Positions 1 to 64,000 of a stretch of DNA of 64,000 nucleotides are shown here, one piece after another; the stretch's first letter is position 1, and the number at the start of each line of letters is the position of its first letter. Source of the stretch: Pseudothauera lacus (lineage in GTDB: Bacteria > Pseudomonadota > Gammaproteobacteria > Burkholderiales > Rhodocyclaceae); contig NZ_PZKC01000001.1 of the NCBI RefSeq assembly GCF_003034845.1, forward strand, positions 267,473 through 331,472. The letters run 5' to 3'. The notes beneath the pieces are model-generated. The model saw nothing but the letters and a program-made list of their open reading frames with translations. It was not told the origin of the DNA and did not search any database. The position numbers and the translations under genes were made by a program.

Positions 1-132
1 AGGCTTCGCGGCAGGCTTCGCGGCAGGCTTCGCGGCAGGCTTCGCGGCAGGCTTCGCGGCAGGCTTCGCGGCAGGCTTCGCGGCAGGCTTCGCGGCAGGC
101 TTCGCGGCAGGCTTCGCGGCAGGCTTCTGCGC
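1..132. repeat. Perfect 12-bp tandem repeat (aggcttcgcggc) x10, then degenerate copies. The window begins inside the array.
   Basis: Direct reading: 1-120 is ten identical 12-mers. The minus-strand frame reads GCC GCG AAG CCT = (AAKP)n. Confidence 0.9.
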
Positions 133-263
133 CGCACCGGCGGCAGCCGCCGCCGGTGCGGGCGCAGAAGCCGCGCCCGCATCCTGCGGCAGGCGCTCGA
201 CCAGCGCGGCGTCCTCCTGGCGCAGCGCGGCGCGCAGCGCGGACTGGGTCTTGCGGGTGGCAT
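1..263 (-). CDS. Partial CDS (5' end in window, runs off the edge). Small protein with a ~35-aa N-terminal segment followed by Ala/Pro/Lys-rich (AAKP)n repeats, histone H1/AlgP-like low complexity.
   Basis: Minus-strand ATG at 263-261 overlaps the TGA of the upstream ParA-like gene (GTGACGATGA). It translates as MNATRKTQSALRAALRQEDAALVERLPQDAGAASAPAPAAAAAGAAQKPAAKPAAKP... It is not in the ORF track because it is truncated by the window edge. Confidence 0.55.
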   Translation of the reverse strand, partial: MPPARPSPRCAPRCARRTPRWSSACRRMRARLLRPHRRRLPPVRRRSLPRSLPRSLPRSLPRSLPRSLPRSLPRSLPRSLPRSLPRS

Positions 264-269
264 TCATCG

Positions 270-941
270 TCACTTCTCTCCAGACAAGTTGAGTACTGCG
301 GCAACCAACCGCCGTACTTCGTCGCGCGCGGCTTCCGCCGCGCGCCCAAGGTGGAACACCGAACCGCCCTCGACCGCGCTCTGCGCATAGGCGTTGCGCT
401 GCGAGAGCACCGCCGGCAGCACCGGCAAAGTGAACTCGCGCATCACTTCGAGCACGTCGCCGGCCAGCGCGGTGCGCTGCACACGGTTGGGCAGCAGCGC
501 TGCGCGCAGCGCCGGGCGCTGTTGCTGGGCGAGCAGGATGAGGCGCTCGACGGCACGCGTCGACCACAGGTCGGTGGGCCCGGGCACCACCGGCACGATG
601 GCCAGCTGCACCCTCGCCAGCGCCGCGCGGGTGTGAGGGTGTTCGATCGATGGCGGACAATCGAGAAGAATGAAGTCCTGCCCGCGCCCTTCGGCTTCCA
701 GCGCGGCGGCGAGCATCTGCTCGTCTGCCGCAGTGACCGCGAACACCCTCTCGGGCTGCGGCGCCTCGGCGCTGGCAGCCTCCGCCCAGCGCAGCGCGCT
801 TTCCTGCGGATCGAGATCGGCCACCGCAACGCGATGGCCGATCTCGGCGAGACCGGCAGCAAGCTGCATGGTCACGGTGGTCTTGCCAGCACCGCCCTTC
901 TGCGAGATCAGGGCGATCATCCGCGGCTTGCTCATCGACAC
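270..941 (-). CDS. ParA/MinD-family (Walker-type) partition-like ATPase.
   Basis: Deviant Walker A IALISQKGGAGKTT. ParA-like length (223 aa). DLDPQ motif. Confidence 0.85.
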   Translation of the reverse strand: MSMSKPRMIALISQKGGAGKTTVTMQLAAGLAEIGHRVAVADLDPQESALRWAEAASAEAPQPERVFAVTAADEQMLAAALEAEGRGQDFILLDCPPSIEHPHTRAALARVQLAIVPVVPGPTDLWSTRAVERLILLAQQQRPALRAALLPNRVQRTALAGDVLEVMREFTLPVLPAVLSQRNAYAQSAVEGGSVFHLGRAAEAARDEVRRLVAAVLNLSGEK

Positions 942-1102
942 CTCCGATTGCGTAATACTTTATTATCCAACCAGCAGTGCGATCGTTGCAAGCACCCGCC
1001 ATCATGCCGATGGCAAATCGATCACACTGCGCGTCTGTCCGCCGTGGCGGAAGAATGTCACAGATGGTATTTTGCCCCCCGTTTCCGCCTTCCGCCGCAA
1101 CC

Positions 1103-3655
1103 ATGAAGATACGCAGTTTCATCCTTGCCACCTCGATCGCCGTCGGCGCGGTGTTCCTCGGCGGCAGCTGGTGGGCAGTGAGCCGCGGCTTCGACGAGGC
1201 CTTCAGCGAACACGCCCGCCGCCAGGCCGACGATGTCGCAGCGCTGACCTTCGGAGCGATGTACGAAATCATGAGTCGCGGCTGGACGCGCGAGGAAGCC
1301 GAGCGCTTCCTCGCCGGCATCCATGACCGCGAGGGCGGCGCGGACAGCCTGCGCGTACTCATCTACCGCGCCCCGGCAGTGGTCGCGCGCTATGGCGAGA
1401 TCGACCAACCCGAGCCCGGCGCCCTTGCGGCCGGCACCCTGCGCAGCGGCGAGGACGCCGAATCGGTCGGCGGCGGCGTCTTTCGCCGCAGCTTCGCGCT
1501 GAAAGCGGAAGCGCGCTGCCTGGCCTGCCACGACAACGTCGCGGTCGGTGACGTACTCGGCGTCATCGAGGTACAGCAGCCCTACGAAACTCTGCGCGCC
1601 GACGTCCGTGCCGGCTTCTACCTCAGCGCCCTGCCCAGCCTGCTGTTCGGCCTGCTGGTGGCACTCGGCGCGGTGTGGTGGGTGAGTCGACGCATCGGCC
1701 GCAGTGTCGAGGAGGTCGAGCACAGCCTGGCTTCGATCAACAGTTTCAAGGACCTCCGCCATCTCGCCGTCGACGAGGACCGCCACACCTTCGACGAATT
1801 CCACCAGGTACACGCATCCATCATCACCCTGGCCGCACGCCTGCGCACCGTGGCGGTGGACAAGGACATCCTGCTGTTCGAGATCGGCCTGCTGGAGAAA
1901 TTCGTCATCACCTCGGAGGTGATCCGCGACTGGCGCATCTACGTCGGCCGCCTGCTGGTGGACATCAACACCATCATCGACGCCCACGTGCTGTTCTCGG
2001 TCTTCCAGATCGACAACGAACTCTTCGACATCGAGATCTTCTGGTACCGCCAGCCCGACACCGAGGCGCGCAGACTGATCGAGGATGCCATCCGCGACGC
2101 CCTGAAGGCCGATGAGCGCTTCTGCGAACCGGCCACCCTCAACGTCCACCACCACGCCCCCGACGACGTCGGCGCGCTCAGCGCGCTGGAGCGCGACCAG
2201 ATGGTGCTGCGGGTGAAGTCCTTCTTCGTCGACCGCCCGCGCATCGGCAGCATCGTCGGCATCGGCGTGCAGTCCGCTGCACTGGCCGACCACACCCACA
2301 GCCTGGTGCTCGACAGCATCCTGTCCACCCTGCTCAACGTCGTCGGCTCGATCAAGGCCATCCACAAATACACCCGCGACCTCGAGTACTACGCCACCCG
2401 CGACCCCCTCACCGATCTCTACAACCAGCGCGTGTTCTGGGAAATGCTGGGCTACGAGATCGGTCGCAGCCAGCGCCACGACGACCGCTGCACGCTGCTG
2501 CTGATCGATCTCGACAACTTCAAGCTGGTCAATGACCATTACGGCCACGCCACCGGTGACCGCTTCCTGCAACAGTTCGCCGCCACATTGCGCTCGACGC
2601 TGCGCAACGGCGACATCCTCGCCCGCTACGGTGGTGACGAATTCGTCATCGTGCTGCCCGAGACCGGGGTCGAACAGGGCTACGGCGCCGCACAGAAGAT
2701 CATCGCCGCGACCCGCGCGATGGCCGTCGAGGCCAGCCCCGGCGGCGACATCATCCACGGCGCGGTATCGATCGGCCTGGCCACCTTCCCCGACCACGCC
2801 AGCGACGGCAAGGACCTCTTCCTGTTCGCCGACAACATGATGTACCGCGCCAAGGCGGAGGGTAAGGAGCGCGTCTCGCTGCCCTCCGAAGAGGACGTGA
2901 TGGCAGTTTTCCGCGACGTCTCGGAGATGGGCGTGGCGGTCCTCGCGGCGGTCAACGAGCGCCGCGTGATCCCCTTCTTCCAGCCCATCATGGCGGTCGG
3001 CGACGGACGCATCGCCGCCGTCGAGGTGCTCTCGCGCCTGGAGGTCAACGGCGAGCTGATGCGCGCCGACCAGTTCATCGAGATCGCCGAGAAGATCGGC
3101 ATCATCCATCGCCTCGACAACATCGTCATCGAGGCCGCGCTGGCCCAGGTCGCAGCATCGGATTTCGACGGCTACATCTTCTTCAACCTCTCCCCGCGGG
3201 CGCTGGTGCTGGCCGAGTTCGCGCGCACCCTGCGCACCGTGGTCAAGGCCTCGGGCATCGCCCCGCAACGTATCGTCTTCGAGATCACCGAGCGCGACAC
3301 GGTGAAGAACCTCTCACTGCTCGAACGCTTCATCACCGAACTGAAATCGGAAGGCTTCGGCCTGGCCATCGACGATTTCGGCTCCGGCTTCTCCTCCTTC
3401 CACTATCTGCGCCGCTTCCCCTTCGACTTTCTCAAGATCGAGGGCGACTTCATCGCCAACATGCTCAACAGCGAGCGCGACCGCATCTTCGTGCAGAGCA
3501 TCACCGCACTGGCCAAGTCGCTCGACATCCAGGTGGTGGCCGAATTCGTCGAATCGGAGGAGGTGCTCGCCGACCTGCGCACCTTGGGCATCGACTACGC
3601 CCAGGGCTATCACATCGGCCGCCCTGCGCGGCAGGTGCTGCCGGCAACCGACTGA
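1103..3655 (+). CDS. Sensor diguanylate cyclase/phosphodiesterase. N-terminal periplasmic domain with a CXXCH heme-c motif (Tll0287-like/DUF3365-type), TM region, GGDEF and EAL domains.
   Basis: Signal/TM MKIRSFILATSIAVGAVFLGG. CLACHD motif. RYGGDEFVIVLPE (GGDEF). EVLSRLE..., DDFGSG and YLRRFPFDFLKID (EAL). Confidence 0.85.
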   Translation: MKIRSFILATSIAVGAVFLGGSWWAVSRGFDEAFSEHARRQADDVAALTFGAMYEIMSRGWTREEAERFLAGIHDREGGADSLRVLIYRAPAVVARYGEIDQPEPGALAAGTLRSGEDAESVGGGVFRRSFALKAEARCLACHDNVAVGDVLGVIEVQQPYETLRADVRAGFYLSALPSLLFGLLVALGAVWWVSRRIGRSVEEVEHSLASINSFKDLRHLAVDEDRHTFDEFHQVHASIITLAARLRTVAVDKDILLFEIGLLEKFVITSEVIRDWRIYVGRLLVDINTIIDAHVLFSVFQIDNELFDIEIFWYRQPDTEARRLIEDAIRDALKADERFCEPATLNVHHHAPDDVGALSALERDQMVLRVKSFFVDRPRIGSIVGIGVQSAALADHTHSLVLDSILSTLLNVVGSIKAIHKYTRDLEYYATRDPLTDLYNQRVFWEMLGYEIGRSQRHDDRCTLLLIDLDNFKLVNDHYGHATGDRFLQQFAATLRSTLRNGDILARYGGDEFVIVLPETGVEQGYGAAQKIIAATRAMAVEASPGGDIIHGAVSIGLATFPDHASDGKDLFLFADNMMYRAKAEGKERVSLPSEEDVMAVFRDVSEMGVAVLAAVNERRVIPFFQPIMAVGDGRIAAVEVLSRLEVNGELMRADQFIEIAEKIGIIHRLDNIVIEAALAQVAASDFDGYIFFNLSPRALVLAEFARTLRTVVKASGIAPQRIVFEITERDTVKNLSLLERFITELKSEGFGLAIDDFGSGFSSFHYLRRFPFDFLKIEGDFIANMLNSERDRIFVQSITALAKSLDIQVVAEFVESEEVLADLRTLGIDYAQGYHIGRPARQVLPATD

Positions 3656-3715
3656 GGCCGCATGAACGACCGACGCCGCCCGCAACAGCCGCGGACGGCG
3701 TCGACATCAGCCCGT

Positions 3716-4087
3716 TCAGGAGTCGAGCTTCTTGCGCCGGCAGCCGTCCGCGCATTGCGCCAGACAATCGTCACGACCGACGCACAGGCAGTAATGGCGG
3801 CCATCGCAGGTCACGTCGTCGGTCAGCGCGGCGCCGCGTTCGACCTCCTCCACGCGCAGCGCACGCAGGAAGCGCAGCGCCGCATCGAAGCCGCGGAACA
3901 CCGTCAGCCGACCGTCACCGCTGCAGATCCAGCGCCCGTCCATTGACAGCGCATAGCAGCCCGAGTGTTCCGTTCCCATGGCATGGATGCGCACCGCGCA
4001 CTGCTGCCTGCGCCACTCCGGCGCCACCGCCAGTTCCAGCCAGGTTGCAACGCGCGTCCCTGCCTGCGGATTGCCTGCATGCTCCAT
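3716..4087 (-). CDS. Hypothetical cysteine-rich small protein (123 aa).
   Basis: ORF with high GC3 codon usage. C-terminal CDGRHYCLCVGRDDCLAQCADGC Cys cluster. No family recognised. Confidence 0.4.
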   Translation of the reverse strand: MEHAGNPQAGTRVATWLELAVAPEWRRQQCAVRIHAMGTEHSGCYALSMDGRWICSGDGRLTVFRGFDAALRFLRALRVEEVERGAALTDDVTCDGRHYCLCVGRDDCLAQCADGCRRKKLDS

Positions 4088-4310
4088 GATCTCTCCTCCA
4101 AGTCCCGTAATTTATTTGTCATTATATGCACGGCAATTCAGATTGCCCGTGAACTTTCAATTATTGACACCTTCGGGTTTTTAGCAAGACAGAACCGCGA
4201 ACCGGGATACCCAGTCCGGGCAGTGCATGGAAAAGACCTGGCGACGGTTATTTCCTTATGCCTGACGGCGCTCGCTATACTTCGCCACCCATCCTGAGGA
4301 GGACGCCCGC

Positions 4311-5582
4311 GTGAAACTCGAAACCCTCGCCGTACATGGCGGCTACCAGCCCGACCCGACCACCAAGGCCGTCGCGGTACCGATCTACCAGACCACTTCC
4401 TACGCTTTCGACGACACCCAGCACGGTGCCGACCTCTTCGACCTCAAGGTGCAGGGCAACATCTACACCCGCATCATGAATCCGACCACCGCGGTGCTCG
4501 AACAGCGCGTGGCCGCAATGGAAGGCGGCATCGGCGCACTGGCGGTGGCTTCCGGCATGTCGGCGATCACCTACGCCATCCAGACCATCGCCGAAGCCGG
4601 CGACAACATCATTTCCGCGTCCACGCTGTACGGCGGCACCTACAACCTTTTCGCCCACACCATGCCGCAACTGGGCATCGAGGTGCGCTTTGCCGACTAC
4701 CGCAAACCGGAGAGCTTCGCGACACTGATCGATGAGCGCACCAAGGCCATCTTCTGCGAATCGGTAGGCAACCCGCTGGGCAACGTCACCGACATCGCCG
4801 CGCTCGCCGAGGTCGCCCACCGCGCCGGCGTGCCGCTGATCGTCGACAACACCGTGCCCACCCCCTATCTGTGCCGGCCTTTCGAGCACGGCGCCGACAT
4901 CGTCGTGCACGCGCTGACCAAGTATCTGGGCGGCCACGGCAACTCCATCGGCGGCATCATCGTCGACTCCGGCAAGTTTCCGTGGGCAGAGCACAAGACG
5001 CGCTTCCGCCGCCTCAACGAACCGGACGTTTCCTACCATGGCGTGGTGTACACCGAAGCCCTCGGCGCGGCGGCCTACATCGCCCGCGCCCGCGTGGTAC
5101 CGCTGCGCAACACCGGCGCGGCGCTGTCGCCCTTCAATGCCTTCCTGATCCTGCAGGGCATCGAAACCGTGACCCTGCGCATGGACCGCATCTGCACCAA
5201 CACCAGCAAGGTAGCCGAGTTCCTGAAGACCCACGCCAAGGTCGCATGGGTCAATTACGCCGGCCTCGCCGACCATGCCGACCACGCGCTGGTGCAGAAG
5301 TACATGGGTGGTCGCGCCTCGGGCATCCTCTCCTTCGGCGTGCGCGGTGGCAGCGCCGCGGGCGCGCGCTTCCAGGATGCGCTGAAGCTGGTCACCCGCC
5401 TGGTGAACATCGGCGACGCCAAGTCACTGGCCTGCCACCCGGCGTCCACCACCCACCGCCAGTTGTCGCCGGCGGAACTGGCGAAGGCCGGCGTCTCCGA
5501 AGACATGGTGCGCCTGTCCATCGGCATCGAGCACATCGACGACATCATCGCCGACCTCGACCAGGCCCTCGCCGCGGTCTGA
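4311..5582 (+). CDS. metY: O-acetylhomoserine aminocarboxypropyltransferase (O-acetylhomoserine sulfhydrylase), PLP-dependent.
   Basis: GTG start preceded by GAGGAGG. MKLETLAVHGGY...TTSYAFDD... Cys/Met-metabolism PLP family signature. 423 aa. Confidence 0.9.
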   Translation: MKLETLAVHGGYQPDPTTKAVAVPIYQTTSYAFDDTQHGADLFDLKVQGNIYTRIMNPTTAVLEQRVAAMEGGIGALAVASGMSAITYAIQTIAEAGDNIISASTLYGGTYNLFAHTMPQLGIEVRFADYRKPESFATLIDERTKAIFCESVGNPLGNVTDIAALAEVAHRAGVPLIVDNTVPTPYLCRPFEHGADIVVHALTKYLGGHGNSIGGIIVDSGKFPWAEHKTRFRRLNEPDVSYHGVVYTEALGAAAYIARARVVPLRNTGAALSPFNAFLILQGIETVTLRMDRICTNTSKVAEFLKTHAKVAWVNYAGLADHADHALVQKYMGGRASGILSFGVRGGSAAGARFQDALKLVTRLVNIGDAKSLACHPASTTHRQLSPAELAKAGVSEDMVRLSIGIEHIDDIIADLDQALAAV

Positions 5583-5594
5583 GCGCAACGCACC

Positions 5595-5617
5595 GGGGCA
5601 GGCACCATGCCTGCCCC
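5595..5617. terminator. GC-rich hairpin (GGGGCAGGCA/TGCCTGCCCC) between convergent metY and the DUF748 gene. Putative bidirectional terminator.
   Basis: 10-bp inverted repeat read directly. It sits in the 44-bp convergent intergenic gap. No clear U-tract. Confidence 0.4.
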
Positions 5618-5626
5618 GCCCCCCCA

Positions 5627-8600
5627 TCAGCGCAGCGAGAAGCGCACGCAGGCGGTGCACGCGGCCTGTTCACCCTCGCCGCTGGCCTCTTCGACCTTCG
5701 GTGCCAGCAGGAAGACACGCTCCTGCGCCACCCCACCCTCCTCCACCAGCCAGTTGCGCACCGCCTGCGCGCGCTGCTGGGCGAGCGCCGCCAGTTCGTC
5801 GGCACTGACCGCGGTGTGGGCGAGAATCACCGCCTCCATCTCCGCCACCGGCAGATCGCGCACCATGCCGATGAGGTTGCGCGCCTTGGGGAAATCCCCC
5901 GCGCGATAGACCCGGCGCAGCAACTGCTCGTATTCCGCGGCGTCGACCGCCAGGTCTTCCGGGGCCTCCTGGCCCGCGCCCACCAGCTCGCGCACCTTGA
6001 GCGCACGCACCGCATCCATCATGCGTGCCCGCCGCAGCCCCTCGGGGTCGAACGTCGGACTGGCCACCCCGGTAACCTCCAGGCGCAGCGCAGGGCGATC
6101 ATCGAGCGCGCTGGCAAGCGTACGCAGGCGCTCGCGCGCAAGCTCATCTGGCGTGCCGAGGCCAGCGGCGAACTCGACCCGGGAAAGCTCTTCGCCCGCA
6201 CCGAACATCGAGCCGATCAGCGAGAACGGCGAGGTGATGGCCTTGCCGAGGAGGTTCATGATTGCCCGAAACACCAGACCGCCGACACTGAACTGGGGAT
6301 CGTCGAGGGTGCCGCGGATGGGCAGGTTGATGTCGATCTCGCCACGACGGTTCTTCAGCAGGGCGACGGCCAGCAGCACCGGCGCCTTGATGGCGTCCGG
6401 GCTGTCCACCGGTGCGCCAAACACCAGCTGATCGAGAAAGACGCGGTTGCTGGCGCTGAGCTGGCCGTCGGCGACGCGGTAGGCGAGCTCTGCCGAGAGC
6501 TTGCCGCGTTCGATACCGTAGCCGACGTAGCGCCCCGAGTAGGCGCTCACCGAGCTCAGTTCGAAATCCTTCACCGCCGCCGCGATGTCGAGCGTCAGCG
6601 CGTCACCGAAGGGCTGCACGGTGCCACTGATCGACAACGCCGCGTTGCCGTCGACCTTGCCCTCCAGGCGGACCTGCGCCGGCGTGCCGTCCTGCGTCGA
6701 CAGGCCACTCAACTCGCCGCTCAGCGCCGTGATACGGGCGTCGTAATGCGGGCGGATGAAGCGGTCGCTGAAGTGCGCCGAGGCGCGATCGACGACAATC
6801 CGTCCGATCGCCACCGCAGGGCGTGGCGCCGCCGCGGCCGGGGCATCATCGGCGGCGGCCACAGGCACGCTGCTGCCCTCCTCCGCGGGCCCGTCGCCTT
6901 CGCGCAAGGCACGCAGGTTCAACTGTCCGGCGCTGTCGAGGAGCAGGTGGGCATGCAGTTCGCTGACATTGAGCTCGCGCACCTGCAGCGCCGGTGGCTG
7001 CAGCGCCGCATCCACGCCGGCCACCCGCAGGGTGCGCCAGCGCAGCAGCTCGGCAGCACTGGCGCGCTCCACGGCAGCAAGGTTGGCGATGCCGAGATCA
7101 CCACGGAAACGGCCCTGCAGGCCGCCGTCACCTTGCTGGGCCACTTCCACCCGCCCGGCGGCAGTAAGGTTGCCACGCGCCAGCGCCAACCGCGTTCCGG
7201 CAAGCAGATAGGGATGGATGGGGGCGAGATCGACGCTGCGCAGGTCGACCTGCAGGTCAGCCCACAGGGCGGGCTGCCACTGCAGCTGGCCGCGCACCGC
7301 GGCACGTCCGCGCTGGTTGATGCGGCTGCGCAGGTCAATGGTGGCACGGCTGCCGGCGGCGCTGCTCAGGCCGTCGATGCGCAGCGCCAGCTGGTCGGCG
7401 GTGAGGCGCACGCCGGCGCCACGATCCTCGTAACGCAGGGTGCCGTCCTCGGCACTGAGCGCCGCAACGGTGAACCGCCACGGCGCCTCGGCACCACGCC
7501 CACCGCCCCCCCCTGCGGGCAGCATGGTGGCCAGATCGAAGCGCCCGTCGGCGCCGCGCACGGTGCTCAGCTGCAGGCCCTGGAGCTGGAGTGCGGCAAG
7601 GTCAACGCTGCGCGTGGCCGGACGGATGCGTGCATCCTCGACGGTCAGCGCCGCCAGCGCCAGCGCATTGCCTGTTTGCCCACGCAGGCCAAAGGCGAGA
7701 TCGCGCAGTTGCAGACGCTGCAGGTCGGCCTCGAAGACCGCCCCGGCACCGCCAGTGGCCGCCGTGTAGCGCAGCGCAAGGAGGGCATCGACAACGCCGT
7801 CGCGGACCTCGCCGCCCTTGAGTGTTGCAGCGTAATAGGGCTGCAGGCGGCCCGCGCGCAGGCCATCGACGTTGACGCTGCCTTCCAGTTGCAGCGGCGC
7901 AAGACGCAGTTCGTGATGGAAGTCGATGCGCGTCAGCTCGTCGAACAGCAAGTCCCCGCGCAGCGTGGCGATGACCTCGTGACGGTTGGCGAGGTCGCGC
8001 AGATCGGCATTGATGCCGCTGGCGCTCAGGCGCAGCGGCGGGCTCGTGCTGCGGTCCTCGAAATGCACCACGCCATCGCGCAGGCGTGCGCTGGCGAGCA
8101 GGAAATCCACCGCCGCCGCACGGCCCGCAGGCCCCGCCGAGGCGGTCGCGGGCGGCAGCAGCGCAGCAAGATTGATACGACCGTCGGCCAGGCGCAGCAG
8201 ATGCAGCTCGGGACTGTTGATGCGCAGGCGGGAGAACTGCCACTTGCCCGCCAGCGGCTGCAGGTCGACCATATCGACGGCGATCTGCTCCAGCTTCAGC
8301 AGCGGCCCATCGGCGCCGACCAACTCCACGCCATTCAGGCTCAGCTCGCCGTTCACCGCCAGCCGCGGGCTGCCGTCGGCGTCATGCGAGAACGACAGCT
8401 CGACCAGCGCGTCGAGCTCGCCCGCGGCGACGCGAAACGCCGGCTGGAAAGGCAGGTAGGCGAGATAGGGGGCGATCTGCTGATCGACGACGTTGAACTC
8501 CAGCATCGTCTCGCGGCGTTCGGCAAACGGCCGCGTCTTGCCCGCGAGGCTGAACGGCGTGCCGTTCACCGACGCCGACAGGGCGGGTTCGACGAACACA

Positions 8601-9172
8601 TCGACCTTTACCGGCAGATTGGAAACAAACGGCAGGTTCACGCGCAGGCCGTCGATACGATGATGCACCCCGGCGAGGCGGTCGTCGAAACTCAGCGCGC
8701 CGTCGCTGAGCTGGATGTTGCCCACCGAGAAGCGCCCGCCCTCGCCCTCCTCGCCGCTGTTGAAGCGCGCAATGACGTCGGCCCAGCTCAGCGCACCGTC
8801 CTCGTCGCGCACAAGCATCAATCGCGGCGCGTCGATGCGCAGTTCGTGCAGCACCGGTGCGCGCTGCACGATGGAGGCAAGCTCCAGGTTGGCGTGGATG
8901 CTCGCCACCTGCAGCGCATCGCCGTCGCCCGCGGCAGTGGCCACACGCAGACCGTCGAGCTCAAGCACCAGACGGAAGGGATGGAAACGCACCGCATCGA
9001 CGCCGACGCTCCGCCCCAGCGCCTCGCTGCCCATCACCGGCAGATAGTGGCGCACCAGCGCTGGTACGCCGAAATGGCCGAACAGCGCGTAAGCCGTCAG
9101 GACGGCAAGCAAGGCGGCGAAGGGACGCCCGAAGCGCCGGAGAAAGGCGCGCGCGGCGACGGAAGAAGACAT
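5627..9172 (-). CDS. Large DUF748/AsmA-like family membrane-anchored protein.
   Basis: About 1180 aa with an N-terminal TM helix (FAALLAVLTAYALFGHFGV) and repetitive AsmA-like beta-rich regions. The start was taken at the internal Met before the TM helix. Confidence 0.7.
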   Translation of the reverse strand: MSSSVAARAFLRRFGRPFAALLAVLTAYALFGHFGVPALVRHYLPVMGSEALGRSVGVDAVRFHPFRLVLELDGLRVATAAGDGDALQVASIHANLELASIVQRAPVLHELRIDAPRLMLVRDEDGALSWADVIARFNSGEEGEGGRFSVGNIQLSDGALSFDDRLAGVHHRIDGLRVNLPFVSNLPVKVDVFVEPALSASVNGTPFSLAGKTRPFAERRETMLEFNVVDQQIAPYLAYLPFQPAFRVAAGELDALVELSFSHDADGSPRLAVNGELSLNGVELVGADGPLLKLEQIAVDMVDLQPLAGKWQFSRLRINSPELHLLRLADGRINLAALLPPATASAGPAGRAAAVDFLLASARLRDGVVHFEDRSTSPPLRLSASGINADLRDLANRHEVIATLRGDLLFDELTRIDFHHELRLAPLQLEGSVNVDGLRAGRLQPYYAATLKGGEVRDGVVDALLALRYTAATGGAGAVFEADLQRLQLRDLAFGLRGQTGNALALAALTVEDARIRPATRSVDLAALQLQGLQLSTVRGADGRFDLATMLPAGGGGGRGAEAPWRFTVAALSAEDGTLRYEDRGAGVRLTADQLALRIDGLSSAAGSRATIDLRSRINQRGRAAVRGQLQWQPALWADLQVDLRSVDLAPIHPYLLAGTRLALARGNLTAAGRVEVAQQGDGGLQGRFRGDLGIANLAAVERASAAELLRWRTLRVAGVDAALQPPALQVRELNVSELHAHLLLDSAGQLNLRALREGDGPAEEGSSVPVAAADDAPAAAAPRPAVAIGRIVVDRASAHFSDRFIRPHYDARITALSGELSGLSTQDGTPAQVRLEGKVDGNAALSISGTVQPFGDALTLDIAAAVKDFELSSVSAYSGRYVGYGIERGKLSAELAYRVADGQLSASNRVFLDQLVFGAPVDSPDAIKAPVLLAVALLKNRRGEIDINLPIRGTLDDPQFSVGGLVFRAIMNLLGKAITSPFSLIGSMFGAGEELSRVEFAAGLGTPDELARERLRTLASALDDRPALRLEVTGVASPTFDPEGLRRARMMDAVRALKVRELVGAGQEAPEDLAVDAAEYEQLLRRVYRAGDFPKARNLIGMVRDLPVAEMEAVILAHTAVSADELAALAQQRAQAVRNWLVEEGGVAQERVFLLAPKVEEASGEGEQAACTACVRFSLR

Positions 9173-9382
9173 CTGCAAAGCTCCGGAATGGCGCCTCACG
9201 CAGGCGTGTGACGCAGCAGGGGCGAACGGTTCATCAGCACAGCCGGCAGGGCGCTGCCGGGCCGCGCAGTGCGTCAACTTATCAGGCCGCGCGACGTTCG
9301 TGCGCTGCATTGGCGTAAATGTTTGCGAACACGCTGCCGCCCGCGTAAGCTCGCCGGTTGATCAGCTTGCGGGGTAGCAGCA

Positions 9383-10603
9383 GTGCGGTGGCAGGACTAC
9401 GATGTGATCGTCATCGGCGCCGGAGCGGCGGGCATGATGTGCGCCGCCCAGGCCGGTCAGCGCGGCCGCCGCGTGCTCCTCATCGACCACGCTGCGCAGC
9501 TCGCCGAGAAGATCCGCATCTCCGGCGGCGGGCGGTGCAACTTCACCAACCTGCGCGTAACCGCCGACAACTACCTGTCGCGCAACCCCCACTTCGTGCG
9601 CTCGGCGCTGGCGCGCTACGGCTCGCGCGAGTTCATCGAACTGGTCGATCGCCATCGCATCGCCTGGCACGAGCGCGAGCACGGCCAGCTGTTCTGCGAC
9701 CACTCCGCGCAGGACATCATCGACATGCTGCGCAGCGAGTGCGCCGACGGCGGCGTCGACTGGGCCATGCCGGTGACCGTCGAGCGCATCGAACGCCTGC
9801 CCGCTGACACCACCAGCGGCGCGCCGCGCTTCCGCGTGCACTGCGCCACAGGCACGGCCTGCTGCGCCAGCCTGGTGATCGCCAGCGGCGGCCTGTCGAT
9901 CCCCAAGATCGGCGCCTCACCCTTCGGTTACCGCATCGCCGAGCAGTTCGGCCTGCCCATAGTCGCCCCGCTGCCCGCACTGGTGCCCCTGACCCTGCCC
10001 CCGGAGACCCTGCAGCGACTCTCCACGCTGGCCGGGATCTCGCTCGAGGTCGAAGCCAGCTGCGCCGGCGGCAGCTTCCGCGAGGCCGCGCTGGTCACCC
10101 ATCGCGGGCTTTCCGGCCCCGCCATCCTGCAGATCTCCAGCTATTGGCAGGCCCAGGCCTACGACGGCGGCGCGCGGGCACCGGTCACCCTTGACCTGCT
10201 GCCTGGCACCGATGTCCACGCCTGGCTGCAGCAACATGCCCATGCCCGCAGCCTCCTGCCCAACCTGCTCGCCGAGCGTCTGCCGAAGCGCTTTGCCCAA
10301 GCCTGGTGCGAGCTGCACGGCTGGAGCCGTCCCCTCAACCAGTTCCGCAGTGCCGAACTGGACAGCGTCGCCGACACACTGCAGGCCTGGCCGCTCGCAC
10401 CTTCCGGCACCCAGGGCTATGCCAAGGCCGAGGTCACCCTCGGCGGCGTCGACACCCGCGCGCTGTCCTCGCGGACGATGGAAGCAAACGCCTGCCCGGG
10501 GCTGTATTTCGTCGGCGAAGTGATGGATGTCACCGGCCACCTCGGCGGCTACAACTTCCAGTGGGCATGGTCCTCCGGGCACGCCGCGGGGCAGTTCGTC
10601 TGA
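9383..10603 (+). CDS. HI0933/YhiN-family FAD-dependent flavoprotein (NAD(P)/FAD-dependent oxidoreductase).
   Basis: DVIVIGAGAAGMMCA Rossmann motif. GGGRCNFTN motif typical of the HI0933 family. 406 aa. Confidence 0.85.
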   Translation: MRWQDYDVIVIGAGAAGMMCAAQAGQRGRRVLLIDHAAQLAEKIRISGGGRCNFTNLRVTADNYLSRNPHFVRSALARYGSREFIELVDRHRIAWHEREHGQLFCDHSAQDIIDMLRSECADGGVDWAMPVTVERIERLPADTTSGAPRFRVHCATGTACCASLVIASGGLSIPKIGASPFGYRIAEQFGLPIVAPLPALVPLTLPPETLQRLSTLAGISLEVEASCAGGSFREAALVTHRGLSGPAILQISSYWQAQAYDGGARAPVTLDLLPGTDVHAWLQQHAHARSLLPNLLAERLPKRFAQAWCELHGWSRPLNQFRSAELDSVADTLQAWPLAPSGTQGYAKAEVTLGGVDTRALSSRTMEANACPGLYFVGEVMDVTGHLGGYNFQWAWSSGHAAGQFV

Positions 10604-10696
10604 AACCTGTCCCCATGCGCGCAGGCAGATCGCGCGCAGAGCGCACGGCTGCCCTGTCATCGCCCTGTCACGGCGCCGCAATAGCCTTGGCGCCGT

Positions 10697-11578
10697 ATGA
10701 ACAGCGCCGACACTGCCGTCGAGCCCCTGCAGGTACGCTCGATCTTCCTCTCCGACATCCACCTCGGCACGCGTGGCTGCCAGGCGGACCGCCTGCTCGA
10801 TTTCCTCCGCCACCACGAAGCCGAACACATGTTCCTGATCGGCGACATCGTCGATTTCTGGGCGATGAGCCGCGGCATCCACTGGACCGCGGCGCAGAAC
10901 ACCGTGGTGCAGAAGGTGTTGCGCGCCGCACGCAAGGGCACCCAGGTGATCTTCGTCCCCGGCAACCATGACGAAGCCCTGCGCGAATACGTCGGCATCA
11001 CCTTCGGCGACATCCGCCTCGAGCACGACTACATCCACCGTACCGCCGACGGTCGCCGCTATCTGCTCCTGCATGGCGACGAGTACGACCAGGTGACGCG
11101 CTACCACCGCTGGGTGGCGGTAATCGGCGACGTTGCCTACAACGCCCTCGTGCGCATCAACGGCTGGCTGTCATGGGCACGCCGGCGGCTGGGCATCTCC
11201 GGCTACTGGTCGCTCGCCGGCTACGCCAAGCGCAAGGTCAAGACGGCGGTGAACTTCATCTTCGACTTCGAGGATTCGGTGATCCACGGCGCCCGCGAGC
11301 GCGGCGTCGACGGGGTGATCTGCGGCCACATCCACTGGGCCACGGTGCGCGAGGTGGACGGCCTGACCTACGTCAATTGCGGCGACTGGGTGGATAGCTG
11401 CACGGCCATCGTCGAACACGTCGATGGCCGCCTGGAGCTGGTCGAGTGGCGCGGCCGCAGCGCACTCGCTACGGCCGCGCCGGTGGAAGAGATGCCAGAG
11501 GAGAGCGAGGCCCTCGAACACCCGCTCGCCGCTCAGTTCATCCTGCGGCGCTCGAACATCGGCAACAAGGGCACGTAG
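10697..11578 (+). CDS. Calcineurin-like metallophosphoesterase, LpxH-like (UDP-2,3-diacylglucosamine diphosphatase family).
   Basis: Motifs DIHLG, GDIVDFW, GNHD, LHGDEYD and GHIH. 293 aa. Confidence 0.7.
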   Translation: MNSADTAVEPLQVRSIFLSDIHLGTRGCQADRLLDFLRHHEAEHMFLIGDIVDFWAMSRGIHWTAAQNTVVQKVLRAARKGTQVIFVPGNHDEALREYVGITFGDIRLEHDYIHRTADGRRYLLLHGDEYDQVTRYHRWVAVIGDVAYNALVRINGWLSWARRRLGISGYWSLAGYAKRKVKTAVNFIFDFEDSVIHGARERGVDGVICGHIHWATVREVDGLTYVNCGDWVDSCTAIVEHVDGRLELVEWRGRSALATAAPVEEMPEESEALEHPLAAQFILRRSNIGNKGT

Positions 11579-12813
11579 CTGAGCGCCTGCAGCACGATCA
11601 GCCCGGCGAAGGCGATCGACAGCGCCGCAGCCATGTCGTGACCGGCGGCAAGCAGCCCGTCGAGCGCCCCACCCAGCCCCCACTGCACCACGAAGGCCCC
11701 CATGAAGGCCATCAGGTTGATCGCCGTGCTCACGCGCGCGAAGACCTCACGCGGGAAATACCCTGCGGAAGCCAGATAGGCCTGCGAATTGACCGCCGAC
11801 AGCATGCCGAGCAGGAACCACAGGGGCGCCAGTGGCCCCCAGCCGAAGAGGATCAGCACCTGCACCGCGAGCATGCCGGCAAACCCGCCCTGCATCAGAT
11901 TGACCGGGCGCACGCCGCTGCGCGCCAGGCGCGTGCCAAGTACGCCGATGCCGAGTTGACCGGCGAGCATGCCGAAGTTCAGCACCAGCAGCAGCGATGC
12001 CGCCTGGGCCAGTTCGAGCCCGTTTACGTTCATCAGCCAGGGCACCGCCCACAGGCTTTGCAGGGCCATGAAACCGCCGGTAAAGAAGGCTGCCGAGGCG
12101 GCAAAGCGCAGGAAACCCCATGAGGCGTAGATGCCCGCTACCGAGCGCAGCGCGCCGCCAAGGGTATCGCGCGTGCCGGCACTGGCCTCGTCGGGCAGGG
12201 AGAGGAAGATCCACAGCGCGATCGCCACCGCCATCACCGCAATCAGCCAGAACACCCCGCGCCAGCCCAGCAGCGGCAGCATGGCCTCCACCGGTGCGCT
12301 GGCGGTGAGCGCACCGAGTGCGCCCGCAGCCATGATGAAGCCGGTCATCGAACTCTGCCGCTCCGGCGGGTACCACATCGCAAAGCCTTTCAGCGCCCCC
12401 ATCAGGCAGGCCGACACCCCCAGACCGATGAGCGCGCGCGCCAGCCCCAGTCCGCCCAGTGACTCGCCGAGCGCAAAGGCTGCGGCACCGAGCGCGGTGA
12501 GGATCAGCAGCGCCCCCTCCACCCGCCGTGGGCCGTAGCGGTCGAGGGCGATGCCGACCGGTATCTGCGCCAGACCGAAGGCGAGGAAATAGGTGCTGGT
12601 GAGCAAGCCCAATTGCGCCGCGGAGAGCCCCAGTTCACCGGTCAGCGCCGGCGAGATCACCGCATTGACGGTGCGCAGCAGATAGGAAAGGTAGTAGCCG
12701 AGGGCAAAGGGCAGAAAGATCTGCCCCCAGCCCGGCGAAACGAGACGCGTCGACATGCTGCGATCCATGATCATCGAAGGCGGCATTGTGCCCCACATCG
12801 GTGCATCGCCCAT
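11533..12813 (-). CDS. MFS transporter (12 TM). The exact start is uncertain.
   Basis: Hydrophobic throughout. MFS-like loop motif GIALDRYGPRRV between TM2 and TM3. The 3' end overlaps the convergent LpxH-like gene. Confidence 0.8.
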   Translation of the reverse strand: MGDAPMWGTMPPSMIMDRSMSTRLVSPGWGQIFLPFALGYYLSYLLRTVNAVISPALTGELGLSAAQLGLLTSTYFLAFGLAQIPVGIALDRYGPRRVEGALLILTALGAAAFALGESLGGLGLARALIGLGVSACLMGALKGFAMWYPPERQSSMTGFIMAAGALGALTASAPVEAMLPLLGWRGVFWLIAVMAVAIALWIFLSLPDEASAGTRDTLGGALRSVAGIYASWGFLRFAASAAFFTGGFMALQSLWAVPWLMNVNGLELAQAASLLLVLNFGMLAGQLGIGVLGTRLARSGVRPVNLMQGGFAGMLAVQVLILFGWGPLAPLWFLLGMLSAVNSQAYLASAGYFPREVFARVSTAINLMAFMGAFVVQWGLGGALDGLLAAGHDMAAALSIAFAGLIVLQALSYVPLLPMFERRRMN

Positions 12814-12903
12814 TACCGGAAACCCTTATTTCCAGGTCCTGTTCTCATTCGCCATGGCGGTCCGCCAGCGCGAATGAAAACAGGCCCCAGGCACTTGGCG
12901 AAC

Positions 12904-12917
12904 TTGATACGGGTCAA
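12904..12917 (+). promoter_or_regulatory. FNR/Dnr/NnrR-type box TTGAT-ACGG-GTCAA upstream of the hemerythrin-DUF2249-nnrS operon.
   Basis: Dyad read directly. It is centred ~63 bp upstream of the ATG at 12974, a position compatible with a class II CRP/FNR-family site. Confidence 0.45.
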
Positions 12918-12973
12918 GGAAGGCGCCGGGACAAATCACAAGACTCAGGGGCACGTACAGGAGCCCCGCCACG

Positions 12974-13426
12974 ATGAGCACATTGACCGACCTGCTGACC
13001 CACGACCACCGCCAGTGCGATGCCGCCTTCGCCAGCATCGAGCATCATCTCCGCCAACCCGACTGGGCCGCCGCGGACAACGCCCTGGCCGCTTTCGGGC
13101 GCGCCCTCGAAAGCCATTTCGGCGCCGAGGAAGAGATCCTCTTTCCGCGCTTCGAAGAGGCCACCGGCATGACTCAGGGCCCCACCGCGGTGATGCGCGA
13201 GGAACACCGCGAAATGCGCGCCGCCCTCGCGCGCATGGCCGCCGCGCTGGCCGCCCACGATGCCGAGGAGTACGGTGGCGAGGCGGAAACCCTGCTGATC
13301 CTGATGCAGCAGCACAACATGAAGGAAGAGAACATCCTCTATCCGCTGTGCGACCGCCATCTGCACGGCGAGCGCGAGCACCTGGGCCTGAGCATCGGCC
13401 ACCGCCTGGAAGGTGTTCCGCAATGA
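12974..13426 (+). CDS. Hemerythrin (HHE cation-binding) domain protein.
   Basis: H..H..E/HxxxE pattern (LTHDHRQCD, EEEILFP, MREEHREM, QQHNMKEE). 150 aa. Confidence 0.8.
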   Translation: MSTLTDLLTHDHRQCDAAFASIEHHLRQPDWAAADNALAAFGRALESHFGAEEEILFPRFEEATGMTQGPTAVMREEHREMRAALARMAAALAAHDAEEYGGEAETLLILMQQHNMKEENILYPLCDRHLHGEREHLGLSIGHRLEGVPQ

Positions 13427-13641
13427 GCGTGCGGCTGCTCGACCTGCGTGGCCTGGAACCTCCGCAACCCTTCGAACAGGCCATGGAAGCCCTCGCCGAC
13501 CTGCCCCCCGGCGGCGGCCTCAGCCTCCTCCTCGACCGCGTCCCGTGGCCGCTGCTGCGCCTGCTGGAACGCGACGGCATCGCCCACCGCCACCTCATCC
13601 GTGAGGATGCGGTGGTCGAAGTGCACATCGGCAGCGCATGA
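13423..13641 (+). CDS. DUF2249-like small protein (72 aa), commonly linked to hemerythrin/NnrS.
   Basis: ATGA overlap with the hemerythrin stop. MSVRLLDLRGLEPPQPFEQAMEAL... The stop overlaps the nnrS start. Confidence 0.65.
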   Translation: MSVRLLDLRGLEPPQPFEQAMEALADLPPGGGLSLLLDRVPWPLLRLLERDGIAHRHLIREDAVVEVHIGSA

Positions 13642-14888
13642 ACCCCACCCTCAGCTACGAGGCCACGCCGCCGTTTCGCGTACCGCTGTCGTTCTTCCTG
13701 CTCGCCTGCCTGTTCGGCATCGCCGCCGGCGTGCTGCTGGTGATCGAGCCCCGCGCCCTGGTCTCGCGCTGGACACCCGCGGCGCTGGCAATGACCCACC
13801 TCATCACCACCGGCTTCATGCTCTTGGTGATGCTGGGCGCCCTCTTCCAGGTGCTCCCCGTCGTCGTCGGCGCCCGCCTCCCTGCCGCGGGCCGCGTGGC
13901 GCCTGCCGTCCTCGTTCTGTGCGGCAGCGGCGCGGCGAGCCTGAGCTGGGGGCTGGGCACCGCCAGCACCCTGTTCATGCAGGCCGGCGGCGGCCTGCTG
14001 GCTGCGGCCATCGCCGTCTTTCTGGCGCTCGCGGGGTGGGGATCGCGGGGCTGCGCGGATGGCGCAGGCAGCACACGCGATCTGCGCCTGGCACTGATCG
14101 GGCTTGCCATCACCACGGCGCTCGGGGTGATGCTGGTGCTCGCACTGAGCCGCGGCCTCGCCGTGCCGATACTGCAGACCACCAACCTGCATGCGGCCTG
14201 GGGCTGGCTGGGCTGGGGTGGCATCCTGCTCGCGGCGACCAGCTGGGTGGTGGTACCGATGTTCCAGATCACCCCGCCCTACCCGCCCGGGCTGAAACGT
14301 TACTGGGCCGCGCTGAGCTTCGCCCTGCTGATACTGTGGAGCATCGCCGCCCTTGCCGCAGACGCCCCGCAGTGGGCCGGCACGACACTGCTGGCGGGGT
14401 CTGCCGCGGCCCTCGCACTGGCCACCCTGGGCCTGCTGCGCCGCACCCGCCGCGCCAGCCCCGATGCCAGCTTCCGCACCCTGCAGCTGGCGATGGCAGC
14501 CTTTCTCGGCGGCGCCCTGTGCGCCGTCATCGCCAGCATCAGTGCGCAGCCATGGTGGGCGATGGGCGCCGGCGTGCTGGTGCTGCACGGCGGCTTCGTC
14601 AGCGCCATCAGCGCCATGCTCTACAAGATCGTGCCCTTCCTGGCCTGGCTGCACCTCACCCAGGCCAGAATCAAGGCCCCCAACATGAAGAGGCTCTCAC
14701 CGGATAGCCCCGTGCGCCGCCAGCTGCTCCTCCACGCCCTCACCCTGCCCGCCCTGCTCGCCGCCGCCAGCGGCAACGCGCTGGCCGGAGGCGTCGCCGG
14801 GACCCTGCTGGCCGCCGAATTCACCTGGCTGCTCATCAACCTGCTTGCCACCACCGCGCGCTGGCGGCGTGCTCAGGCCGGACACTGA
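13638..14888 (+). CDS. nnrS: NnrS family membrane protein (heme-copper protein of the NO response).
   Basis: 416 aa, ~12 TM. ATGA coupling to the DUF2249 gene. NnrS-like N-terminus (TPPFRVPLSFFLLA...). Confidence 0.8.
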   Translation: MNPTLSYEATPPFRVPLSFFLLACLFGIAAGVLLVIEPRALVSRWTPAALAMTHLITTGFMLLVMLGALFQVLPVVVGARLPAAGRVAPAVLVLCGSGAASLSWGLGTASTLFMQAGGGLLAAAIAVFLALAGWGSRGCADGAGSTRDLRLALIGLAITTALGVMLVLALSRGLAVPILQTTNLHAAWGWLGWGGILLAATSWVVVPMFQITPPYPPGLKRYWAALSFALLILWSIAALAADAPQWAGTTLLAGSAAALALATLGLLRRTRRASPDASFRTLQLAMAAFLGGALCAVIASISAQPWWAMGAGVLVLHGGFVSAISAMLYKIVPFLAWLHLTQARIKAPNMKRLSPDSPVRRQLLLHALTLPALLAAASGNALAGGVAGTLLAAEFTWLLINLLATTARWRRAQAGH

Positions 14889-15434
14889 TCAGCCCGGCGG
14901 GCGCTGCAGGCAGTGCGGCACCACCTCCACGCTGCGCTCGCCGTCCCCCACCCATACGTGACCGTCCTGGATGGTGAACTGCAGGCGCATGCTGCGCGCA
15001 GTCAGACGGGCGAGTTCGGGCGCCGCCTCGGGCACCAGGTTGAGCACGGTGAGCTTGTCCTGGCGCGCCAGCTTGTCGCGCACGCCCTGCCACCAGATGT
15101 CCGCCGCGCGCCCGTAGCTGACGATCACCACGCGCTGCGAGCGCCCGCAGGCCTTGCGGATCCATTTCTCGTCGGGCTGGCCGACGTCGATCCAGCACAG
15201 GATGTCGCCGGTCAGGTCGCGCAGCCAGAGATCGGGCTCGTCGTCGACGCACAAACCCTTGCCGGAGGCCAGGCCTTCCTCGGCGAACAGCGCAAAGGCG
15301 AGCAGGCGCACCATCATGCGTTCGTCGGTCTCCGACGGGTGGCGCGCCAGGGTGAGGTTATGGGTGGCGTAGTAGTTGCGATCCATGTCGGCGATCTGCA
15401 ACTCGGCCTTGTAGATGGTTGCCTTGAGGGCCAT
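14889..15434 (-). CDS. yaeQ: YaeQ family protein.
   Basis: MALKATIYKAELQIADMDRNYY...LTLARHPSETDERMM... is a near-signature match to YaeQ. 181 aa. Confidence 0.85.
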   Translation of the reverse strand: MALKATIYKAELQIADMDRNYYATHNLTLARHPSETDERMMVRLLAFALFAEEGLASGKGLCVDDEPDLWLRDLTGDILCWIDVGQPDEKWIRKACGRSQRVVIVSYGRAADIWWQGVRDKLARQDKLTVLNLVPEAAPELARLTARSMRLQFTIQDGHVWVGDGERSVEVVPHCLQRPPG

Positions 15435-15493
15435 GAGGGCGTTTCCATTGCGTGGAGCCGCATTCTCTCAGGAGCCGGGCCCGGCGCCAAACT

Positions 15494-17038
15494 TCAGCCG
15501 CGGCCTGCAGCCCCGGCGATGCCCGGCTGCTGCGGTGCGTGCAGCGCCTCGATGAGCTGCCTGAGACTGTCCATCCGCTGCGCCCCTGCTCCGCCAAGCT
15601 TGTAGGCCTGGAGCGCGCTCTCCAGGCTTGCGAGCGCTTCCGGGAGCGCCTCGACCAGGCATGAATCGCAAGCTTGCCGACGCTGCATGAGCCCGGCCCT
15701 GGCCAGCAGCGCCATCCCCAGCGCCCGTTGCGCGTCGCCCCAGTCGACCGTCCGGCGCAGCAGGGCTGGTTCGGCGAGCAGCTCACGGTACAGGGCTATG
15801 CCCTCGTCAAGGTGGGCGATGGCACCGTCCGCGTCCGCGTCCGCGCCATCGCTCATTGCCCCTGCGCTGCTCAAGGCCCTGGCCAGCTCGCCATGCACGG
15901 CCAGCCAGCGCAGGGGGGCCTGCGCGCGCGCGGTGTGCTCGCCCGCGGCACGGAGCAGCCCGACGGCCTCGTCGAGATACGCAACCGCCTGTTCCCCGTG
16001 CACGCCACCGGCACCCTCCACGGCCGCGCTGCGCAAGACGGCCCCCAGCATGAAGCGGGTTTCCGCCAGCGCTTCGGGCGCGCCCGAACGGCTGCGCCCG
16101 GCCAGTGCCGTACGCAGCAATGGCCGGGCACCGCCAAGGTCGCCCCGCCAGGCCAGCAACACGCCGGCCTGATGCGCGACCGCCGCACCTTCATCCGGCG
16201 CCCAGCCGGACGGCCACTGTTCGATGAGCGCACGATAACGCTCACCGGCGCCATCGAACGCCCACGCCTCGTCGTGGAGCAGCGCGCGCACGTGGAGGGC
16301 ATTGGCGGCGCGCCAGCGGTAGCTCGCTGCCAGCCCGCCCAGCCCATCGCGCTCGGCGTGCTGCGCGGCGCGCTCGAAGAGCTGCAGCGCCTCGTCATGG
16401 CGGAGCATGGCAAGGAGCAGTTCGCCGTGCAGGCGCAGCACGGGGCTCGTCCGGGCTGGATCGGCAGCGGGGTCGCGCAAGGAATGGGCGAGCAGCCCTT
16501 GCGAAGCCGCAAGGGCCTCGTCGAACTGCCCGGCGGCGAGCGCCGCACCGACCAGCGCAGCTTCTGCCGCCACCGCGCTTGCCCGCGCCTGTCGATAGCC
16601 CGCAGCAGCATTGAGCAGCGCAAACTCCAGCCGCGTCGGCGCCATTTCCGCACCATCGCGCTGCACCGCCCCCTCCGGTATGGCTGCATCGGCAAGCGTC
16701 CTCAGCAGGGCGAACAGGGCAGCATCGCCGATATCTCCAAGCGCGCCGCCGACCTCTGCCAGGGTGCTCAGATCGCTCTCGGCCAGCGCCTCCCGTCCTT
16801 CGCGCGCGGCGCTGACGAGCTGCCGGAGCCGTACTGGATCGACGGGCAGGCGCTGCGTGTGATCGATCAGCCCTACGCTGACAGGGACGGCATCAACCTT
16901 CTCTTCAACGCCGGCAACAACGTCTTGAGTGCCTTGCGGCGCCACCCCGAGGCTGGCGAGAAACCACAGCACCAGGGCGGACAGCGCAATGGTCCACGCC
17001 ACTCCTCCGGCAACAAAGGCAAGCGAATTGAACTTCAT
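15494..17038 (-). CDS. Hypothetical membrane-anchored Ala/Leu-rich protein (514 aa), possibly TPR-like.
   Basis: N-terminal TM (FVAGGVAWTIALSALVLWFLASL), then a long Ala-rich helical domain. It is divergent from the PspA/flotillin operon promoter. Confidence 0.5.
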   Translation of the reverse strand: MKFNSLAFVAGGVAWTIALSALVLWFLASLGVAPQGTQDVVAGVEEKVDAVPVSVGLIDHTQRLPVDPVRLRQLVSAAREGREALAESDLSTLAEVGGALGDIGDAALFALLRTLADAAIPEGAVQRDGAEMAPTRLEFALLNAAAGYRQARASAVAAEAALVGAALAAGQFDEALAASQGLLAHSLRDPAADPARTSPVLRLHGELLLAMLRHDEALQLFERAAQHAERDGLGGLAASYRWRAANALHVRALLHDEAWAFDGAGERYRALIEQWPSGWAPDEGAAVAHQAGVLLAWRGDLGGARPLLRTALAGRSRSGAPEALAETRFMLGAVLRSAAVEGAGGVHGEQAVAYLDEAVGLLRAAGEHTARAQAPLRWLAVHGELARALSSAGAMSDGADADADGAIAHLDEGIALYRELLAEPALLRRTVDWGDAQRALGMALLARAGLMQRRQACDSCLVEALPEALASLESALQAYKLGGAGAQRMDSLRQLIEALHAPQQPGIAGAAGRG

Positions 17039-17282
17039 CGATCAAGCAGGACCTGTAAGGGAGCGCGCAGCTCCGGTCGAAAAAGATGCGCCCGCCGCAC
17101 ACACTGTCGCCCTTGCGGGCGGCGCCCGATCATCTCGCCGGCCCCCCACCCCTGCAGGCCATGGTCATTTCACGGCACCGATCCCGCATCCACGGGACGG
17201 CCGCAGAACGGCCCTGAAGAGAGATTCTTGCGCATGCGCTGCTGGCCACCGCAGACTCCGCTCGCAGGAGCGAAGAAAAGCT

Positions 17283-17311
17283 TTGACATTTTATGTCGCG
17301 AAGCATACATT
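17283..17311 (+). promoter_or_regulatory. Near-consensus sigma70 promoter, TTGACA-N17-TACATT.
   Basis: Read directly. About 38 bp upstream of the yjfI-like ATG (17349). RBS GAAGGAG at 17335-17341. Confidence 0.5.
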
Positions 17312-17348
17312 GCACATGTCATCGACACAACCCTTGAAGGAGTCGCGG

Positions 17349-17765
17349 ATGAAATCGCTGCAGGAACAGATCGCAGGCTTGGACGACGTGCTGAGTGCGC
17401 GCCTCGGTGGCACCGCCGTCAGCCTGCAACCCATCCCCGGCTCGGTGCCGGTGATTCAGGTTGTCATCGGCGGGCGCGAGGAGCTGCCCATCTTCATCAC
17501 CGCCTCGGAAACGCAGGTGCTGTGCATCTGCTATCTGTGGAGCGACGAGGAGGTGCGCGCCGACAAGCGCGCCGAGCTGCTCGAGACCCTGCTCGCCCTC
17601 AATCCGTCCATCCCGCTGTCGGCCTTCGGCCGCATCGACAAGCGCTTCGTGCTGTTCGGCGCGCTGGCCAGCGACGCCCGCGTCGAGGATGTCGCCCAGG
17701 ACGTCATCGCCCTCAGCGACAACGCCCTGGACGCCCTCGAAGCCCTCTCCGCCTACCTCGTCTGA
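17349..17765 (+). CDS. YjfI-like (DUF2170) protein.
   Basis: 138 aa. The internal LCICYLWSDEEV / FVLFGALAS pattern resembles E. coli YjfI. First gene after the promoter. Confidence 0.65.
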   Translation: MKSLQEQIAGLDDVLSARLGGTAVSLQPIPGSVPVIQVVIGGREELPIFITASETQVLCICYLWSDEEVRADKRAELLETLLALNPSIPLSAFGRIDKRFVLFGALASDARVEDVAQDVIALSDNALDALEALSAYLV

Positions 17766-17778
17766 AGGAGACATCACC

Positions 17779-18486
17779 ATGAGCGTGATTGGAAAGATCC
17801 TCACCCTGGTGCGCGGCAGCGCGCGTGAAATCGGCGAGAGCGTGGTCGATGCCAACGCCACCCGCATCTACGAACAGGAAATCGTCGACGCCCGCAACGC
17901 CATCATGAAGGCCAAGAGCGAGCTTACCGGCGTGATGGCCAAGGAAATGCAGAGCGCACGCGAGATCGAGCGCCTGCGCAAGGAAATGATCCGCCTCGAG
18001 AATCTCGCCGTCGAAGCGCTCGACAAGGGCGAGGACGCGCTTGCCGAGGAAGTCGCCGGCAAGGTCGCCGCCTGCGAGGCAGAACTCGAGGAGCAGAGTC
18101 GCGCCCACGCCAACTACGCGCTGCAGGTCGGCAAGCTCAAGGAGCTGATCAAGGCCGCCGAGGGCAAGGTGCGCGAGCATGAGCGCGAGGTGGCCATGGC
18201 ACGCACCACCGAGAGCGTCTACCGCGCCACCCGCTCGATCTCCGACAACATCGGTGCCACCGGCTCCAAGCTGGTCAGTGCGCGCGAATCGCTGGAGCGC
18301 ATCAAGCGCCGCCACGAGGACCTCGCCGACCGCATGGCCGCCGCCGAAGCGCTCGACAAGGAGACCAGCACCCGCGGGCTCGAACAGCGCCTCGCCGAAG
18401 CCGGCATCGGCGGCGACGCCGAGCGCCGCCGGGCAACCATGGAGCGCATCCGTGCGCGCCAGGCGGCCGCGCACAAGGACGCATGA
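17779..18486 (+). CDS. PspA/IM30-family protein (YjfJ-like).
   Basis: 235-aa coiled-coil protein. The C-terminal LAEAGIGG motif and overall pattern match E. coli YjfJ/PspA family. Confidence 0.85.
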   Translation: MSVIGKILTLVRGSAREIGESVVDANATRIYEQEIVDARNAIMKAKSELTGVMAKEMQSAREIERLRKEMIRLENLAVEALDKGEDALAEEVAGKVAACEAELEEQSRAHANYALQVGKLKELIKAAEGKVREHEREVAMARTTESVYRATRSISDNIGATGSKLVSARESLERIKRRHEDLADRMAAAEALDKETSTRGLEQRLAEAGIGGDAERRRATMERIRARQAAAHKDA

Positions 18487-18806
18487 AGACGACCGGCAAG
18501 CCGGCGCGCTGGAAGGACTCCGACGACGCACTGCGCGCCGTTCAGGTGGCCTTCGATGTCGAAGCCCGGGTTCTCGAGGCGGTGCGACGCGCCGCCTTCG
18601 AGAACAACCTGTCGATGCCGGATCAGGTGCGCAACCTGCTGGGGCTGCCGGTCACGCACCGCCCCAAGCGGCCGCGCCTGACCGTCTCGCTGACCCCTGC
18701 GGACTACCAGATGCTGGCCGCACGCTATGGCCTGCCGGCCGACGACCTGCTTGCCATCAAGGAACGCGCGGCCGGCGAGCTGATCGATTTCGCCGACGAT
18801 CAATGA
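18483..18806 (+). CDS. Hypothetical small protein (107 aa), translationally coupled to the pspA-like gene.
   Basis: ATGA overlap with the upstream stop. High GC3. No family recognised. Confidence 0.5.
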   Translation: MKTTGKPARWKDSDDALRAVQVAFDVEARVLEAVRRAAFENNLSMPDQVRNLLGLPVTHRPKRPRLTVSLTPADYQMLAARYGLPADDLLAIKERAAGELIDFADDQ

Positions 18807-18855
18807 GCATGCAGGCAGCCGCAGCGGCACAGGCCTCCTTCACCTGAGAACAGAC

Positions 18856-19488
18856 ATGGGCGACTTCGGTGGCACGCTGACTTCCTTCCCGACCGCCATC
18901 TACACCACGCTGCTCGGCGTGGTGCTGCTGTACTGGCTGCTGGCCCTGTTCGGCCTGGTCGATTTCGAGAACACCGGACCGGATCTCGATCTTGATCTGG
19001 AACTCGACGCCGACGGCGTCGAGGTCGGCTCGCTGGCCCAGCGCATGGTGGCCTTCGGCCTTGGCGGGGTGCCGTTCTCGGTCGTTGTCAGCCTGCTGGT
19101 GCTGATCGCGTGGACCCTCTCCAGCCTCGCGGCGATGTGGGTGCTGCCTCTGCTCCCGGGCATCCTCGCGCTCGCCGCCGGCGCCGTCGTGCTCGTCCTC
19201 GCCGCGGTAGTGGCCATCCCGTTCACCGCCATTGCCATCCGTCCCCTGCGCGGTCTCTTCGTCACCCACGGCGCGGTGCGCAACGCCGCGCTCGTCGGCC
19301 AGACCTGCAAGATCGTCACCGGCACCGTCAGCGAGACCTTCGGCCGCGCCGAAGTGGCCCGCCGTGGCGCCAGCTACAACATCCGCGTCGTCGCCGACAC
19401 GCCCAACACGCTGGTGCGCGGTGCCACCGCGATGATCATCGACTACGACCCCGACAGCGCCCGCTATCGCGTTCAGGCGATCGAGTGA
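18856..19488 (+). CDS. NfeD-like/YqiJ-like (DUF1449) membrane protein, the usual flotillin partner.
   Basis: N-terminal TM helices plus a C-terminal OB-like soluble domain. Sits immediately upstream of the flotillin gene, as in yqiJK. Confidence 0.7.
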   Translation: MGDFGGTLTSFPTAIYTTLLGVVLLYWLLALFGLVDFENTGPDLDLDLELDADGVEVGSLAQRMVAFGLGGVPFSVVVSLLVLIAWTLSSLAAMWVLPLLPGILALAAGAVVLVLAAVVAIPFTAIAIRPLRGLFVTHGAVRNAALVGQTCKIVTGTVSETFGRAEVARRGASYNIRVVADTPNTLVRGATAMIIDYDPDSARYRVQAIE

Positions 19489-19546
19489 GCCTTCCGTTAC
19501 TCCCCTTCCGACTCTCCATCCACCCGGCCATTGCTCAGAGGAAACC

Positions 19547-21658
19547 ATGGAACCCATTTTGATCGCCATCGGCATTCTGGCGTTTTTGATCTTCAGTATG
19601 TTCGCCATGCTGGCCAAGTTCTACCGCAAGGTCGAACAGGGCTACGCCATGATCGTCAACACGCTGAACAGCGAGCCCGACGTCACCTTCACCGGCCGCA
19701 TGGTGTACCCCATCATCCACAAGGCCGAGATGATGGACATCGCCCTCAAGACGGTGGAAATCGACCGTACCGGGCACGACGGCCTGATCTGCCAGGACAA
19801 CATCCGCGCCGACATCAAGGTGAAGTTCTTCGTCCGCGTGAACAAGACCGCCGAGGACGTCCTCAAGGTCGCCCAGGGCATCGGCTGCGCCCGCGCATCG
19901 AACCCGGAAACGCTGGAGGAACTGTTCTCCGCGAAGTTCTCCGAAGCGCTCAAGACCGTCGGCAAGTCGATGGACTTCGTCGAGCTCTACCAGGCCCGCG
20001 ACCGCTTCCGCGACGAGATCATTGCGCAGATCGGTGACGACCTCTCCGGCTACGTCCTCGAGGATGCCGCCATCGACTACCTCGAGCAGACCCCGCTCTC
20101 CAAGCTCGACCCCAGCAACATCCTCGACGCCCAGGGCATCAAGAAGATCACCGAGCTCACCGCGGCCGAGAACGTGCGCACCAACGATCTGCGCCGCAAC
20201 GAGGAAATGCAGATCAAGAAGAAGGACGTCGAGACCCGCGAGGCGCTGCTCGAACTCGAGCGCCAGCAGGCCGACGCCGAAGCACGCCAGCTGCGCGAGG
20301 TCGAATCGGTAAAGGCGCGCGAGCAGGCCGAGACCGCGCGCATCCGTTCCGAGGAGCACGCCAAGGCCGAGCTCGCCCGTCTGCAGACCGAACAGGCCAT
20401 CAGCGTGCAGCAGGAAAACGTCCTGCGCGAGAAGGAAGTGGCCGAGAACAACCGCCTGCGCGCGGTGGCCATCGAGGAAGAAAAGGTCAAGCGCGCCCGT
20501 GAGCTGGAAGTGGTCGACCGCGAGAAGGAGGTCACCCTGCAGCGCATCGACAAGGACCGCGCCGTGGAAGTGCAGAAGAAGGCCATCGCCGACGTCGTGC
20601 GCGAGCGCATTGTTGTCGAACGCACCGTGGCCGAGCAGGAAGAGGCCATCAAGGAACTGCGCGTGGTCGCCGAAGCCGACCGCAAGAAGAAGGCCACCGT
20701 GATCACCGCGGAAGGCACCGCAGAAGAGAACATGATCATGGAGATCAAGGCCGCCGAAGCCCGTGAGCGCCGTGCGCGTCACGCCGCCGCCGAAGAGCTT
20801 ACGCTTGCCGACGCACGCCTCAAGGTGGCCGAACGCCACGCCGAGGCCAAGAAGCGCGAAGCCGAGGGCATGGAAGCCATCGCCGCCGCCAACGGCCTGG
20901 CCGAAGCCCGCGTGCAGATGGTCGCCGCCGACGCCAAGGAGAAGCAGGGCATGGTCGAGGCCAAGGTGCGCATCGCCGAAGCCGAGGCGGTGGCCAAGTA
21001 TGGTCAGGCCGAGGCCGAGGCGCTGCAGGCGCGCCTGACTGCCGAAGCCGACGGCAAGGAGCGCATGGGTCTGGCCGACGTCGGCGTCAAGACCGCCGAC
21101 GCCGATGCCGCGGTGAAGATGGGCCTGGCCGAAGCCCAGGTCATCGAAGCCCGCTTCAACGCCGAGGCCAAGGGCCTGCGCGAGAAGTTCGAAGCCATGA
21201 AGGCGATGAGCGAGGACACCCGCGCGCATGAGGAATTCCGCATGCGCCTGGAGAACGCCCACATCGAAACCATCAAGGCCATCGAAGCACAGACCTCGAT
21301 CGCCCGCGAACAGGCCGACGTGCTTGGCGTCGCGCTGGGCAACGCCCGTATCGACATCGTCGGCGGAGAAGGCGACTACTTCGACCGCTTCGTCAACGCG
21401 CTCTCGGTCGGCAAGGGCATCGACGGCGCCATCGCCAAGAGCAACACCCTGCAGGTCGGGCTGAAGGACCACCTCACCGGCAAGCGCGACATGGTCAGCG
21501 ACGTTCGCGACGTCGTCGGCGCGCTGGGCAGTGCCTCAGGGGAATTGCAGAACCTGTCGGTGGCCGCGCTGCTCACCAAGGTCCTGCGCGACGGCAACGA
21601 CAGCCAGAAAGCCGCCCTGCAGACCCTGCTCGACGGTTTCCGCGGCGCCAAGGCTTGA
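19547..21658 (+). CDS. Flotillin family protein (SPFH/band-7, YqiK-type).
   Basis: N-terminal TM. SPFH domain. Long Ala/Glu/Lys/Arg-rich coiled coil (EAEA... repeats). 703 aa. Confidence 0.9.
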   Translation: MEPILIAIGILAFLIFSMFAMLAKFYRKVEQGYAMIVNTLNSEPDVTFTGRMVYPIIHKAEMMDIALKTVEIDRTGHDGLICQDNIRADIKVKFFVRVNKTAEDVLKVAQGIGCARASNPETLEELFSAKFSEALKTVGKSMDFVELYQARDRFRDEIIAQIGDDLSGYVLEDAAIDYLEQTPLSKLDPSNILDAQGIKKITELTAAENVRTNDLRRNEEMQIKKKDVETREALLELERQQADAEARQLREVESVKAREQAETARIRSEEHAKAELARLQTEQAISVQQENVLREKEVAENNRLRAVAIEEEKVKRARELEVVDREKEVTLQRIDKDRAVEVQKKAIADVVRERIVVERTVAEQEEAIKELRVVAEADRKKKATVITAEGTAEENMIMEIKAAEARERRARHAAAEELTLADARLKVAERHAEAKKREAEGMEAIAAANGLAEARVQMVAADAKEKQGMVEAKVRIAEAEAVAKYGQAEAEALQARLTAEADGKERMGLADVGVKTADADAAVKMGLAEAQVIEARFNAEAKGLREKFEAMKAMSEDTRAHEEFRMRLENAHIETIKAIEAQTSIAREQADVLGVALGNARIDIVGGEGDYFDRFVNALSVGKGIDGAIAKSNTLQVGLKDHLTGKRDMVSDVRDVVGALGSASGELQNLSVAALLTKVLRDGNDSQKAALQTLLDGFRGAKA

Positions 21659-21796
21659 GCCTTGCCGGCATGCTCCTGACCGCGCGGCTCACCGGGCCTG
21701 CCGGGCAGGGCGTGCCACGCCTGACGAACTTCTCGCACTGATCTCCAGCGCACGCTGACCCTGGCGGCCACCCGCGGGTGGCCGGGAGAACCCGAT

Positions 21797-24700
21797 ATGT
21801 CCGAGCACGCTCAAGGCCCCGACGCAACCGAGGCCCTGGTTGCCGAGAGCAGCAGTTACGAGCTGCTCAAGCGGCGACTGTCCGACCTGGGCGGTCATCT
21901 GCAACGCAAGACGCGGGCGCTCAACGACGCCCGCCTCGCCGAGTTCGGCCGTGCCGAGCAGGCGCTCATCGCGCGCACCCGCGCGCGCACCGAGAACAAC
22001 TGCATCGCCCGCGACCTGGTGCGCATCGGCGACGTGCTGCTGTTCGGCTACAACGTCTTCATCGGCCTGCGCAAGGAGACCGCGGTCGCCGATGTCTTCG
22101 GCCTGTATCGCCTCGGCGAGGACGGCGAGGGCGATCTCGAAGCGGTGGCGCTGGAGGGCAGCTTTCTCGACGACGCGCGCTTCACCGCCGATTTCCGCGA
22201 GCTCTATACCTACTACCGCCAGGCCAGCCTGATCCAGTTGCGGGTGCACCAGCACAAGCTGCTGGCGGCCTTCCAGATCGGCCAGCAGGCCACCGACCTG
22301 CGGGTGTTCCGCTGGAACATCGGGCCGGACGGCATGCTGAGCTACATCGACAACCGCGGCGAGCGCGACATCGCGCTGCCCGCGACCCACGACTTCGAGT
22401 GGACCCAGACCACCCGCGAGAACCATGTCGGCGGTCGTCACCCGCACATCAACATTCTCGACACCGTCTTCGTCGAGACCGTCGGCGGCGATCTCACGAT
22501 CAAGATCGAGAACAACACCGAGAGCGGGCTGGGCATCTACTCCGAGCCGGTCGAGGACAAGAGCCAGTCGCTCACCGACGCCGAGGTCGCCTACGCGCGC
22601 ATCGGTTCGCTGATCCTGCTGCGCATCCGCCCCTACCGCGAGCGCGACGAGCGCTACCTGGTGTTCAACACCCGCACCCTCAGCGCCACCCGCATCGACG
22701 CCATCGGACGCTCGTGCATCCAGTTGCCCGAAGACCACGGCATCATCTTTCCGGGCGGCTACTATCTGCAGTCCGGCGAAACCAAACGCTTCGACCTGCC
22801 CGCCGAGATGCGCGACGGCCTGCGCTTCAAGCGCATGCAGCGCTCGCCCAACGGCGAGGACGTGCTCTACGTCTTCTACCAGCCCGGGCTTGGCCACTAC
22901 GCGCTGTTCTCCTACAACCTGATCGAGAAGTCGCTGTCCACGCCGATTCTGTGCAATGGCTATGCGCGCTTCGACGACGGGCGCATGCTGGTCTTCCAGG
23001 CCGAGGGGCCGGAGCCGACCCGCAACCATCCGATGCAGCTGTGGCAGACGCCGTTTGCCAGCGACGAGCATGCCGCCGCCCACCAGGAGGTCCAGGGCTT
23101 TTTCGGCCGCATCGGCAATCCCGAACTGGTACGCGGCATTGCCGAGCTGACCGGCATCACCCGCGCGGTCGCCGAGCAGACCCCCACGCGCAATGCCTAC
23201 GAAGCCCTCATCCGCCAGTGCGGGCGGGCGCTCGATGCCTACTTCTGGCTCGATTCGGACGAGGCCGGCAAGCTCGACGAAGACATCCGCGCCATCATGG
23301 AAGGCGCGCGCCACACCCTCGACGAATTCGAGAAGATCGAGAGCATCCGCCGCGACACCGCCCAGGCACTGAGCGAGGCCGAGCTGCGCCAGCGCGAGCT
23401 GATGACCGACATCGCCAGCATGATGTGGCACGCGCCCGACGACTTCGTGCGGGCGCTCGGTCGCCTGCGCGAGCAGCGCGGCCGCCTGCAGGCCATGCGC
23501 GAGCTGCGCTACGCCGATCTGACGCGCATCGGCGAGCTCGAAGCCACCGTCGACGAGGAGCAGGGGCGGGTCTCCGAGCGCGCGCTGAACTTCCTTGCCG
23601 ACGAGCACGCCTTCGACGGCTACCGCAAGTCGCTCGACGAGATCGCCGCCGCCCTGCCGCACGCCACCAACAGCACGGAGATCGCCGAGCAGGTCAAGGC
23701 GCTCGACAGCACCGGTGCCGGCCTCGACCTGCTCACCGAACAACTGGGCAACCTGCCGGGCGGCGATGCCGTCATCCGCACCCGCATCCTCGACGGCATC
23801 GGCGGCGTGTATGCCGAGGTCAACCGCCTGCGCGCCGAGGCCCGCAGCCGCGCCCGCGCGCTTGGCAGCGTCGAGGCCGCGGCCGAGTTCGGCGCGCAGA
23901 TCCAGCTCTTCGGACAGGCCGTCGAGAACGCGCTGGAACTGGCCGATACGCCGGAAAAGTGCGACGACGCCCTCACCCGCCTGCTCGGCCAGCTCGAGGA
24001 CATCGAAGCCCGCTTCGCCGACCAGGACGCCTTCATCGAGACCCTGGCCAACAAGCGCGAGTCGGTGGTCGAAGCGGTGGCGGCACGCCGCCAGACCCTC
24101 ACCGAGGCCCGCCAGCGCCGCAGCCAGGCGCTGGTCGATGCCGCCTCGCGCGTACTCGACGGCGTTCCGCGCCGGGTCGCCCAGTTCAACGATCTGCCGC
24201 AGGTGCACAGCTATTTCGCCGGTGATCCGCTGCTCGCCAAGCTGCGCAGCCAGATCGACGAACTGCGCGCGCTGGGCGCCAACGTCGCCGCCGACGATCT
24301 CGACACCCGCCTGCGTGCTGCGCGCGACCAGGCGGTGCGTGCGGTACGCGACCGCCGCGAGCTCATCGCCGAGGACGGCAACACCCTGCGCTTTGGCCGC
24401 CACGCCTTCACCGTCAACCGTCAGACGCTCGACCTCACCCTGGTCCCGCGGCAGGGCGGGCTGGCCTACCACCTCACCGGCACCGACTACTTCGCGCCGC
24501 TCGACGACCCCCGGCTGGACACCCTCAAGGCCTGGTGGGACGTGCCGCTGGTGTCGGAGAGCGACACCCTCTACCGCGCCGAATACCTCGCCGGCACGTT
24601 GCTGGCCGACGCCCTCGACGGGCATGGCGAGCAGGACTGGGCCCAACTGCAGGCGCTCGCCGCGGCCGAGGATGGCCAGCCGCTTGCCGATCTGGTCCGG

Positions 24701-26995
24701 CGCAGCAGCGCGAGCCGCTACCAGGAAGGCTATCAGCGCGGCGTTCATGACCACGATGCCACCCTCATCCTGCAGGCCCTGATCGGCATGCAGGCCGGCG
24801 CGCAACTGCTCGCCCACGGGCCGCAGGCCCGCGCCCTGGCCTTCTGCTGGTGGCACTTCGGCGCCTTCGAGGACGAGCGTGCGAGCCTGCTCCGGCTGGC
24901 CCGCGCGGCGGTGCAGATGAATGCGCTCTTCGCCCACCGCGAGGCGCTGGCGCGCGCCGAACACGACGCCGCGCAGACGCTCGCTGTTTTCGCGCCAAAG
25001 TTCGGCTTTGCCGACGATGCCGCGCTGGTCGGCGAGGCCGCCCAGTATCTCGTCCGCCAGCTCGCCGAGCCGCGCGGCGCCGAGGCCTGGGTTATCTCCG
25101 GTGCCGGCGCCACCCTCGCCGAAGACCTGCAGCGCCAGCTCGAGCGTCACGGCCAGCTCGCCACCCTGCACGCCGACCTCGCGGCCGCGGCGCCGCCCGA
25201 GCGCTGGCGGCTCGCCCGCCAATGGACGGCCGCCTTCGCCGCTGGGCAGGACGGCGCGCTGGCCTGGGAGGCCGACGCCGCCACCGCCTTGTTGAGCGAC
25301 GGCGAACGCCAGCGCGTCAACGTCGAGCTCGACGCGGTGGTCGAGGGTCTGCGCGGCGAACACCCGCGCCTTGCCGACGGCCGCCTCACCCTCAACCTCA
25401 ACGACTTCTGGCAACGCCTGCGCCGTCATCGCAGCGTCCAGGTGCCGGCCTTCGAACGCCTGCAGGCGCTGCGCCTGGAGATCGTCGACAGCGAGAAACG
25501 CCGCCTGCATCTCGACCAGTTCCGCGCCCGTCCGCTGTCGAGCTTTGTGCGCAACCGGCTCATCGACGAGGTCTATCTGCCCATCATCGGCAACAACCTC
25601 GCGCGCCAGATCGGCGCCGCCGGCGATGCCAACCGCAGCGACCGCTCCGGTCTCCTGCTGCTGATCTCGCCGCCCGGCTACGGCAAGACCACGCTGATGG
25701 AGTATGTTGCCGACCGCCTCGGCATGATCTTCGTGCGCATCAACTGCCCCGCGCTCGGCCATGACGTCACCGCCATCGACCCGGCCGGCGCCACCCACAG
25801 TGCCGCCCGCCAGGAGCTGGAAAAGCTCAACCTCGGCCTGGCGATGGGCAACAACGTCATGCTCTACCTGGACGACATCCAGCACACCAATCCGGAGTTC
25901 CTGCAGAAGTTCATCGCGCTGGCCGACGGTACCCGCCGCATCGAGGCGGTGCGCAACGGCGAACCCTGGACCGCCGACCTCCGTGGCAAGCGCTTCGCGG
26001 TGGTGATGGCGGGTAACCCCTACACCGAGTCCGGCGACGTCTTCCGCATTCCCGACATGCTCGCCAACCGCGCCGACATCTACAACCTCGGCGACGTGCT
26101 GGCCGGGCGTGAAGACCTCTTCGCGCTGTCCTACATCGAGAACTGCCTGACCTCCAACCCGCTGCTGCTGCCGCTGTCGTCCCGCGATCCGGCCGACGTG
26201 CACCGTCTGGTGCGCATGGCCGAAGGCGAGGACATCGCGGACAGCGCCTTCAGCCACGGATACAGCACGGCCGAACTCAACGAACTGGCCAATCTCGTCC
26301 GCCGCCTGTTCCGTGCCCGCGACCTGCTGCTCAAGGTCAACCTCGCCTACATCGAATCCGCCGCGCAGGACGACGCCTACCGCAACGAGCCGCCCTTCAA
26401 GCTCCAGGGCAGCTACCGCAACATGACCAAGCTCGCCACTGCCATCACTCCCTTGATGCGCGACGACGAGCTCGACGCCCTGTTGCGCGACCACTACCGC
26501 GGCGAAGCGCAGACGCTGACCAGCGGTGCCGAGGAGAACCTCCTCAAGCTCGCCGACCTGCTCGGCAGCCAGACCCCGGACGAAACCGCGCGCTGGCAGG
26601 AGATCAAGGAAGAGTTCGTGCGCCGTCGCAAGCTGGGCGGCGACGATGCCGACGGCAGCACCCGCATCGCCGGCACCCTGATCGACATCGCCCGTGCGGT
26701 CGAAGGGCTGCGCCAGGGTCCGGCGATGGAAGACAGCCTGCGCGCGGGACTGGAGGAAATCAGCAAGGGGCTGCGCGCGCTGCAACCGCGCATTGAGGTC
26801 GCAGCGCCGGATACGAGCGAATTCGCCACCGCTCTGCGCGAGATGCACGAAACCTTCGACAAGGTGCTGGTGCCGCTGGTTACCGCCACCTATCGCAAGA
26901 TGCGCATGGACCACTCCATGTGGGAGGACATGAAGCGCATGAGTGGTCTGATCCAGCGTATGGAACGACTCATCGCCCCACCCGCCGGGGAATGA
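21797..26995 (+). CDS. Giant (1732 aa) protein. Uncharacterised N-terminal ~1270 aa, then a C-terminal AAA+ ATPase module of the MoxR/dynein-like (AAA_5) type.
   Basis: Walker A LLLISPPGYGKTTL. Walker B VMLYLDDIQH. Sensor-1 FAVVMAGNPY. Last gene of the pspA-like/flotillin operon. Uniform coding-like codon usage over 5.2 kb. Confidence 0.85.
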   Translation: MSEHAQGPDATEALVAESSSYELLKRRLSDLGGHLQRKTRALNDARLAEFGRAEQALIARTRARTENNCIARDLVRIGDVLLFGYNVFIGLRKETAVADVFGLYRLGEDGEGDLEAVALEGSFLDDARFTADFRELYTYYRQASLIQLRVHQHKLLAAFQIGQQATDLRVFRWNIGPDGMLSYIDNRGERDIALPATHDFEWTQTTRENHVGGRHPHINILDTVFVETVGGDLTIKIENNTESGLGIYSEPVEDKSQSLTDAEVAYARIGSLILLRIRPYRERDERYLVFNTRTLSATRIDAIGRSCIQLPEDHGIIFPGGYYLQSGETKRFDLPAEMRDGLRFKRMQRSPNGEDVLYVFYQPGLGHYALFSYNLIEKSLSTPILCNGYARFDDGRMLVFQAEGPEPTRNHPMQLWQTPFASDEHAAAHQEVQGFFGRIGNPELVRGIAELTGITRAVAEQTPTRNAYEALIRQCGRALDAYFWLDSDEAGKLDEDIRAIMEGARHTLDEFEKIESIRRDTAQALSEAELRQRELMTDIASMMWHAPDDFVRALGRLREQRGRLQAMRELRYADLTRIGELEATVDEEQGRVSERALNFLADEHAFDGYRKSLDEIAAALPHATNSTEIAEQVKALDSTGAGLDLLTEQLGNLPGGDAVIRTRILDGIGGVYAEVNRLRAEARSRARALGSVEAAAEFGAQIQLFGQAVENALELADTPEKCDDALTRLLGQLEDIEARFADQDAFIETLANKRESVVEAVAARRQTLTEARQRRSQALVDAASRVLDGVPRRVAQFNDLPQVHSYFAGDPLLAKLRSQIDELRALGANVAADDLDTRLRAARDQAVRAVRDRRELIAEDGNTLRFGRHAFTVNRQTLDLTLVPRQGGLAYHLTGTDYFAPLDDPRLDTLKAWWDVPLVSESDTLYRAEYLAGTLLADALDGHGEQDWAQLQALAAAEDGQPLADLVRRSSASRYQEGYQRGVHDHDATLILQALIGMQAGAQLLAHGPQARALAFCWWHFGAFEDERASLLRLARAAVQMNALFAHREALARAEHDAAQTLAVFAPKFGFADDAALVGEAAQYLVRQLAEPRGAEAWVISGAGATLAEDLQRQLERHGQLATLHADLAAAAPPERWRLARQWTAAFAAGQDGALAWEADAATALLSDGERQRVNVELDAVVEGLRGEHPRLADGRLTLNLNDFWQRLRRHRSVQVPAFERLQALRLEIVDSEKRRLHLDQFRARPLSSFVRNRLIDEVYLPIIGNNLARQIGAAGDANRSDRSGLLLLISPPGYGKTTLMEYVADRLGMIFVRINCPALGHDVTAIDPAGATHSAARQELEKLNLGLAMGNNVMLYLDDIQHTNPEFLQKFIALADGTRRIEAVRNGEPWTADLRGKRFAVVMAGNPYTESGDVFRIPDMLANRADIYNLGDVLAGREDLFALSYIENCLTSNPLLLPLSSRDPADVHRLVRMAEGEDIADSAFSHGYSTAELNELANLVRRLFRARDLLLKVNLAYIESAAQDDAYRNEPPFKLQGSYRNMTKLATAITPLMRDDELDALLRDHYRGEAQTLTSGAEENLLKLADLLGSQTPDETARWQEIKEEFVRRRKLGGDDADGSTRIAGTLIDIARAVEGLRQGPAMEDSLRAGLEEISKGLRALQPRIEVAAPDTSEFATALREMHETFDKVLVPLVTATYRKMRMDHSMWEDMKRMSGLIQRMERLIAPPAGE

Positions 26996-26998
26996 TCC

Positions 26999-28780
26999 TC
27001 AGAACGGCCAGATCAGCGGAATCACAGCCACCGCCACCACCCACATGAGCAGGTTGAGGGGGATGCCGATGCGCAGGAAGTCGGTGAAGCGGTAGCCCCC
27101 GGCGTTGTACACGAAGGTGTTGGTCTGGTAGCCGATCGGGGTGGCGAAGCTCGCACTGGCGGCGAACATCACCGCCACCACGAAGGGGCGCGGATCGACG
27201 CCGAGCTGCAGCGCCAGGCCGATGGCGATCGGCGTGATCAGCACCGCCACGGCGTTGTTCGACAACACCTCGGTGAGCACCGAGGTGAACAGGTAGATGA
27301 AGGCCAGCATCATCAGCGGCGTGGCCCACGGCGCGGCAGTGGTCACGCTGCCGACGATCAGGCTCACCAGGCCGACCTTGTCCATGGCGATGCTGATCGC
27401 CAGCATGCCGAAGATCAGCGACAGGATCTTCCAGTCCACGGCCTTGTAGGCATCCTCGACGTCCAGGCAGTTGCTCACCAGCACCACCGCGGCAGCGATC
27501 AGCGCGAGGCCTTCGATGGGCATCACCTTCAGCGCGGCGAGCAGCATCACCGACAGCGTGGCGACGATGGCGATCGGCGCCTTGTCGCGCCGGTAGGCGC
27601 GTTCCTGCACGTCATTGAGGCTGATCAGGTCGCCGTTGTCGGCAAAGCGCTTGATCTGCCCGGCGGTGCCTTCGACCAGCATCACGTCGCCGAACTGAAG
27701 CTGGAAGTCGTCGAGGTTGCTCTGGATGTTCTCGTCCTGGCGGTGCACCGCCAGCACCGCGATGCCGTAGCGCGCGGTGAGGTCGAGGTCGCGCATCGGG
27801 CGGTGCACATAGCGCGAGTTGCGCCCGACGATGGCCTCCACCAGCATGACGTCGCGCATCGCTATGGTCTCGAAGGCATGACCGCGCGAAAACTCGAGCT
27901 TGCCCGATTCACGCAGCTCCACCACGTCGCGCACGGTGGTGTGCAGCACCAGGCGGTCGCCGGCTTCCAGCAAGGTGGTGTTGGGCGGCTCGGTGATCAC
28001 CTCGTCGCCGCGGAACAGCTTCAGCACCTGCAGGCCGGCCTTGCCGTTGAGGTTGGCGTCGGCGATGCTCCTCCCGGCCATCGGCGAATCCCGCGGCACC
28101 AGCAGCTCGCTCATGAAGGTGCGCGCGAGGTTGGGACGCAGGGTGCGCGACAGGGTGTCGCGCGCCGGCAGCAGGCGCTGACCGAACAGCATGATGAAGA
28201 GGAAGCCGGTGGTGGCCAGCGCCAGCCCGGCCAGGGTGATCTCGAACATCCCGAAGGGTTCCAGACCCTGCTTGCGCGCCACGCCATCGACGAGAATGTT
28301 GGTCGAGGTGCCGATCATGGTCAGCGTGCCGCCGAGGATCGTCGCGTAGGAGAGCGGGATCAGCAGCTTGGAGGGCAAGGTATCCGAGCGCCGCGCCAGG
28401 GCGATCGCCACCGGCGTGAGGATGACCACCACCGGGGTGTTGTTGATGAAGGTGGAGATCAGGATCGCCACCAGCATCAGCCCGCCCAGCAGGCGCACCG
28501 GGCTGTCACCGACCAGGCGCGCCAGCCAGTTGCCGAGCACCTCGACGCAGCCGGTGCGCTCCAGCGCGGCGGAAAGCACGAACATGCAGGCGATGGTCAG
28601 CGGCGCCGGGTTGGAGAGTACCGACAGCACCTCGGCGGGGGTCAGCAACTGGGCCGCCAGCAACGCGGCCACGGCAGCGCCGGCCACCACGTCGGGGCTG
28701 CGCTTTTCGCGCAGGAAAGCCACCAGCACGGCGACTATCACCAGCACGACAAAAGGCAGCGCGTAGGAATCGGGGAGCAT
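26999..28780 (-). CDS. SLC13/DASS-family permease with two central TrkA-C domains.
   Basis: About 593 aa. Hydrophobic N- and C-terminal halves flank TrkA-C-like segments (GKAGLQVLKLFRGDEV...). Confidence 0.8.
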   Translation of the reverse strand: MLPDSYALPFVVLVIVAVLVAFLREKRSPDVVAGAAVAALLAAQLLTPAEVLSVLSNPAPLTIACMFVLSAALERTGCVEVLGNWLARLVGDSPVRLLGGLMLVAILISTFINNTPVVVILTPVAIALARRSDTLPSKLLIPLSYATILGGTLTMIGTSTNILVDGVARKQGLEPFGMFEITLAGLALATTGFLFIMLFGQRLLPARDTLSRTLRPNLARTFMSELLVPRDSPMAGRSIADANLNGKAGLQVLKLFRGDEVITEPPNTTLLEAGDRLVLHTTVRDVVELRESGKLEFSRGHAFETIAMRDVMLVEAIVGRNSRYVHRPMRDLDLTARYGIAVLAVHRQDENIQSNLDDFQLQFGDVMLVEGTAGQIKRFADNGDLISLNDVQERAYRRDKAPIAIVATLSVMLLAALKVMPIEGLALIAAAVVLVSNCLDVEDAYKAVDWKILSLIFGMLAISIAMDKVGLVSLIVGSVTTAAPWATPLMMLAFIYLFTSVLTEVLSNNAVAVLITPIAIGLALQLGVDPRPFVVAVMFAASASFATPIGYQTNTFVYNAGGYRFTDFLRIGIPLNLLMWVVAVAVIPLIWPF

Positions 28781-28895
28781 CGGGGGCAGGCATGTCCGTT
28801 GGCGCCGCCACGGTGCGGCGCACAAAAGATAGCCTCAGCCCTTTATACAGTCCAAGACTGTTTATTGATTTCCTTATAACTGAGAACTCTATTCT

Positions 28896-31115
28896 TCAGG
28901 ATGCTTCACCGCCAGGTGGACGGGCCTTGAAGGCCTGCAGGTAGTCGCCCATCTCCGCGGCCGGCAATGGGCGGCTGATCAGGTAACCCTGGATGGCATC
29001 GCAGCCGAAGCTGCGCAGCATGGCGGCCTGGCCGTCTTCCTCGACCCCCTCGGCAACCACCTCCAGCCCCAGCCCGTGTCCGAGGGCGATGACCGCCTTG
29101 ACGATGGAGGCGCTGCCGGTGCTGCTGAGCATGCCGCGGACGAAGGACATATCGACTTTCAGGCGGTCCACGTCGATCTGCTGCAGATAGGACAGCGAGG
29201 AGTAGCCGGTGCCGAAGTCGTCGATCGACAGCCCGATACCCTGCCCCTTGAGTTCGGCAAGCGCCTGCAGGGCCTGCGCGCGCTCGGCAAGCAGCACGCT
29301 CTCGGTGATCTCCACTTCAAGCAGCGTTGCCGGGATGCCGCTGGCCGTCAGCGCTGCGCCCACCGCGCTGGCGACCTGCCCGCGGCTGAACTGTACGGCG
29401 GAGACATTCACCGCCACCCGCGGCGCCTGCAAGCCGGCATCGAGCCAGGCGCGCACCTGCCGGCAGGCTTCGTGGATCACCCACTCGCCGAGCGGCACGA
29501 TGAGACCGCTGTCTTCGGCCAGTGGAATGAACTCCGCCGGAGAGACGCTGCCAAGCTGCGGGTGCTGCCAGCGCGCCAGTGCCTCCAGGCCGACCAGGGC
29601 ACCGCTGCAGAGGTCGACCTGGGGCTGGTAATGGAGGGCCAGCTGCCCCTCTGCCAGGGCCTCGCGCAGGCCCGCCTCCAGACGCAGGCGGCCGCGCGCA
29701 CGCGCGGTGATCTCCGGGGCAAAGAAGCGCAGACCGCCCCGCCCCTGGGCCTTGGCCTCGCGCAATGCCGCCTCGGCACTGCTCTGCAGGGTTTCGACGC
29801 TGCGCCCGTCGGCCGGATAGAGGGCCACGCCGACACTGGCGCCGACATACACCGTATGCCCGTCGATGGCGAAAGGTACCGCCAGCTCGTCGATCATGCG
29901 CTGCGCCAGCAGGTCCGGCGCCAGCCCCTCGCCGAGCTGGACGACGATGGCGAACTCGTCGCCGCCGATGCGGGCAATGGCGTCACCGTCGGGAACCAGC
30001 GCCTTCAGGCGCTTGCCGATCCCGCCAAGCAGGGTGTCTCCACAGCGATGGCCGAAGCTCTCGTTGATGGTCGTGAAGTTGTCCACATCCACGTACAGCA
30101 GCGCCAGCCCGCCACTGTCGTTGCGCTCGGCGAGCATCAGTTCGTGGGCGAGGATCTCGCCGAAGAGGACACGGTTGGGGAGGCCGGTAAGGGCGTCGCG
30201 ATAGGTCAGGAAGCGGTACTTCTCCTCGCTGACCTGCAGCATCGCGGTACGCTGGGCGAGCAGATCCTCAAGGAAGCGACGCAGGCGGGAAAGCTCCAGA
30301 TGGGTGCGGATGCGTGCCCGTACCTCATCGATGTCGAAGGGCTTGCTGATGAAGTCCGCCGCCCCCAGTTCAAAGCCGCGCACCTTGTCGGCCGGGGCGT
30401 CGATGACAGTGACGAAGAGCACCGGAATACGGTTGCCGCCCACCGTCTCCTTGATGCGGCGGCAGACTTCGTAGCCGTCCATCTCCGGCATCACCACGTC
30501 GAGGAGGACCAGATCCGGCGGCGTCTCACCATGAACGATCTCCAGCGCCCGCGCTCCGGAGCGCGCCACCATGATGCGGTACTCGTCCTTGAGTACCTCG
30601 ATCAGGCCATGGATGTTCTCGGGGACGTCGTCCACCACCAGCAGCGCCGGCGGCTCGCCCGGACGCAGGCGGGCGCTGACGTCGAGCAGCAGCGGATGGG
30701 AGCGGTAGCGGCGCAGCTCCAGCAGGTTGCGCATGCGCGCCTTGAGCAGGCCGGGATTGACCGGCTTGGTGATGTAGTCGGCAACGCCCAGCTGCAGACC
30801 GCGCGCCTCGTCGGCGGCATCGTCGAGGGCGGTGACGAAGATCACCGGGATGTCGGCGGTGGCCGCATCCACCTTCAGCGCCGAGAGCACCGAGTAGCCG
30901 TCCATGCCGGGCATGCGGATGTCGAGCAGGATGAGCTCGGGCGGCGGCACGCGGCGCGCCAGTTCCAGCGCCTTCTCGCCGCTGGTGGCGGCGGAGAGGG
31001 CGAACTCGTCGCCGAGGATGCCCTTCAGCGCATGCAGGTTCTCGGGCACGTCGTCGACGATCAGCACCCGCGGACGCTGGCCCCTGTCCTCCTGTTGTGC
31101 GTACTCGCTCATCAC
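28896..31115 (-). CDS. Response regulator with two REC domains plus GGDEF and EAL domains.
   Basis: Two (L/V)IVDD...D(I/V)(R/V)MP REC cores. [10 protein letters not shown] (GGDEF). EAL motifs ([15 protein letters not shown]). ATGA-coupled to the upstream hybrid kinase. Confidence 0.85.
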
Positions 31116-34100
31116 TGTTGCTCGGCCACCGCCTTTTCCAGTTGATCGAGGATCGCCAGCGCGGTGTCGATCTCGAACACCTCGACATGCGCGGCGACCC
31201 GCTCCACCTTCTCTGCCAGTGGGCTGCCGGCCAGCGCCACCCGCACGCGCTCGAGCAGGCCCTCGGCAGCGCCCAGATCATATTGCAGGGACTCTGCGAG
31301 GCTGCGCAAGTCCGCGCGCAAGGTCGCTGCATCGACGGCCACGGGCGCCGCCTCGGGTGCCGCGGCGCGCATCCCGCCGAGCGCCTCGATGCCCCCGAGC
31401 AGTGCCGCCAGACGACTGTCGATATCGGCCAGCAAGGCCTCCGCGGGCAGGCGTCCGTGGCGCAACAGGGCGTCGACTTCGGCCAGGCGGTCGAACAGCT
31501 CGCGCGCGCCGATATTGCCGGCGACGCCTTTCAGCGCATGGCAGTATTCCTCTGCCGCCTGCGTGCTGCCGCTGGCGACGAGGCGGCGCAGTTCGGCCGC
31601 CGCGCCGCCGTAGTGCTCGGCAAAGCGGCGCAACTGGCGGCGGTAGGCGTCGACATTGCCACCGATGCGCCGCACCCCCTCGCCGGTATCGACACCGGCG
31701 AGCTGGCGCAGGTCATCAGGCAAGGGCGCCAGCACCTGGCGCGGAAGGTGCTGTGCCCCCCCGCCCTTGACCCAGCGCGCCAGTGCGGCGATCAGGCGGT
31801 CCGGGGCGACCGGCTTGGTGACGTGGTCGTTCATCCCTGCCGCCGCGCTGCTTTGCGCATCGCTGGCCATCGCCAGCGCGGTCATGGCGATGATCGGCAA
31901 GGTGGCGAGATGGCGCCCCTGTGGTTGCTGGCCAAGCGCGCGGATGCGGCGGGCGGCCTCCAGGCCATCCATCACCGGCATCTGGATGTCCATCAGCACC
32001 GCGTCGTAGGGCCGCTGGGTGACCATGGCAAGGGCCTCCTCGCCATTTGCGGCCTCCTCCACCTCGATGCCTTCACTGCGTAAGAGCTCGCAGGCAAACT
32101 CGCGGTTGATGGCGTTGTCCTCGACCAGCAGCACCCGCGTACCGGCCAGTTCGCCGCCGCCCAGAGTGGCCGGCACGGCCTTGCGGCGGGCGCCCTCGCT
32201 GCCGAGGATGCGCCCGCGGCCGAGTACCGACAGCAAGGTGTCGAGAATCGTCGACGGCGACACCGGCTTGACCAGGAAGCCATCCACACCGGCCTGGTCG
32301 GCGAGACGGATGACGTCCTCACGCCCATAGGCGGTAACCATGACGATGCGCGGCTTGATCGTCAGCGCTGCGTCGCCGCGGATGCGCCGGGCCACCTCGT
32401 CACCGTTCATGCCCGGCATCCGCCAGTCGAGCAGCACCAGATCCGGGCTTCCCGCGGGCGCCGCATGCAAGGCCGCGAGGGCATCGCTGCCGCTGGCCGC
32501 AGTGCTGACCTCGACATGGAAGTAACGCAGCATCTCGGCAAGGATCTCGCGCGCGGCCTCGTTGTCGTCGACCACCAGCACCCGCACCCCCTGCAGCAGC
32601 GGGCCGGCCTGCTCCACCAGCTGGCGCTGGCGGGCCTGCGCGTTGGCGGCAATGCGCAGCGGCACGGTACACCGCATGGTGGTACCCATGCCCGGTGCCG
32701 AGGTGGCGATCCACATCCGCCCGCCCATCAGTTCGACCAGATTGCGGCTGATCGACAATCCCAGGCCGGTGCCGCCGAAACGGCGGGTGGTGCTCTGATC
32801 GGCCTGGGTGAACTTCTCGAAGAGGTGCTGCTGGACCTCCTCGGACATGCCGATGCCGGTGTCGCGCACGCTCACCTCCAGCGTCATGCTCTCTTCGCCG
32901 ATGTCGATGCCCTGGAAGGACAGCTCCACCTCGCCGTGCTCGGTAAACTTCACTGCATTGCCGCACAGGTTCAGCAGCACCTGCCCGAGGCGCAGCGGAT
33001 CACCGATCAGGCGCGCCGGAATCGCCGCATCGTAGCGAATGAGGAACTCGACATCCTTGCGCTCGGCCTGGAAGCTCACCGCATCGGCAAGCTGTTCGAG
33101 CACCCCGTCGAGGCCGAACTCGACCGCCTCGATCTCCAGCTTGCCGGCCTCGATCTTCGACAGGTCGAGGATGTCGTTGATGATGCCGAGCAGCGCATGG
33201 GCAGCCCCCTGCGCCTTGGCGAGCTGGTTGTGCACGGCCGGCGGCAACTCGGTGCGCAGGGCCAGGTAGAGCATGCCGAGGATGGCATTCATCGGCGTGC
33301 GGATCTCGTGACTCATGTTGGCGAGGAAGTCGCTCTTTACCCGCGTCAGGCGTTCGGCCTCCTCCTTGGCGGCGAGCAGCTCGCCGGTGCGCGCAGCAAC
33401 CTGATGCTCGAGATTGGCGCGCTCGGCCTCCAGTTCGCGCGTGGTCGCCAGCAGCGCGGCGGTACGCTGGGCAACCACGCGCCGCAGCAGATACACCACC
33501 CCGCCGAGCAGCAGCAGCGAGGCCCCCAGCGCCGCCAGCGCGCGCCCCACCCAGGACGGCACCAGCACCTCCGGCGGCAGCGCCATGCTGCGCTTGAGGG
33601 CGTCGTAATAGAGGGAATCGGGATCATTGCGCCAGGCCGTGAGATGCCCGTCGATGCGCTTCAGCAGATCACCGTTGCGGCCGATGCCGGTGGCAAAGTA
33701 GAGGCTGCTGGGAAGAAACACCAGCGGCGTCTCCTGCAGGCGGTAGCGGCTGCCATTGTGGGCGGCGAAGAAGCTGTTGCTGACCACCGCGTCAGCCTCG
33801 CCTGCCACCACCGCCTCGTAGGCCTCGGTCAATGATTGCACCAGCACCGGGTGGTAACCGTAATCGCCCGATGCCATCAGCTGGGCGAAGAAGCGCTGCT
33901 GGACGCCGCCCTCCAGCATCGCCACACGGCGCCCGGCGAGATTGGCCAGCGCGGTGATGCGCAGATCCGGAGCGCTATAGACCTGCGACCAGCTGTTGGC
34001 CACCGAAACGGTATGGAAGTCGTAGCGCTGGCTGCGCTCGGCGGTGAAGGCGACATCCGGCATGAGGTCGAGGTGCGCCAGTTCGAGCTTTTCGAGACAC

Positions 34101-34351
34101 TCCGACCAGCGGCAGGGAACGTACTGCAGCCGCCAGCCTTCGAGACGGGCGATTTCTTCGAGCAGTTCGATGAAAAGACCGGCCGGACGACCGTCGGCGC
34201 GGGTATAGACCTTCGGGGCATTCTCATACAGGCCCACCAGCACCACCCGCTGCGCCTCCCCGGTGCCGGAATACGCCCGCCAGCCCAGCACTGCAGCCAG
34301 CGCCAGGGCGGCACTCAACAGGGCAAGAATCAACGGCCGCGCTAGCTGCAT
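31112..34351 (-). CDS. Hybrid sensor histidine kinase: periplasmic family-3 solute-binding domain, TM, HisKA, HATPase_c, two REC domains and a C-terminal HPt.
   Basis: H-box [10 protein letters not shown]-boxes. Two REC cores (VLVVDDN..., VLLVEDN...). C-terminal HALKG HPt motif. Start taken at the Met preceding the signal peptide. Confidence 0.85.
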
Positions 34352-34425
34352 GCGAAATCGCCCGACAAAGCGGCGCAATGCACCGGATAACGCATTTATA
34401 CTTTTTTTTGGCGACGCTCGCGACC

Positions 34426-34443
34426 CCAATGGCACGCCATTGG
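34426..34443. promoter_or_regulatory. Perfect 8-2-8 palindrome CCAATGGC-AC-GCCATTGG ~75 bp upstream of the hybrid kinase start.
   Basis: Read directly. Lies between the LysR gene 3' end and the HK operon start. A T8 run sits just upstream on the plus strand. Confidence 0.35.
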
Positions 34444-34456
34444 CAAGCTGCCCCGT

Positions 34457-35353
34457 TCAGCTCGGCGCGGCACTCTCGATCGACTCGGCCAGAAAGTCGA
34501 TCAGCACGCGGACGCGGTGGGGGATGTAGCGGTTGTCGGGAAGCAAGGCATGGATGCCCAGCGCCGGCGGCTCGAAGGCCTCCAGGAGGGTCACCAGCTC
34601 CCCACGGGCGTGGTAGTCGGCAACGATGAAATCAGGCAGCACGGCGATGCCCAGCCCGCGGGCGGCGGCCTCGGCGAGCGCGTCGCCGTTGTTGGCCAGC
34701 ATGCGCCAGGAAAAATGAAAGCGTTCGACGCGGCCATCGACGACAAAGGCCAGCGGGCGGTTGCCAGCCTTGGTCGAATAGCCCAGGCAGGCGTGGGCGG
34801 CGAGTTCGGCGGGATGGGCGGGCGTGCCGTGGGCGGCAAGGTAGGCCGGCGCGGCCACCGCCAGCAGACGGCAGCTGCCCAGCCTGCGGGCGACGTCGCC
34901 GGGCTGCAGCTGCGCGGCGATGCGCACGGTGAGATCCACTCCCTCGTCGATGAGATCGATCTGGCGGTCGGTGTAATCCACCGCCAGGGTGATCTCCGCA
35001 TGACGGCGCAGGAACTCCGGCAGCAGCGGGGCGATGCGTTTCAGGCCAAAGCTCAGCGGCAGGCCGATGCGCACGCTGCCGCGCGGGGTCAGGCGCTCCT
35101 CCATGACCTCGGCCTCGGCGGCGTCGACGAGGTCGAGGATGCTGCGGCATTTGCGCAGGTAGGCGCGTCCGGCCGAGGTCAGCGTCAGCCGGCGGGTGGT
35201 GCGCACGATCAACTTCACTCCCAGGTGGGCCTCCAGCGCGGCGATCTGGCGGGTCACCACCGAGCGCGCCACCCCGGTGTGGTTGGCAGCGGCAGCGAAA
35301 CTGCCCAGATCGGCCACGGCAACGAACAGGCTCATCGCGTCGAAGCGGTTCAT
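34457..35353 (-). CDS. LysR-family transcriptional regulator.
   Basis: N-terminal HTH (MNRFDAMSLFVAVADLGSFAAAA...) and LysR substrate-binding region. Divergent from the pirin gene. Confidence 0.85.
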   Translation of the reverse strand: MNRFDAMSLFVAVADLGSFAAAANHTGVARSVVTRQIAALEAHLGVKLIVRTTRRLTLTSAGRAYLRKCRSILDLVDAAEAEVMEERLTPRGSVRIGLPLSFGLKRIAPLLPEFLRRHAEITLAVDYTDRQIDLIDEGVDLTVRIAAQLQPGDVARRLGSCRLLAVAAPAYLAAHGTPAHPAELAAHACLGYSTKAGNRPLAFVVDGRVERFHFSWRMLANNGDALAEAAARGLGIAVLPDFIVADYHARGELVTLLEAFEPPALGIHALLPDNRYIPHRVRVLIDFLAESIESAAPS

Positions 35354-35407
35354 TGTTGCGTTTCCAGCAATGGTGAGTTCGCCATTGTGAGCTATTTCGC
35401 CATCAAT
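35352..35407. promoter_or_regulatory. Two ATTG...CAAT dyads in the LysR/pirin divergent intergenic region. They are putative LysR (T-N11-A-like) boxes.
   Basis: ATTGTTGCGTTTCCAGCAAT (35352-35371, contains TTGC-N7-GCAA) and ATTGTGAGCTATTTCGCCATCAAT (35384-35407). Confidence 0.35.
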
Positions 35408-35453
35408 CGAGTGCGTACAGTACGCCCATCGCCCGCCACTCAGGAGAACGGCC

Positions 35454-36191
35454 ATGACAGCACAACGCACCGAACTGCGCCCCGCCGCCGCGCGCGGCCA
35501 GGTCAGTCTCGGCTGGCTGCAGTCGCAGCACAGCTTTTCCTTCGGCCACTACTACGACCCCGAGCACGTCGGCTTTTCCGACCTGCTGGTGATCAATGAA
35601 GACTACATCCGCCCGGCACGCGGCTTCGACACCCACGGCCACCGCGACATGGAGATCTTCACCTACGTTCTCGACGGAGCCCTCGAACACCGCGACTCGA
35701 TGGGCAATGGTTCGGTGATCCGCCCCGGCGACGTACAGGTGATGAGTGCCGGCAGCGGCGTGCGCCACAGTGAATACAACGCCTCGCGCACGGAGCAGGT
35801 GCATCTGCTGCAGATCTGGATCGTGCCGGCACACAAGAACCTGACCCCGGGCTACCAGCAACGCCACTTCGACGCCGCCGCAAAGCGCGGCCGGCTGTGC
35901 CTGATCCTCGCCCCCGGCGGTGAACACGGCGCGCTCACCATCAACCAGGACGCCCGCGTGCATGCCGGCCTCTTCGACGGTGCCGAGCACCAGCGTTTCG
36001 AACTGGCAGGCAAGCGTTACGCCTACGTGCACCTCGCCCGCGGCACCCTGGTGGTCAACGGCCAGCGCCTGCACGCCGGCGATGCGCTGAAACTGCGCGA
36101 TCCCGGCAGCATTGAACTGAGCGACGGCGAAGATGCCGAAGTACTGCTCTTCGACCTGCGCCCCAACGAACTCGCCCACCTTTCCAGCTGA
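35454..36191 (+). CDS. Pirin family protein (YhhW-like quercetinase-type cupin).
   Basis: [13 protein letters not shown]..., [10 protein letters not shown] and RHSEYNAS are pirin signatures. Confidence 0.85.
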
Positions 36192-36249
36192 GCGCAGGCC
36201 ACCGCCTGCGCGCAGCGCCACTGCCCTGCCCCCTGATGAGGAAACATCG

Positions 36250-36846
36250 ATGAAGATCCTGCAGATCAACGCCAGCGCCCGCCCCAGCGGCGCCAACTCC
36301 ACCCGCCTCGCCGACGCCGTCAGCGCGCGCCTGCTCGCCCTCCATCCCGGCGCCAGCATCGCGCGCCGCGACCTCGCCAGCGACCCGCATCCACCCCTTG
36401 ACGCCGCCGCCCTCGGCGCGCTGTTCACCCCCGCAGAGCAGCGCAGCGCCGAACAGGCCCGGCGCGTCGCCCTTGACGATGCGCTGATCGCCGAGGTGCA
36501 GGGCGCCGACGTCATTGTCCTCGGGGTGCCGATGTACAACTTCGGCGTTTCCGTGCAGCTCAAGGCCTGGCTCGACGCCATCGCGCGCGCCGGGGTCACC
36601 TTCCGCTACACCGAGAACGGCCCGGAAGGCCTGCTTGGCGGCAAGAAGGTCTATGCCGCGCTTGCCCGCGGCGGCATCTACCGCGACACGCCAGCCGATT
36701 CGCAGGTCCCCTACCTGAAGACCATTCTCGGCTTCCTGGGCTTGAGCGACATCGACTTCATCTACGCCGAGGGCCTCAACATGGGCGAAGCGCGCGCCGC
36801 CCAGGGCTTTGCCGAGGCCGAGGCGCAGATCGCCGCGATCGCCTGA
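36250..36846 (+). CDS. azoR: FMN-dependent NADH-azoreductase.
   Basis: [12 protein letters not shown]...[17 protein letters not shown] is a classical AzoR N-terminus. ~198 aa. Confidence 0.85.
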
Positions 36847-36873
36847 GCACTGCCGCCCCGGCCCGCTGCACGC

Positions 36874-37632
36874 TCAGTGCGGGCGGCGGGCCTGCTGCCA
36901 GTTCATCACCACCCGCGCCGAGGTGGCCATCACCTCGTCGCGGCAGCTCGCCGGCAGCTCGCGCGCCAGCGCCGCAAACAGGGCCTCGGTGGCCTCGCGC
37001 GCCAACCCTTCGGCAGCCAGGCCGTGGGCCAGGCACTGGATCTGGATGTGGGCCAGCGCATCGGCCACCAGGCGCCAGCCGAGTTCGGGCATCTCGCGGG
37101 TCAGCGCCACCAGCATGCCACCCAGCTGGGCGGCCAGACGCAGGGCCTCGTCGCGCTCCTCGCTCGCCACCGCACCGTGCCAGAGAGCAAGGTGGATGGC
37201 ACGTCGCACGTCGACCTTGAAATCGATGGCATTGCCCTCGGCAGCACCGATGCTGGCGTAGTGGCGCTGCAGGCGGCTGTCGTCCGTGGCATCGAGACCG
37301 CCACGCAGCGTACCGAGCAGCGCACTCAGCGCCGGCAGGCCCTGCAGGCCGAAGGCCTGGCAGTAGGCCAGCCCCCACTGGTCGAGCCCGCTGAGCAGAA
37401 GCGCCAGACGCAGCACACGGCCATCGCCATCGTCCGCGGCCGCGGACCAGTTGCCGAGCGCGTTGCCGAGCTGTGCCACCCCTTCGCCGGCGGCGGCGTC
37501 ATCGCCATCGACGGTGAGGCGGAAGACCTGCGCAAAGGCGTCCTGCACCAGCAGTGCGGCACGGCGCTGGGTATCGGCATCGGCAAGGCCGGCGAGTGCA
37601 TCGGCGGGCAGCACCGCAGAGGACGAAGTCAT
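36874..37632 (-). CDS. Hypothetical protein (252 aa) downstream of, and in an operon with, the HD-GYP gene.
   Basis: High GC3 ORF. No recognisable motifs. Start taken at MTSSSAV. Confidence 0.45.
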   Translation of the reverse strand: MTSSSAVLPADALAGLADADTQRRAALLVQDAFAQVFRLTVDGDDAAAGEGVAQLGNALGNWSAAADDGDGRVLRLALLLSGLDQWGLAYCQAFGLQGLPALSALLGTLRGGLDATDDSRLQRHYASIGAAEGNAIDFKVDVRRAIHLALWHGAVASEERDEALRLAAQLGGMLVALTREMPELGWRLVADALAHIQIQCLAHGLAAEGLAREATEALFAALARELPASCRDEVMATSARVVMNWQQARRPH

Positions 37633-37713
37633 GGTCTGGAATCCGTGGCAAAGGGCGCCATTGTCGCCGCAGCCGCCGGCAGGTGCAAACCGCGCCGGCA
37701 GTACCGGCATGAA

Positions 37714-39063
37714 TCAGTGCGGTTGTTCCGGCAACTGCGCAAGGGCGCGCTCGAGGGCGGCAAAGCAGCGCTCGTCGATCGCCGTACCGACATGCTCGCG
37801 CATCATCGCCAGCGTCTTCGGCACCGGCGTGGCGCCGCGGTAGGGGCGCTCGGCGGTGATCGCATCGAAGATGTCGGCAACGGTGATGATGCGCGTCTCC
37901 AGGGCGATCTCGTCGGCCTTCAGGCCGCGCGGGTAGCCCCCGCCATCGAGGCGCTCGTGGTGGGCGGCGGAGACGCGAGCCAGTTCGGCAAAGGGCGCGA
38001 TGCGCGCGAGGATGGATTCGGTATACACCGCGTGCAGCTTGACCGCCTCCCACTCGTCGGCCTCGAGCTTGCCGGGCTTGTCCAGCACCATGTTGCTGAC
38101 CCCCAGCTTGCCGACGTCGTGCAGCAGCGCACCGCGCCGCAACCAGCGCCGCCGCGTCTCGGGGATGCCCAGCTCGCAGGCCACCAGCTCGGTGTACAGC
38201 GCCACCCGGGTGCTGTGGCCGGCGGTATAGGGGCTCTTGGCATCGACCACCTGACCGAAGGCGGCGGCGATCTCGTCCATGTAGTCGTCGTCGAGCGGCA
38301 CCTCGTAGCGCCCCGGTTCGAGCGCATACACGGCTTCGGCGATGTCGTCGGCAGCCAGCGTGGTCCAGAACCCGGGACGCCCGCTGACCCGCTCGAAGGC
38401 ATCCACCAGCAGCGGATCGAACCACCCCCCGCGCCGCCCGCGCACCTCCGCAAGCGCCGCCTGCGCGCCGCCGACGGAATGAAAGACATCGACGACCTGG
38501 GCAAGCAGCGCAATGCGCGCATAGACCGGAATGGCGTCGCCACTCAGACGCTCGGGGCGGCCGCTGCCGTCCCAGTGCTCGTCGAGCGCATGGATGCCAC
38601 GCGCGACGCCGTCGGGGAAACGCAGCTGGCGGGAAATTTCCGCGCCACGCTGGCAGCGCGTCTGGATAAGCTCCTGGGCGAGCTCGTCGCCATGGCGGAA
38701 GATGCGCAGCATGGCGCCGAAGCGCTCGGCAGTGCTGGCCTGCAGACCGGTGTGGTCGACGACGAAGCGCAGCACCTGGGCGAGCGAGCCATCGACGCTC
38801 TTGAAATCGCGCTTGAAACCACGGTCGTCGGTGAGATAGAGCTCACAGATGCGTGCGGCGTTGCTGCTGCAGCCGAGATCCTTGAGCAGCAGGGTGTAGT
38901 ACAGCTCCCACTGCGCATGCTCGGAAAGGCCGATCTCGCGCCCGAGCTGCATGCCCACCCAGCAGCAGCGCACGCAATGCCCCTCGGGCTGCCCTTCGGT
39001 AATGTCGAGGGCGTGGCTGAGCGCACTGATAAGCTCGGCCAGCTTCAGTCCTGCCAGTGCCAT
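37714..39063 (-). CDS. HD-GYP domain phosphodiesterase. Canonical C-terminal HD-GYP plus a degenerate N-terminal HD-like repeat.
   Basis: C-terminal ALLHDVGK and HHERLDGGGYPRGL. The N-terminal copy reads LLLKDLG, with the HD pair lost. Confidence 0.8.
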   Translation of the reverse strand: MALAGLKLAELISALSHALDITEGQPEGHCVRCCWVGMQLGREIGLSEHAQWELYYTLLLKDLGCSSNAARICELYLTDDRGFKRDFKSVDGSLAQVLRFVVDHTGLQASTAERFGAMLRIFRHGDELAQELIQTRCQRGAEISRQLRFPDGVARGIHALDEHWDGSGRPERLSGDAIPVYARIALLAQVVDVFHSVGGAQAALAEVRGRRGGWFDPLLVDAFERVSGRPGFWTTLAADDIAEAVYALEPGRYEVPLDDDYMDEIAAAFGQVVDAKSPYTAGHSTRVALYTELVACELGIPETRRRWLRRGALLHDVGKLGVSNMVLDKPGKLEADEWEAVKLHAVYTESILARIAPFAELARVSAAHHERLDGGGYPRGLKADEIALETRIITVADIFDAITAERPYRGATPVPKTLAMMREHVGTAIDERCFAALERALAQLPEQPH

Positions 39064-39127
39064 CGCGCCCTCCCCTGCGTTGTACGGCCAGCCATCATCC
39101 TGCCACCAACACCGCCGCCGCGCACGT

Positions 39128-39838
39128 TCAGGCGGGCAGCGCGGCCTCCGCATCGAGGGTACCGCCGTGCATGCGCAGGCGGCGCGCGCAGCGTGCCGCG
39201 AGAGCGTCGTCATGGGTGACGAGGATCAACGTGGTGCCGGCTTCGCGGTTGAGCTCGAAGATCAGCTCGATGATCGCCGCGCCGGTTGCGGCGTCGAGAT
39301 TGCCGGTCGGCTCGTCGGCGAGGAGCAACTGCGGCGAGGTCGCAAAGGCCCGCGCCAGCGCGACGCGCTGCTGTTCGCCGCCGGACAGATGCTTGGGGTA
39401 ATGGGTGGTGCGCCCGCCCAGACCGACGCGCTCCAGCCAGCGCATGGCGATCGCCCGCGCGTCGGCAACGGCAGCGAGCTCCAGCGGCAGCATGACGTTT
39501 TCCAGCGCGGTCAGCGCCGGCAGCAGCTGGAAGGACTGGAAGACGAAGCCCAGCGCCTCGCCGCGCAAGGCCGCGCGCGCATCCTCGTCGAGGGCGAAGA
39601 GATCGCGCCCGAGCAGGCGCACGCTGCCACTGCTGGGAACATCCAGGCCGGCGAGCAATCCCAGCAGGGTCGATTTGCCCGAACCGCTGGCCCCGACGAT
39701 GGCGACCGATTCGCCCGCGCCCACGGCAAAGCTGATCTCGCGCAGAATGTGCAACTCACCCCCGGCGCTGCTCACCGACTTGCCCAGCGCACTCACCTCA
39801 ATGACTGGAGAACCGCTTCCGATGCCGCTTCGATCCAT
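39128..39838 (-). CDS. ABC transporter ATP-binding protein, YbbA/LolD-like.
   Basis: Walker A GASGSGKST. ABC signature LSGGEQQRVALARA. Walker B LLLADEPTGNLD. Divergent from the tesA-like gene, as in E. coli tesA-ybbA. Confidence 0.85.
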   Translation of the reverse strand: MDRSGIGSGSPVIEVSALGKSVSSAGGELHILREISFAVGAGESVAIVGASGSGKSTLLGLLAGLDVPSSGSVRLLGRDLFALDEDARAALRGEALGFVFQSFQLLPALTALENVMLPLELAAVADARAIAMRWLERVGLGGRTTHYPKHLSGGEQQRVALARAFATSPQLLLADEPTGNLDAATGAAIIELIFELNREAGTTLILVTHDDALAARCARRLRMHGGTLDAEAALPA

Positions 39839-40430
39839 GGTGACCTTCTTGTTCGTCCTGTTGTCGGGCACCGCACAGGCGGCAACCATCCTGGTGTGGG
39901 GCGACAGCCTCTCGGCCGGCTACGGCCTGCGCGACGGCGAAGCCTGGCCCACCCTGCTGCAGACGCGCCTGGCCAGCGAAGGGTTCCCCCATCGCGTGGT
40001 CAACGGCAGCGTCAGCGGCGAAACCTCCGCCGGTGGCCTGTCGCGCCTGCCGGCAGCGCTCGAACGCCACCGCCCGGCCATCGTGATCCTCGAACTGGGC
40101 GCCAACGACGGCCTGCGCGGACTGGCCCCGCGCCTGCTTGCGGAGAACCTCGGCGCCATGGTCGACGCCGCCAGGGGCGCCGGCGCCCGCGTACTGCTGA
40201 TCGGCATGCAGATGCCGCCCAACTACGGCCCGGCCTACACCCGCCGCTTCGCCGCGACCTTCACCGAAGTCGCCGCCGCCCGTCAGGTCGCCCTGCTGCC
40301 CTTCCTTCTCGACGGCTTCGCCGAGCGTCCGGAGATGTTCCTCGCCGACGGCATCCACCCCAACGCCGAGGCCCAGCCGCTCATCCTCGACAACGTCTGG
40401 GCACAACTGCAACCCCTGCTGAAACGCTGA
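39822..40430 (+). CDS. tesA: GDSL-family arylesterase / acyl-CoA thioesterase I.
   Basis: Signal peptide, then ILVWGDSLSAGYG (GDSL). GANDG and DGIHP blocks. The start choice (39822 versus 39837) is uncertain. Confidence 0.8.
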   Translation: MPLRSMVTFLFVLLSGTAQAATILVWGDSLSAGYGLRDGEAWPTLLQTRLASEGFPHRVVNGSVSGETSAGGLSRLPAALERHRPAIVILELGANDGLRGLAPRLLAENLGAMVDAARGAGARVLLIGMQMPPNYGPAYTRRFAATFTEVAAARQVALLPFLLDGFAERPEMFLADGIHPNAEAQPLILDNVWAQLQPLLKR

Positions 40431-40442
40431 AACGCCCCCTGC

Positions 40443-41483
40443 TCAGCGCAGGCGCAGGCCGCTCACGCCACCGAGCAGCGTGCCGATCACCCGTGCCGCG
40501 TTGCCCTGCACCTCGCTCACCGCAGCCAGCACCTCATCGACGCAGTGCGGCGCGCAGGCCACCAGCAGGCCGCCGCTGGTCTGCGGATCGGTGATCACCT
40601 TGCGCTGCCACTCCGCCGCGTCCGCGGGCAGATCGACCTCGGCACCGTAACTGTTCCAGTTGCGCGTCGACGCGCCGGTGGCAATGCCGTCGCGCACCAG
40701 CGCGGCGGCCTCGTCGATGAGCGGCAGGTCGGCGAGATTCACCTGGGCACCCAGTTGCGAGGCGCGGCAGATCTCGAGCAGATGACCGGCCAGGCCGAAC
40801 CCGGTGACATCGGTCATCGCATGCACCCCGTCCAGCGCCGCGAGGCGTTCGCCAACGCGGTTGAGGGTGGTGGTCCAGCGCAGCATCTCGGCGTAGCCGG
40901 CGGCAGAGAGCTGCCCTTTCTTCAGCGCCGCGGAGAGGATGCCGACACCCAGCGGCTTGCTCAGTACCAGCACGTCGCCGGCCACTGCCCCGGCGTTGGT
41001 CTTGACCTGCGCCGGATCGACGAGGCCAAGGCCGACGAGGCCGTAGATCGGCTCCAGCACGTCGATGGAATGCCCGCCGGCAAGCGGAATGCCGGCCTCG
41101 CGGCACACCGCCGCACCACCTTCGAGCACCCGGCCGATGACCTCTGCGGGCAGCTTGTCGACCGGCATGCCGACCACCGCCAGCGCAAGGATGGGGCGGG
41201 CACCCATTGCATACACGTCCGACAGCGCGTTGGTCGCGGCAATGCGGCCGAAGTCGTAGGGATCGTCGACGATGGGGGTGAAGAAGTCGGTGGTCGCCAC
41301 CACCGCCTGGCGTTCATTGAGCCGATACACCGCCGCGTCGTCGGCATGCTCGGTGCCGACCAGCAGTTCCGGCGGCAGCAGGCCGGCGGGCATCCTGCCG
41401 AGCAGGCCGGAGAGCACGGCGGGGGCAATTTTGCAGCCACATCCGCCGCCGTGGGAGAATTGGGTGAGTCTGATCTGGTCCAT
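40443..41483 (-). CDS. selD: Selenide, water dikinase.
   Basis: RLTQFSHGGGCGCKIAP at the N-terminus. AIR-synthase-like fold motifs. ~346 aa. Confidence 0.9.
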   Translation of the reverse strand: MDQIRLTQFSHGGGCGCKIAPAVLSGLLGRMPAGLLPPELLVGTEHADDAAVYRLNERQAVVATTDFFTPIVDDPYDFGRIAATNALSDVYAMGARPILALAVVGMPVDKLPAEVIGRVLEGGAAVCREAGIPLAGGHSIDVLEPIYGLVGLGLVDPAQVKTNAGAVAGDVLVLSKPLGVGILSAALKKGQLSAAGYAEMLRWTTTLNRVGERLAALDGVHAMTDVTGFGLAGHLLEICRASQLGAQVNLADLPLIDEAAALVRDGIATGASTRNWNSYGAEVDLPADAAEWQRKVITDPQTSGGLLVACAPHCVDEVLAAVSEVQGNAARVIGTLLGGVSGLRLR

Positions 41484-41514
41484 GTAACCTGGAAGGGGAA
41501 AAGGCGCCCGGCGG

Positions 41515-42573
41515 GTGCCGCACGCAATGAAGAAAGGCCTCGCGACCGTAGCACAGCACACCGACTTTGACGAGATCATCGACGCCCGCACCCCGGCCGA
41601 GTTCGCCGAGGATCACCTGCCCGGCGCACTCAACCTGCCGGTGCTGGACAATGAGCAGCGCATCGTCGTCGGCACCACCTACAAGCAGCGCTCCGCCTTC
41701 GAGGCACGCCGCATCGGCGGTGCCATGGTGGCGGAGAACATAGCCCGCCACCTCGCCGGCGTGCTCGCCGACAAACCGAAGAGCTGGCGCCCGCTGGTGT
41801 ACTGCTGGCGCGGCGGACAGCGCAGCGGCGCCTTCGTCACCTGGCTGCGCATGGTGGGCTGGGACGCCCACCAACTCGAAGGCGGCTACAAGAACTGGCG
41901 CCGCATGGTGGTGCAGGAACTTGAAACACTGCCGCGCGGACTGTCGTGGCGGGTGGTCGCCGGCCCCACCGGCAGCGCCAAGACCGCGGTGCTCGCGGCG
42001 CTGGCGCGGCGCGGCGCCCAGGTGCTCGACCTTGAAGGCCTTGCCGCCCACCGTGGCTCGGTGCTCGGCAGCCTGCCGGGACGACCGCAGCCGACGCAGA
42101 AGTCCTTCGAAACGGCACTATTCACCCGCTTGCGCAGCTTCGACGCCGGGCGCCCGGTGTACGTCGAGGCGGAAAGCCGCAAGATCGGCCTGATCCATCT
42201 GCCCGCGGCACTCATCGAGCGCATGCGTGCCAGCCCCTGCATGGTCATCGACGCACCGCGCAACGCGCGCCTCGACTATCTGCTGCGCGACTATGCCTGG
42301 CTGGGCGACGACAGCGCCCACCTGCAGAACGCCCTGGCCCGCCTGCACGGCCTGCAGAGCAGGGAGACCCTGGCGCGCTGGCACGACTGGGCCGGCAGCG
42401 GTGCGCTCGACGAACTTTTCGCCGAACTCATCGACATGCACTACGACCCCCTCTACCGGCGTTCGCAGGCGCAGAACTACAGCGCGCTCGGCAAGGCCAT
42501 CAGCCTATCCACCGCCACTCTCGACGACGCGGCCATCGACGCCCTCGCCGAAGCGATTCTCGCCAGCCCCTGA
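41515..42573 (+). CDS. selU: tRNA 2-selenouridine synthase (rhodanese plus P-loop domains).
   Basis: Rhodanese CWRGGQRS active-site loop. GPTGSAKT P-loop. ~350 aa. Divergent from selD. Confidence 0.85.
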   Translation: MPHAMKKGLATVAQHTDFDEIIDARTPAEFAEDHLPGALNLPVLDNEQRIVVGTTYKQRSAFEARRIGGAMVAENIARHLAGVLADKPKSWRPLVYCWRGGQRSGAFVTWLRMVGWDAHQLEGGYKNWRRMVVQELETLPRGLSWRVVAGPTGSAKTAVLAALARRGAQVLDLEGLAAHRGSVLGSLPGRPQPTQKSFETALFTRLRSFDAGRPVYVEAESRKIGLIHLPAALIERMRASPCMVIDAPRNARLDYLLRDYAWLGDDSAHLQNALARLHGLQSRETLARWHDWAGSGALDELFAELIDMHYDPLYRRSQAQNYSALGKAISLSTATLDDAAIDALAEAILASP

Positions 42574-42582
42574 GGGCCCCGC

Positions 42583-45500
42583 TCAGTCGCTGCCGAGCAG
42601 CGCCTCAAGCGCCTCCGGCGGCATCGGGCGACCGTGCAGGTAGCCCTGCATGCGCACGCATCCGGCCGCTTCCAGGAAGGCCTGCTGCGCGGAGGTCTCG
42701 ACCCCCTCGGCGAGCACTTCGAGACCGAGGCTGGCGGCCATGGCGATGATCGCGCGCACGATCACGGCATCGTTCTGATCATCGGGAAGGTCGCGCACGA
42801 AACTGCGGTCGATCTTGATCTGATCGACCGGCAGGCGCTTCAGGTAGGTCAGCGACGAATAGCCGGTGCCGAAATCGTCCATCGACAGCCCGACGCCGAG
42901 CGCCTTCAGCGCCTGCATGCGGGCGATCGAATCGTCAACGTTCTCCAGCACCACGGTCTCGGTAAGTTCGAGCTTGATCCTTCCCGGATCCACACCCGAC
43001 TGCGCCAGTGCCGCCGCCACCGAAGGCACGAAGGTGGCGGCGCGGAACTGTCTGGCGCTCACATTCACCGCCACCACCGGCGCCTGCGCGCCGCCCAGCA
43101 CCTGCCAGCGCTGCGCCCAGATGCAGGCCACCTCCAGCACGCGCTCGCCGATCGGCACGATCAGCCCGCTTTCCTCGGCCACCGGAATGAACTCCGCCGG
43201 CCCCACCAGACCGCGCTGCGGATGCTCCCAGCGCACCAGCGCCTCGGCGCCGATCAGCCGCCCACCCTGCACCTGAGGCTGGAAGTAGACCCGCAACTGG
43301 TCGTCGCGCAGCGCCGCGCGCAGTTCGGACTCCACATCCGCGCGGGTGCTGAGGCTGGCCTGCATCTGCGGATCGAAGGTGCACACCGCATTGCGCCCGC
43401 CCGCCTTGGCCGCATACATGGCCACCTCGGCGCGTTTGAGCAGCTCCTCGGCGACGGCCTCGCCGGCCTCGAAAACGCACACCCCGATGCTCGGACTGCC
43501 GTGGTATTCGCGCCCGCCGAGCGGATAGGGCACACCCAGCGCGCTGCGGATCTCTTCGGCAATGCGTTCGGCACTCGCTGCAGCCGTCTGCGCATTGTCG
43601 CCGAGGCCGTGAGCGAGAACGACGAACTCGTCACCGCCGAGACGGGCCACGGTGTCGCCTTCGCGGGCATGCACGCGCAGGCGTGCAGCGACCTCGACGA
43701 GCAGGCGGTCGCCGACGTGATGACCCTGGGTGTCGTTGAGCAGCTTGAAGTAGTCGAGATCGATCAACAGCAACGCGGCATGGCCGACCACCCGTTGATC
43801 GCCTTCGCAGAGCAGGGTCAGGCGCTCGCCGAGCAGGCGGCGGTTGGGCAGCCCGGTGAGGGCGTCGTAATAGGCCAGGCTGTGGATGCGCGCCTCGGCC
43901 AGATGACGCTCGGTGATGTCGCGCCCGACCCCGACCAGCCCCACCAGGCGGCCGTCGGGGTCGCGCATCGGCGCCTTCAGGGTCTCGATCAGGCGGCGCT
44001 GGCCGTCGGCATCGACAAACCAGTCTTCCTTCCGCCGCCATTGCCCGTCGCGCAACACCTCATCGTCGTTGCTGCAGTGCGCATGCGCCGTTGCCGCATC
44101 GAAGACGGCCGCGGCGCGCTGTCCGACCACTTCCTCGCGAGTGCGCCCGACAAAGCGGCAGAACTCGGGATTGCAGCCCATGTAGACGCCGCTGGTGTCC
44201 TTGAAGAAGACCAGATCGGGGAGCGAATCAAGCAGGCTGGCAAGCAGCGCACTCTGGCGCCTGAGCGCCTCCTCGGCGCGCACGCGGTCGCTGATGTCGA
44301 GCGCGGCGGCAAGAATCTGGCGCTGCGCGCCCAGTTCCACCGGGGTGACGCTGAACAGCACGGTGACGACACCGCCGCCGGCGCTCGGATGGGTGGCCTC
44401 GAAACAGCAGCTGTGACCATCCGCGGCCGCCTCCAGGGCCGCCAGCAGACGCTGGCGCTGAGGCGCGTTGTCCCGCCACCAGGGGCCGTCGGCAAGCGGC
44501 TTGCCGAGCACCTCGGCAGCACGCGCCCCGGCCACCTCCAAAGCGGCGCGATTGACCTCCAGCAGGGTACCGTCGCGGGCGAGCAGGCCGGTGAGCAGGA
44601 AACCCTGCTCGAAGGCTGCGCGAAAGCGCCGCTCGCTGGTGGTGATCGAGCCGACCAGTTGATTGAAGGAGGCAACCAGACTGCCGATCTCGTCCTCGGC
44701 GTGTCCGCGCGGCACCGCCAGCCCCTGCTCGGGCGCTGCGGTGATCGCCCGGGCCTCGCGGGCGAGTGCATTCAAGGGCACCGTGACCTGGCGGGCGAGC
44801 AGGGTGAACAGGCCCAGCAGGACCGCCGCCACCGCCACCGCGAAGAGGGCGATGCGTCCGCTGAAGGTCCACGTCGCCTGCGCCCCGGCGGGCAAGGCCA
44901 TCACCACCTGCAGGGCGCCATGAGTGCCCGGCAGCGCTGCCGGACGCCGCGCCACACGCAGCCCTGCAGAGCCGTTGCCCTCCAGCGCCGCCGCCGCATC
45001 CGGTGGCACCGCGGCAATCAAACGGTCGTTGAAGAGCAGACCGGCCGCTTCGAGACCGGCTGCAGTGCGGATGCGGTTGAGCAGCGGCAGATTGCCGTCG
45101 AGCTGCATGCCGCCGCGCAGGTGGCCCACCACCCGCCCGCTGGCCGGGTCGGCAATCGGCAGCGAATGCACCAGCACGATATGCTGCCCATCATCGAGCA
45201 AGTCCCATTCACGCGCCAGCGCGCCCCCGCCGAGACGCTCCATTCCCGGCGCCGGCTGCAGCGCCAGCCCGGCGGCAATCCACGTCGGCGCATCCTCGCG
45301 CGCAACCACCAGGAGGTCGAAGAGGCCGCGCTTGTCGAGCCCGCGCAGGCGACGTAGCTGTGCGGTGGCACCATCGCGGTCACCGCCGAGAATGGCGTCG
45401 ACCAGGGTGGTACTGAGCAGCATCTCGCCCAGGGTGCGCTCGACGGTGGCGAAATCCTGCTGCAGCACCAGCGCCGCCACCGCTGCCGCACTGTCGAAGC

Positions 45501-45633
45501 TGCGCGCGCTCTCGCGCTCGACCTGCGTACGCGCGCCATCGATGGCCAGCACCAGGGCGAACACGCCGAGCGCCAGTACCGCTGCACCGAGCGCCACGCC
45601 GAGACGCGTGGTGAGGTTGCGCGCCACCCTCAT
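42583..45633 (-). CDS. Membrane sensor with periplasmic domain, HAMP, PAS domains, GGDEF and EAL.
   Basis: RLGGDEFVVLA (GGDEF). [19 protein letters not shown] and KIDRSFV (EAL). Two TM segments flank a ~250-aa periplasmic region. Confidence 0.85.
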   Translation of the reverse strand: MRVARNLTTRLGVALGAAVLALGVFALVLAIDGARTQVERESARSFDSAAAVAALVLQQDFATVERTLGEMLLSTTLVDAILGGDRDGATAQLRRLRGLDKRGLFDLLVVAREDAPTWIAAGLALQPAPGMERLGGGALAREWDLLDDGQHIVLVHSLPIADPASGRVVGHLRGGMQLDGNLPLLNRIRTAAGLEAAGLLFNDRLIAAVPPDAAAALEGNGSAGLRVARRPAALPGTHGALQVVMALPAGAQATWTFSGRIALFAVAVAAVLLGLFTLLARQVTVPLNALAREARAITAAPEQGLAVPRGHAEDEIGSLVASFNQLVGSITTSERRFRAAFEQGFLLTGLLARDGTLLEVNRAALEVAGARAAEVLGKPLADGPWWRDNAPQRQRLLAALEAAADGHSCCFEATHPSAGGGVVTVLFSVTPVELGAQRQILAAALDISDRVRAEEALRRQSALLASLLDSLPDLVFFKDTSGVYMGCNPEFCRFVGRTREEVVGQRAAAVFDAATAHAHCSNDDEVLRDGQWRRKEDWFVDADGQRRLIETLKAPMRDPDGRLVGLVGVGRDITERHLAEARIHSLAYYDALTGLPNRRLLGERLTLLCEGDQRVVGHAALLLIDLDYFKLLNDTQGHHVGDRLLVEVAARLRVHAREGDTVARLGGDEFVVLAHGLGDNAQTAAASAERIAEEIRSALGVPYPLGGREYHGSPSIGVCVFEAGEAVAEELLKRAEVAMYAAKAGGRNAVCTFDPQMQASLSTRADVESELRAALRDDQLRVYFQPQVQGGRLIGAEALVRWEHPQRGLVGPAEFIPVAEESGLIVPIGERVLEVACIWAQRWQVLGGAQAPVVAVNVSARQFRAATFVPSVAAALAQSGVDPGRIKLELTETVVLENVDDSIARMQALKALGVGLSMDDFGTGYSSLTYLKRLPVDQIKIDRSFVRDLPDDQNDAVIVRAIIAMAASLGLEVLAEGVETSAQQAFLEAAGCVRMQGYLHGRPMPPEALEALLGSD

Positions 45634-46742
45634 CGCAAGGCCTCCGGCACGCCCGAATAGCGGAAGGCACGCGCGACCAGGGCATCCACGACGTCCTCGG
45701 CGCTGTCGCGTGCGACCACCGCGAGGCGGCCGGAATACACCGTCGGCACCTCGGCGGCGCGCCCCTGGGCATCGAGCGCAATGGCCTCGGCCATGGCCAC
45801 GCCGTTGTCGTCGTTGATACGCATCACGGTGAAATCGATGCGCCCCTCGCGCAAGGCCTGCAGCTCGCTGCTGCCGCCGCCCCAGCCGTTGATCAGCGGT
45901 CGCCCCTCGCCGTGCGTGGCCGCGGCCTCCGCGGCGCCCAGGGCAATGTCGGTGGCGGCGGCGTAGATCAGCCGCAAGCCGGGGTGACGCTGCAGCGCAT
46001 CGGCAGCCGCGGCACGCGCACGCGCCATGTTCAGACCGGTGAGGTAGACCCCGCGCAGATGCAGCGCTTCGCCATCGACGGCGGCGATGAAGGTCTCGCC
46101 GCGCATCTTGCCGAGCAGCTCGCGGTCGGGCATCAGCACCACGTAGTCTCCCGACACGCCCTGAGAACGCAGATGGGCAGCCAGCATGCGGCTGCCCTCG
46201 GCGTGATCGAAACCGACGTAGAGCAAGGGCTGCATGCCCGCCCAGGCACGCAGCGGGGTAGTAAGGTTCTGCAGGATCACCCGCGGTCGACCGCGCATCA
46301 GCACACGTTCGACGAGGGCACGCTGGGTGGGCGAGGCCACGGTATAGATGAGGTAATCGGGGTCGCCGTCGAGCGCGCGGCGCAGCTGTGCGAGCTGCAC
46401 ATCGACGTCGGCAGCATCCGGGCCACTGAAATGGGTATCGAGCGCATACGGGACGCCGAGCTCGTTCAGGCGCGCACCCAGCACGCTGACACTGCGCCGC
46501 CAGTAATCGGAGACCTGCATGCCCGGGTAGATGACCGCGATGCGCAGCGGCGCCACCGCCTGTACTGGCGCCGCCGCCTCACCGTCGACACGCGCGGCAA
46601 AGCGCGCCGCCACCGCCTGCTGGCCGGGATGGGCGCGCAGATAGGCGTCGAGCGTCCACAACTCGCCGCCGCCGTCAGCCCGCGCGGTGAGCACCAAGGC
46701 GCCCACCAGCAGCGCCGCAAGCCCGCGCCACAGCCTGCTCAT
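45630..46742 (-). CDS. Periplasmic sugar-binding-fold (PBP type I, TorT/LsrB-like) protein, probable sensing partner of the downstream GGDEF-EAL sensor.
   Basis: Signal peptide MSRLWRGLAALLVGALVL. PBP-I-like pattern. The stop overlaps the sensor gene start (45630-45633). Confidence 0.7.
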   Translation of the reverse strand: MSRLWRGLAALLVGALVLTARADGGGELWTLDAYLRAHPGQQAVAARFAARVDGEAAAPVQAVAPLRIAVIYPGMQVSDYWRRSVSVLGARLNELGVPYALDTHFSGPDAADVDVQLAQLRRALDGDPDYLIYTVASPTQRALVERVLMRGRPRVILQNLTTPLRAWAGMQPLLYVGFDHAEGSRMLAAHLRSQGVSGDYVVLMPDRELLGKMRGETFIAAVDGEALHLRGVYLTGLNMARARAAAADALQRHPGLRLIYAAATDIALGAAEAAATHGEGRPLINGWGGGSSELQALREGRIDFTVMRINDDNGVAMAEAIALDAQGRAAEVPTVYSGRLAVVARDSAEDVVDALVARAFRYSGVPEALR

Positions 46743-47288
46743 GCCGCGGGCAGGCCGCAAGGCGGCGCTTCACCGGCGAGCGCACACAGGCGCTGCAGCG
46801 CAGCGGCGCGCGGGGTGGTGACGATGCCCTGTTCGAAGGCCACCACCGTGCAGCGTCCGCGCACGCGCTCGAGCAACTCCTGCGGTTGCAGCAGGAAAGC
46901 GGCGCTGGAGGGCTTGCCGAAGCGCTCGTTGCCGACCATGAAGGTCTCGTAGATCAGCACCCCTGCGGGCAACAGGCAATCCAGCAAGGCGGAGAAATGC
47001 GCGCGGTGCAGGTAATTGGTGACCACGATGCCATCATAGCGCTCGCCGGCCAGCGCCCACGACGGCGTTTCCAGATCGAGCTGGCGCGCACGCACGCCGC
47101 TCACCGCGGACAACGCGGCGATAGCGGCGGCGTCGCGGTCAACCGCCTCGACCTGCCAGCCCTGCGCCGCCAGCCAGCGCGCATGCCGTCCGCCGCCACA
47201 GGCGAGATCGAGCACCCGCCCGTGCGCCGGCAGCAGCGCCGCAAAGCGGGTCACCCACGGCGAAGGGGCGGGATCGCCGGGCACGCTC

Positions 47289-47296
<8 letters not shown>
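46739..47296 (-). CDS. Class I SAM-dependent methyltransferase.
   Basis: VLDLACGGGRHARWLAAQG is motif I. ~185 aa. ATGA overlap with the downstream SBP gene. Confidence 0.7.
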
Positions 47297-48749
<1,453 letters not shown>

Positions 48750-48855
48750 GGTGCTCGCCTTGCTCGGGTGTACGCAGGAGGGCAATTGTAGCCCCAAGCT
48801 GGGGCGTACTTTCACCCCCGCCCCCGCCGCACACGCTATTAACCCGGCAATCAAA

Positions 48856-48915
48856 TACCGTTCGGCCTGTCGAAGCCCAGTCGACACGAACGCCTTTCGA
48901 CAGGGCGAACGGGTA
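48856..48915. repeat. Large imperfect inverted repeat: 19-nt arms (TACCGTTCGGCCTGTCGAA / TTCGACAGGGCGAACGGGTA, one mismatch) with a 21-nt spacer.
   Basis: Read directly. Located between the MCP stop and the ALDH start. Confidence 0.5.
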
Positions 48916-49015
48916 GCGCATTTCGTTGCCGGGTTACCGGCCACCCGCTCATGGCCAACGGCGGTGGCGGTCAGCAAGGCTCGCCCTGCCACGCCGGCGG
49001 CGCGGCAGGCGCCGC

Positions 49016-50632
49016 TCAGAGCTTGAACGCCCCCTTCAGGTTCTGCTCGGCCCTGCCTGCAAGGGCCGCCAGCGCATCCGCAGCGCGCTCCGACACGCCG
49101 GCCTGATGGGCGTTGCTTTCCGCAGTGCGGGCAACCTGCTCGACCTCTTCGGCGAGCAGTTGCGCGGCCTGCGCCTGTTCCGTAACGCCATGGCGCATCG
49201 ACGCCACGGCCTCGCGGGCGGCATCGATCTGCGCAGCGATCTGGGCCATCGACTGGCGCAGTTCAACGGCATGTTCTTCACCGTCACGGGCACGGGTGCG
49301 GGCCTGCTGCATGTGCGTCGTGGTCGCCTCGGACTGCCCGCGCACCTGGGCGATGACGCCATGGATCTGGCCAGTGGACTGTGCGGTACGCTCGGCAAGC
49401 TTCCTGACCTCGTCGGCAACCACGGCAAAGCCGCGCCCCTGCTCACCGGCGCGCGCCGCCTCGATGGCAGCGTTGAGCGCAAGCAGGTTGGTCTGATCGG
49501 CGATTTCCTTGATCACCTCGGCAATGCCGGCGATCTCGTTGGTCTTGGCAACCAGTTCTTCCAGGGAGACCGCAGCCTCCTCGGTGAGCTGGGCGATGGA
49601 CTCGATCTCCTGCGCCGTGGCCGCCACCCGCTGCCCGTCGAGCTGGGCCTGGGCCTGGGCCGCGCTGGCCTGGGCATCGACCTCCTGTGCCTGATCGCGC
49701 AACTGGTCGATGCTGGTGGACAACTGCTCCACCGCCGCCGCCATGCGCTCCGCACGCTCGGCATTCTCACTTGCCAGGGCGAGCGACTTGTGGCTGTCCG
49801 CAGCCTGCCCTTCGGCACCGCCACGCACTTCCGCAAAGGCGCCAAACTGCTCGGCAATGACGGCACGGAGGTTCTCCTGCAGCCCTCCCAGCGCAGCAAT
49901 CATGCGGCCGAGTTCGTCGCTGCCGACGGCTGGCACCGCGACCGACAGATCGCGCTCTTCGGCAATCCGGTGCACCACACCGCTGGCCATTTGCAGGCGC
50001 ACGCGCATCATGCGGTCGATGCCGAGCGCAAGCCCCACTCCCAGCGCCAGCGCCAGCGCCGCCAGCGCCATCACCCAGCGATCGCCACGCTGCGCCTCGG
50101 CGAGAATGGCCGCCATCTCGGCGCGGTTGTTCTGGTAACGTTGCTCGACCATCGGTTCGAGCTCGGCGCGGATGCCACGCCATGCCGGCGTGACCTCGCG
50201 CTCGAGGACCTGCAGAGCCTGGTCCTCTTCTCCTGCCTCGGCCAGACGGATCATGCGCTCGGCCGCCGGCACCACCTCACGGGTCCATTTCTCACCCCAG
50301 CCACGAACCTTCGCCGCCACCTCGGGCCGGCGCGCCAGCGCGGCGACCTGCTCGGCCACTTCCGCGAAACCGTTCAGTGACGAGGCGGCATTTCTGAGCG
50401 CCTGAGGATCATTTGCGCGCAAGACCACGAAACGCAAGCCGGCCTGAGCCTGAACGCCAAGAAAGCGCAGCTCGCGCATGCCCACCTCGTTGGGCAGGAT
50501 GACCTCGTTGATCGTACTCAGCTGGTTGCCAAGTCGCGCCTTCAGGCTCAGCGCAACGGCGAGCGCGGCACCCGCAACCACGATGATCGCTGCAATGCCC
50601 AGTGCCACCCGGGCTCTGATACCGAGACTCAT
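49016..50632 (-). CDS. Methyl-accepting chemotaxis protein (4HB sensor, HAMP, MA domain).
   Basis: Highly conserved MCP signalling hairpin ([41 protein letters not shown]). Two TM segments. Confidence 0.9.
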
Positions 50633-50859
50633 CTCTTACCTCCTGGATATATGAGTTAATTCCATGCTCATGAGCATCTTACGACAGCACCGCAGTCATC
50701 CTTGAGTAATAATCGGCAAAATCCCGCCATTGCCCCGCTCAATCTTCGGCACCGCTATCACAAAGGCCAGAGAAGGGCGCAGTCCCCATGGCGGGCAGTG
50801 CGTCAGGCTCGATTCCATGCCGCTTATGTGATATAGATGCGGACGACCCGATTCAGGAG

Positions 50860-52227
50860 ATGCCGTCTTACGGCGCCAAGCTCGTGAAGCCGTCCCCTTC
50901 CCTGCTGCCGGCAGTGCTGGCTGCCCTTGCTGCGGCGCCGGCACAGGCGACCCAGCCCACTGCGCAAGGCGCACCGTGGCTGGCCGCCGCCATCGTCTTT
51001 GCCGCGCTCGCCCTTGCCGTTCCGCTGTCGCTGTACATCTGGCGGGACCTGCAGGAACGCCGACTCCGCCACCTCGCCAGCGATGCCGGGCGGCAGGCCA
51101 CCGAGCGCGCCCTGCTGCGCACCCAGAGGCGCTACCAGTCGGTGCTGGAATCGGTCAACGAAGTGATCTTCCGCACCGATGGCGATGGCCGCCTGAGTTT
51201 TCTCAACGGCGCCTGGCAGACCATCACCGGCTATCCGCTGGCCGACAGCCTCGGCCACGAACTGACCGACTTCCTCCACCCCGACGACCACATCCTCGCC
51301 CGCACCCGCCTGCAGGCCGTCACTCACGGCACCCAGGCGGAATGCCAGTGCGAGCTGCGCCTGCTGACCCGCAGCGGCGAGGTGCGCTGGGTAGAGGCCG
51401 TCGGCCGCCGCGTCGCCGACGATCTCGACGAGCAGCCCGGCCTTGCCGGCACGCTGGATGACATCTCGGCACGCAAGGTGGCGGAACTGACCCTGCGCAA
51501 CATCAACCAGGAACTGGAAGCGCGGGTGCGCCTGCGCACCGCCGAGCTGGAGGCCTCCAACCGCGAGCTGGAGGCCTTTTCCTACTCGGTGTCGCACGAC
51601 CTGCGCGCACCGTTGCGCGCCATCGACGGCTTCGCGCAGATCCTCCAGGAAGAGCTCGATGAGCGCCTCGACGACGATGCCCGCAACCACCTCGGACGCA
51701 TCCGCGCCGCCACCCAGCGCATGTCGCAGCTCATCGACGACCTCATCGAACTGGCCCGCCTGACCCGTCACCCGCTCAAGCGCGAGACCGTGGACCTCTC
51801 CGCCATGGCCCGCCAGATCATCGACGAACTGCGCGCGGAGGAGCCTCAGCGCACGGTGGAGGTCGACATCGCCCCGCGCCTCACCGTCAACGCCGACCGC
51901 AACCTGATGCATGTCGTCCTCGACAACCTGCTGCGCAACGCCTGGAAGTTCACCGCCCGCCGCGAGCACGCCCACATCCAGGTGCAGGCCGAACGCGAAG
52001 GCGAACAGCGGGTGTTCTGCGTCAGCGATGACGGCGCCGGCTTCGACATGGCCTTCGCCGGCAACCTCTTCCGCCCCTTCCACCGCCTCCACCCCGGCAA
52101 CGAGTTCCCCGGCACCGGCATCGGCCTGGCCACCGTGCAACGCATCGTGCAGCGCCACGGCGGCCTGATCTGGGCCCATGGGCGGCCCGGCGAGGGGGCA
52201 CGCTTCTACTTCACCCTGGGGCAATGA
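50860..52227 (+). CDS. Sensor histidine kinase with PAS domain (HisKA plus HATPase_c).
   Basis: H-box SVSHDLRAPLRAIDGF. N/G boxes (LLRNAWKF, GTGIGLA). PAS-like region with the conserved W of a PAS/PAC fold. Confidence 0.8.
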   Translation: MPSYGAKLVKPSPSLLPAVLAALAAAPAQATQPTAQGAPWLAAAIVFAALALAVPLSLYIWRDLQERRLRHLASDAGRQATERALLRTQRRYQSVLESVNEVIFRTDGDGRLSFLNGAWQTITGYPLADSLGHELTDFLHPDDHILARTRLQAVTHGTQAECQCELRLLTRSGEVRWVEAVGRRVADDLDEQPGLAGTLDDISARKVAELTLRNINQELEARVRLRTAELEASNRELEAFSYSVSHDLRAPLRAIDGFAQILQEELDERLDDDARNHLGRIRAATQRMSQLIDDLIELARLTRHPLKRETVDLSAMARQIIDELRAEEPQRTVEVDIAPRLTVNADRNLMHVVLDNLLRNAWKFTARREHAHIQVQAEREGEQRVFCVSDDGAGFDMAFAGNLFRPFHRLHPGNEFPGTGIGLATVQRIVQRHGGLIWAHGRPGEGARFYFTLGQ

Positions 52228-52417
52228 AGGGCGTGCGGCGCATCACGGACAGACGCAGGATGATCACCTTCACGGTAGTTGATCTGTGTCACAATCTCCA
52301 TGGTGCACCGCACTATAATGCCGCACGCGGCGCCCCCCACCCGGGCAGCGCCGCCCCCGATTTCCGGCCACCGCCGCCACCGTACCGCACGAAAACAGCG
52401 TAACAGGTCCCCCTGCC

Positions 52418-55105
52418 ATGAAAGAAAAGCACTATCTCAGCCCGCTCTTCGAGCCCCGTTCGGTCGGCGTCATCGGTGCCAGCGAACGCGAGTCCTCGCT
52501 GGGCAACGTGCTGATCCGCAACATGCTGGAATCGGCCTTCAAGGGCCGCCTGTTCGCGATCAACCCGAAGCACGAGTCGGTGCTCGGCGTACCCTGTTAC
52601 AAGTCGGTCGAGGAGGTCCCCCACCGTCTCGACCTGGCCGTCATCGCCGTGCGTGCGGAGAAGGTACCCGCCATCATCGACAGCTGCGGACGCGCCGGGG
52701 TCAAGGCGGTGATCGTGCTCTCCGCGGGTTTCTCGGAAACCGGCCCACGCGGCGCCAAACTGGAGCGCCAGGTGGTGGAGGCCGCGCGCCGCCACCGCAT
52801 CCGCCTGCTCGGCCCCAACTGCCTGGGCATCATGCGCCCGGAACTGGGGCTCAACGCCACCTTCGCCCATGCCACCGCCAACAAGGGCAGCATCGGCCTG
52901 ATTTCGCAGTCCGGCGCACTGTGCGCCGCCATTCTCGACTGGGCCAAGCCCAACAACGTCGGCTTCTCCGCGGTGGTGTCGCTGGGCTCCTCGTCCGACA
53001 TCGACTTCGGCGAGGTCCTTGAATACATGATCTCGGACCCGCGCACCGAGAGCATCTTCCTCTACGTCGAAGGCATCCGCGACGCCCGCCGCTTCATGAG
53101 CGCGCTGCGCGGCGCCGCACGCGTCAAGCCGGTGCTGCTGATCAAGGTCGGCCGCCACCCCAACGCCTCGCGCGCCATCCTCCAGCACACCGGCGCACAG
53201 TCCGGCGAAGACGCGGTGTTCGACGCCGCGCTGCGCCGCGCCGGGGTGATCCGCCTGTACAACATGGGCCAGCTCTTCGCTGCCGCCAACGCGCTGTTCT
53301 CGCACTTCCGCCCGCGCGGCAACCGCCTCGCCATCATCACCAACGGCGGCGGCCCGGGCGTCATGGCCGCCGACCGCTGCGCCGACCTCGACATCCCCAT
53401 CACCGAGTTCTCCGAAGGCACCATGGAGAAGCTCAACGCCGCGCTGCCCGCCGGCTGGTCGCGCGGCAACCCGGTCGACATCCTTGGCGACGCCGACGTC
53501 GAGCGCTACCGCAAGACGGTGCAGGCCGTACTCGAAGGGCCCAAGGTCGACGGCGTGCTGGTGATGCTCACCCCGCAGGCAATGACCGAGCCCACCGCGG
53601 TTGCCGAGGCCATCATCGACCTGGAAAAGAACGCCGACAAGCCGGTGGTGACCTGCTGGATGGGCGAGGAACTGGTGCGCGAGGCGCGCGAGAAGTTCAT
53701 CGCCGCCGGCATCCCGACCTTCCGCACGCCGGAGCCCGCCGTCGAGCTGTTCAGCCACATTTCGGCCTATTACCGCAACCAGAAGCTGCTGATGCAGACC
53801 CCGGGTTCGCTGTCGCAGCTCAACCCGCCGTCCATCGAGAGCGCCCGCCTGGTCATCGAGACCGCGCTCGCCGAGCGCCGCAAGGCCCTCAACGAGATGG
53901 AATCGAAGGCCCTGCTGGCAGCCTTCCGCATCCCCATTGCACAGACCGTGGTGGCCCGTTCGGCCACCGAGGCCATGGTGCTGGCCGAAGAGATCGGCCT
54001 GCCGGTGGTGATGAAGATCGACTCGCCGAGCATCATCCACAAGAGCGATTCGGGCGGCGTGCGCCTCAACCTCGGCAGCCTGGCGGCGGTACGCACCGCC
54101 TACCAGGAAATCCTCGACGAAGTGCGCAAGAACAAGCCCGACGCGATGATCAACGGGGTCGCCATCGAGCCGATGATCCTCAAGCGCAACGGCCGCGAAC
54201 TGGTGGTCGGGGTCAAGCGCGACCCGGTGTTCGGCCCGGTGATCACCTTCGGCGAAGGCGGCAACCGCGTCGAGGCCAACCGCGACCTCGCCGTCGCCCT
54301 GCCGCCGCTCAACAACTACCTGGTGCAGGACCTGATCCGCTCCAGCCGCGTCGCGCCGCTGCTCGACGAGTTCCGCAACATGCCGGCGATCGACATGGCC
54401 GCCCTGGAGCTGGTGCTGCTGCGCGTCTCCGAGATGGTCTGCGAGCTGCCGTGGATCCACCACCTCGAAATCAATCCGCTGATCGTCGATGAGAACGGCG
54501 CTGTGGCCGTCGATGCCCGCATCGTCGTCGACAACATCGCCCCGGCGGCGGATCGCTACGACCACATGGCGATCCATCCCTACCCCTCGCACCTGATCAG
54601 CAAGTGGACGGTTCCCGACGGCACCGCCGTCACCATCCGCCCGATCAAGCCCGAGGACGCCGACCTCGAAGTCGAGTTCGTGCGCAAGCTGTCGCCGGAG
54701 ACCAAGTACTTCCGCTTCATGAACACCATGCGCGAACTGCCGCCGGCAATGGTCGCCCGCCTCACCCAGATCGACTACGACCGCGAGATGGCCTTCCTCG
54801 CCACCGTCGAGGAAGACGGCAAGGAAATGGAGATCGGCGTCTGCCGCTATGCTGTGAACCCGGACGGCGAATCGTGCGAATTCGCCGTCGTCGTCGCCGA
54901 CGAATGGCAGCACCGCGGACTCGCCCGCCGGCTGATGGGCATCCTCATCGAAACCGCGCGCAACAAGGGGCTGGCGTACATGAACGGGGTCTTCCTGTCC
55001 AACAACGAACGCATGCTGAAGTTCGTCCAGGGCCTGGGCTTCGTGCTCTCCAACGACCCCGAGGACAACTCCGTCAAGCTCGGCGTGCTCTCGCTGCAGG
55101 ACTGA
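52418..55105 (+). CDS. Protein lysine acetyltransferase of the Pat/PatZ type. NDP-forming acetyl-CoA synthetase-like domain fused to a C-terminal GNAT.
   Basis: 895 aa. CoA-binding, succinyl-CoA-synthetase-like and ATP-grasp segments, then a C-terminal GNAT (VVVADEWQHRGLARRLM). Confidence 0.85.
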   Translation: MKEKHYLSPLFEPRSVGVIGASERESSLGNVLIRNMLESAFKGRLFAINPKHESVLGVPCYKSVEEVPHRLDLAVIAVRAEKVPAIIDSCGRAGVKAVIVLSAGFSETGPRGAKLERQVVEAARRHRIRLLGPNCLGIMRPELGLNATFAHATANKGSIGLISQSGALCAAILDWAKPNNVGFSAVVSLGSSSDIDFGEVLEYMISDPRTESIFLYVEGIRDARRFMSALRGAARVKPVLLIKVGRHPNASRAILQHTGAQSGEDAVFDAALRRAGVIRLYNMGQLFAAANALFSHFRPRGNRLAIITNGGGPGVMAADRCADLDIPITEFSEGTMEKLNAALPAGWSRGNPVDILGDADVERYRKTVQAVLEGPKVDGVLVMLTPQAMTEPTAVAEAIIDLEKNADKPVVTCWMGEELVREAREKFIAAGIPTFRTPEPAVELFSHISAYYRNQKLLMQTPGSLSQLNPPSIESARLVIETALAERRKALNEMESKALLAAFRIPIAQTVVARSATEAMVLAEEIGLPVVMKIDSPSIIHKSDSGGVRLNLGSLAAVRTAYQEILDEVRKNKPDAMINGVAIEPMILKRNGRELVVGVKRDPVFGPVITFGEGGNRVEANRDLAVALPPLNNYLVQDLIRSSRVAPLLDEFRNMPAIDMAALELVLLRVSEMVCELPWIHHLEINPLIVDENGAVAVDARIVVDNIAPAADRYDHMAIHPYPSHLISKWTVPDGTAVTIRPIKPEDADLEVEFVRKLSPETKYFRFMNTMRELPPAMVARLTQIDYDREMAFLATVEEDGKEMEIGVCRYAVNPDGESCEFAVVVADEWQHRGLARRLMGILIETARNKGLAYMNGVFLSNNERMLKFVQGLGFVLSNDPEDNSVKLGVLSLQD

Positions 55106-55190
55106 AGCCCCGCCCGGCCGTGCGCACCGGCACGGCCGGGCGGAGTATCATAGGGCCACCGCCAAGCCCACCCCACGCCCACGAAACACC

Positions 55191-56039
55191 ATGCCCGGCA
55201 ACATCCAGACCATCGAGCTGCGGGGCCTGCCCGCCCTGCGCCTGAGTACTGCCAGCGGCGCCAATGCCGCCCTCAGCCTGTACGGCGGCCAGGTCCTGTC
55301 CTGGCAACCACGCCCTGGCGACGAGCGCATCTACCTCAGCGAAGCCGTGCAGGTCGATGGCCGCAGCGCGCTGCGCGGCGGCGTGCCGGTGTGCTTCCCG
55401 CAGTTCGGTGAACAGGGCGCGCTGCCCCGCCACGGCTTTGCGCGTACGGCAATGTGGTCGGTGATCGAACAACGCACCGGCGACGATTTCGCCCTCGCCA
55501 CCCTGCAGCTCGTCGATTCGCCGGAAACCCGCAGCCTGTGGCCGCACCCCTTCACCCTCGAACTCACCGTGGCGCTCGAGGGCGAACGCCTCGACCTTGA
55601 GCTCGAAGTGATCAACAGCGGCCACGCCCCGATCGCCTTCAACGCCGCCCTGCACACCTACCTGCGCGTCGCCGAGGTCGAGGAGTGCCGGCTCGAAGGG
55701 CTCTACGGCTTCAATTACCAGGACGCCCTGAAAGGCGGCGAGGTGCGCCGCGAATCCGGCGATGCGCTCATCATCGACGACGCCGTCGACCGCATCTACC
55801 ATGACGTCACCCGCCCCCTGCTGCTGCGCGAGAGCGCCCGTGCGCTGGGCATCAACCACGACGGCTTCCCCGACGTGGTGGTCTGGAATCCGTGGGAAGA
55901 CGGCAACGCCCGCATCGCCGACATGAAGGCCGGAGACTTCCGCCGCATGCTGTGTGTCGAAGGCGCCGCCGCCCATCGCCGCATCGAACTGGGCGCCGGC
56001 GAATCCTGGTTCGGACGGCAGACCCTGGTCACCCTCTGA
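55191..56039 (+). CDS. D-hexose-6-phosphate mutarotase (glucose-6-phosphate 1-epimerase, YeaD-like).
   Basis: GGVPVCFPQFG and HGFAR motifs of the aldose-epimerase superfamily. 282 aa. Confidence 0.8.
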   Translation: MPGNIQTIELRGLPALRLSTASGANAALSLYGGQVLSWQPRPGDERIYLSEAVQVDGRSALRGGVPVCFPQFGEQGALPRHGFARTAMWSVIEQRTGDDFALATLQLVDSPETRSLWPHPFTLELTVALEGERLDLELEVINSGHAPIAFNAALHTYLRVAEVEECRLEGLYGFNYQDALKGGEVRRESGDALIIDDAVDRIYHDVTRPLLLRESARALGINHDGFPDVVVWNPWEDGNARIADMKAGDFRRMLCVEGAAAHRRIELGAGESWFGRQTLVTL

Positions 56040-56135
56040 GCCCCCTGCCCTTGCCTGCGCGGCGCCCTTTGTAGCACCATCGCCGCCCTTTCCGCCTTCC
56101 CCAACCACCCGCCCGTCCGCGGCGGGCCGCAACCC

Positions 56136-58463
56136 ATGCTGCCACCCATCGAACACCGCATCGCCACCGAACTCGGCGTCCAGCCCCGCCAGGTCTTCGC
56201 CGCCGTCGCCCTGCTCGACGAAGGCGCCACCGTGCCCTTCGTCGCGCGCTACCGCAAGGAAGCCACCGGCGGCCTCGACGACACCCAGCTGCGCAACCTG
56301 GAAGAACGCCTGGGCTACCTGCGCGAGCTGGAGGAGCGCCGCGCGACGGTGATCGCCTCCATCGACGAACAGGGCAAGCTCACCGACGCGCTGCGCGCCG
56401 AGGTCGAGAACGCCGACACCAAGCAGCGCCTGGAAGACCTCTACCTGCCCTACAAGCCCAAGCGCCGCACCAAGGCACAGATCGCCCGCGAGGCCGGCAT
56501 CGCCCCGCTGGCCGAGGCCCTGCTGGCCGACCCGACACTGAACCCGGAAGCCGAAGCCGCCGCCTACCTCAACGGGGAAGCCGGCTTCGCCGACGCCAAG
56601 AGCGTGCTCGACGGCGCCCGCCAGATCCTCATCGAGCAGTTCGCCGAGGATGCCGAACTGCTCGGCACCCTGCGCAGCCTGCTGCATGACGACGGCGAGG
56701 TCGTGTCTTCGGTGGTCGAAGGCAAGGAGAACGAAGGGGCGAAGTTCCGCGACTGGTTCGACTTCCGCGAACCCATCGCCAGGATCCCCTCCCACCGCGC
56801 GCTGGCCCTGCTGCGCGGGCGTAACGAAGGCGTGCTGCGCCTCGCCCTTGCCCTGCCGCATGACCCGGAGACCGGCCCGCACCCCTGCGAGCGGCGCATC
56901 GCCGCGCGCTTCCAGATCCGCGACCAGGGCCGCGCGGCCGACCGCTGGCTGGCCGACACGGTACGCTGGGCGTGGAACGTGAAGATCTCGCTGCACCTGG
57001 AACTGGAACTGATGAACCAGTTGCGCGAGCGCGCCGAGGAAGAGGCCATCCACGTCTTCGCGCGCAACCTCAAGGACCTCTTGCTCGCCGCCCCGGCCGG
57101 CGCGCGCCCCACCATGGGCCTCGACCCCGGCATCCGCACCGGCGTGAAGGTTGCGGTGGTGGATACCACCGGCAAGCTGCTCGATACCGCCACCGTGTAC
57201 CCGTTCGAGCCGCGCCGCGACATCGAAGGCTCGCTCGCCACCCTGGCCGCGCTGGCCAAGCGCCACGGCGTGGAGCTGGTCGCCATCGGCAACGGCACCG
57301 CCTCGCGCGAAACCGACGCGCTCACCGCCGAACTGATCCGCCGCCACCCCGAACTGCGCCTCACCAAGGTCATGGTGTCGGAAGCCGGCGCCTCGGTGTA
57401 TTCGGCCTCCGAACTGGCCGCGCGCGAATTCCCCGACGTGGACGTCTCGCTGCGCGGCGCGGTGTCCATCGCCCGCCGCCTGCAGGACCCGCTCGCCGAA
57501 CTGGTGAAGATCGACCCCAAGTCCATCGGCGTGGGCCAGTACCAGCATGATGTGAACCAGTCGCGCCTGGCCAAGGGGCTGGAGGCGGTGGTAGAGGACT
57601 GCGTGAATGCCGTCGGGGTAGACGTCAACACCGCCTCCGCCCCCCTGCTGGCACGCATCTCGGGCCTGAACAGCACGCTCGCCGCCAACATCGTCGAATT
57701 CCGCGACAGTCACGGCCCATTCAAGAGCCGCGAGGCGCTCAAGGCGGTACCGCGCCTCGGCCCCAAGACCTTCGAACAGGCTGCCGGCTTCCTGCGCATC
57801 CCCGCCGGCGACAACCCGCTCGATGCCTCCGCGGTGCACCCCGAAGCCTATCCGGTCGTCGAACGCATCCTGGCCCGCGTGCAGAAGAGCGTGCGCGAAC
57901 TGATGGGCAACGCCAGCTTCCTGAAGAGCCTGAAGCCCACCGAATTCACCGACGAGCGCTTCGGCCTGCCCACCGTGCAGGACATCCTCGCCGAGCTGGA
58001 AAAGCCCGGCCGCGACCCGCGTCCCGAGTTCCGCACCGCCACCTTCCGCGAAGGCGTGGAAACGCTGAAGGATCTGGTGCCCGGCATGATGCTCGAAGGC
58101 GTGGTCACCAACGTCACCAACTTCGGCGCCTTCGTCGATATCGGCGTACACCAGGACGGCCTGGTGCATGTCTCCGCGCTCGCCGACCGCTTTGTCAAGG
58201 ATCCACACAGCATCGTCAAGGCCGGCCAGGTGGTGAAGGTCAAGGTGCTGGAAGTGGACCTGCCGCGCCAGCGCATCGCGCTCACCATGCGCATGGGTGA
58301 CGAGGCCACGCCGAAGCCGCGCGAAGCCCGCCACGAGCGCCCGCAGGAGCGCCGTCCGCCGCAGCGCGACGGGCGCAGCGCCCAGCACGGCAGCAGCCGC
58401 GAACGCGCGCCCGCCGCCGACAACGCCCTGGCCGCAGCCTTCGCGCGCGCCAGACAGAAATGA
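56136..58463 (+). CDS. tex: Transcription accessory protein Tex (YqgF/HhH/S1 domains).
   Basis: N-terminus [29 protein letters not shown] is diagnostic. C-terminal S1 domain. 775 aa. Confidence 0.9.
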
Positions 58464-58482
58464 GCCTGCAGGAGCACTACAG

Positions 58483-58851
58483 ATGAAACCGGTGATCTAC
58501 GGCATCAGGAACTGCGACACCATGAAGAAGGCCTTTGCCTGGCTCGACGAGCGCGGCATCGCCTACGATTTCCACGACTACAAGAAGGCCGGCATCAGCA
58601 CCGCCAAGCTCCACGCCTGGAGCAAGGTGCTGGGCTGGCGCACGCTGCTCAACACGCGCGGCACCACCTGGCGCAAGCTCAGCGCCGAGCAGCAGACCAT
58701 AGAAACCCAGAGCGCGGCGGTGCAACTGATGGCCGAACACACCAGCCTGATCAAGCGCCCGCTGGTGGAAACCGCCTCCGGGCACCTCCTGGTGGGCTTC
58801 GACCCGGCCATCTTTTCCAGCTTCATCAAGCCCGAGGACAGCGCCCGATGA
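58483..58851 (+). CDS. ArsC-family (Spx/YffB-like) thioredoxin-fold protein.
   Basis: [17 protein letters not shown]...[12 protein letters not shown] matches E. coli YffB closely. 122 aa. Confidence 0.8.
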
Positions 58852-59705
58852 GCACGCCGAAGAGCTTCGTGCAGCGCTTCCTGCTCGAACACCTCGACAT
58901 CCGCGGTGCCGTGGTGCGCCTCGAAGACGTCTGGCAGGCCGTGCACAACGGCCGCGACTACCCCCCGGCGGTGGCCGAACTGCTTGGCCAGATGTGCGCG
59001 GTGGCCGCGCTGATCACCGCCAACCTCAAGCAGGCCGGGCGGCTGACCTTCCAGATCCAGGGCCACGGCCCGGTCGGCCTGCTGGTGGTGGACTGCAATG
59101 CCGATCTCAACCTGCGCGCCTACGCGCGCATCGACGGCGCCGTCGAGGGCAAGGGCGTGCAGGCCCTGATCGGCGACGGCCGCCTGCAGCTGAGTCTCGA
59201 CATCGAAGGGCTCGACCAACCCTACCGCAGCGTGGTGCCGCTCGAAGGCGAGACCATCGCCGCCACCTTCGAGCACTACCTCGCGCAGTCCGAACAGCAG
59301 CCCGCCGGCCTCTGGCTGGCCGCCGACGACACCGCGGCGACGGCCCTCTTCGTGCAGAAGCTCCCTGGCGCCGACGAACGCGACGCCGACGGCTGGAACC
59401 GCATCCACCAGCTCGCCGCCACCGTGCGCAGCGACGAACTGCTCGGCCTGGCCGCCGATGAACTGCTGCGCCGCCTCTTCGTCGAAGAGGATGTGCGCCT
59501 CTTCGCCCCGCGCGCAGTGATCCACCACTGGCCACCGGATCGCGACAAGGTCGCCGGCATGCTGCTCGGGCTGGGCGAATCCCAGGTGCGCGAGATCCTC
59601 GCCGAGCACGGTGAAGTCCTCATCCATGACGATCTCGGCAACCACAGCTACCGCTTCGACGCCGACGACGTCGACGCCCTCTTCCGCCCCCCCACGCTGC
59701 ACTGA
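58848..59705 (+). CDS. hslO: Hsp33-family chaperone homolog lacking the four zinc-binding cysteines.
   Basis: N-terminal and central Hsp33 blocks ([42 protein letters not shown]). The C-terminal CXC...CXXC positions read HHW...DDLGNH. Confidence 0.7.
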
Positions 59706-59723
59706 ACACAGGAGAGCCGCAGG

Positions 59724-60128
59724 ATGAACAGTGCCCTCACACCCACCCCCGGCATGGTCCGTCTCACCCACCTGATCTACGGCCTGCACGCCTTCGCAGT
59801 GGTCTCGGCGCTGCTCGGCTCGGCGACCATCATCCTCAGCTTCATCGCCAGCCTGCCCTCCATCGTCGCCGTCGTGCTCAACTACTGGAACCGCGGCGCG
59901 GTGCGCGGCACCTGGCTGGAGTCGCACTTCCGCTGGCAGATCCGCACCTTCTGGTGGACTCTTGGCTGGGTGCTGATCGCCACCCTGCTGGTGATCACCA
60001 TCATCGGCATTCCCTTCGCCCTGCTCGCCGTACTGGTGGTCTCCGCCTGGGTGGTGTATCGCGTCGCACGCGGCTGGTGGCGGCTTGCCGACGAGCTGCC
60101 GATGCCGCTACCCACGGACGGCCAGTGA
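59724..60128 (+). CDS. Small integral membrane protein (DUF4870-like?), 134 aa.
   Basis: Three predicted TM helices. Trp-rich loop (WLESHFRWQIRTFWW). Confidence 0.5.
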   Translation: MNSALTPTPGMVRLTHLIYGLHAFAVVSALLGSATIILSFIASLPSIVAVVLNYWNRGAVRGTWLESHFRWQIRTFWWTLGWVLIATLLVITIIGIPFALLAVLVVSAWVVYRVARGWWRLADELPMPLPTDGQ

Positions 60129-60287
60129 GCACACGGGCCAGCGCGCACCCTCACCCCCGGACTGCCGAAGAACGCAAGACATGGCGTATGCGCCTGCCAC
60201 TGCATCGGCATGCATATGGCGATCCGCGCCTTGCCCGAAACCCCTGCGCTCAGTAGACTTGACGGATTTTCCAGGCACGCCTCGCCG

Positions 60288-61061
60288 ATGACCAACGCCT
60301 CCTCCACCGCCCGCGCCATCGAGTTTCGCAATGCCACGCTCGGCGCCACCATCGCCGTGCTGCACGAGACCGAACCCGCCGGCCTGGCCGACGCCCTGCA
60401 CAAGATGCTCGGCGGCATGCCGGACTTCTTCAGCGGTGAAGCCGCAGTGCTCGACTTCGGCGCCCTGCCCGCGGCCCCGGCACGCATCGACTGGACCGGC
60501 CTCCTCAGCCTGCTGCGGCGCTACCAGTTGCAACCGGTAGGGGTGCGCAACCTGCCCGCCGAACATCTTGACGGCGCCCGCCGCGCCGGTCTCGCCGTGC
60601 TCGACAGCGCCGAGCTGCGTGACCGCCCGGCCACCGCCGCCCCGGCCCCGGCCCCGCAGCCCCGCGTCGCTCCCCCGCCGCCCGCACCCCCAGCGCCGCC
60701 GCAGATCAACGCCGGCACCATGTTCGTCGACCGTCCACTGCGCTCCGGCCAGCAGATCTATGCCCGCGGCGGCGACCTCGTGGTCCTCGCCGGGGTCAGC
60801 CATGGCGCCGAAGTCATCGCCGATGGCAGCATCCACTGCTACGGCCCGCTGCGCGGGCGCGCCGTCGCCGGCGCCCAGGGCAATGCCGCCGCACGCATCG
60901 TGGCAAGCAATTTCGGCCCCGAGCTGGTCTCCATCGCCGGTGTCTACCGCACCTTCGAGAAAGGCATCCCGGAATCGATCGCCGGCCGCGCCGCCCTCGT
61001 CCGCCTCGACAGCGGCGGCACCGAACAGAAACTCGACCTCCAGCCACTGCAGCTGGATTAA
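60288..61061 (+). CDS. minC: Septum site-determining protein MinC.
   Basis: Pro/Ala-rich linker, then a C-terminal MinC beta-helix domain (LRSGQQIYARGGDLVVLAGVSHGAEVIADGSIHCYGPLRGRA). Followed by minDE. Confidence 0.85.
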   Translation: MTNASSTARAIEFRNATLGATIAVLHETEPAGLADALHKMLGGMPDFFSGEAAVLDFGALPAAPARIDWTGLLSLLRRYQLQPVGVRNLPAEHLDGARRAGLAVLDSAELRDRPATAAPAPAPQPRVAPPPPAPPAPPQINAGTMFVDRPLRSGQQIYARGGDLVVLAGVSHGAEVIADGSIHCYGPLRGRAVAGAQGNAAARIVASNFGPELVSIAGVYRTFEKGIPESIAGRAALVRLDSGGTEQKLDLQPLQLD

Positions 61062-61079
61062 TTCATTCAAGGGGATACC

Positions 61080-61892
61080 GTGAGAGTCATCGTCGTTACT
61101 TCCGGCAAGGGCGGTGTGGGCAAGACCACCACCAGCGCAGCCTTCTCCTCCGGCCTCGCCCTGCGCGGCTACAAGACCGCGGTGATCGACTTCGACGTCG
61201 GCCTGCGCAACCTCGACCTCATCATGGGCTGCGAGCGCCGCGTGGTGTACGACCTCGTCAACGTCATCAACGGTGAAGCCAAGCTCAACCAGGCGCTGAT
61301 CAAGGACAAGCACTGCGAGAACCTCTTCGTGCTGCCGGCCTCGCAGACCCGTGACAAGGACGCCCTCACCGAAGAAGGCGTCGAAGCGGTGCTCAAGGAG
61401 CTCGAACACATGGGCTTCGAATACGTCGTCTGCGACTCCCCCGCCGGCATCGAGCGCGGCGCCGTGATGGCGCTCACCTTCGCCGACGAGGCCATCGTCA
61501 CCACCAACCCGGAAGTCTCCTCGGTGCGCGACTCCGACCGCATCCTCGGCATCCTGCAGTCCAAGAGCCGCCGTGCCGTCGATGGGCGCGAAGCAGTCAA
61601 GGAACACCTGCTGGTCACCCGCTACTCGCCCAAGCGCGTCGAAGACGGCGAGATGCTCTCCTTCAAGGACGTACAGGAACTGCTGCGCGTGCCGCTGATC
61701 GGCGTCATCCCGGAATCCGAATCGGTACTGCACGCCTCCAACCAGGGCATGCCGGCCATCCACATCAAGGGCTCGGACGTCGCCGAAGCCTACACCGACG
61801 TGGTCGCCCGCTTCCTCGGCGAAGAGCGCGAGATGCGCTTCGTCAACTACGAGAAGCCCGGCATCATCAAGCGTCTGTTCGGAGGCAAGTAA
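61080..61892 (+). CDS. minD: Septum site-determining ATPase MinD.
   Basis: [17 protein letters not shown]-terminal amphipathic helix KRLFGGK. Likely GTG start. Confidence 0.9.
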
Positions 61893-61893
61893 G

Positions 61894-62154
61894 ATGTCCC
61901 TTCTCGCCCGCCTCTTCGGCGAAAAGAAGAAGACTGCGGAGATCGCCAAGAACCGCCTCTCGCTGCTCATCGCCCACGAGCGCAGCGGCGCTGCCGCCGG
62001 CCCCGACTTCCTCCCCGCACTCCAGCAGGAACTCATCCAGGTGATCTCCAAGTACGTCGCCGTCAACCCCGACGACATCAAGGTGCAACTGGAGAAGCAG
62101 GACAACTACGAGGTTCTGGAAGTCAACATCGTCCTGCCCGAAAGCAACCGCTGA
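61894..62154 (+). CDS. minE: Cell-division topological specificity factor MinE.
   Basis: [25 protein letters not shown]... is a near-canonical MinE N-terminus. 86 aa. Confidence 0.9.
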
Positions 62155-62211
62155 CCACGGGCCTCTGCCGGGGCATGGGCGCCGCTGCAGGAGTCAGCGC
62201 CCGCCGTGGAA

Positions 62212-62532
62212 CTATGCATGCGCACTTTCGCCATGCACGGGCACGGCGATCAGCTTCACACCCAGCGCCGCACACACCCGGCTGACAGTCTCGAAACGCG
62301 GCTGGCTGGTGGGGCGCAGTGCCTTGTACAACGCTTCGCGCGTAATTCCCGAAGTCTTGGCGATCTCGGTCATGCCACGGGCGCGCGCAACCGTACCCAG
62401 CGCATCCGCAAGTGCCGCCGGATCGTTCTCTTCGAGCACGATGGTCAGGTAATCCGCAATGGCCCGTTCATCCGCCAGATGCTCGGCCATATCGAATTCA
62501 GGCAGTTCGGACATCTTGACTTTCTTGCTCAT
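62212..62532 (-). CDS. higA: Addiction-module antidote protein (HigA-like HTH antitoxin).
   Basis: 106 aa. MSKKVKMSELPEFDMAEHLADERAIADYL... matches the TIGR02684-type antidote pattern. Sits immediately downstream of the toxin remnant. Confidence 0.7.
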   Translation of the reverse strand: MSKKVKMSELPEFDMAEHLADERAIADYLTIVLEENDPAALADALGTVARARGMTEIAKTSGITREALYKALRPTSQPRFETVSRVCAALGVKLIAVPVHGESAHA

Positions 62533-62535
62533 GAC

Positions 62536-62830
62536 TCAAGCCTCCAGCTTCGTGGCCAATTTGATGGCCTTGGCGATATCGGTGGCCTGTGTGGACTTGT
62601 CCCCGCCGCCGAGCATCACGATCAACACCTCGCCGCGCTGCACGTAGTACATGCGCCAGCCTGGCCCGAAAAACTCACGCATCTCCCACCCCCTCGCCAA
62701 TCTGCTTCACGTCCCCCAGATTGCCCCGCTGAACCTTCTCGAGCCGCCGCGCCAAGCGCAACCGAGTCATCCCGTCCTTGAGGCCAGACAACCAGGCGAC
62801 GAACTCTGGGAGTTGTCGAATCGTGTACAT
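62536..62830 (-). pseudogene. higB: HigB-like (RelE/ParE superfamily) addiction-module killer protein disrupted by an apparent 1-nt frameshift in a G-run.
   Basis: N-terminal frame gives MYTIRQLPEFVAWLSGLKD...GDVKQIGEGVGDA*. The adjacent frame continues EMREFFGPGWRMYYVQRGEVLIVMLGGGDKSTQATDIAKAIKLATKLEA*, ending 4 nt before the higA ATG. The shift is at plus 62683-62698 (ctcccaccccctcgcc). Confidence 0.6.
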
Positions 62831-63056
62831 GACTGAGATTGTAGTCGTTCGATTACACCAGTCAAGGCCGCGCATGACGCGCGGCGCCTTTTTGATCCAG
62901 GCTCAAACGATCGGCAAGGCGCCGAACCGGACAGGCGCGAAGTGTGCGATCGACGCAAATCCCGGCAAAGGCCTGCATGCTTAAGGCTGTGACAGATCGA
63001 CAGCCGCACGATCAAAGATGATGCTTGCAGCAGACAGAGGTAGCGCCTCGCGTCGC

Positions 63057-63141
63057 TGGTGCCCGGGACGGGACTCGAACCCGTAAGCCTGTCGGCGGTG
63101 GATTTTAAGTCCACTATGGTTACCAATTTCATCACCCGGGC
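63057..63141 (-). tRNA. tRNA-Leu (anticodon UAA), type II with long variable arm and encoded CCA.
   Basis: Manually folded. Acceptor GCCCGGG/CCCGGGC. Anticodon stem GTGGA/TCCAC with loop CTTAAAA. T-arm ACGGG-TTCGAGT-CCCGT. 13-nt variable arm. Confidence 0.8.
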
Positions 63142-63398
63142 AGCGGGGGCGATTGTACCGTTCCCTCCACTGCATGCGTAGATCGTGCGTAACATTCGAC
63201 CACATGCCAGCGCCTACCCACGCAACATGAAACAACCAGGAACAACGCAAGATCATGATGCGCGTGGCCTTGCCTTGTCACATGTCGCGGCGCCAGGCAA
63301 TGACATTTGGCTTACAATCCCTCGACGTAAGCCCCGTGCAGGTTCGAGCCCCTTGCCAACACCATCCACCCGGCCGCTCCACGGCCGGCTAATGAGAG

Positions 63399-64000
63399 AT
63401 GACAACAGGTCTGCCCAATCCCCCCGAAGTCACCCGCACGCCTCACGGCGACGTCACCTGGCGCTTTCACTACCTCTCCGACGAGCAGGTACTGCGCGCA
63501 AAGCGTGGGCGCAACATTCTCAAGATCATCTACGTCAGCGGAATGGCGCTGTTCTGCTTCGTGCCGGGGGACATCGACATCAACGAAGGCATGCTGATGT
63601 TCATGCTCTCGCTGCTGATGCTGCCATTTGCCTCGATGGTCCGCATTGTCACCACCGACGCCCTGCGCTTCGTCGGCCATGTCGCCAGTTTCAGTCCCGC
63701 ACATGGCACGCTGACCCTTGAGGACCCACGCCTGGGCCGCCGCGAACGCAGGACCTTGCAGATGGAAGAGGTCAGCGGCATCGAACTGGTCCGCCGTGCC
63801 GGAACCCAGTACACCCCGAGCTATTACTACCACCTCGTGCGGATGAACAACGGCAGCGGCATCAAGCTCGCCAACATGGGCCCCGACGGCGACAGCATCG
63901 CCCTGGAGATGAACAGACTCGTCCTGGACGCCCACGAAGCCGCGCGCAAACGTAACCGCAAGCAGACCAGAGTGGCCGCGCGGGCTGCCCTTGCGAGGCC
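63399..64000 (+). CDS. Partial CDS (3' end beyond the window). Hypothetical protein with a central hydrophobic segment.
   Basis: Open frame of 200 codons with strong GC3 bias starting at ATG 63399 (MTTGLPNPPEVTRTPHGDVTWRFHY...). It is absent from the ORF track because it is truncated by the window edge. It replaces the listed overlapping ORF 63185-63721. Confidence 0.45.
   Translation, partial: MTTGLPNPPEVTRTPHGDVTWRFHYLSDEQVLRAKRGRNILKIIYVSGMALFCFVPGDIDINEGMLMFMLSLLMLPFASMVRIVTTDALRFVGHVASFSPAHGTLTLEDPRLGRRERRTLQMEEVSGIELVRRAGTQYTPSYYYHLVRMNNGSGIKLANMGPDGDSIALEMNRLVLDAHEAARKRNRKQTRVAARAALAR

Follow-up and report, generated by a model that had tools for sequence, protein, structure and literature searches.

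Operons that combine PspA, a flotillin and a large ATPase have been described before. In the excerpts of their article on which we draw here, Ravi et al. (mSystems 2024, PMC11237479; bioRxiv 2020) report an operon class composed of CesT/Tir-PspA, band-7/flotillin, AAA+ and YqiJ/YuaF components, in which the AAA+ protein has a coiled coil and a beta-propeller, and they also mention "abbreviated" flotillin-YqiJ-ATPase operons. The second described system is the biofilm-associated cluster bacABCDEF of Pseudomonas aeruginosa (PA3732-PA3727; PA14_16140-16200), which forms a single transcript by RT-PCR, is stress-inducible, responds to phage and osmotic stress, and affects biofilm formation, swarming, rhamnolipids and virulence. 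All Bac proteins rise together in a bacA mutant, and PA3728-PA3732 were up-regulated in every phage-infected P. aeruginosa sample. The Arc antagonism-resistance clusters of P. aeruginosa do not include the bac locus, PA3729 being only a background protein in the pull-downs.

The Pseudothauera lacus operon consists of six co-directional genes (g1 to g6) at positions 17349-26995 on the + strand of the 64-kb stretch of DNA analyzed here, which we refer to as the window (Table 1). The six translations are all identical to the consecutive P. lacus proteins PTD98077-PTD98082 at NCBI. The successive junctions from g1 to g6 measure 13, -4, 49, 58 and 138 bp, the start codon of g3 overlapping the stop codon of g2 (ATGA), and both bordering genes lie on the opposite strand. 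No terminator-like sites were found on the + strand within the operon, and the g5-g6 spacer folds no better than shuffled sequence (z -0.94). A preliminary description of this DNA had proposed six co-directional genes with short or overlapping junctions, encoding a YjfI-like (DUF2170) protein, a YjfJ-like PspA/IM30 protein, an unexplained 107-aa protein, an NfeD/YqiJ-like protein, a YqiK-type flotillin and a giant AAA+ protein, and hence a YjfI/PspA module united with an SPFH/NfeD pair and a large ATPase. The layout agrees with the open reading frames and the NCBI proteins, and the union of the modules holds by Pfam matches and profile comparisons. This confirms that the six genes form a real operon, in which a membrane-repair module based on PspA is combined with a flotillin scaffold and a giant ATPase.

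Table 1. Positions of the operon genes, the promoter region and the bordering genes in the window.
Feature	Position	Strand	Length	Remark
TPR-like protein gene (upstream flank)	15494-17038	opposite
Sigma-70-type promoter, TTGACA-N17-TACATT	17283-17311	+		38 bp 5' of g1 start
Palindrome GACATTTTATGTC (GACAT-N3-ATGTC), candidate operator	17285-17297		13 bp	overlaps -35 hexamer
g1	17349-17765	+	138 aa
g2	17779-18486	+	235 aa
g3	18483-18806	+	107 aa
g4	18856-19488	+	210 aa
g5	19547-21658	+	703 aa
g6	21797-26995	+	1732 aa
CitMHS/TrkA_C transporter gene (downstream flank)	26999-28825	opposite		stop codon 3 bp from g6 stop

As far as the excerpts of Ravi et al. go, all five component types of their class are shared by P. 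lacus in one co-directional cluster, namely DUF2170, a YjfJ-family PspA, a flotillin with a TM segment, an SPFH domain and a coiled coil, a giant AAA+ protein, and a YqiJ-type protein with three TM segments; their "abbreviated" operons were recovered here too. Unlike that class, as it appears in the same excerpts, the P. lacus window contains no HKD phospholipase D gene, and the excerpts make no mention of the 107-aa gene encoding a ribbon-helix-helix (RHH)-like protein, of the Zn-ribbon gene that accompanies the operon in many relatives, or of the promoter and its candidate operator. A homologue of this Zn-ribbon gene was not found in the window. According to the published descriptions, five of the six components also correspond between P. 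lacus and the bac cluster, whose order DUF2170 (BacA), PspA (BacB), short NfeD (BacC), SPFH (BacD, PaFlo3) and ATPase (PA3728) equals that of g1, g2, g4, g5 and g6. For g3, no counterpart has been reported in the bac cluster, whose additional sixth gene, bacF, is absent from the P. lacus operon. Moreover, the promoter proposed for bac is sigma-54-dependent, whereas that of P. lacus is a conserved sigma-70-type promoter with a palindrome; a -24/-12 site (TGGCAC-N5-TTGCW-like, at most two mismatches) was not found between positions 17040 and 17349. The view that the combination matches no described system therefore fails, since the class of Ravi et al. and the bac cluster had already been described. 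In E. coli the homologues are YjfI (g1), YjfJ (g2), YqiJ (g4) and YqiK (g5), with the same order within each pair. The yjfIJ and yqiJK pairs lie 1.2 Mb apart in K-12, yjfIJ being joined to polyamine-related genes (yjfIJKLMC) and yqiJK having no adjacent ATPase gene, which bears out the earlier statement that the pairs are separate loci and neither is linked to a giant ATPase. It should be noted that g5 exceeds YqiK by 150 aa in length, and that the similarity between g4 and YqiJ is remote.

The g1 protein, which is of the DUF2170/YjfI/BacA type, matches Pfam DUF2170 (PF09938; 3e-26, 92.2 bits, cutoff 27), the DUF2170 family protein in PDB entry 8q8o (E 2.8e-6) and E. coli YjfI (E 2e-8), and the literature assigns DUF2170 a CesT/Tir-like chaperone fold. 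Its score against the NCBIfam BacA equivalog model NF050185 is 46.3 bits for a cutoff of 300, and the match covers only positions 84-202 of the 206 in the profile; judged by its sequence, g1 is a member of the DUF2170 family and not an equivalog of Pseudomonas BacA. The g2 protein is a YjfJ-like PspA/IM30 protein of the ESCRT-III superfamily, with a match to Pfam PspA_IM30 (PF04012) over residues 5-223 (3.6e-31, 108.9 bits, cutoff 33.9) and, in an alignment of 213 aa, 28% identity (E 1e-20) to YjfJ of E. coli. Both assignments are as initially proposed.

The identities of g4 and g5 emerged only from profile comparisons with wider families, searches of Pfam, NCBIfam and PDB with single sequences or close-family profiles having given no informative matches, and it is solely through the comparisons with YqiJ and YqiK that the proposed NfeD/YqiJ-like protein and YqiK-type flotillin are confirmed. 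Neither protein has a match in Pfam, and a match to NfeD (PF01957) or DUF1449 is absent from g4 as well as from 52 diverse members of its family. The broad profile of these 52 members aligned with E. coli YqiJ over 145 columns (96.2%, E 2.6e-9), a profile of intermediate width did so with E 4.3e-4, and that of the close family was negative. In addition, the g4 profile matched a Hymenobacter "DUF1449 family protein" (99.2%) and the pQBR103 counterpart (99.8%). Encoded directly 5' of the SPFH gene g5, g4 is a YqiJ-type (short NfeD/DUF1449-like) membrane protein of about three TM segments, with hydrophobic stretches at residues 11-38 and 63-136 and a C-terminal soluble domain that, according to the NCBI name ("OB-fold-containig protein") and the literature, is an OB-fold. 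The g5 protein has the layout of a YqiK-type flotillin, with an N-terminal TM/hydrophobic segment (residues 1-26), an SPFH domain and a long Ala/Glu-rich helical region, the sequence being rich in Ala, Glu, Lys and Arg from about 215 to 560; it is named "flotillin family protein" at NCBI. Although g5 did not match Pfam Band_7 even at E 10, nor any PDB sequence, its family profile aligned by hhalign with E. coli YqiK (99.7%, E 1.3e-26; residues 9-423 with YqiK 16-420), and its pQBR103 counterpart, which is 46% identical, does match Band_7 (9.3e-11, 42.5 bits, cutoff 23.6).

The giant protein g6 is composed of DUF3686 (aa 35-483; Pfam 1e-198), DUF7902 (aa 604-687), a long helical middle region, a single AAA+ module (approximately aa 1280-1440) and a helical tail. 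Several AAA-clan models of Pfam score above their cutoffs (AAA, 29.6 bits for a cutoff of 21.2; AAA_22, 28.7 for 27; AAA_5, 24.4 for 22), and the P-loop SPPGYGKTT, the Walker B motif LYLDDIQH and the sensor-1 motif AGN are invariant, GYGKT, LYLDD and AGN being unchanged across 17 homologues, which agrees with the AAA_5 part of the MoxR/dynein-type assignment proposed initially for this 1732-aa protein. The Walker A lysine is K1297, and the Walker B motif has DD, at D1359 and D1360, rather than DE. A further motif, NPxxExGxxxxIPxxxxNR, we take to resemble the MoxR consensus. MoxR ATPases usually have a VWA-domain partner gene; no VWA-domain gene was found in the operon by Pfam, and Pfam searches did not find nuclease, protease, toxin or DNA-binding domains either. 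For the predicted model of the AAA+ module, Foldseek ranked NorQ and CbbQ, both of the MoxR type, at the top, interspersed with RuvB, Skd3, MCM and Lon, but the C-terminal model is of low confidence (pLDDT 58) and derives from a shallow alignment of 9 sequences. The placement of g6 in an AAA+ clade is therefore tentative: in this model the classical clade of FtsH and Vps4 seems more distant from the module than the MoxR (NorQ/CbbQ) or RuvB types do. The homologues number more than 7000 and carry the names "DNA repair ATPase" or "MoxR-like ATPase", and identity across four phyla is 42-51%. In the library searched, no paper came up for "DUF3686" in full text, so that the name "DNA repair ATPase" has no supporting study in that library; the name is unsupported by the evidence examined.

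Upstream of g1, the promoter is the sole sigma-70-like match in 10.8 kb, where 0.6 would be expected by chance, and taken alone this match is weak evidence. However, a perfect TTGACA with a -10-like hexamer precedes g1 in 58 of 58 related loci, with spacers of 16-18 nt (17 nt in 55), so that the near-consensus sigma-70 promoter proposed initially holds. The palindrome overlies the -35 hexamer in all 58 relatives. It occurs once in the window, and in 59 related loci it is confined to the promoter position, in one copy or in two tandem copies that are mostly 15 bp apart, and is found nowhere else across about 1.6 Mb. The 8 loci that have no g1-g3 do not contain it, and a locus that has g3 without g1 and g2 (L014) keeps it 5' of g3. 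As for g3 itself, Pfam, NCBIfam and PDB sequences gave nothing useful with the single sequence or the close-family profile, Foldseek found no significant match in PDB for the predicted model, in which the putative first strand is part of a long helix, and hhalign found no internal repeat between the two halves. Single-chain double RHH DNA-binding proteins are represented by TraY of the F plasmid, AvtR of a lipothrixvirus and the engineered single-chain Arc; g3 has no significant sequence similarity to these and its Foldseek comparisons are non-significant. The 107-aa protein, which the preliminary description left unexplained and which has 2264 homologues, is conserved and probably a single-chain double RHH DNA-binding regulator. 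Taken together, a palindrome on the -35 hexamer and a conserved RHH-like protein suggest that the operon may be autorepressed via g3 at this candidate operator. Both the small putative DNA-binding protein and the conserved palindrome look new.

Membrane scaffolds or polymers paired with a dedicated AAA+ machine are known from the HflK/C cage with the protease FtsH, and from ESCRT-III with Vps4. These precedents, as analogies only, are the basis for the remodelling model that we favor. On a stressed membrane, g2 would polymerize like other PspA/ESCRT-III proteins, and g1 would keep it soluble and non-polymerized; g5, together with g4, would build an SPFH scaffold or cage at the cytoplasmic face of the inner membrane. 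The giant g6, with its single AAA+ module, would oligomerize and dock through its putative beta-propeller and coiled-coil N-terminal part on the flotillin assemblies, and possibly on those of PspA, using ATP to remodel these or take them apart. In Betaproteobacteria, the operon would be read from the strong sigma-70 promoter, which g3 probably represses by binding over the -35 hexamer. Unlike FtsH and Vps4, g6 has neither a protease domain nor an MIT domain, and carries one AAA+ module on 1732 aa. On balance, we consider it fairly probable that the P. lacus operon belongs to the known, widespread class for inner-membrane stress or remodelling and acts in the proposed manner. The most specific form of the model, in which g6 is the dedicated motor of the flotillin cage, and of PspA polymers where g1 and g2 are present, with a double-RHH autorepressor as the switch in Betaproteobacteria, is a tentative idea.

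The distribution of the genes bears on whether the two halves of the operon work together. Full colinearity of the six genes with short gaps was kept in 57 of 67 betaproteobacterial loci, and synteny is thus widely conserved; the restriction to this genome that would have counted against the preliminary description is not observed. The other possibility is that the PspA module (g1-g3) and the flotillin-NfeD-ATPase module (g4-g6) are independent and merely share a promoter, the ATPase serving the flotillin system only and PspA working by itself. Consistent with such independence, g4-g6 occur without g1-g3 in 8 of the 67 loci as well as in Streptomyces, Deinococcus, Proteus and Vibrio, the DUF2170-PspA pair has other partners in yjfIJKLMC of E. 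coli, and plasmid pQBR103 joins PspA/polyamine genes to g4-g6 in another arrangement. The g4-g5-g6 core, which recurs in Hymenobacter in addition to these four genera, has g1 and g2 upstream in many Proteobacteria and some Bacteroidota, and the flotillin gene lies directly 5' of g6 in every examined context with upstream sequence, except in one locus (L008) and a rearranged one (L007). The invariant partnership is that of flotillin, NfeD and ATPase, and PspA is an add-on. Complete independence nevertheless seems doubtful to us: besides the colinear set in most betaproteobacterial loci, the joining of PspA, flotillin and ATPase is seen again in Bacteroidota, where the CesT/Tir family is another one, the Bac proteins of P. 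aeruginosa come from one transcript and respond jointly to loss of bacA, and, according to the title of PMC8581546, an SPFH protein links PspA of B. subtilis to the membrane.

A role in envelope defence against phages or competitors, with the giant ATPase as sensor or effector, would fit the induction of PA3728-PA3732 by phage and the presence of operon copies on large plasmids (pQBR103 and plasmids of Deinococcus, Streptomyces and Hymenobacter), but we consider it unlikely, since phage induces PspA systems as a general membrane-stress response, the operon proteins gave only weak coiled-coil or P-loop matches to PADLOC defence models (E at least 0.0048), no nuclease, protease or toxin domains were found, and the neighboring genes are of a housekeeping type. 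Furthermore, most relatives have the operon, and its sequence is highly conserved (54-81% across betaproteobacterial orders, in addition to the values for g6 across phyla), unlike patchy defence islands. That g6 is a DNA-repair ATPase unrelated to its neighbors, as the Pfam text for DUF3686 ("ATPase involved in DNA repair"), the NCBI name and weak similarities to RuvB might indicate, is very improbable, because the RuvB scores are sub-threshold (16-17 bits for cutoffs of about 280-300) and involve the P-loop only, DNA-binding and nuclease domains were not found, the library search yielded no DUF3686 paper, and g6 keeps its place directly 3' of the flotillin gene. We have therefore rejected both readings.

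In summary, the P. lacus operon does not reveal a new system, the combination being known already, and what is apparently new is g3 with its palindrome. The operon class to which it belongs hard-wires flotillins and PspA-type ESCRT-III proteins to a very large, highly conserved AAA+ protein. If the remodelling model is true, g6 would be a Vps4- or FtsH-like partner of these proteins that is conserved from Actinomycetota to Bacteroidota. The simple circuit predicted for Betaproteobacteria, consisting of an RHH protein and a palindromic operator, could serve as a handle for finding the inducing signal.

The operon g1-g6 is a further member of an already described operon class, and not a new system. 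Its genes are separated by 13, -4, 49, 58 and 138 bp, and their translations are identical to six Pseudothauera lacus NCBI proteins with consecutive accessions (PTD98077-PTD98082), in line with the preliminary description of six co-directional genes with short or overlapping junctions. Both flanks contain minus-strand genes, and g1-g6 therefore constitute a self-contained unit. The product of the divergent upstream gene is hydrophobic at its N-terminus and matches TPR_12 weakly, with a score below the cutoff (22.9 versus 30.1 bits). At the other end, the stop codons of g6 and the transporter gene are 3 bp apart, and no terminator-like site was found between these two genes.

Genes of the operon and its flanks (positions in the window)
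Gene	Position	Strand	NCBI name or product	Remark
Upstream gene	15494-17038	-	514-aa Ala-rich TPR-like protein	divergent
g1	17349-17765	+	DUF2170 family
g2	17779-18486	+	PspA/IM30 family
g3	18483-18806	+	hypothetical
g4	18856-19488	+	OB-fold-containing
g5	19547-21658	+	flotillin family
g6	21797-26995	+	DNA repair ATPase
Transporter gene	26999-28825	-	CitMHS-type transporter, two TrkA_C domains	convergent with g6
RR-GGDEF-EAL gene	28896-31115	-	response-regulator-GGDEF-EAL protein	downstream of g6

The family assignments first made for g1, g2, g4 and g5 (YjfI-, YjfJ-, NfeD/YqiJ- and YqiK-like, respectively) were confirmed. g1 matches Pfam DUF2170 (3e-26), E. coli YjfI and the solved DUF2170 structure PDB 8q8o (E 2.8e-6), and g2 matches Pfam PspA_IM30 (3.6e-31) and shares 28% identity with E. 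coli YjfJ across its whole length (E 1e-20). Sequence searches of Pfam, NCBIfam and PDB gave no match for g4 and g5, even at E 10, and their assignment comes from profile comparisons. A g5 profile of 30 orthologues matched residues 16-420 of E. coli YqiK with 99.7% probability (E 1.3e-26). For g4, close-family profiles gave no match to YqiJ, but a profile built from 52 diverse representatives of the family did (96.2%, E 2.6e-9), colinear across 145 columns. Clustered at 50% identity, the g4 family comprises 1676 clusters. The predicted topologies, i.e. hydrophobic segments within residues 11-136 followed by a soluble C-terminal part for g4, and a single N-terminal anchor for g5, fit these assignments.

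Using g6 as seed, we fetched 80 betaproteobacterial loci (Rhodocyclales, Burkholderiales and Chitinibacteraceae), 67 of which had at least 5.6 kb of upstream sequence and were used for counting gene order. Conservation of the full six-gene order is real and broad: g1-g6 are colinear in 57 of the 67 loci, eight contain only g4-g5-g6, and two are rearranged or empty. Homologues of g6 (42-51% identity over >90% of the length) are also present on replicons of Pseudomonas fluorescens (pQBR103), Deinococcus, Streptomyces, Nonomuraea, Halomonas, Photobacterium, Vibrio, Proteus and Hymenobacter. In all six of these replicons examined a g5 homologue lies directly upstream of g6, and a g4 homologue was detectable upstream in four of them. 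The Hymenobacter plasmid has the order CesT_Tir_1 chaperone, PspA, "DUF1449 family protein" (99.2% against the g4 profile), flotillin-like protein and ATPase. Based on the upstream gene content in the betaproteobacterial loci and these replicons, the invariant core is the NfeD-like protein, the flotillin and the giant ATPase, with the chaperone-PspA pair as a frequent add-on.

In the g5-g6 spacer, a perfect 20-nt palindrome with the halves CGGCCACCCG and CGGGTGGCCG is located at 21765-21784, just 5' of the g6 ribosome-binding site; compared with shuffled sequence, the 138-bp spacer as a whole shows no better folding (z -0.94). A ~181-aa protein with CxxC motifs (Pfam Zn_ribbon_TFIIB, E 1e-7 to 3e-6) is encoded between the flotillin and ATPase genes in 54 of 74 related loci (L002:9381-9929, L051:9392-9937 and 52 others). 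This gene is absent from 21659-21796 and from 20 relatives, and no homologue is present anywhere in the window.

The possibility that the combination was undescribed did not hold. Ravi et al. (mSystems 2024, first posted 2020; PMC11237479) report CesT/Tir(DUF2170)-PspA operons with three further components, including a 3TM protein of the YqiJ/YuaF type, as well as more widely distributed, abbreviated flotillin-YqiJ-ATPase operons. On pQBR103 (L082, 85112-97641), PspA, rhomboid protease, DUF2491, DUF350, DUF1190 and glutathionylspermidine synthase genes, which correspond to the E. coli yjfJKLMC-type set, are directly followed by g4-like, SPFH and giant ATPase genes; this hybrid operon unites on one plasmid the two PspA operon classes of that study.

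The operon also resembles the P. aeruginosa biofilm-associated cluster bac (PA3732-PA3729, later widened to the six genes bacA-F), which is one transcript by RT-PCR, with a proposed sigma-54 promoter; Bac proteins are 6- to 13-fold more abundant when bacA is mutated, and bac mutants are defective in biofilm formation, swarming, rhamnolipid production and virulence (PMC2587700, PMC10948618). PA3730/PA14_16160 is called a short NfeD protein and PA3729/PA14_16180 the SPFH protein PaFlo3 (PMC13086221), PA3728 is listed as an ATPase (PMC8190622), PA3728-32 are induced on phage infection (PMC12041424), and a BacA-BacB complex is predicted by AlphaFold (PMC13092808). Matched by these published descriptions, bacA-E appear to correspond to g1, g2, g4, g5 and g6. 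g1 scores far under the NCBIfam BacA equivalog cutoff. The region upstream of g1 contains no sigma-54 site; regulation here is therefore unlike that proposed for bacA.

The near-consensus sigma-70 promoter noted earlier, TTGACA-N17-TACATT at 17283-17311, is the sole sigma-70-like match in 10.8 kb (0.6 expected by chance), which alone is not compelling; comparison with relatives makes it so. All 58 relatives have, 5' of g1, a perfect TTGACA and a -10-like hexamer, with a spacer of 16-18 nt between them (17 nt in 55). Apart from these elements, conservation in this region is limited to one block, TTGACATnnTATGTC. This block holds the palindrome GACAT-N3-ATGTC, which overlaps the -35 hexamer and occurs once in the 64-kb window (17285-17297). 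In 59 related loci (~1.6 Mb) the palindrome occurs at the promoter position only, either singly or as a tandem pair (mostly with 15-bp spacing), and none of the eight loci without g1-g3 contains it. A second copy directly 5' of the first, 15 bp centre to centre (e.g. L001:5427-5454), is found in the related loci L001-L005, L011-L013, L016, L029, L031, L064, L068, L072-L074 and L080, mostly from Rhodocyclales and Chitinibacteraceae; in the window it is degenerate (gaagaaaagct).

g3 is present in every full-length relative; in an alignment of 29 sequences its mean column identity is 73%, and the segments AVQVAFDVE and RPRLTV do not vary. It is separated from g1 and g2 in one locus only, the betaproteobacterial MAG locus L014 (1230-1787), where the operon is g3-g4-g5-g6 and the promoter-like sequence and palindrome are kept about 150 bp 5' of g3. 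Some of its 2264 homologues bear the UniRef name "RHH CopG domain-containing", and AlphaFold2 modelled g3 with good confidence (pLDDT 86). g3 has no Pfam match, Pfam RHH families gave sub-threshold matches to a minority of family members, Foldseek returned nothing significant with the model, and comparison of the two halves of g3 was negative. Because these tests are mixed, g3 is a probable, not a proven, double-RHH DNA-binding protein. The simplest reading is that g3 would repress the operon that encodes it by blocking access to the -35 hexamer.

g6 matches DUF3686 (1e-198, aa 35-483) and DUF7902 (aa 604-687) in Pfam and contains one AAA+ module (aa about 1283-1413; AAA, AAA_22 and AAA_5 each just over the cutoff). 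Across 17 homologues, no variation occurs in the P-loop (SPPGYGKTT), Walker B (LYLDDIQH) or sensor-1 (AGN) motifs. The Walker B motif (25871-25876, D1359-D1360) reads hhhhDD instead of the usual DE in all 17. The model of residues 1215-1732 is of low confidence (pLDDT 58; AAA+ core 70-84), its best Foldseek matches being NorQ and CbbQ (MoxR-type), with RuvB, Skd3/ClpB, MCM and Lon. The original "MoxR/dynein-type" label is plausible rather than established. The VWA partner gene usual for MoxR ATPases is absent here.

To explain the observed genes, families, linkage, promoter and palindrome, we propose that g4 and g5 would assemble into an SPFH scaffold at the inner membrane, and that g2, chaperoned by g1, would build ESCRT-III-like polymers on stressed membrane. 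The single AAA+ module of g6 would mediate its oligomerisation, and the large N-terminal part would allow g6 to remodel flotillin and perhaps PspA assemblies, by analogy with HflK/C-FtsH and ESCRT-III-Vps4; g3 would set the expression level. We consider this explanation reasonably probable overall, with high confidence in the classification and much lower confidence in the ATPase role. The main rival, in which the PspA module (g1-g3) and the flotillin-NfeD-ATPase module (g4-g6) are neighbors that work independently, seems rather doubtful. A defense system is quite improbable, PADLOC giving no meaningful match, and DNA repair still more so: the database name of g6 suggests it, yet this name has no traceable experimental basis, and a search of the full-text library for "DUF3686" found no paper. 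g3 and the promoter palindrome appear to be new, and the predicted RHH-operator circuit would be a small, new and testable addition.

Follow-up and report, generated by a model that had tools for sequence, protein, structure and literature searches.

The last gene of a six-gene operon in Pseudothauera lacus encodes a 1732-residue AAA+ ATPase that is the ortholog of Pseudomonas aeruginosa BacE and adds a further member to a family that is on record but uncharacterised. On balance we favour reading this betaproteobacterial BacE as a soluble AAA+ protein of the cytoplasm whose dedicated task is the remodelling of flotillin/NfeD assemblies, with or without PspA. The operon would then be a membrane-maintenance module, consisting of a flotillin (SPFH) scaffold and an NfeD-like partner and, here, a DUF2170 chaperone-like protein and PspA. 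The stretch of DNA analysed, referred to below as the window, comprises 64,000 nucleotides and has a GC content of 68%; its relevant features are collected in Table 1.

The ATPase gene begins with an ATG codon, 7 nt upstream of which lies the sequence GGGAGA, and its GC content by codon position (0.72/0.44/0.90) is typical of real genes. An equally long antisense ORF (21689..26914) was rejected as a shadow ORF, since it failed the codon-position GC filter run on all ORFs. More than 7132 homologous protein clusters were found, the best 120 listed all being full length; this number, together with the strength of the DUF3686 match (Table 1), places the gene far beyond chance. The reading frame described in the earlier note is thus real, and the Walker A, Walker B and sensor-1 motifs quoted there are all present in its translation.

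Table 1. Features of the operon, of the ATPase and of the adjoining gene (window coordinates; residues numbered within the ATPase)
Feature	Residues	Nucleotides	Strand	Basis or remark
Sigma-70-like promoter candidate, TTGACA-17 nt-TACATT		17283..17311	+	38 nt upstream of first operon gene
DUF2170/YjfI-like (CesT/Tir-type chaperone fold), BacA-like, 138 aa		17349..17765	+	Pfam DUF2170, E=3e-26
PspA/IM30 (ESCRT-III-like), BacB-like, 235 aa		17779..18486	+	Pfam PF04012, E=1.3e-30
Conserved 107-aa ORF		18483..18806	+	start overlaps PspA stop by 4 nt
NfeD-like (YqiJ/YuaF-type) membrane protein, BacC-like, 210 aa		18856..19488	+	position, size, topology
Flotillin-type SPFH protein, BacD/PaFlo3-like, 703 aa		19547..21658	+	Band_7, hydropathy, synteny
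DUF3686-DUF7902-AAA+ ATPase, BacE/PA3728 ortholog, 1732 aa		21797..26995	+	last operon gene
DUF3686 (PF12458)	35-483	21899..23245	+	Pfam E=1.3e-198, profile positions 2-448 of 448
Helical rod, helices of 20-58 residues	442-858	23120..24370	+	AlphaFold model; contains DUF7902
DUF7902 (PF25472)	604-687	23606-23857	+	Pfam E=6.9e-23, 81 bits (cut-off 26)
Small beta domain and all-helical domain	863-902 and 905-1240	24383..25516	+	model, without family match
AAA+ module, most conserved region	1241-1600	25517..26596	+	model and ortholog alignment
Walker A, SPPGYGKTTL	1291-1300	25667-25696	+	
Walker B, LYLDDIQH	1356-1363	25862-25885	+	
Sensor-1, VVMAGNPY	1402-1409	26000-26023	+	
Variable helical C-terminal tail	1601-1732	26597..26992	+	poorly conserved
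Convergent CitMHS/TrkA_C transporter gene		26999-28825	-	ends 3 nt past ATPase stop

The N-terminal ~1270 residues had been thought to hold no recognisable module, which is wrong, as Pfam matches both DUF3686 and DUF7902 there. Both are domains of unknown function, however, and a fusion of domains with a named function is not seen. The beta-rich region and long helical stretches that had been suspected by eye are borne out by the AlphaFold model as a beta-propeller and a helical rod. Within the DUF3686 region the model has an N-terminal helix and a six- or seven-bladed propeller (strands aa 71–401), and the ortholog alignment contains many invariant charged residues in this domain. Model confidence is very high between the rod and the AAA+ module (aa 863–1240), with 10-residue block means mostly above 90. 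In Foldseek searches with a 1000-residue N-terminal model, the propeller matched those of prolyl-oligopeptidase, BtuG and DCAF1, while the top matches also included a nuclear-pore ring component, Elp1 and, lower down, clathrin heavy chain, with TM-scores below 0.1. No protocoatomer kinship is claimed, since the matches to coat-type proteins are globally insignificant and the remainder are generic propellers.

Both NCBI/PGAP and the Pfam description of DUF3686 use the terms ‘DNA repair ATPase’ or ‘ATPase involved in DNA repair’. That the protein is an SMC/Rad50/SbcC-like repair enzyme working on chromosomal DNA is nevertheless hardly credible. NCBIfam does give very weak matches to SMC (E=0.56) and Rad50 (E=0.69), and RecJ is encoded three genes downstream of BacE in P. 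aeruginosa; but the two matches are far under threshold and confined to the helical, coiled-coil-type sequence of the rod, the ATPase has an AAA+ fold where SMC proteins have an ABC-type head, a DNA-binding domain was not detected, and the conserved neighbour genes all encode membrane proteins. A literature search found nothing tying DUF3686/PF12458 to DNA repair, or ‘DNA repair ATPase’ to flotillin. The repair reading was rejected on the sub-threshold matches and the gene context, and the label is unsupported; it probably stems from coiled-coil cross-matches to the SbcC-type COG ‘ATPase involved in DNA repair’.

The AAA+ module carries the key residues K1297/T1298 (Walker A), D1359-D1360 (Walker B) and N1407 (sensor-1), together with an Arg-finger candidate, R1425, and a candidate sensor-2 Arg, R1541 in QGSYRNM; the lid contains a long insert. 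According to the DSSP strings of the AlphaFold model, read without superposition, ~110 residues separate the Arg finger from the candidate sensor-2, and the same strings indicate a beta-hairpin before sensor-1 (aa 1381–1394) and an interrupted helix 2 (aa 1317–1334), broken by coil at aa 1321–1334. The family motifs SPPGYGKTT, DDIQH, MAGNPYTE and IPDMLANRAD are all present; MAGNPYTE and F[KR]IPDMLA served as the search patterns for related loci, where their conservation is by construction. Walker A is identical, and DDIQH present, in 80/80 orthologs. Both Walker motifs are thus kept in the orthologs, and the Asp-Asp Walker B singled out in the earlier note is an invariant trait of the family. 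In the C-terminal tail the mean top-residue frequency is 0.22–0.51 per 40-residue block, and at most 0.3 beyond aa 1640.

The invariant DDIQH also bears on an alternative in which the protein acts not as a motor but as a scaffold or switch governed by nucleotide. Owing to its Walker B it would bind ATP but hydrolyse it very slowly, and an ATP-controlled coat of propeller and rod would nucleate or stabilise flotillin/PspA assemblies, in a manner comparable to ORC/Cdc6 or STAND proteins. Walker B motifs of the form hhhhDD characterise switches or loaders of the STAND, IstB and SF3 types, and that of the window ATPase resembles them; the weak Pfam matches to AAA_22 and AAA_16, and the propeller-plus-helical proteins among the top Foldseek matches (TM-scores below 0.1), fit the same picture. 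We consider it unlikely, because the coat-protein similarity is insignificant as a global fold, because an Asp is able to serve as a catalytic base and could still do so here, and because the ortholog alignment shows no variation at the sensor-1 Asn, at the Arg-finger position or at the candidate sensor-2 Arg, which suggests a complete hydrolytic site.

The assignment of the module to the MoxR/AAA_5 type, made originally from its motifs, holds in part. Its closest solved structures are the MoxR proteins NorQ and CbbQ, with a small margin over other AAA+ clades, and the AAA_5 profile passes its cut-off of 22 with 24.4 bits; against this, AAA (29.6) and AAA_22 (28.7) also pass and score higher, and the Walker B is Asp-Asp. 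AAA_3 scores 14.6, under its cut-off of 27, and the AAA_22 and AAA_16 matches are weak. PDB sequence searches with the whole protein and with a 31-sequence AAA+ profile returned only P-loop-level matches (Rix7/NVL/p97/RuvB), which are uninformative as to clade.

The ATPase closes an operon in the order DUF2170, PspA, 107-aa ORF, NfeD-like, flotillin and ATPase. The sigma-70-like candidate upstream is weak (1 found against 0.7 expected), and no match to the sigma-54 pattern TGGCAC-N5-TTGCW with up to two mismatches occurs in 17040–17349. The first gene is preceded by GAAGGAG; its counterpart BacA has been described (PMC10948618). For the upstream genes the earlier note had named IM30, NfeD and flotillin, of which IM30/PspA is confirmed by its PF04012 match. 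The NfeD-like protein fits in position, size and topology, with about three TM segments and a soluble C-terminal domain by hydropathy, but matches no Pfam or NCBIfam profile; its name leans on position, topology and earlier descriptions (PMC11237479; PMC2636767). The flotillin has an N-terminal hydrophobic anchor (aa 1–26), an SPFH domain and a long Ala/Glu-rich, coiled-coil-like helical region. Its identification stands on a Band_7 match obtained when aa 1–230 were scanned alone (E=4.2e-10), whereas at full length it has no Pfam, NCBIfam or PDB sequence match and the Flot match at its C-terminus (E=0.016) is weak and under threshold. The 107-aa protein has no match in Pfam or NCBIfam.

Among related loci, a flotillin gene lies directly upstream of the ATPase gene in 70/70, and an NfeD-like homolog upstream of flotillin in 66/67. 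PspA is found on the same strand in 30/66, a DUF2170 homolog in 33/66, a homolog of the 107-aa ORF between PspA and NfeD in 12/66, and a PLD-family gene (BacF) after the ATPase in 15/71; the BacF query has no match in the window. No further conserved gene family accompanies the operon members and PLD among 80 loci. In every locus examined the ATPase is thus linked to flotillin, whereas PspA need not be present, and the partner first proposed, a flotillin/NfeD/IM30 assembly, agrees with this synteny in its flotillin and NfeD parts and less so for IM30. Another reading makes the ATPase a canonical chaperone of the MoxR type, which would mature an unrelated enzyme complex or load a cofactor into it, its adjacency to flotillin serving localisation only. 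NorQ and CbbQ are its best structural neighbours and many members are named ‘MoxR-like ATPase’ by JGI, but this is improbable in view of the strict flotillin synteny. In addition, a VWA/MIDAS partner gene is absent from the operon, from the window neighbours (Pfam) and from the conserved genes of the 80 loci; the Walker B is DD and not DE(I/V)N; and MoxR proteins are about 300 aa long, while 1240 extra residues are conserved here.

The family is present in at least 592 species genomes, including those of the opportunistic pathogens P. aeruginosa, Stenotrophomonas maltophilia and Proteus mirabilis. Its distribution across phyla is patchy, and the ATPases of Actinomycetota and Proteobacteria are about 45–50% identical, a combination that suggests horizontal transfer. 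The module is also found on the megaplasmid pQBR103. Such a spread, this plasmid carriage and the PLD-family gene of 15/71 loci might befit an anti-phage or abortive-infection system that senses perturbation of the membrane. We regard this as very improbable and rejected it on the PADLOC, phage and plasmid searches: none of the six proteins matches PADLOC-DB v2, where the best hit (E=0.005) reflects the P-loop only and the neighbour proteins give only coiled-coil noise, and no match occurs in 50,697 phage records, while the 13 records matched among 72,556 from plasmids are for the most part those of megaplasmids or chromids. The surroundings in the window are ordinary metabolic, transport and signalling genes.

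In the favoured reading, of BacE as a remodeller of flotillin/NfeD assemblies, the MoxR-like AAA+ modules would assemble into a ring from which the helical rod of each subunit projects its N-terminal beta-propeller. The propeller may dock on flotillin/NfeD, and on PspA where present, on the side of the cytoplasmic membrane that faces the cell interior. When the envelope is under stress, the flotillin cage or the PspA polymer would be assembled, taken apart or remodelled, driven by the binding of ATP and by its hydrolysis, which the Asp-Asp Walker B probably keeps slow. The action of Vps4 on ESCRT-III, or of FtsH inside HflK/C cages, would be a functional analogue.

Bacterial flotillins and PspA have been studied widely for their part in organising and repairing membranes, and we know of no ATP-driven partner for them. 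More tentatively, BacE-type ATPases could represent a distinct membrane-remodelling class, in which a MoxR-derived AAA+ ring with propeller-tipped helical arms builds up or strips away flotillin cages and also polymers of PspA/ESCRT-III, as a counterpart of Vps4 and of coat disassembly, with the obligate Asp-Asp Walker B tuning hydrolysis. If so, this would be the first dedicated energy-consuming regulator of bacterial flotillins. The points made on the label, the flotillin linkage and the Walker B correct an annotation spread through thousands of genomes. They concern a family for which each locus examined shows the tie to flotillin, and an operon that earlier work had connected with virulence and the formation of biofilms, and they supply concrete mutants and partners for the study of BacE-type ATPases.

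The nearest known system is the bacABCDEF ‘biofilm-associated cluster’ of P. aeruginosa, linked to biofilm and virulence (Mace 2008, PMC2587700; Wallart 2024, PMC10948618), in which BacE is co-transcribed and co-regulated with BacB-D. The window ATPase and PA3728/BacE are collinear end to end (865/1742 identities, 50%, with 2% gaps), and BacE (PA3728/PA14_16190) has the same Pfam architecture and the same DDIQH, GYGKTT and GNPYTE motifs; P0130 was equated with PA14_16190 by its locus and primer-encoded peptides. The order DUF2170, PspA, NfeD-like, flotillin, ATPase is common to both operons, but in that of the window PspA and NfeD are separated by the additional 107-aa gene, a convergent transporter gene takes the place of the PLD-like BacF, and a sigma-70-like candidate only is seen where a sigma-54 (-24/-12) promoter has been proposed for bacA. 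Ravi et al. 2024 (PMC11237479) reported the identical architecture and operon in a computational, purely comparative study, and predicted that they act in the membrane dynamics of PspA and flotillin. Outside the scope of that study, and quantified here, are the DD Walker B, the AAA+ clade and the strict flotillin linkage.

With the MoxR family (NorQ, CbbQ, RavA; Pfam AAA_5/AAA_3) the window ATPase shares the NP context of sensor-1 and the xxRxD context of the Arg finger and, going by the DSSP strings, may share the pre-sensor-1 hairpin and the interrupted helix 2. It differs in having Asp-Asp where MoxR proteins have DE(I/V)N, in lacking a VWA partner, and in its ~1240 extra N-terminal and ~130 extra C-terminal residues. 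The Vps4/ESCRT-III system has a similar parts list, namely an ESCRT-III-family polymer (PspA), an SPFH protein, a beta-propeller module and an AAA+ enzyme with an N-terminal targeting domain, and archaeal Vps4 neighbourhoods contain SPFH and beta-propeller proteins (Makarova 2024, PMC10936438). Vps4, however, belongs to another AAA+ clade; the window ATPase has no Pfam match to an MIT domain, lacks the aromatic-hydrophobic-Gly motif of pore loop 1 (the loop after strand 2 reads PALGHDVTAIDPAGATHS) and has its propeller fused on, and in the related loci it is flotillin that is always present, PspA being optional (30/66). In HflK/C-FtsH, QmcA/YbbK-YbbJ and FloA-NfeD, an SPFH scaffold is likewise co-encoded with an AAA+ enzyme, an NfeD partner or both (PMC13086221). 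FtsH is a membrane-anchored AAA+ protease of the classical clade, whereas the window ATPase is soluble, has no protease domain and is partnered with an SPFH protein of the flotillin (SPFH2) subfamily.

The ATPase encoded by the last gene of the operon belongs to a family that is already catalogued, its architecture and operon having been published and its P. aeruginosa member named, and that is functionally uncharacterised; a literature search turned up neither biochemistry nor structural studies for any member. Precisely the same operon was described by Ravi et al. (PMC11237479), who suggested ESCRT-like sub-membrane dynamics. A search seeded with a Pseudomonas ortholog led to a 1746-aa P. 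aeruginosa protein, P0130 (3222 member sequences), whose locus reads DUF2170–PspA–213 aa–688 aa–P0130–PLDc_2–YaeQ–RecJ–LasB. These genes correspond to PA3732 through PA3724 and thus to the operon that Wallart et al. 2024 (PMC10948618) studied as bacABCDEF. Published RT-PCR primers for PA14_16190 encode the peptides TENNCIA and LIKVMDR, both of which occur in P0130; given this and the gene order, P0130 is therefore BacE (PA3728). The window ATPase, 50% identical to BacE over 1742 aligned columns, is almost certainly its ortholog.

In P. aeruginosa the ATPase is co-expressed with its operon neighbours: bacE is co-transcribed with bacA–D and bacF, and BacE rises about 9-fold in a bacA mutant, along with BacB–D and BacF. 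In PMC8190622, PA3728 appears under the name ‘ATPase’ among genes with recurrent mutations in cystic-fibrosis isolates. The bacA and bacB phenotypes concern biofilm, rhamnolipid, swarming and virulence; deletion of the flotillin PaFlo3/BacD has marginal effects only. Nothing supports the label ‘DNA repair ATPase’: SMC/Rad50 matches are sub-threshold and involve the helical rod only (E=0.56–0.69), the ATPase fold is AAA+, the conserved neighbours are all membrane proteins, and no DNA-binding domain was detected in the ATPase. The name was most likely inherited from the SbcC-type COG so called, through coiled-coil cross-matches.

The 1732-residue reading frame picked out in the earlier note is a real gene; its start, Pfam matches and codon-position GC (0.72/0.44/0.90 at positions 1/2/3, the pattern that real genes show in this window of 68% GC) agree, and the Walker A, Walker B and sensor-1 motifs are all found as quoted there. 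An equally long antisense ORF does not pass the codon-position GC filter; it is a shadow ORF. The N-terminal 1270 residues had been taken to lack any recognisable module; Pfam detects two there, DUF3686 and DUF7902, both domains of unknown function. The domain layout was drawn from two AlphaFold2 models built on 60-sequence alignments, covering residues 1–1000 (mean pLDDT 75) and 841–1732 (mean pLDDT 81). In Foldseek searches the predicted beta-rich domain groups with seven-bladed-type propellers (prolyl oligopeptidase, BtuG, DCAF1 WD40). Kinship to the propeller-plus-helical nuclear-pore ring component, Elp1 and clathrin was not relied on, global TM-scores being below 0.1.

Features of the window, of the ATPase (aa) and of related loci
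Feature	Position	Strand	Remark
416-aa ORF	13638-14888	+	good codon-position GC; no family match
YaeQ family	14889-15434	-	upstream of operon
514-aa ORF	15494-17038	-	good codon-position GC; single weak TPR_12 match
Promoter region of the operon	17020-17349	+	sigma-70-type candidate
DUF2170/YjfI-like	17349-17765	+	DUF2170 E=3e-26
PspA/IM30	17779-18486	+	E=1e-30
107-aa ORF, conserved	18483-18806	+	overlaps PspA stop codon by 4 nt
NfeD-like membrane protein, 210 aa	18856-19488	+	YqiJ/YuaF topology
Flotillin, 703 aa	19547-21658	+	Band_7 on N-terminus
Antisense ORF	21689-26914	-	rejected
ATPase	21797-26995	+	ATG after GGGAGA
N-terminal helix	aa 19-50		AlphaFold2
DUF3686	aa 35-483		Pfam E=1.3e-198, whole domain length
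Beta-rich domain, ~26 strands	aa 71-401		AlphaFold2
Rod of 20-58-residue helices	aa 442-858		AlphaFold2; includes DUF7902
DUF7902	aa 604-687		Pfam E=7e-23
Small beta domain	aa 863-902		AlphaFold2
All-helical domain	aa 905-1240		AlphaFold2, confident prediction
AAA+ module	aa 1241-1600		AlphaFold2
Walker A	aa 1291-1300		SPPGYGKTTL
Conserved coil	aa 1321-1334		predicted
Walker B	aa 1356-1363		LYLDDIQH
Beta-hairpin	aa 1381-1394		predicted
Sensor-1	aa 1402-1409		VVMAGNPY
Helical tail, variable	C-terminal to AAA+ module		AlphaFold2
Response-regulator-GGDEF-EAL protein (739 aa) and hybrid histidine kinase (1107 aa)	28896-34435	-	downstream of operon
Lower-GC segment	62001-64000		GC 0.61
Zinc-ribbon protein	L002 9427-9975		between flotillin and ATPase
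PLD-like (BacF homolog)	L002 15193-15885		after ATPase
TelA	L038 15900-16985		downstream
YaeQ family, Pseudomonas loci	L082 14059-14598		same strand, downstream; also L019, L022, L025, L032, L034
Flotillin-ATPase module, pQBR103	L081, NC_009444.1 85425-104614		megaplasmid

Pfam leaves the class of the AAA+ module ambiguous, with AAA (29.6 bits), AAA_22 (28.7) and AAA_5 (24.4) all above their cut-offs, and PDB sequence searches gave matches confined to the P-loop. The structures closest to the modelled module belong to the MoxR family (NorQ, TM 0.5–0.58; CbbQ, 0.43–0.45; Foldseek, target-normalised). AAA_5-type, the earlier assignment, is therefore kept as the best available class, by a narrow margin. 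MoxR is a member of the pre-sensor-insert superclade. Judged from secondary-structure strings of the model rather than superpositions, a predicted beta-hairpin preceding sensor-1, a conserved coil breaking helix 2, and a long insert between the putative Arg-finger position R1425 (IPDMLANRAD) and the candidate sensor-2 R1541 (QGSYRNM) would fit that superclade. An aromatic pore-loop motif is not present in the module.

Conservation was assessed in 80 orthologs from representative genomes (Beta- and Gammaproteobacteria, Myxococcota, Actinomycetota, one Clostridia MAG and one Acidobacteriota MAG), 44–67% identical to the window ATPase. MAGNPYTE and F[KR]IPDMLA are conserved by construction, because both served as retrieval patterns; conservation of the Walker motifs is independent of this. 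Walker A is SPPGYGKTT and the Walker B region (V/C/T)(M/L/V)L(Y/M)(L/V/I)DDIQH(T/L) in 80/80. Conservation across 78 full-length sequences is highest in the AAA+ module, and sensor-1 N1407, R1425 and R1541 are invariant. The exceptionless Asp-Asp pair is thus a selected hallmark of the family and not a degenerate site. The ATPase has no membrane-spanning hydrophobic segment (19-residue Kyte–Doolittle maximum 1.42); hydropathy gives a single N-terminal anchor for the flotillin and about three such segments for the NfeD-like protein. The analysis shows the ATPase to be soluble and of AAA+ type; its nucleotide site is complete and invariant, and its propeller and rod domains are large and conserved.

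Its gene is the sixth and last of a co-directional, tightly spaced series, and 3 nt past its stop lies the end of a convergent CitMHS/TrkA_C transporter gene. Full-length flotillin matches nothing in Pfam or NCBIfam even at E<=10, and the P. aeruginosa ortholog likewise has no precomputed Pfam match; the first 230 residues scanned alone match Band_7 (E=4e-10), and C-terminal Flot gives E=0.016. The failure probably reflects the HMMER composition-bias filter acting on the long Ala/Glu-rich helical region, and long-coiled-coil SPFH proteins may be systematically missed by automated annotation. The 107-aa ORF, for which no mention was found in published descriptions of the operon, has no match in Pfam, NCBIfam or PADLOC. 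Its homologs occupy the same position in betaproteobacterial loci (55–67% identity) and a few gammaproteobacterial loci (32–46%); in one, L033, the homolog lies downstream of the ATPase. PADLOC defence models match none of the operon proteins. A weak sigma-70-like candidate promoter (near-consensus TTGACA-17-TACATT, placed 38 nt ahead of the DUF2170 gene) is the sole match in 10.5 kb, with 0.7 expected, and no sigma-54 -24/-12 element was found in the promoter region. For P. aeruginosa bacA, in contrast, a sigma-54 site has been proposed, a hint that the module is not regulated alike in the two cases.

Elsewhere in the window, the 514-aa and 416-aa ORFs sit between the operon and hemerythrin and MFS genes. 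The YaeQ-family gene, on the opposite strand from the operon, has counterparts near the operon in Pseudomonas loci too; this proximity may reflect coincidence or a loose association. The GGDEF-EAL protein and the hybrid kinase (SBP_bac_3 sensor, two receiver domains, Hpt domain) form a c-di-GMP signalling pair without evident link to the operon. GC falls at the window's end from an average of about 0.68.

The upstream flotillin/NfeD/IM30 assembly, proposed earlier as the partner, is well supported by gene neighbourhoods. In the best 80 of at least 592 matching loci (a sample of the closer members; counts take in only loci with enough flanking DNA), flotillin lies directly upstream of the ATPase on the same strand in 70/70 (median gap 241 nt) and an NfeD-like gene upstream of flotillin in 66/67; PspA occurs in 30/66, DUF2170 in 33/66 and the 107-aa ORF in 12/66. 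Since flotillin is universal in these loci while PspA is found in only some of them, the primary partner is more likely to be flotillin/NfeD. The ATPase probably functions with flotillin. Optional genes in other lineages are a zinc-ribbon protein (10/70, some Burkholderiales), a PLD-like gene (15/71) and TelA (11/68, including Xanthomonadales). Members sit almost entirely on chromosomes: of 72,556 plasmid records 13 carry one, mostly megaplasmids or chromids, and the phage records searched gave no match. In the Pseudomonas megaplasmid pQBR103 (425 kb) a PspA/rhomboid/DUF2491/DUF350/DUF1190/glutathionylspermidine-synthase cluster is joined to the module, uniting two PspA operon types kept separate in Ravi et al. 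(PMC11237479).

Tentatively, the AAA+ modules would assemble into a ring, with propellers on helical arms that dock, on the cytoplasmic side, to assemblies of flotillin/NfeD (or PspA), and nucleotide turnover would assemble, disassemble or remodel these scaffolds during envelope stress; such a specific remodeller mechanism is somewhat short of an even chance. Two features, the MoxR-like fold and the lack of a canonical pore loop, favour a remodeller that grips a segment of its partner over one that unfolds it processively. With its Asp-Asp Walker B the ATPase may instead run a slow, switch-like nucleotide cycle, which is the main rival. A more ambitious reading, in which bacterial flotillin cages have in this ATPase a dedicated regulator driven by ATP, is less likely than not. 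The analogues proposed for a scaffold remodeller are Vps4 with ESCRT-III, FtsH with HflK/C, and archaeal Vps4 neighbourhoods, which likewise hold SPFH and propeller proteins (PMC10936438). In B. subtilis, recruitment of PspA is documented to depend on an SPFH protein (PMC8581546).
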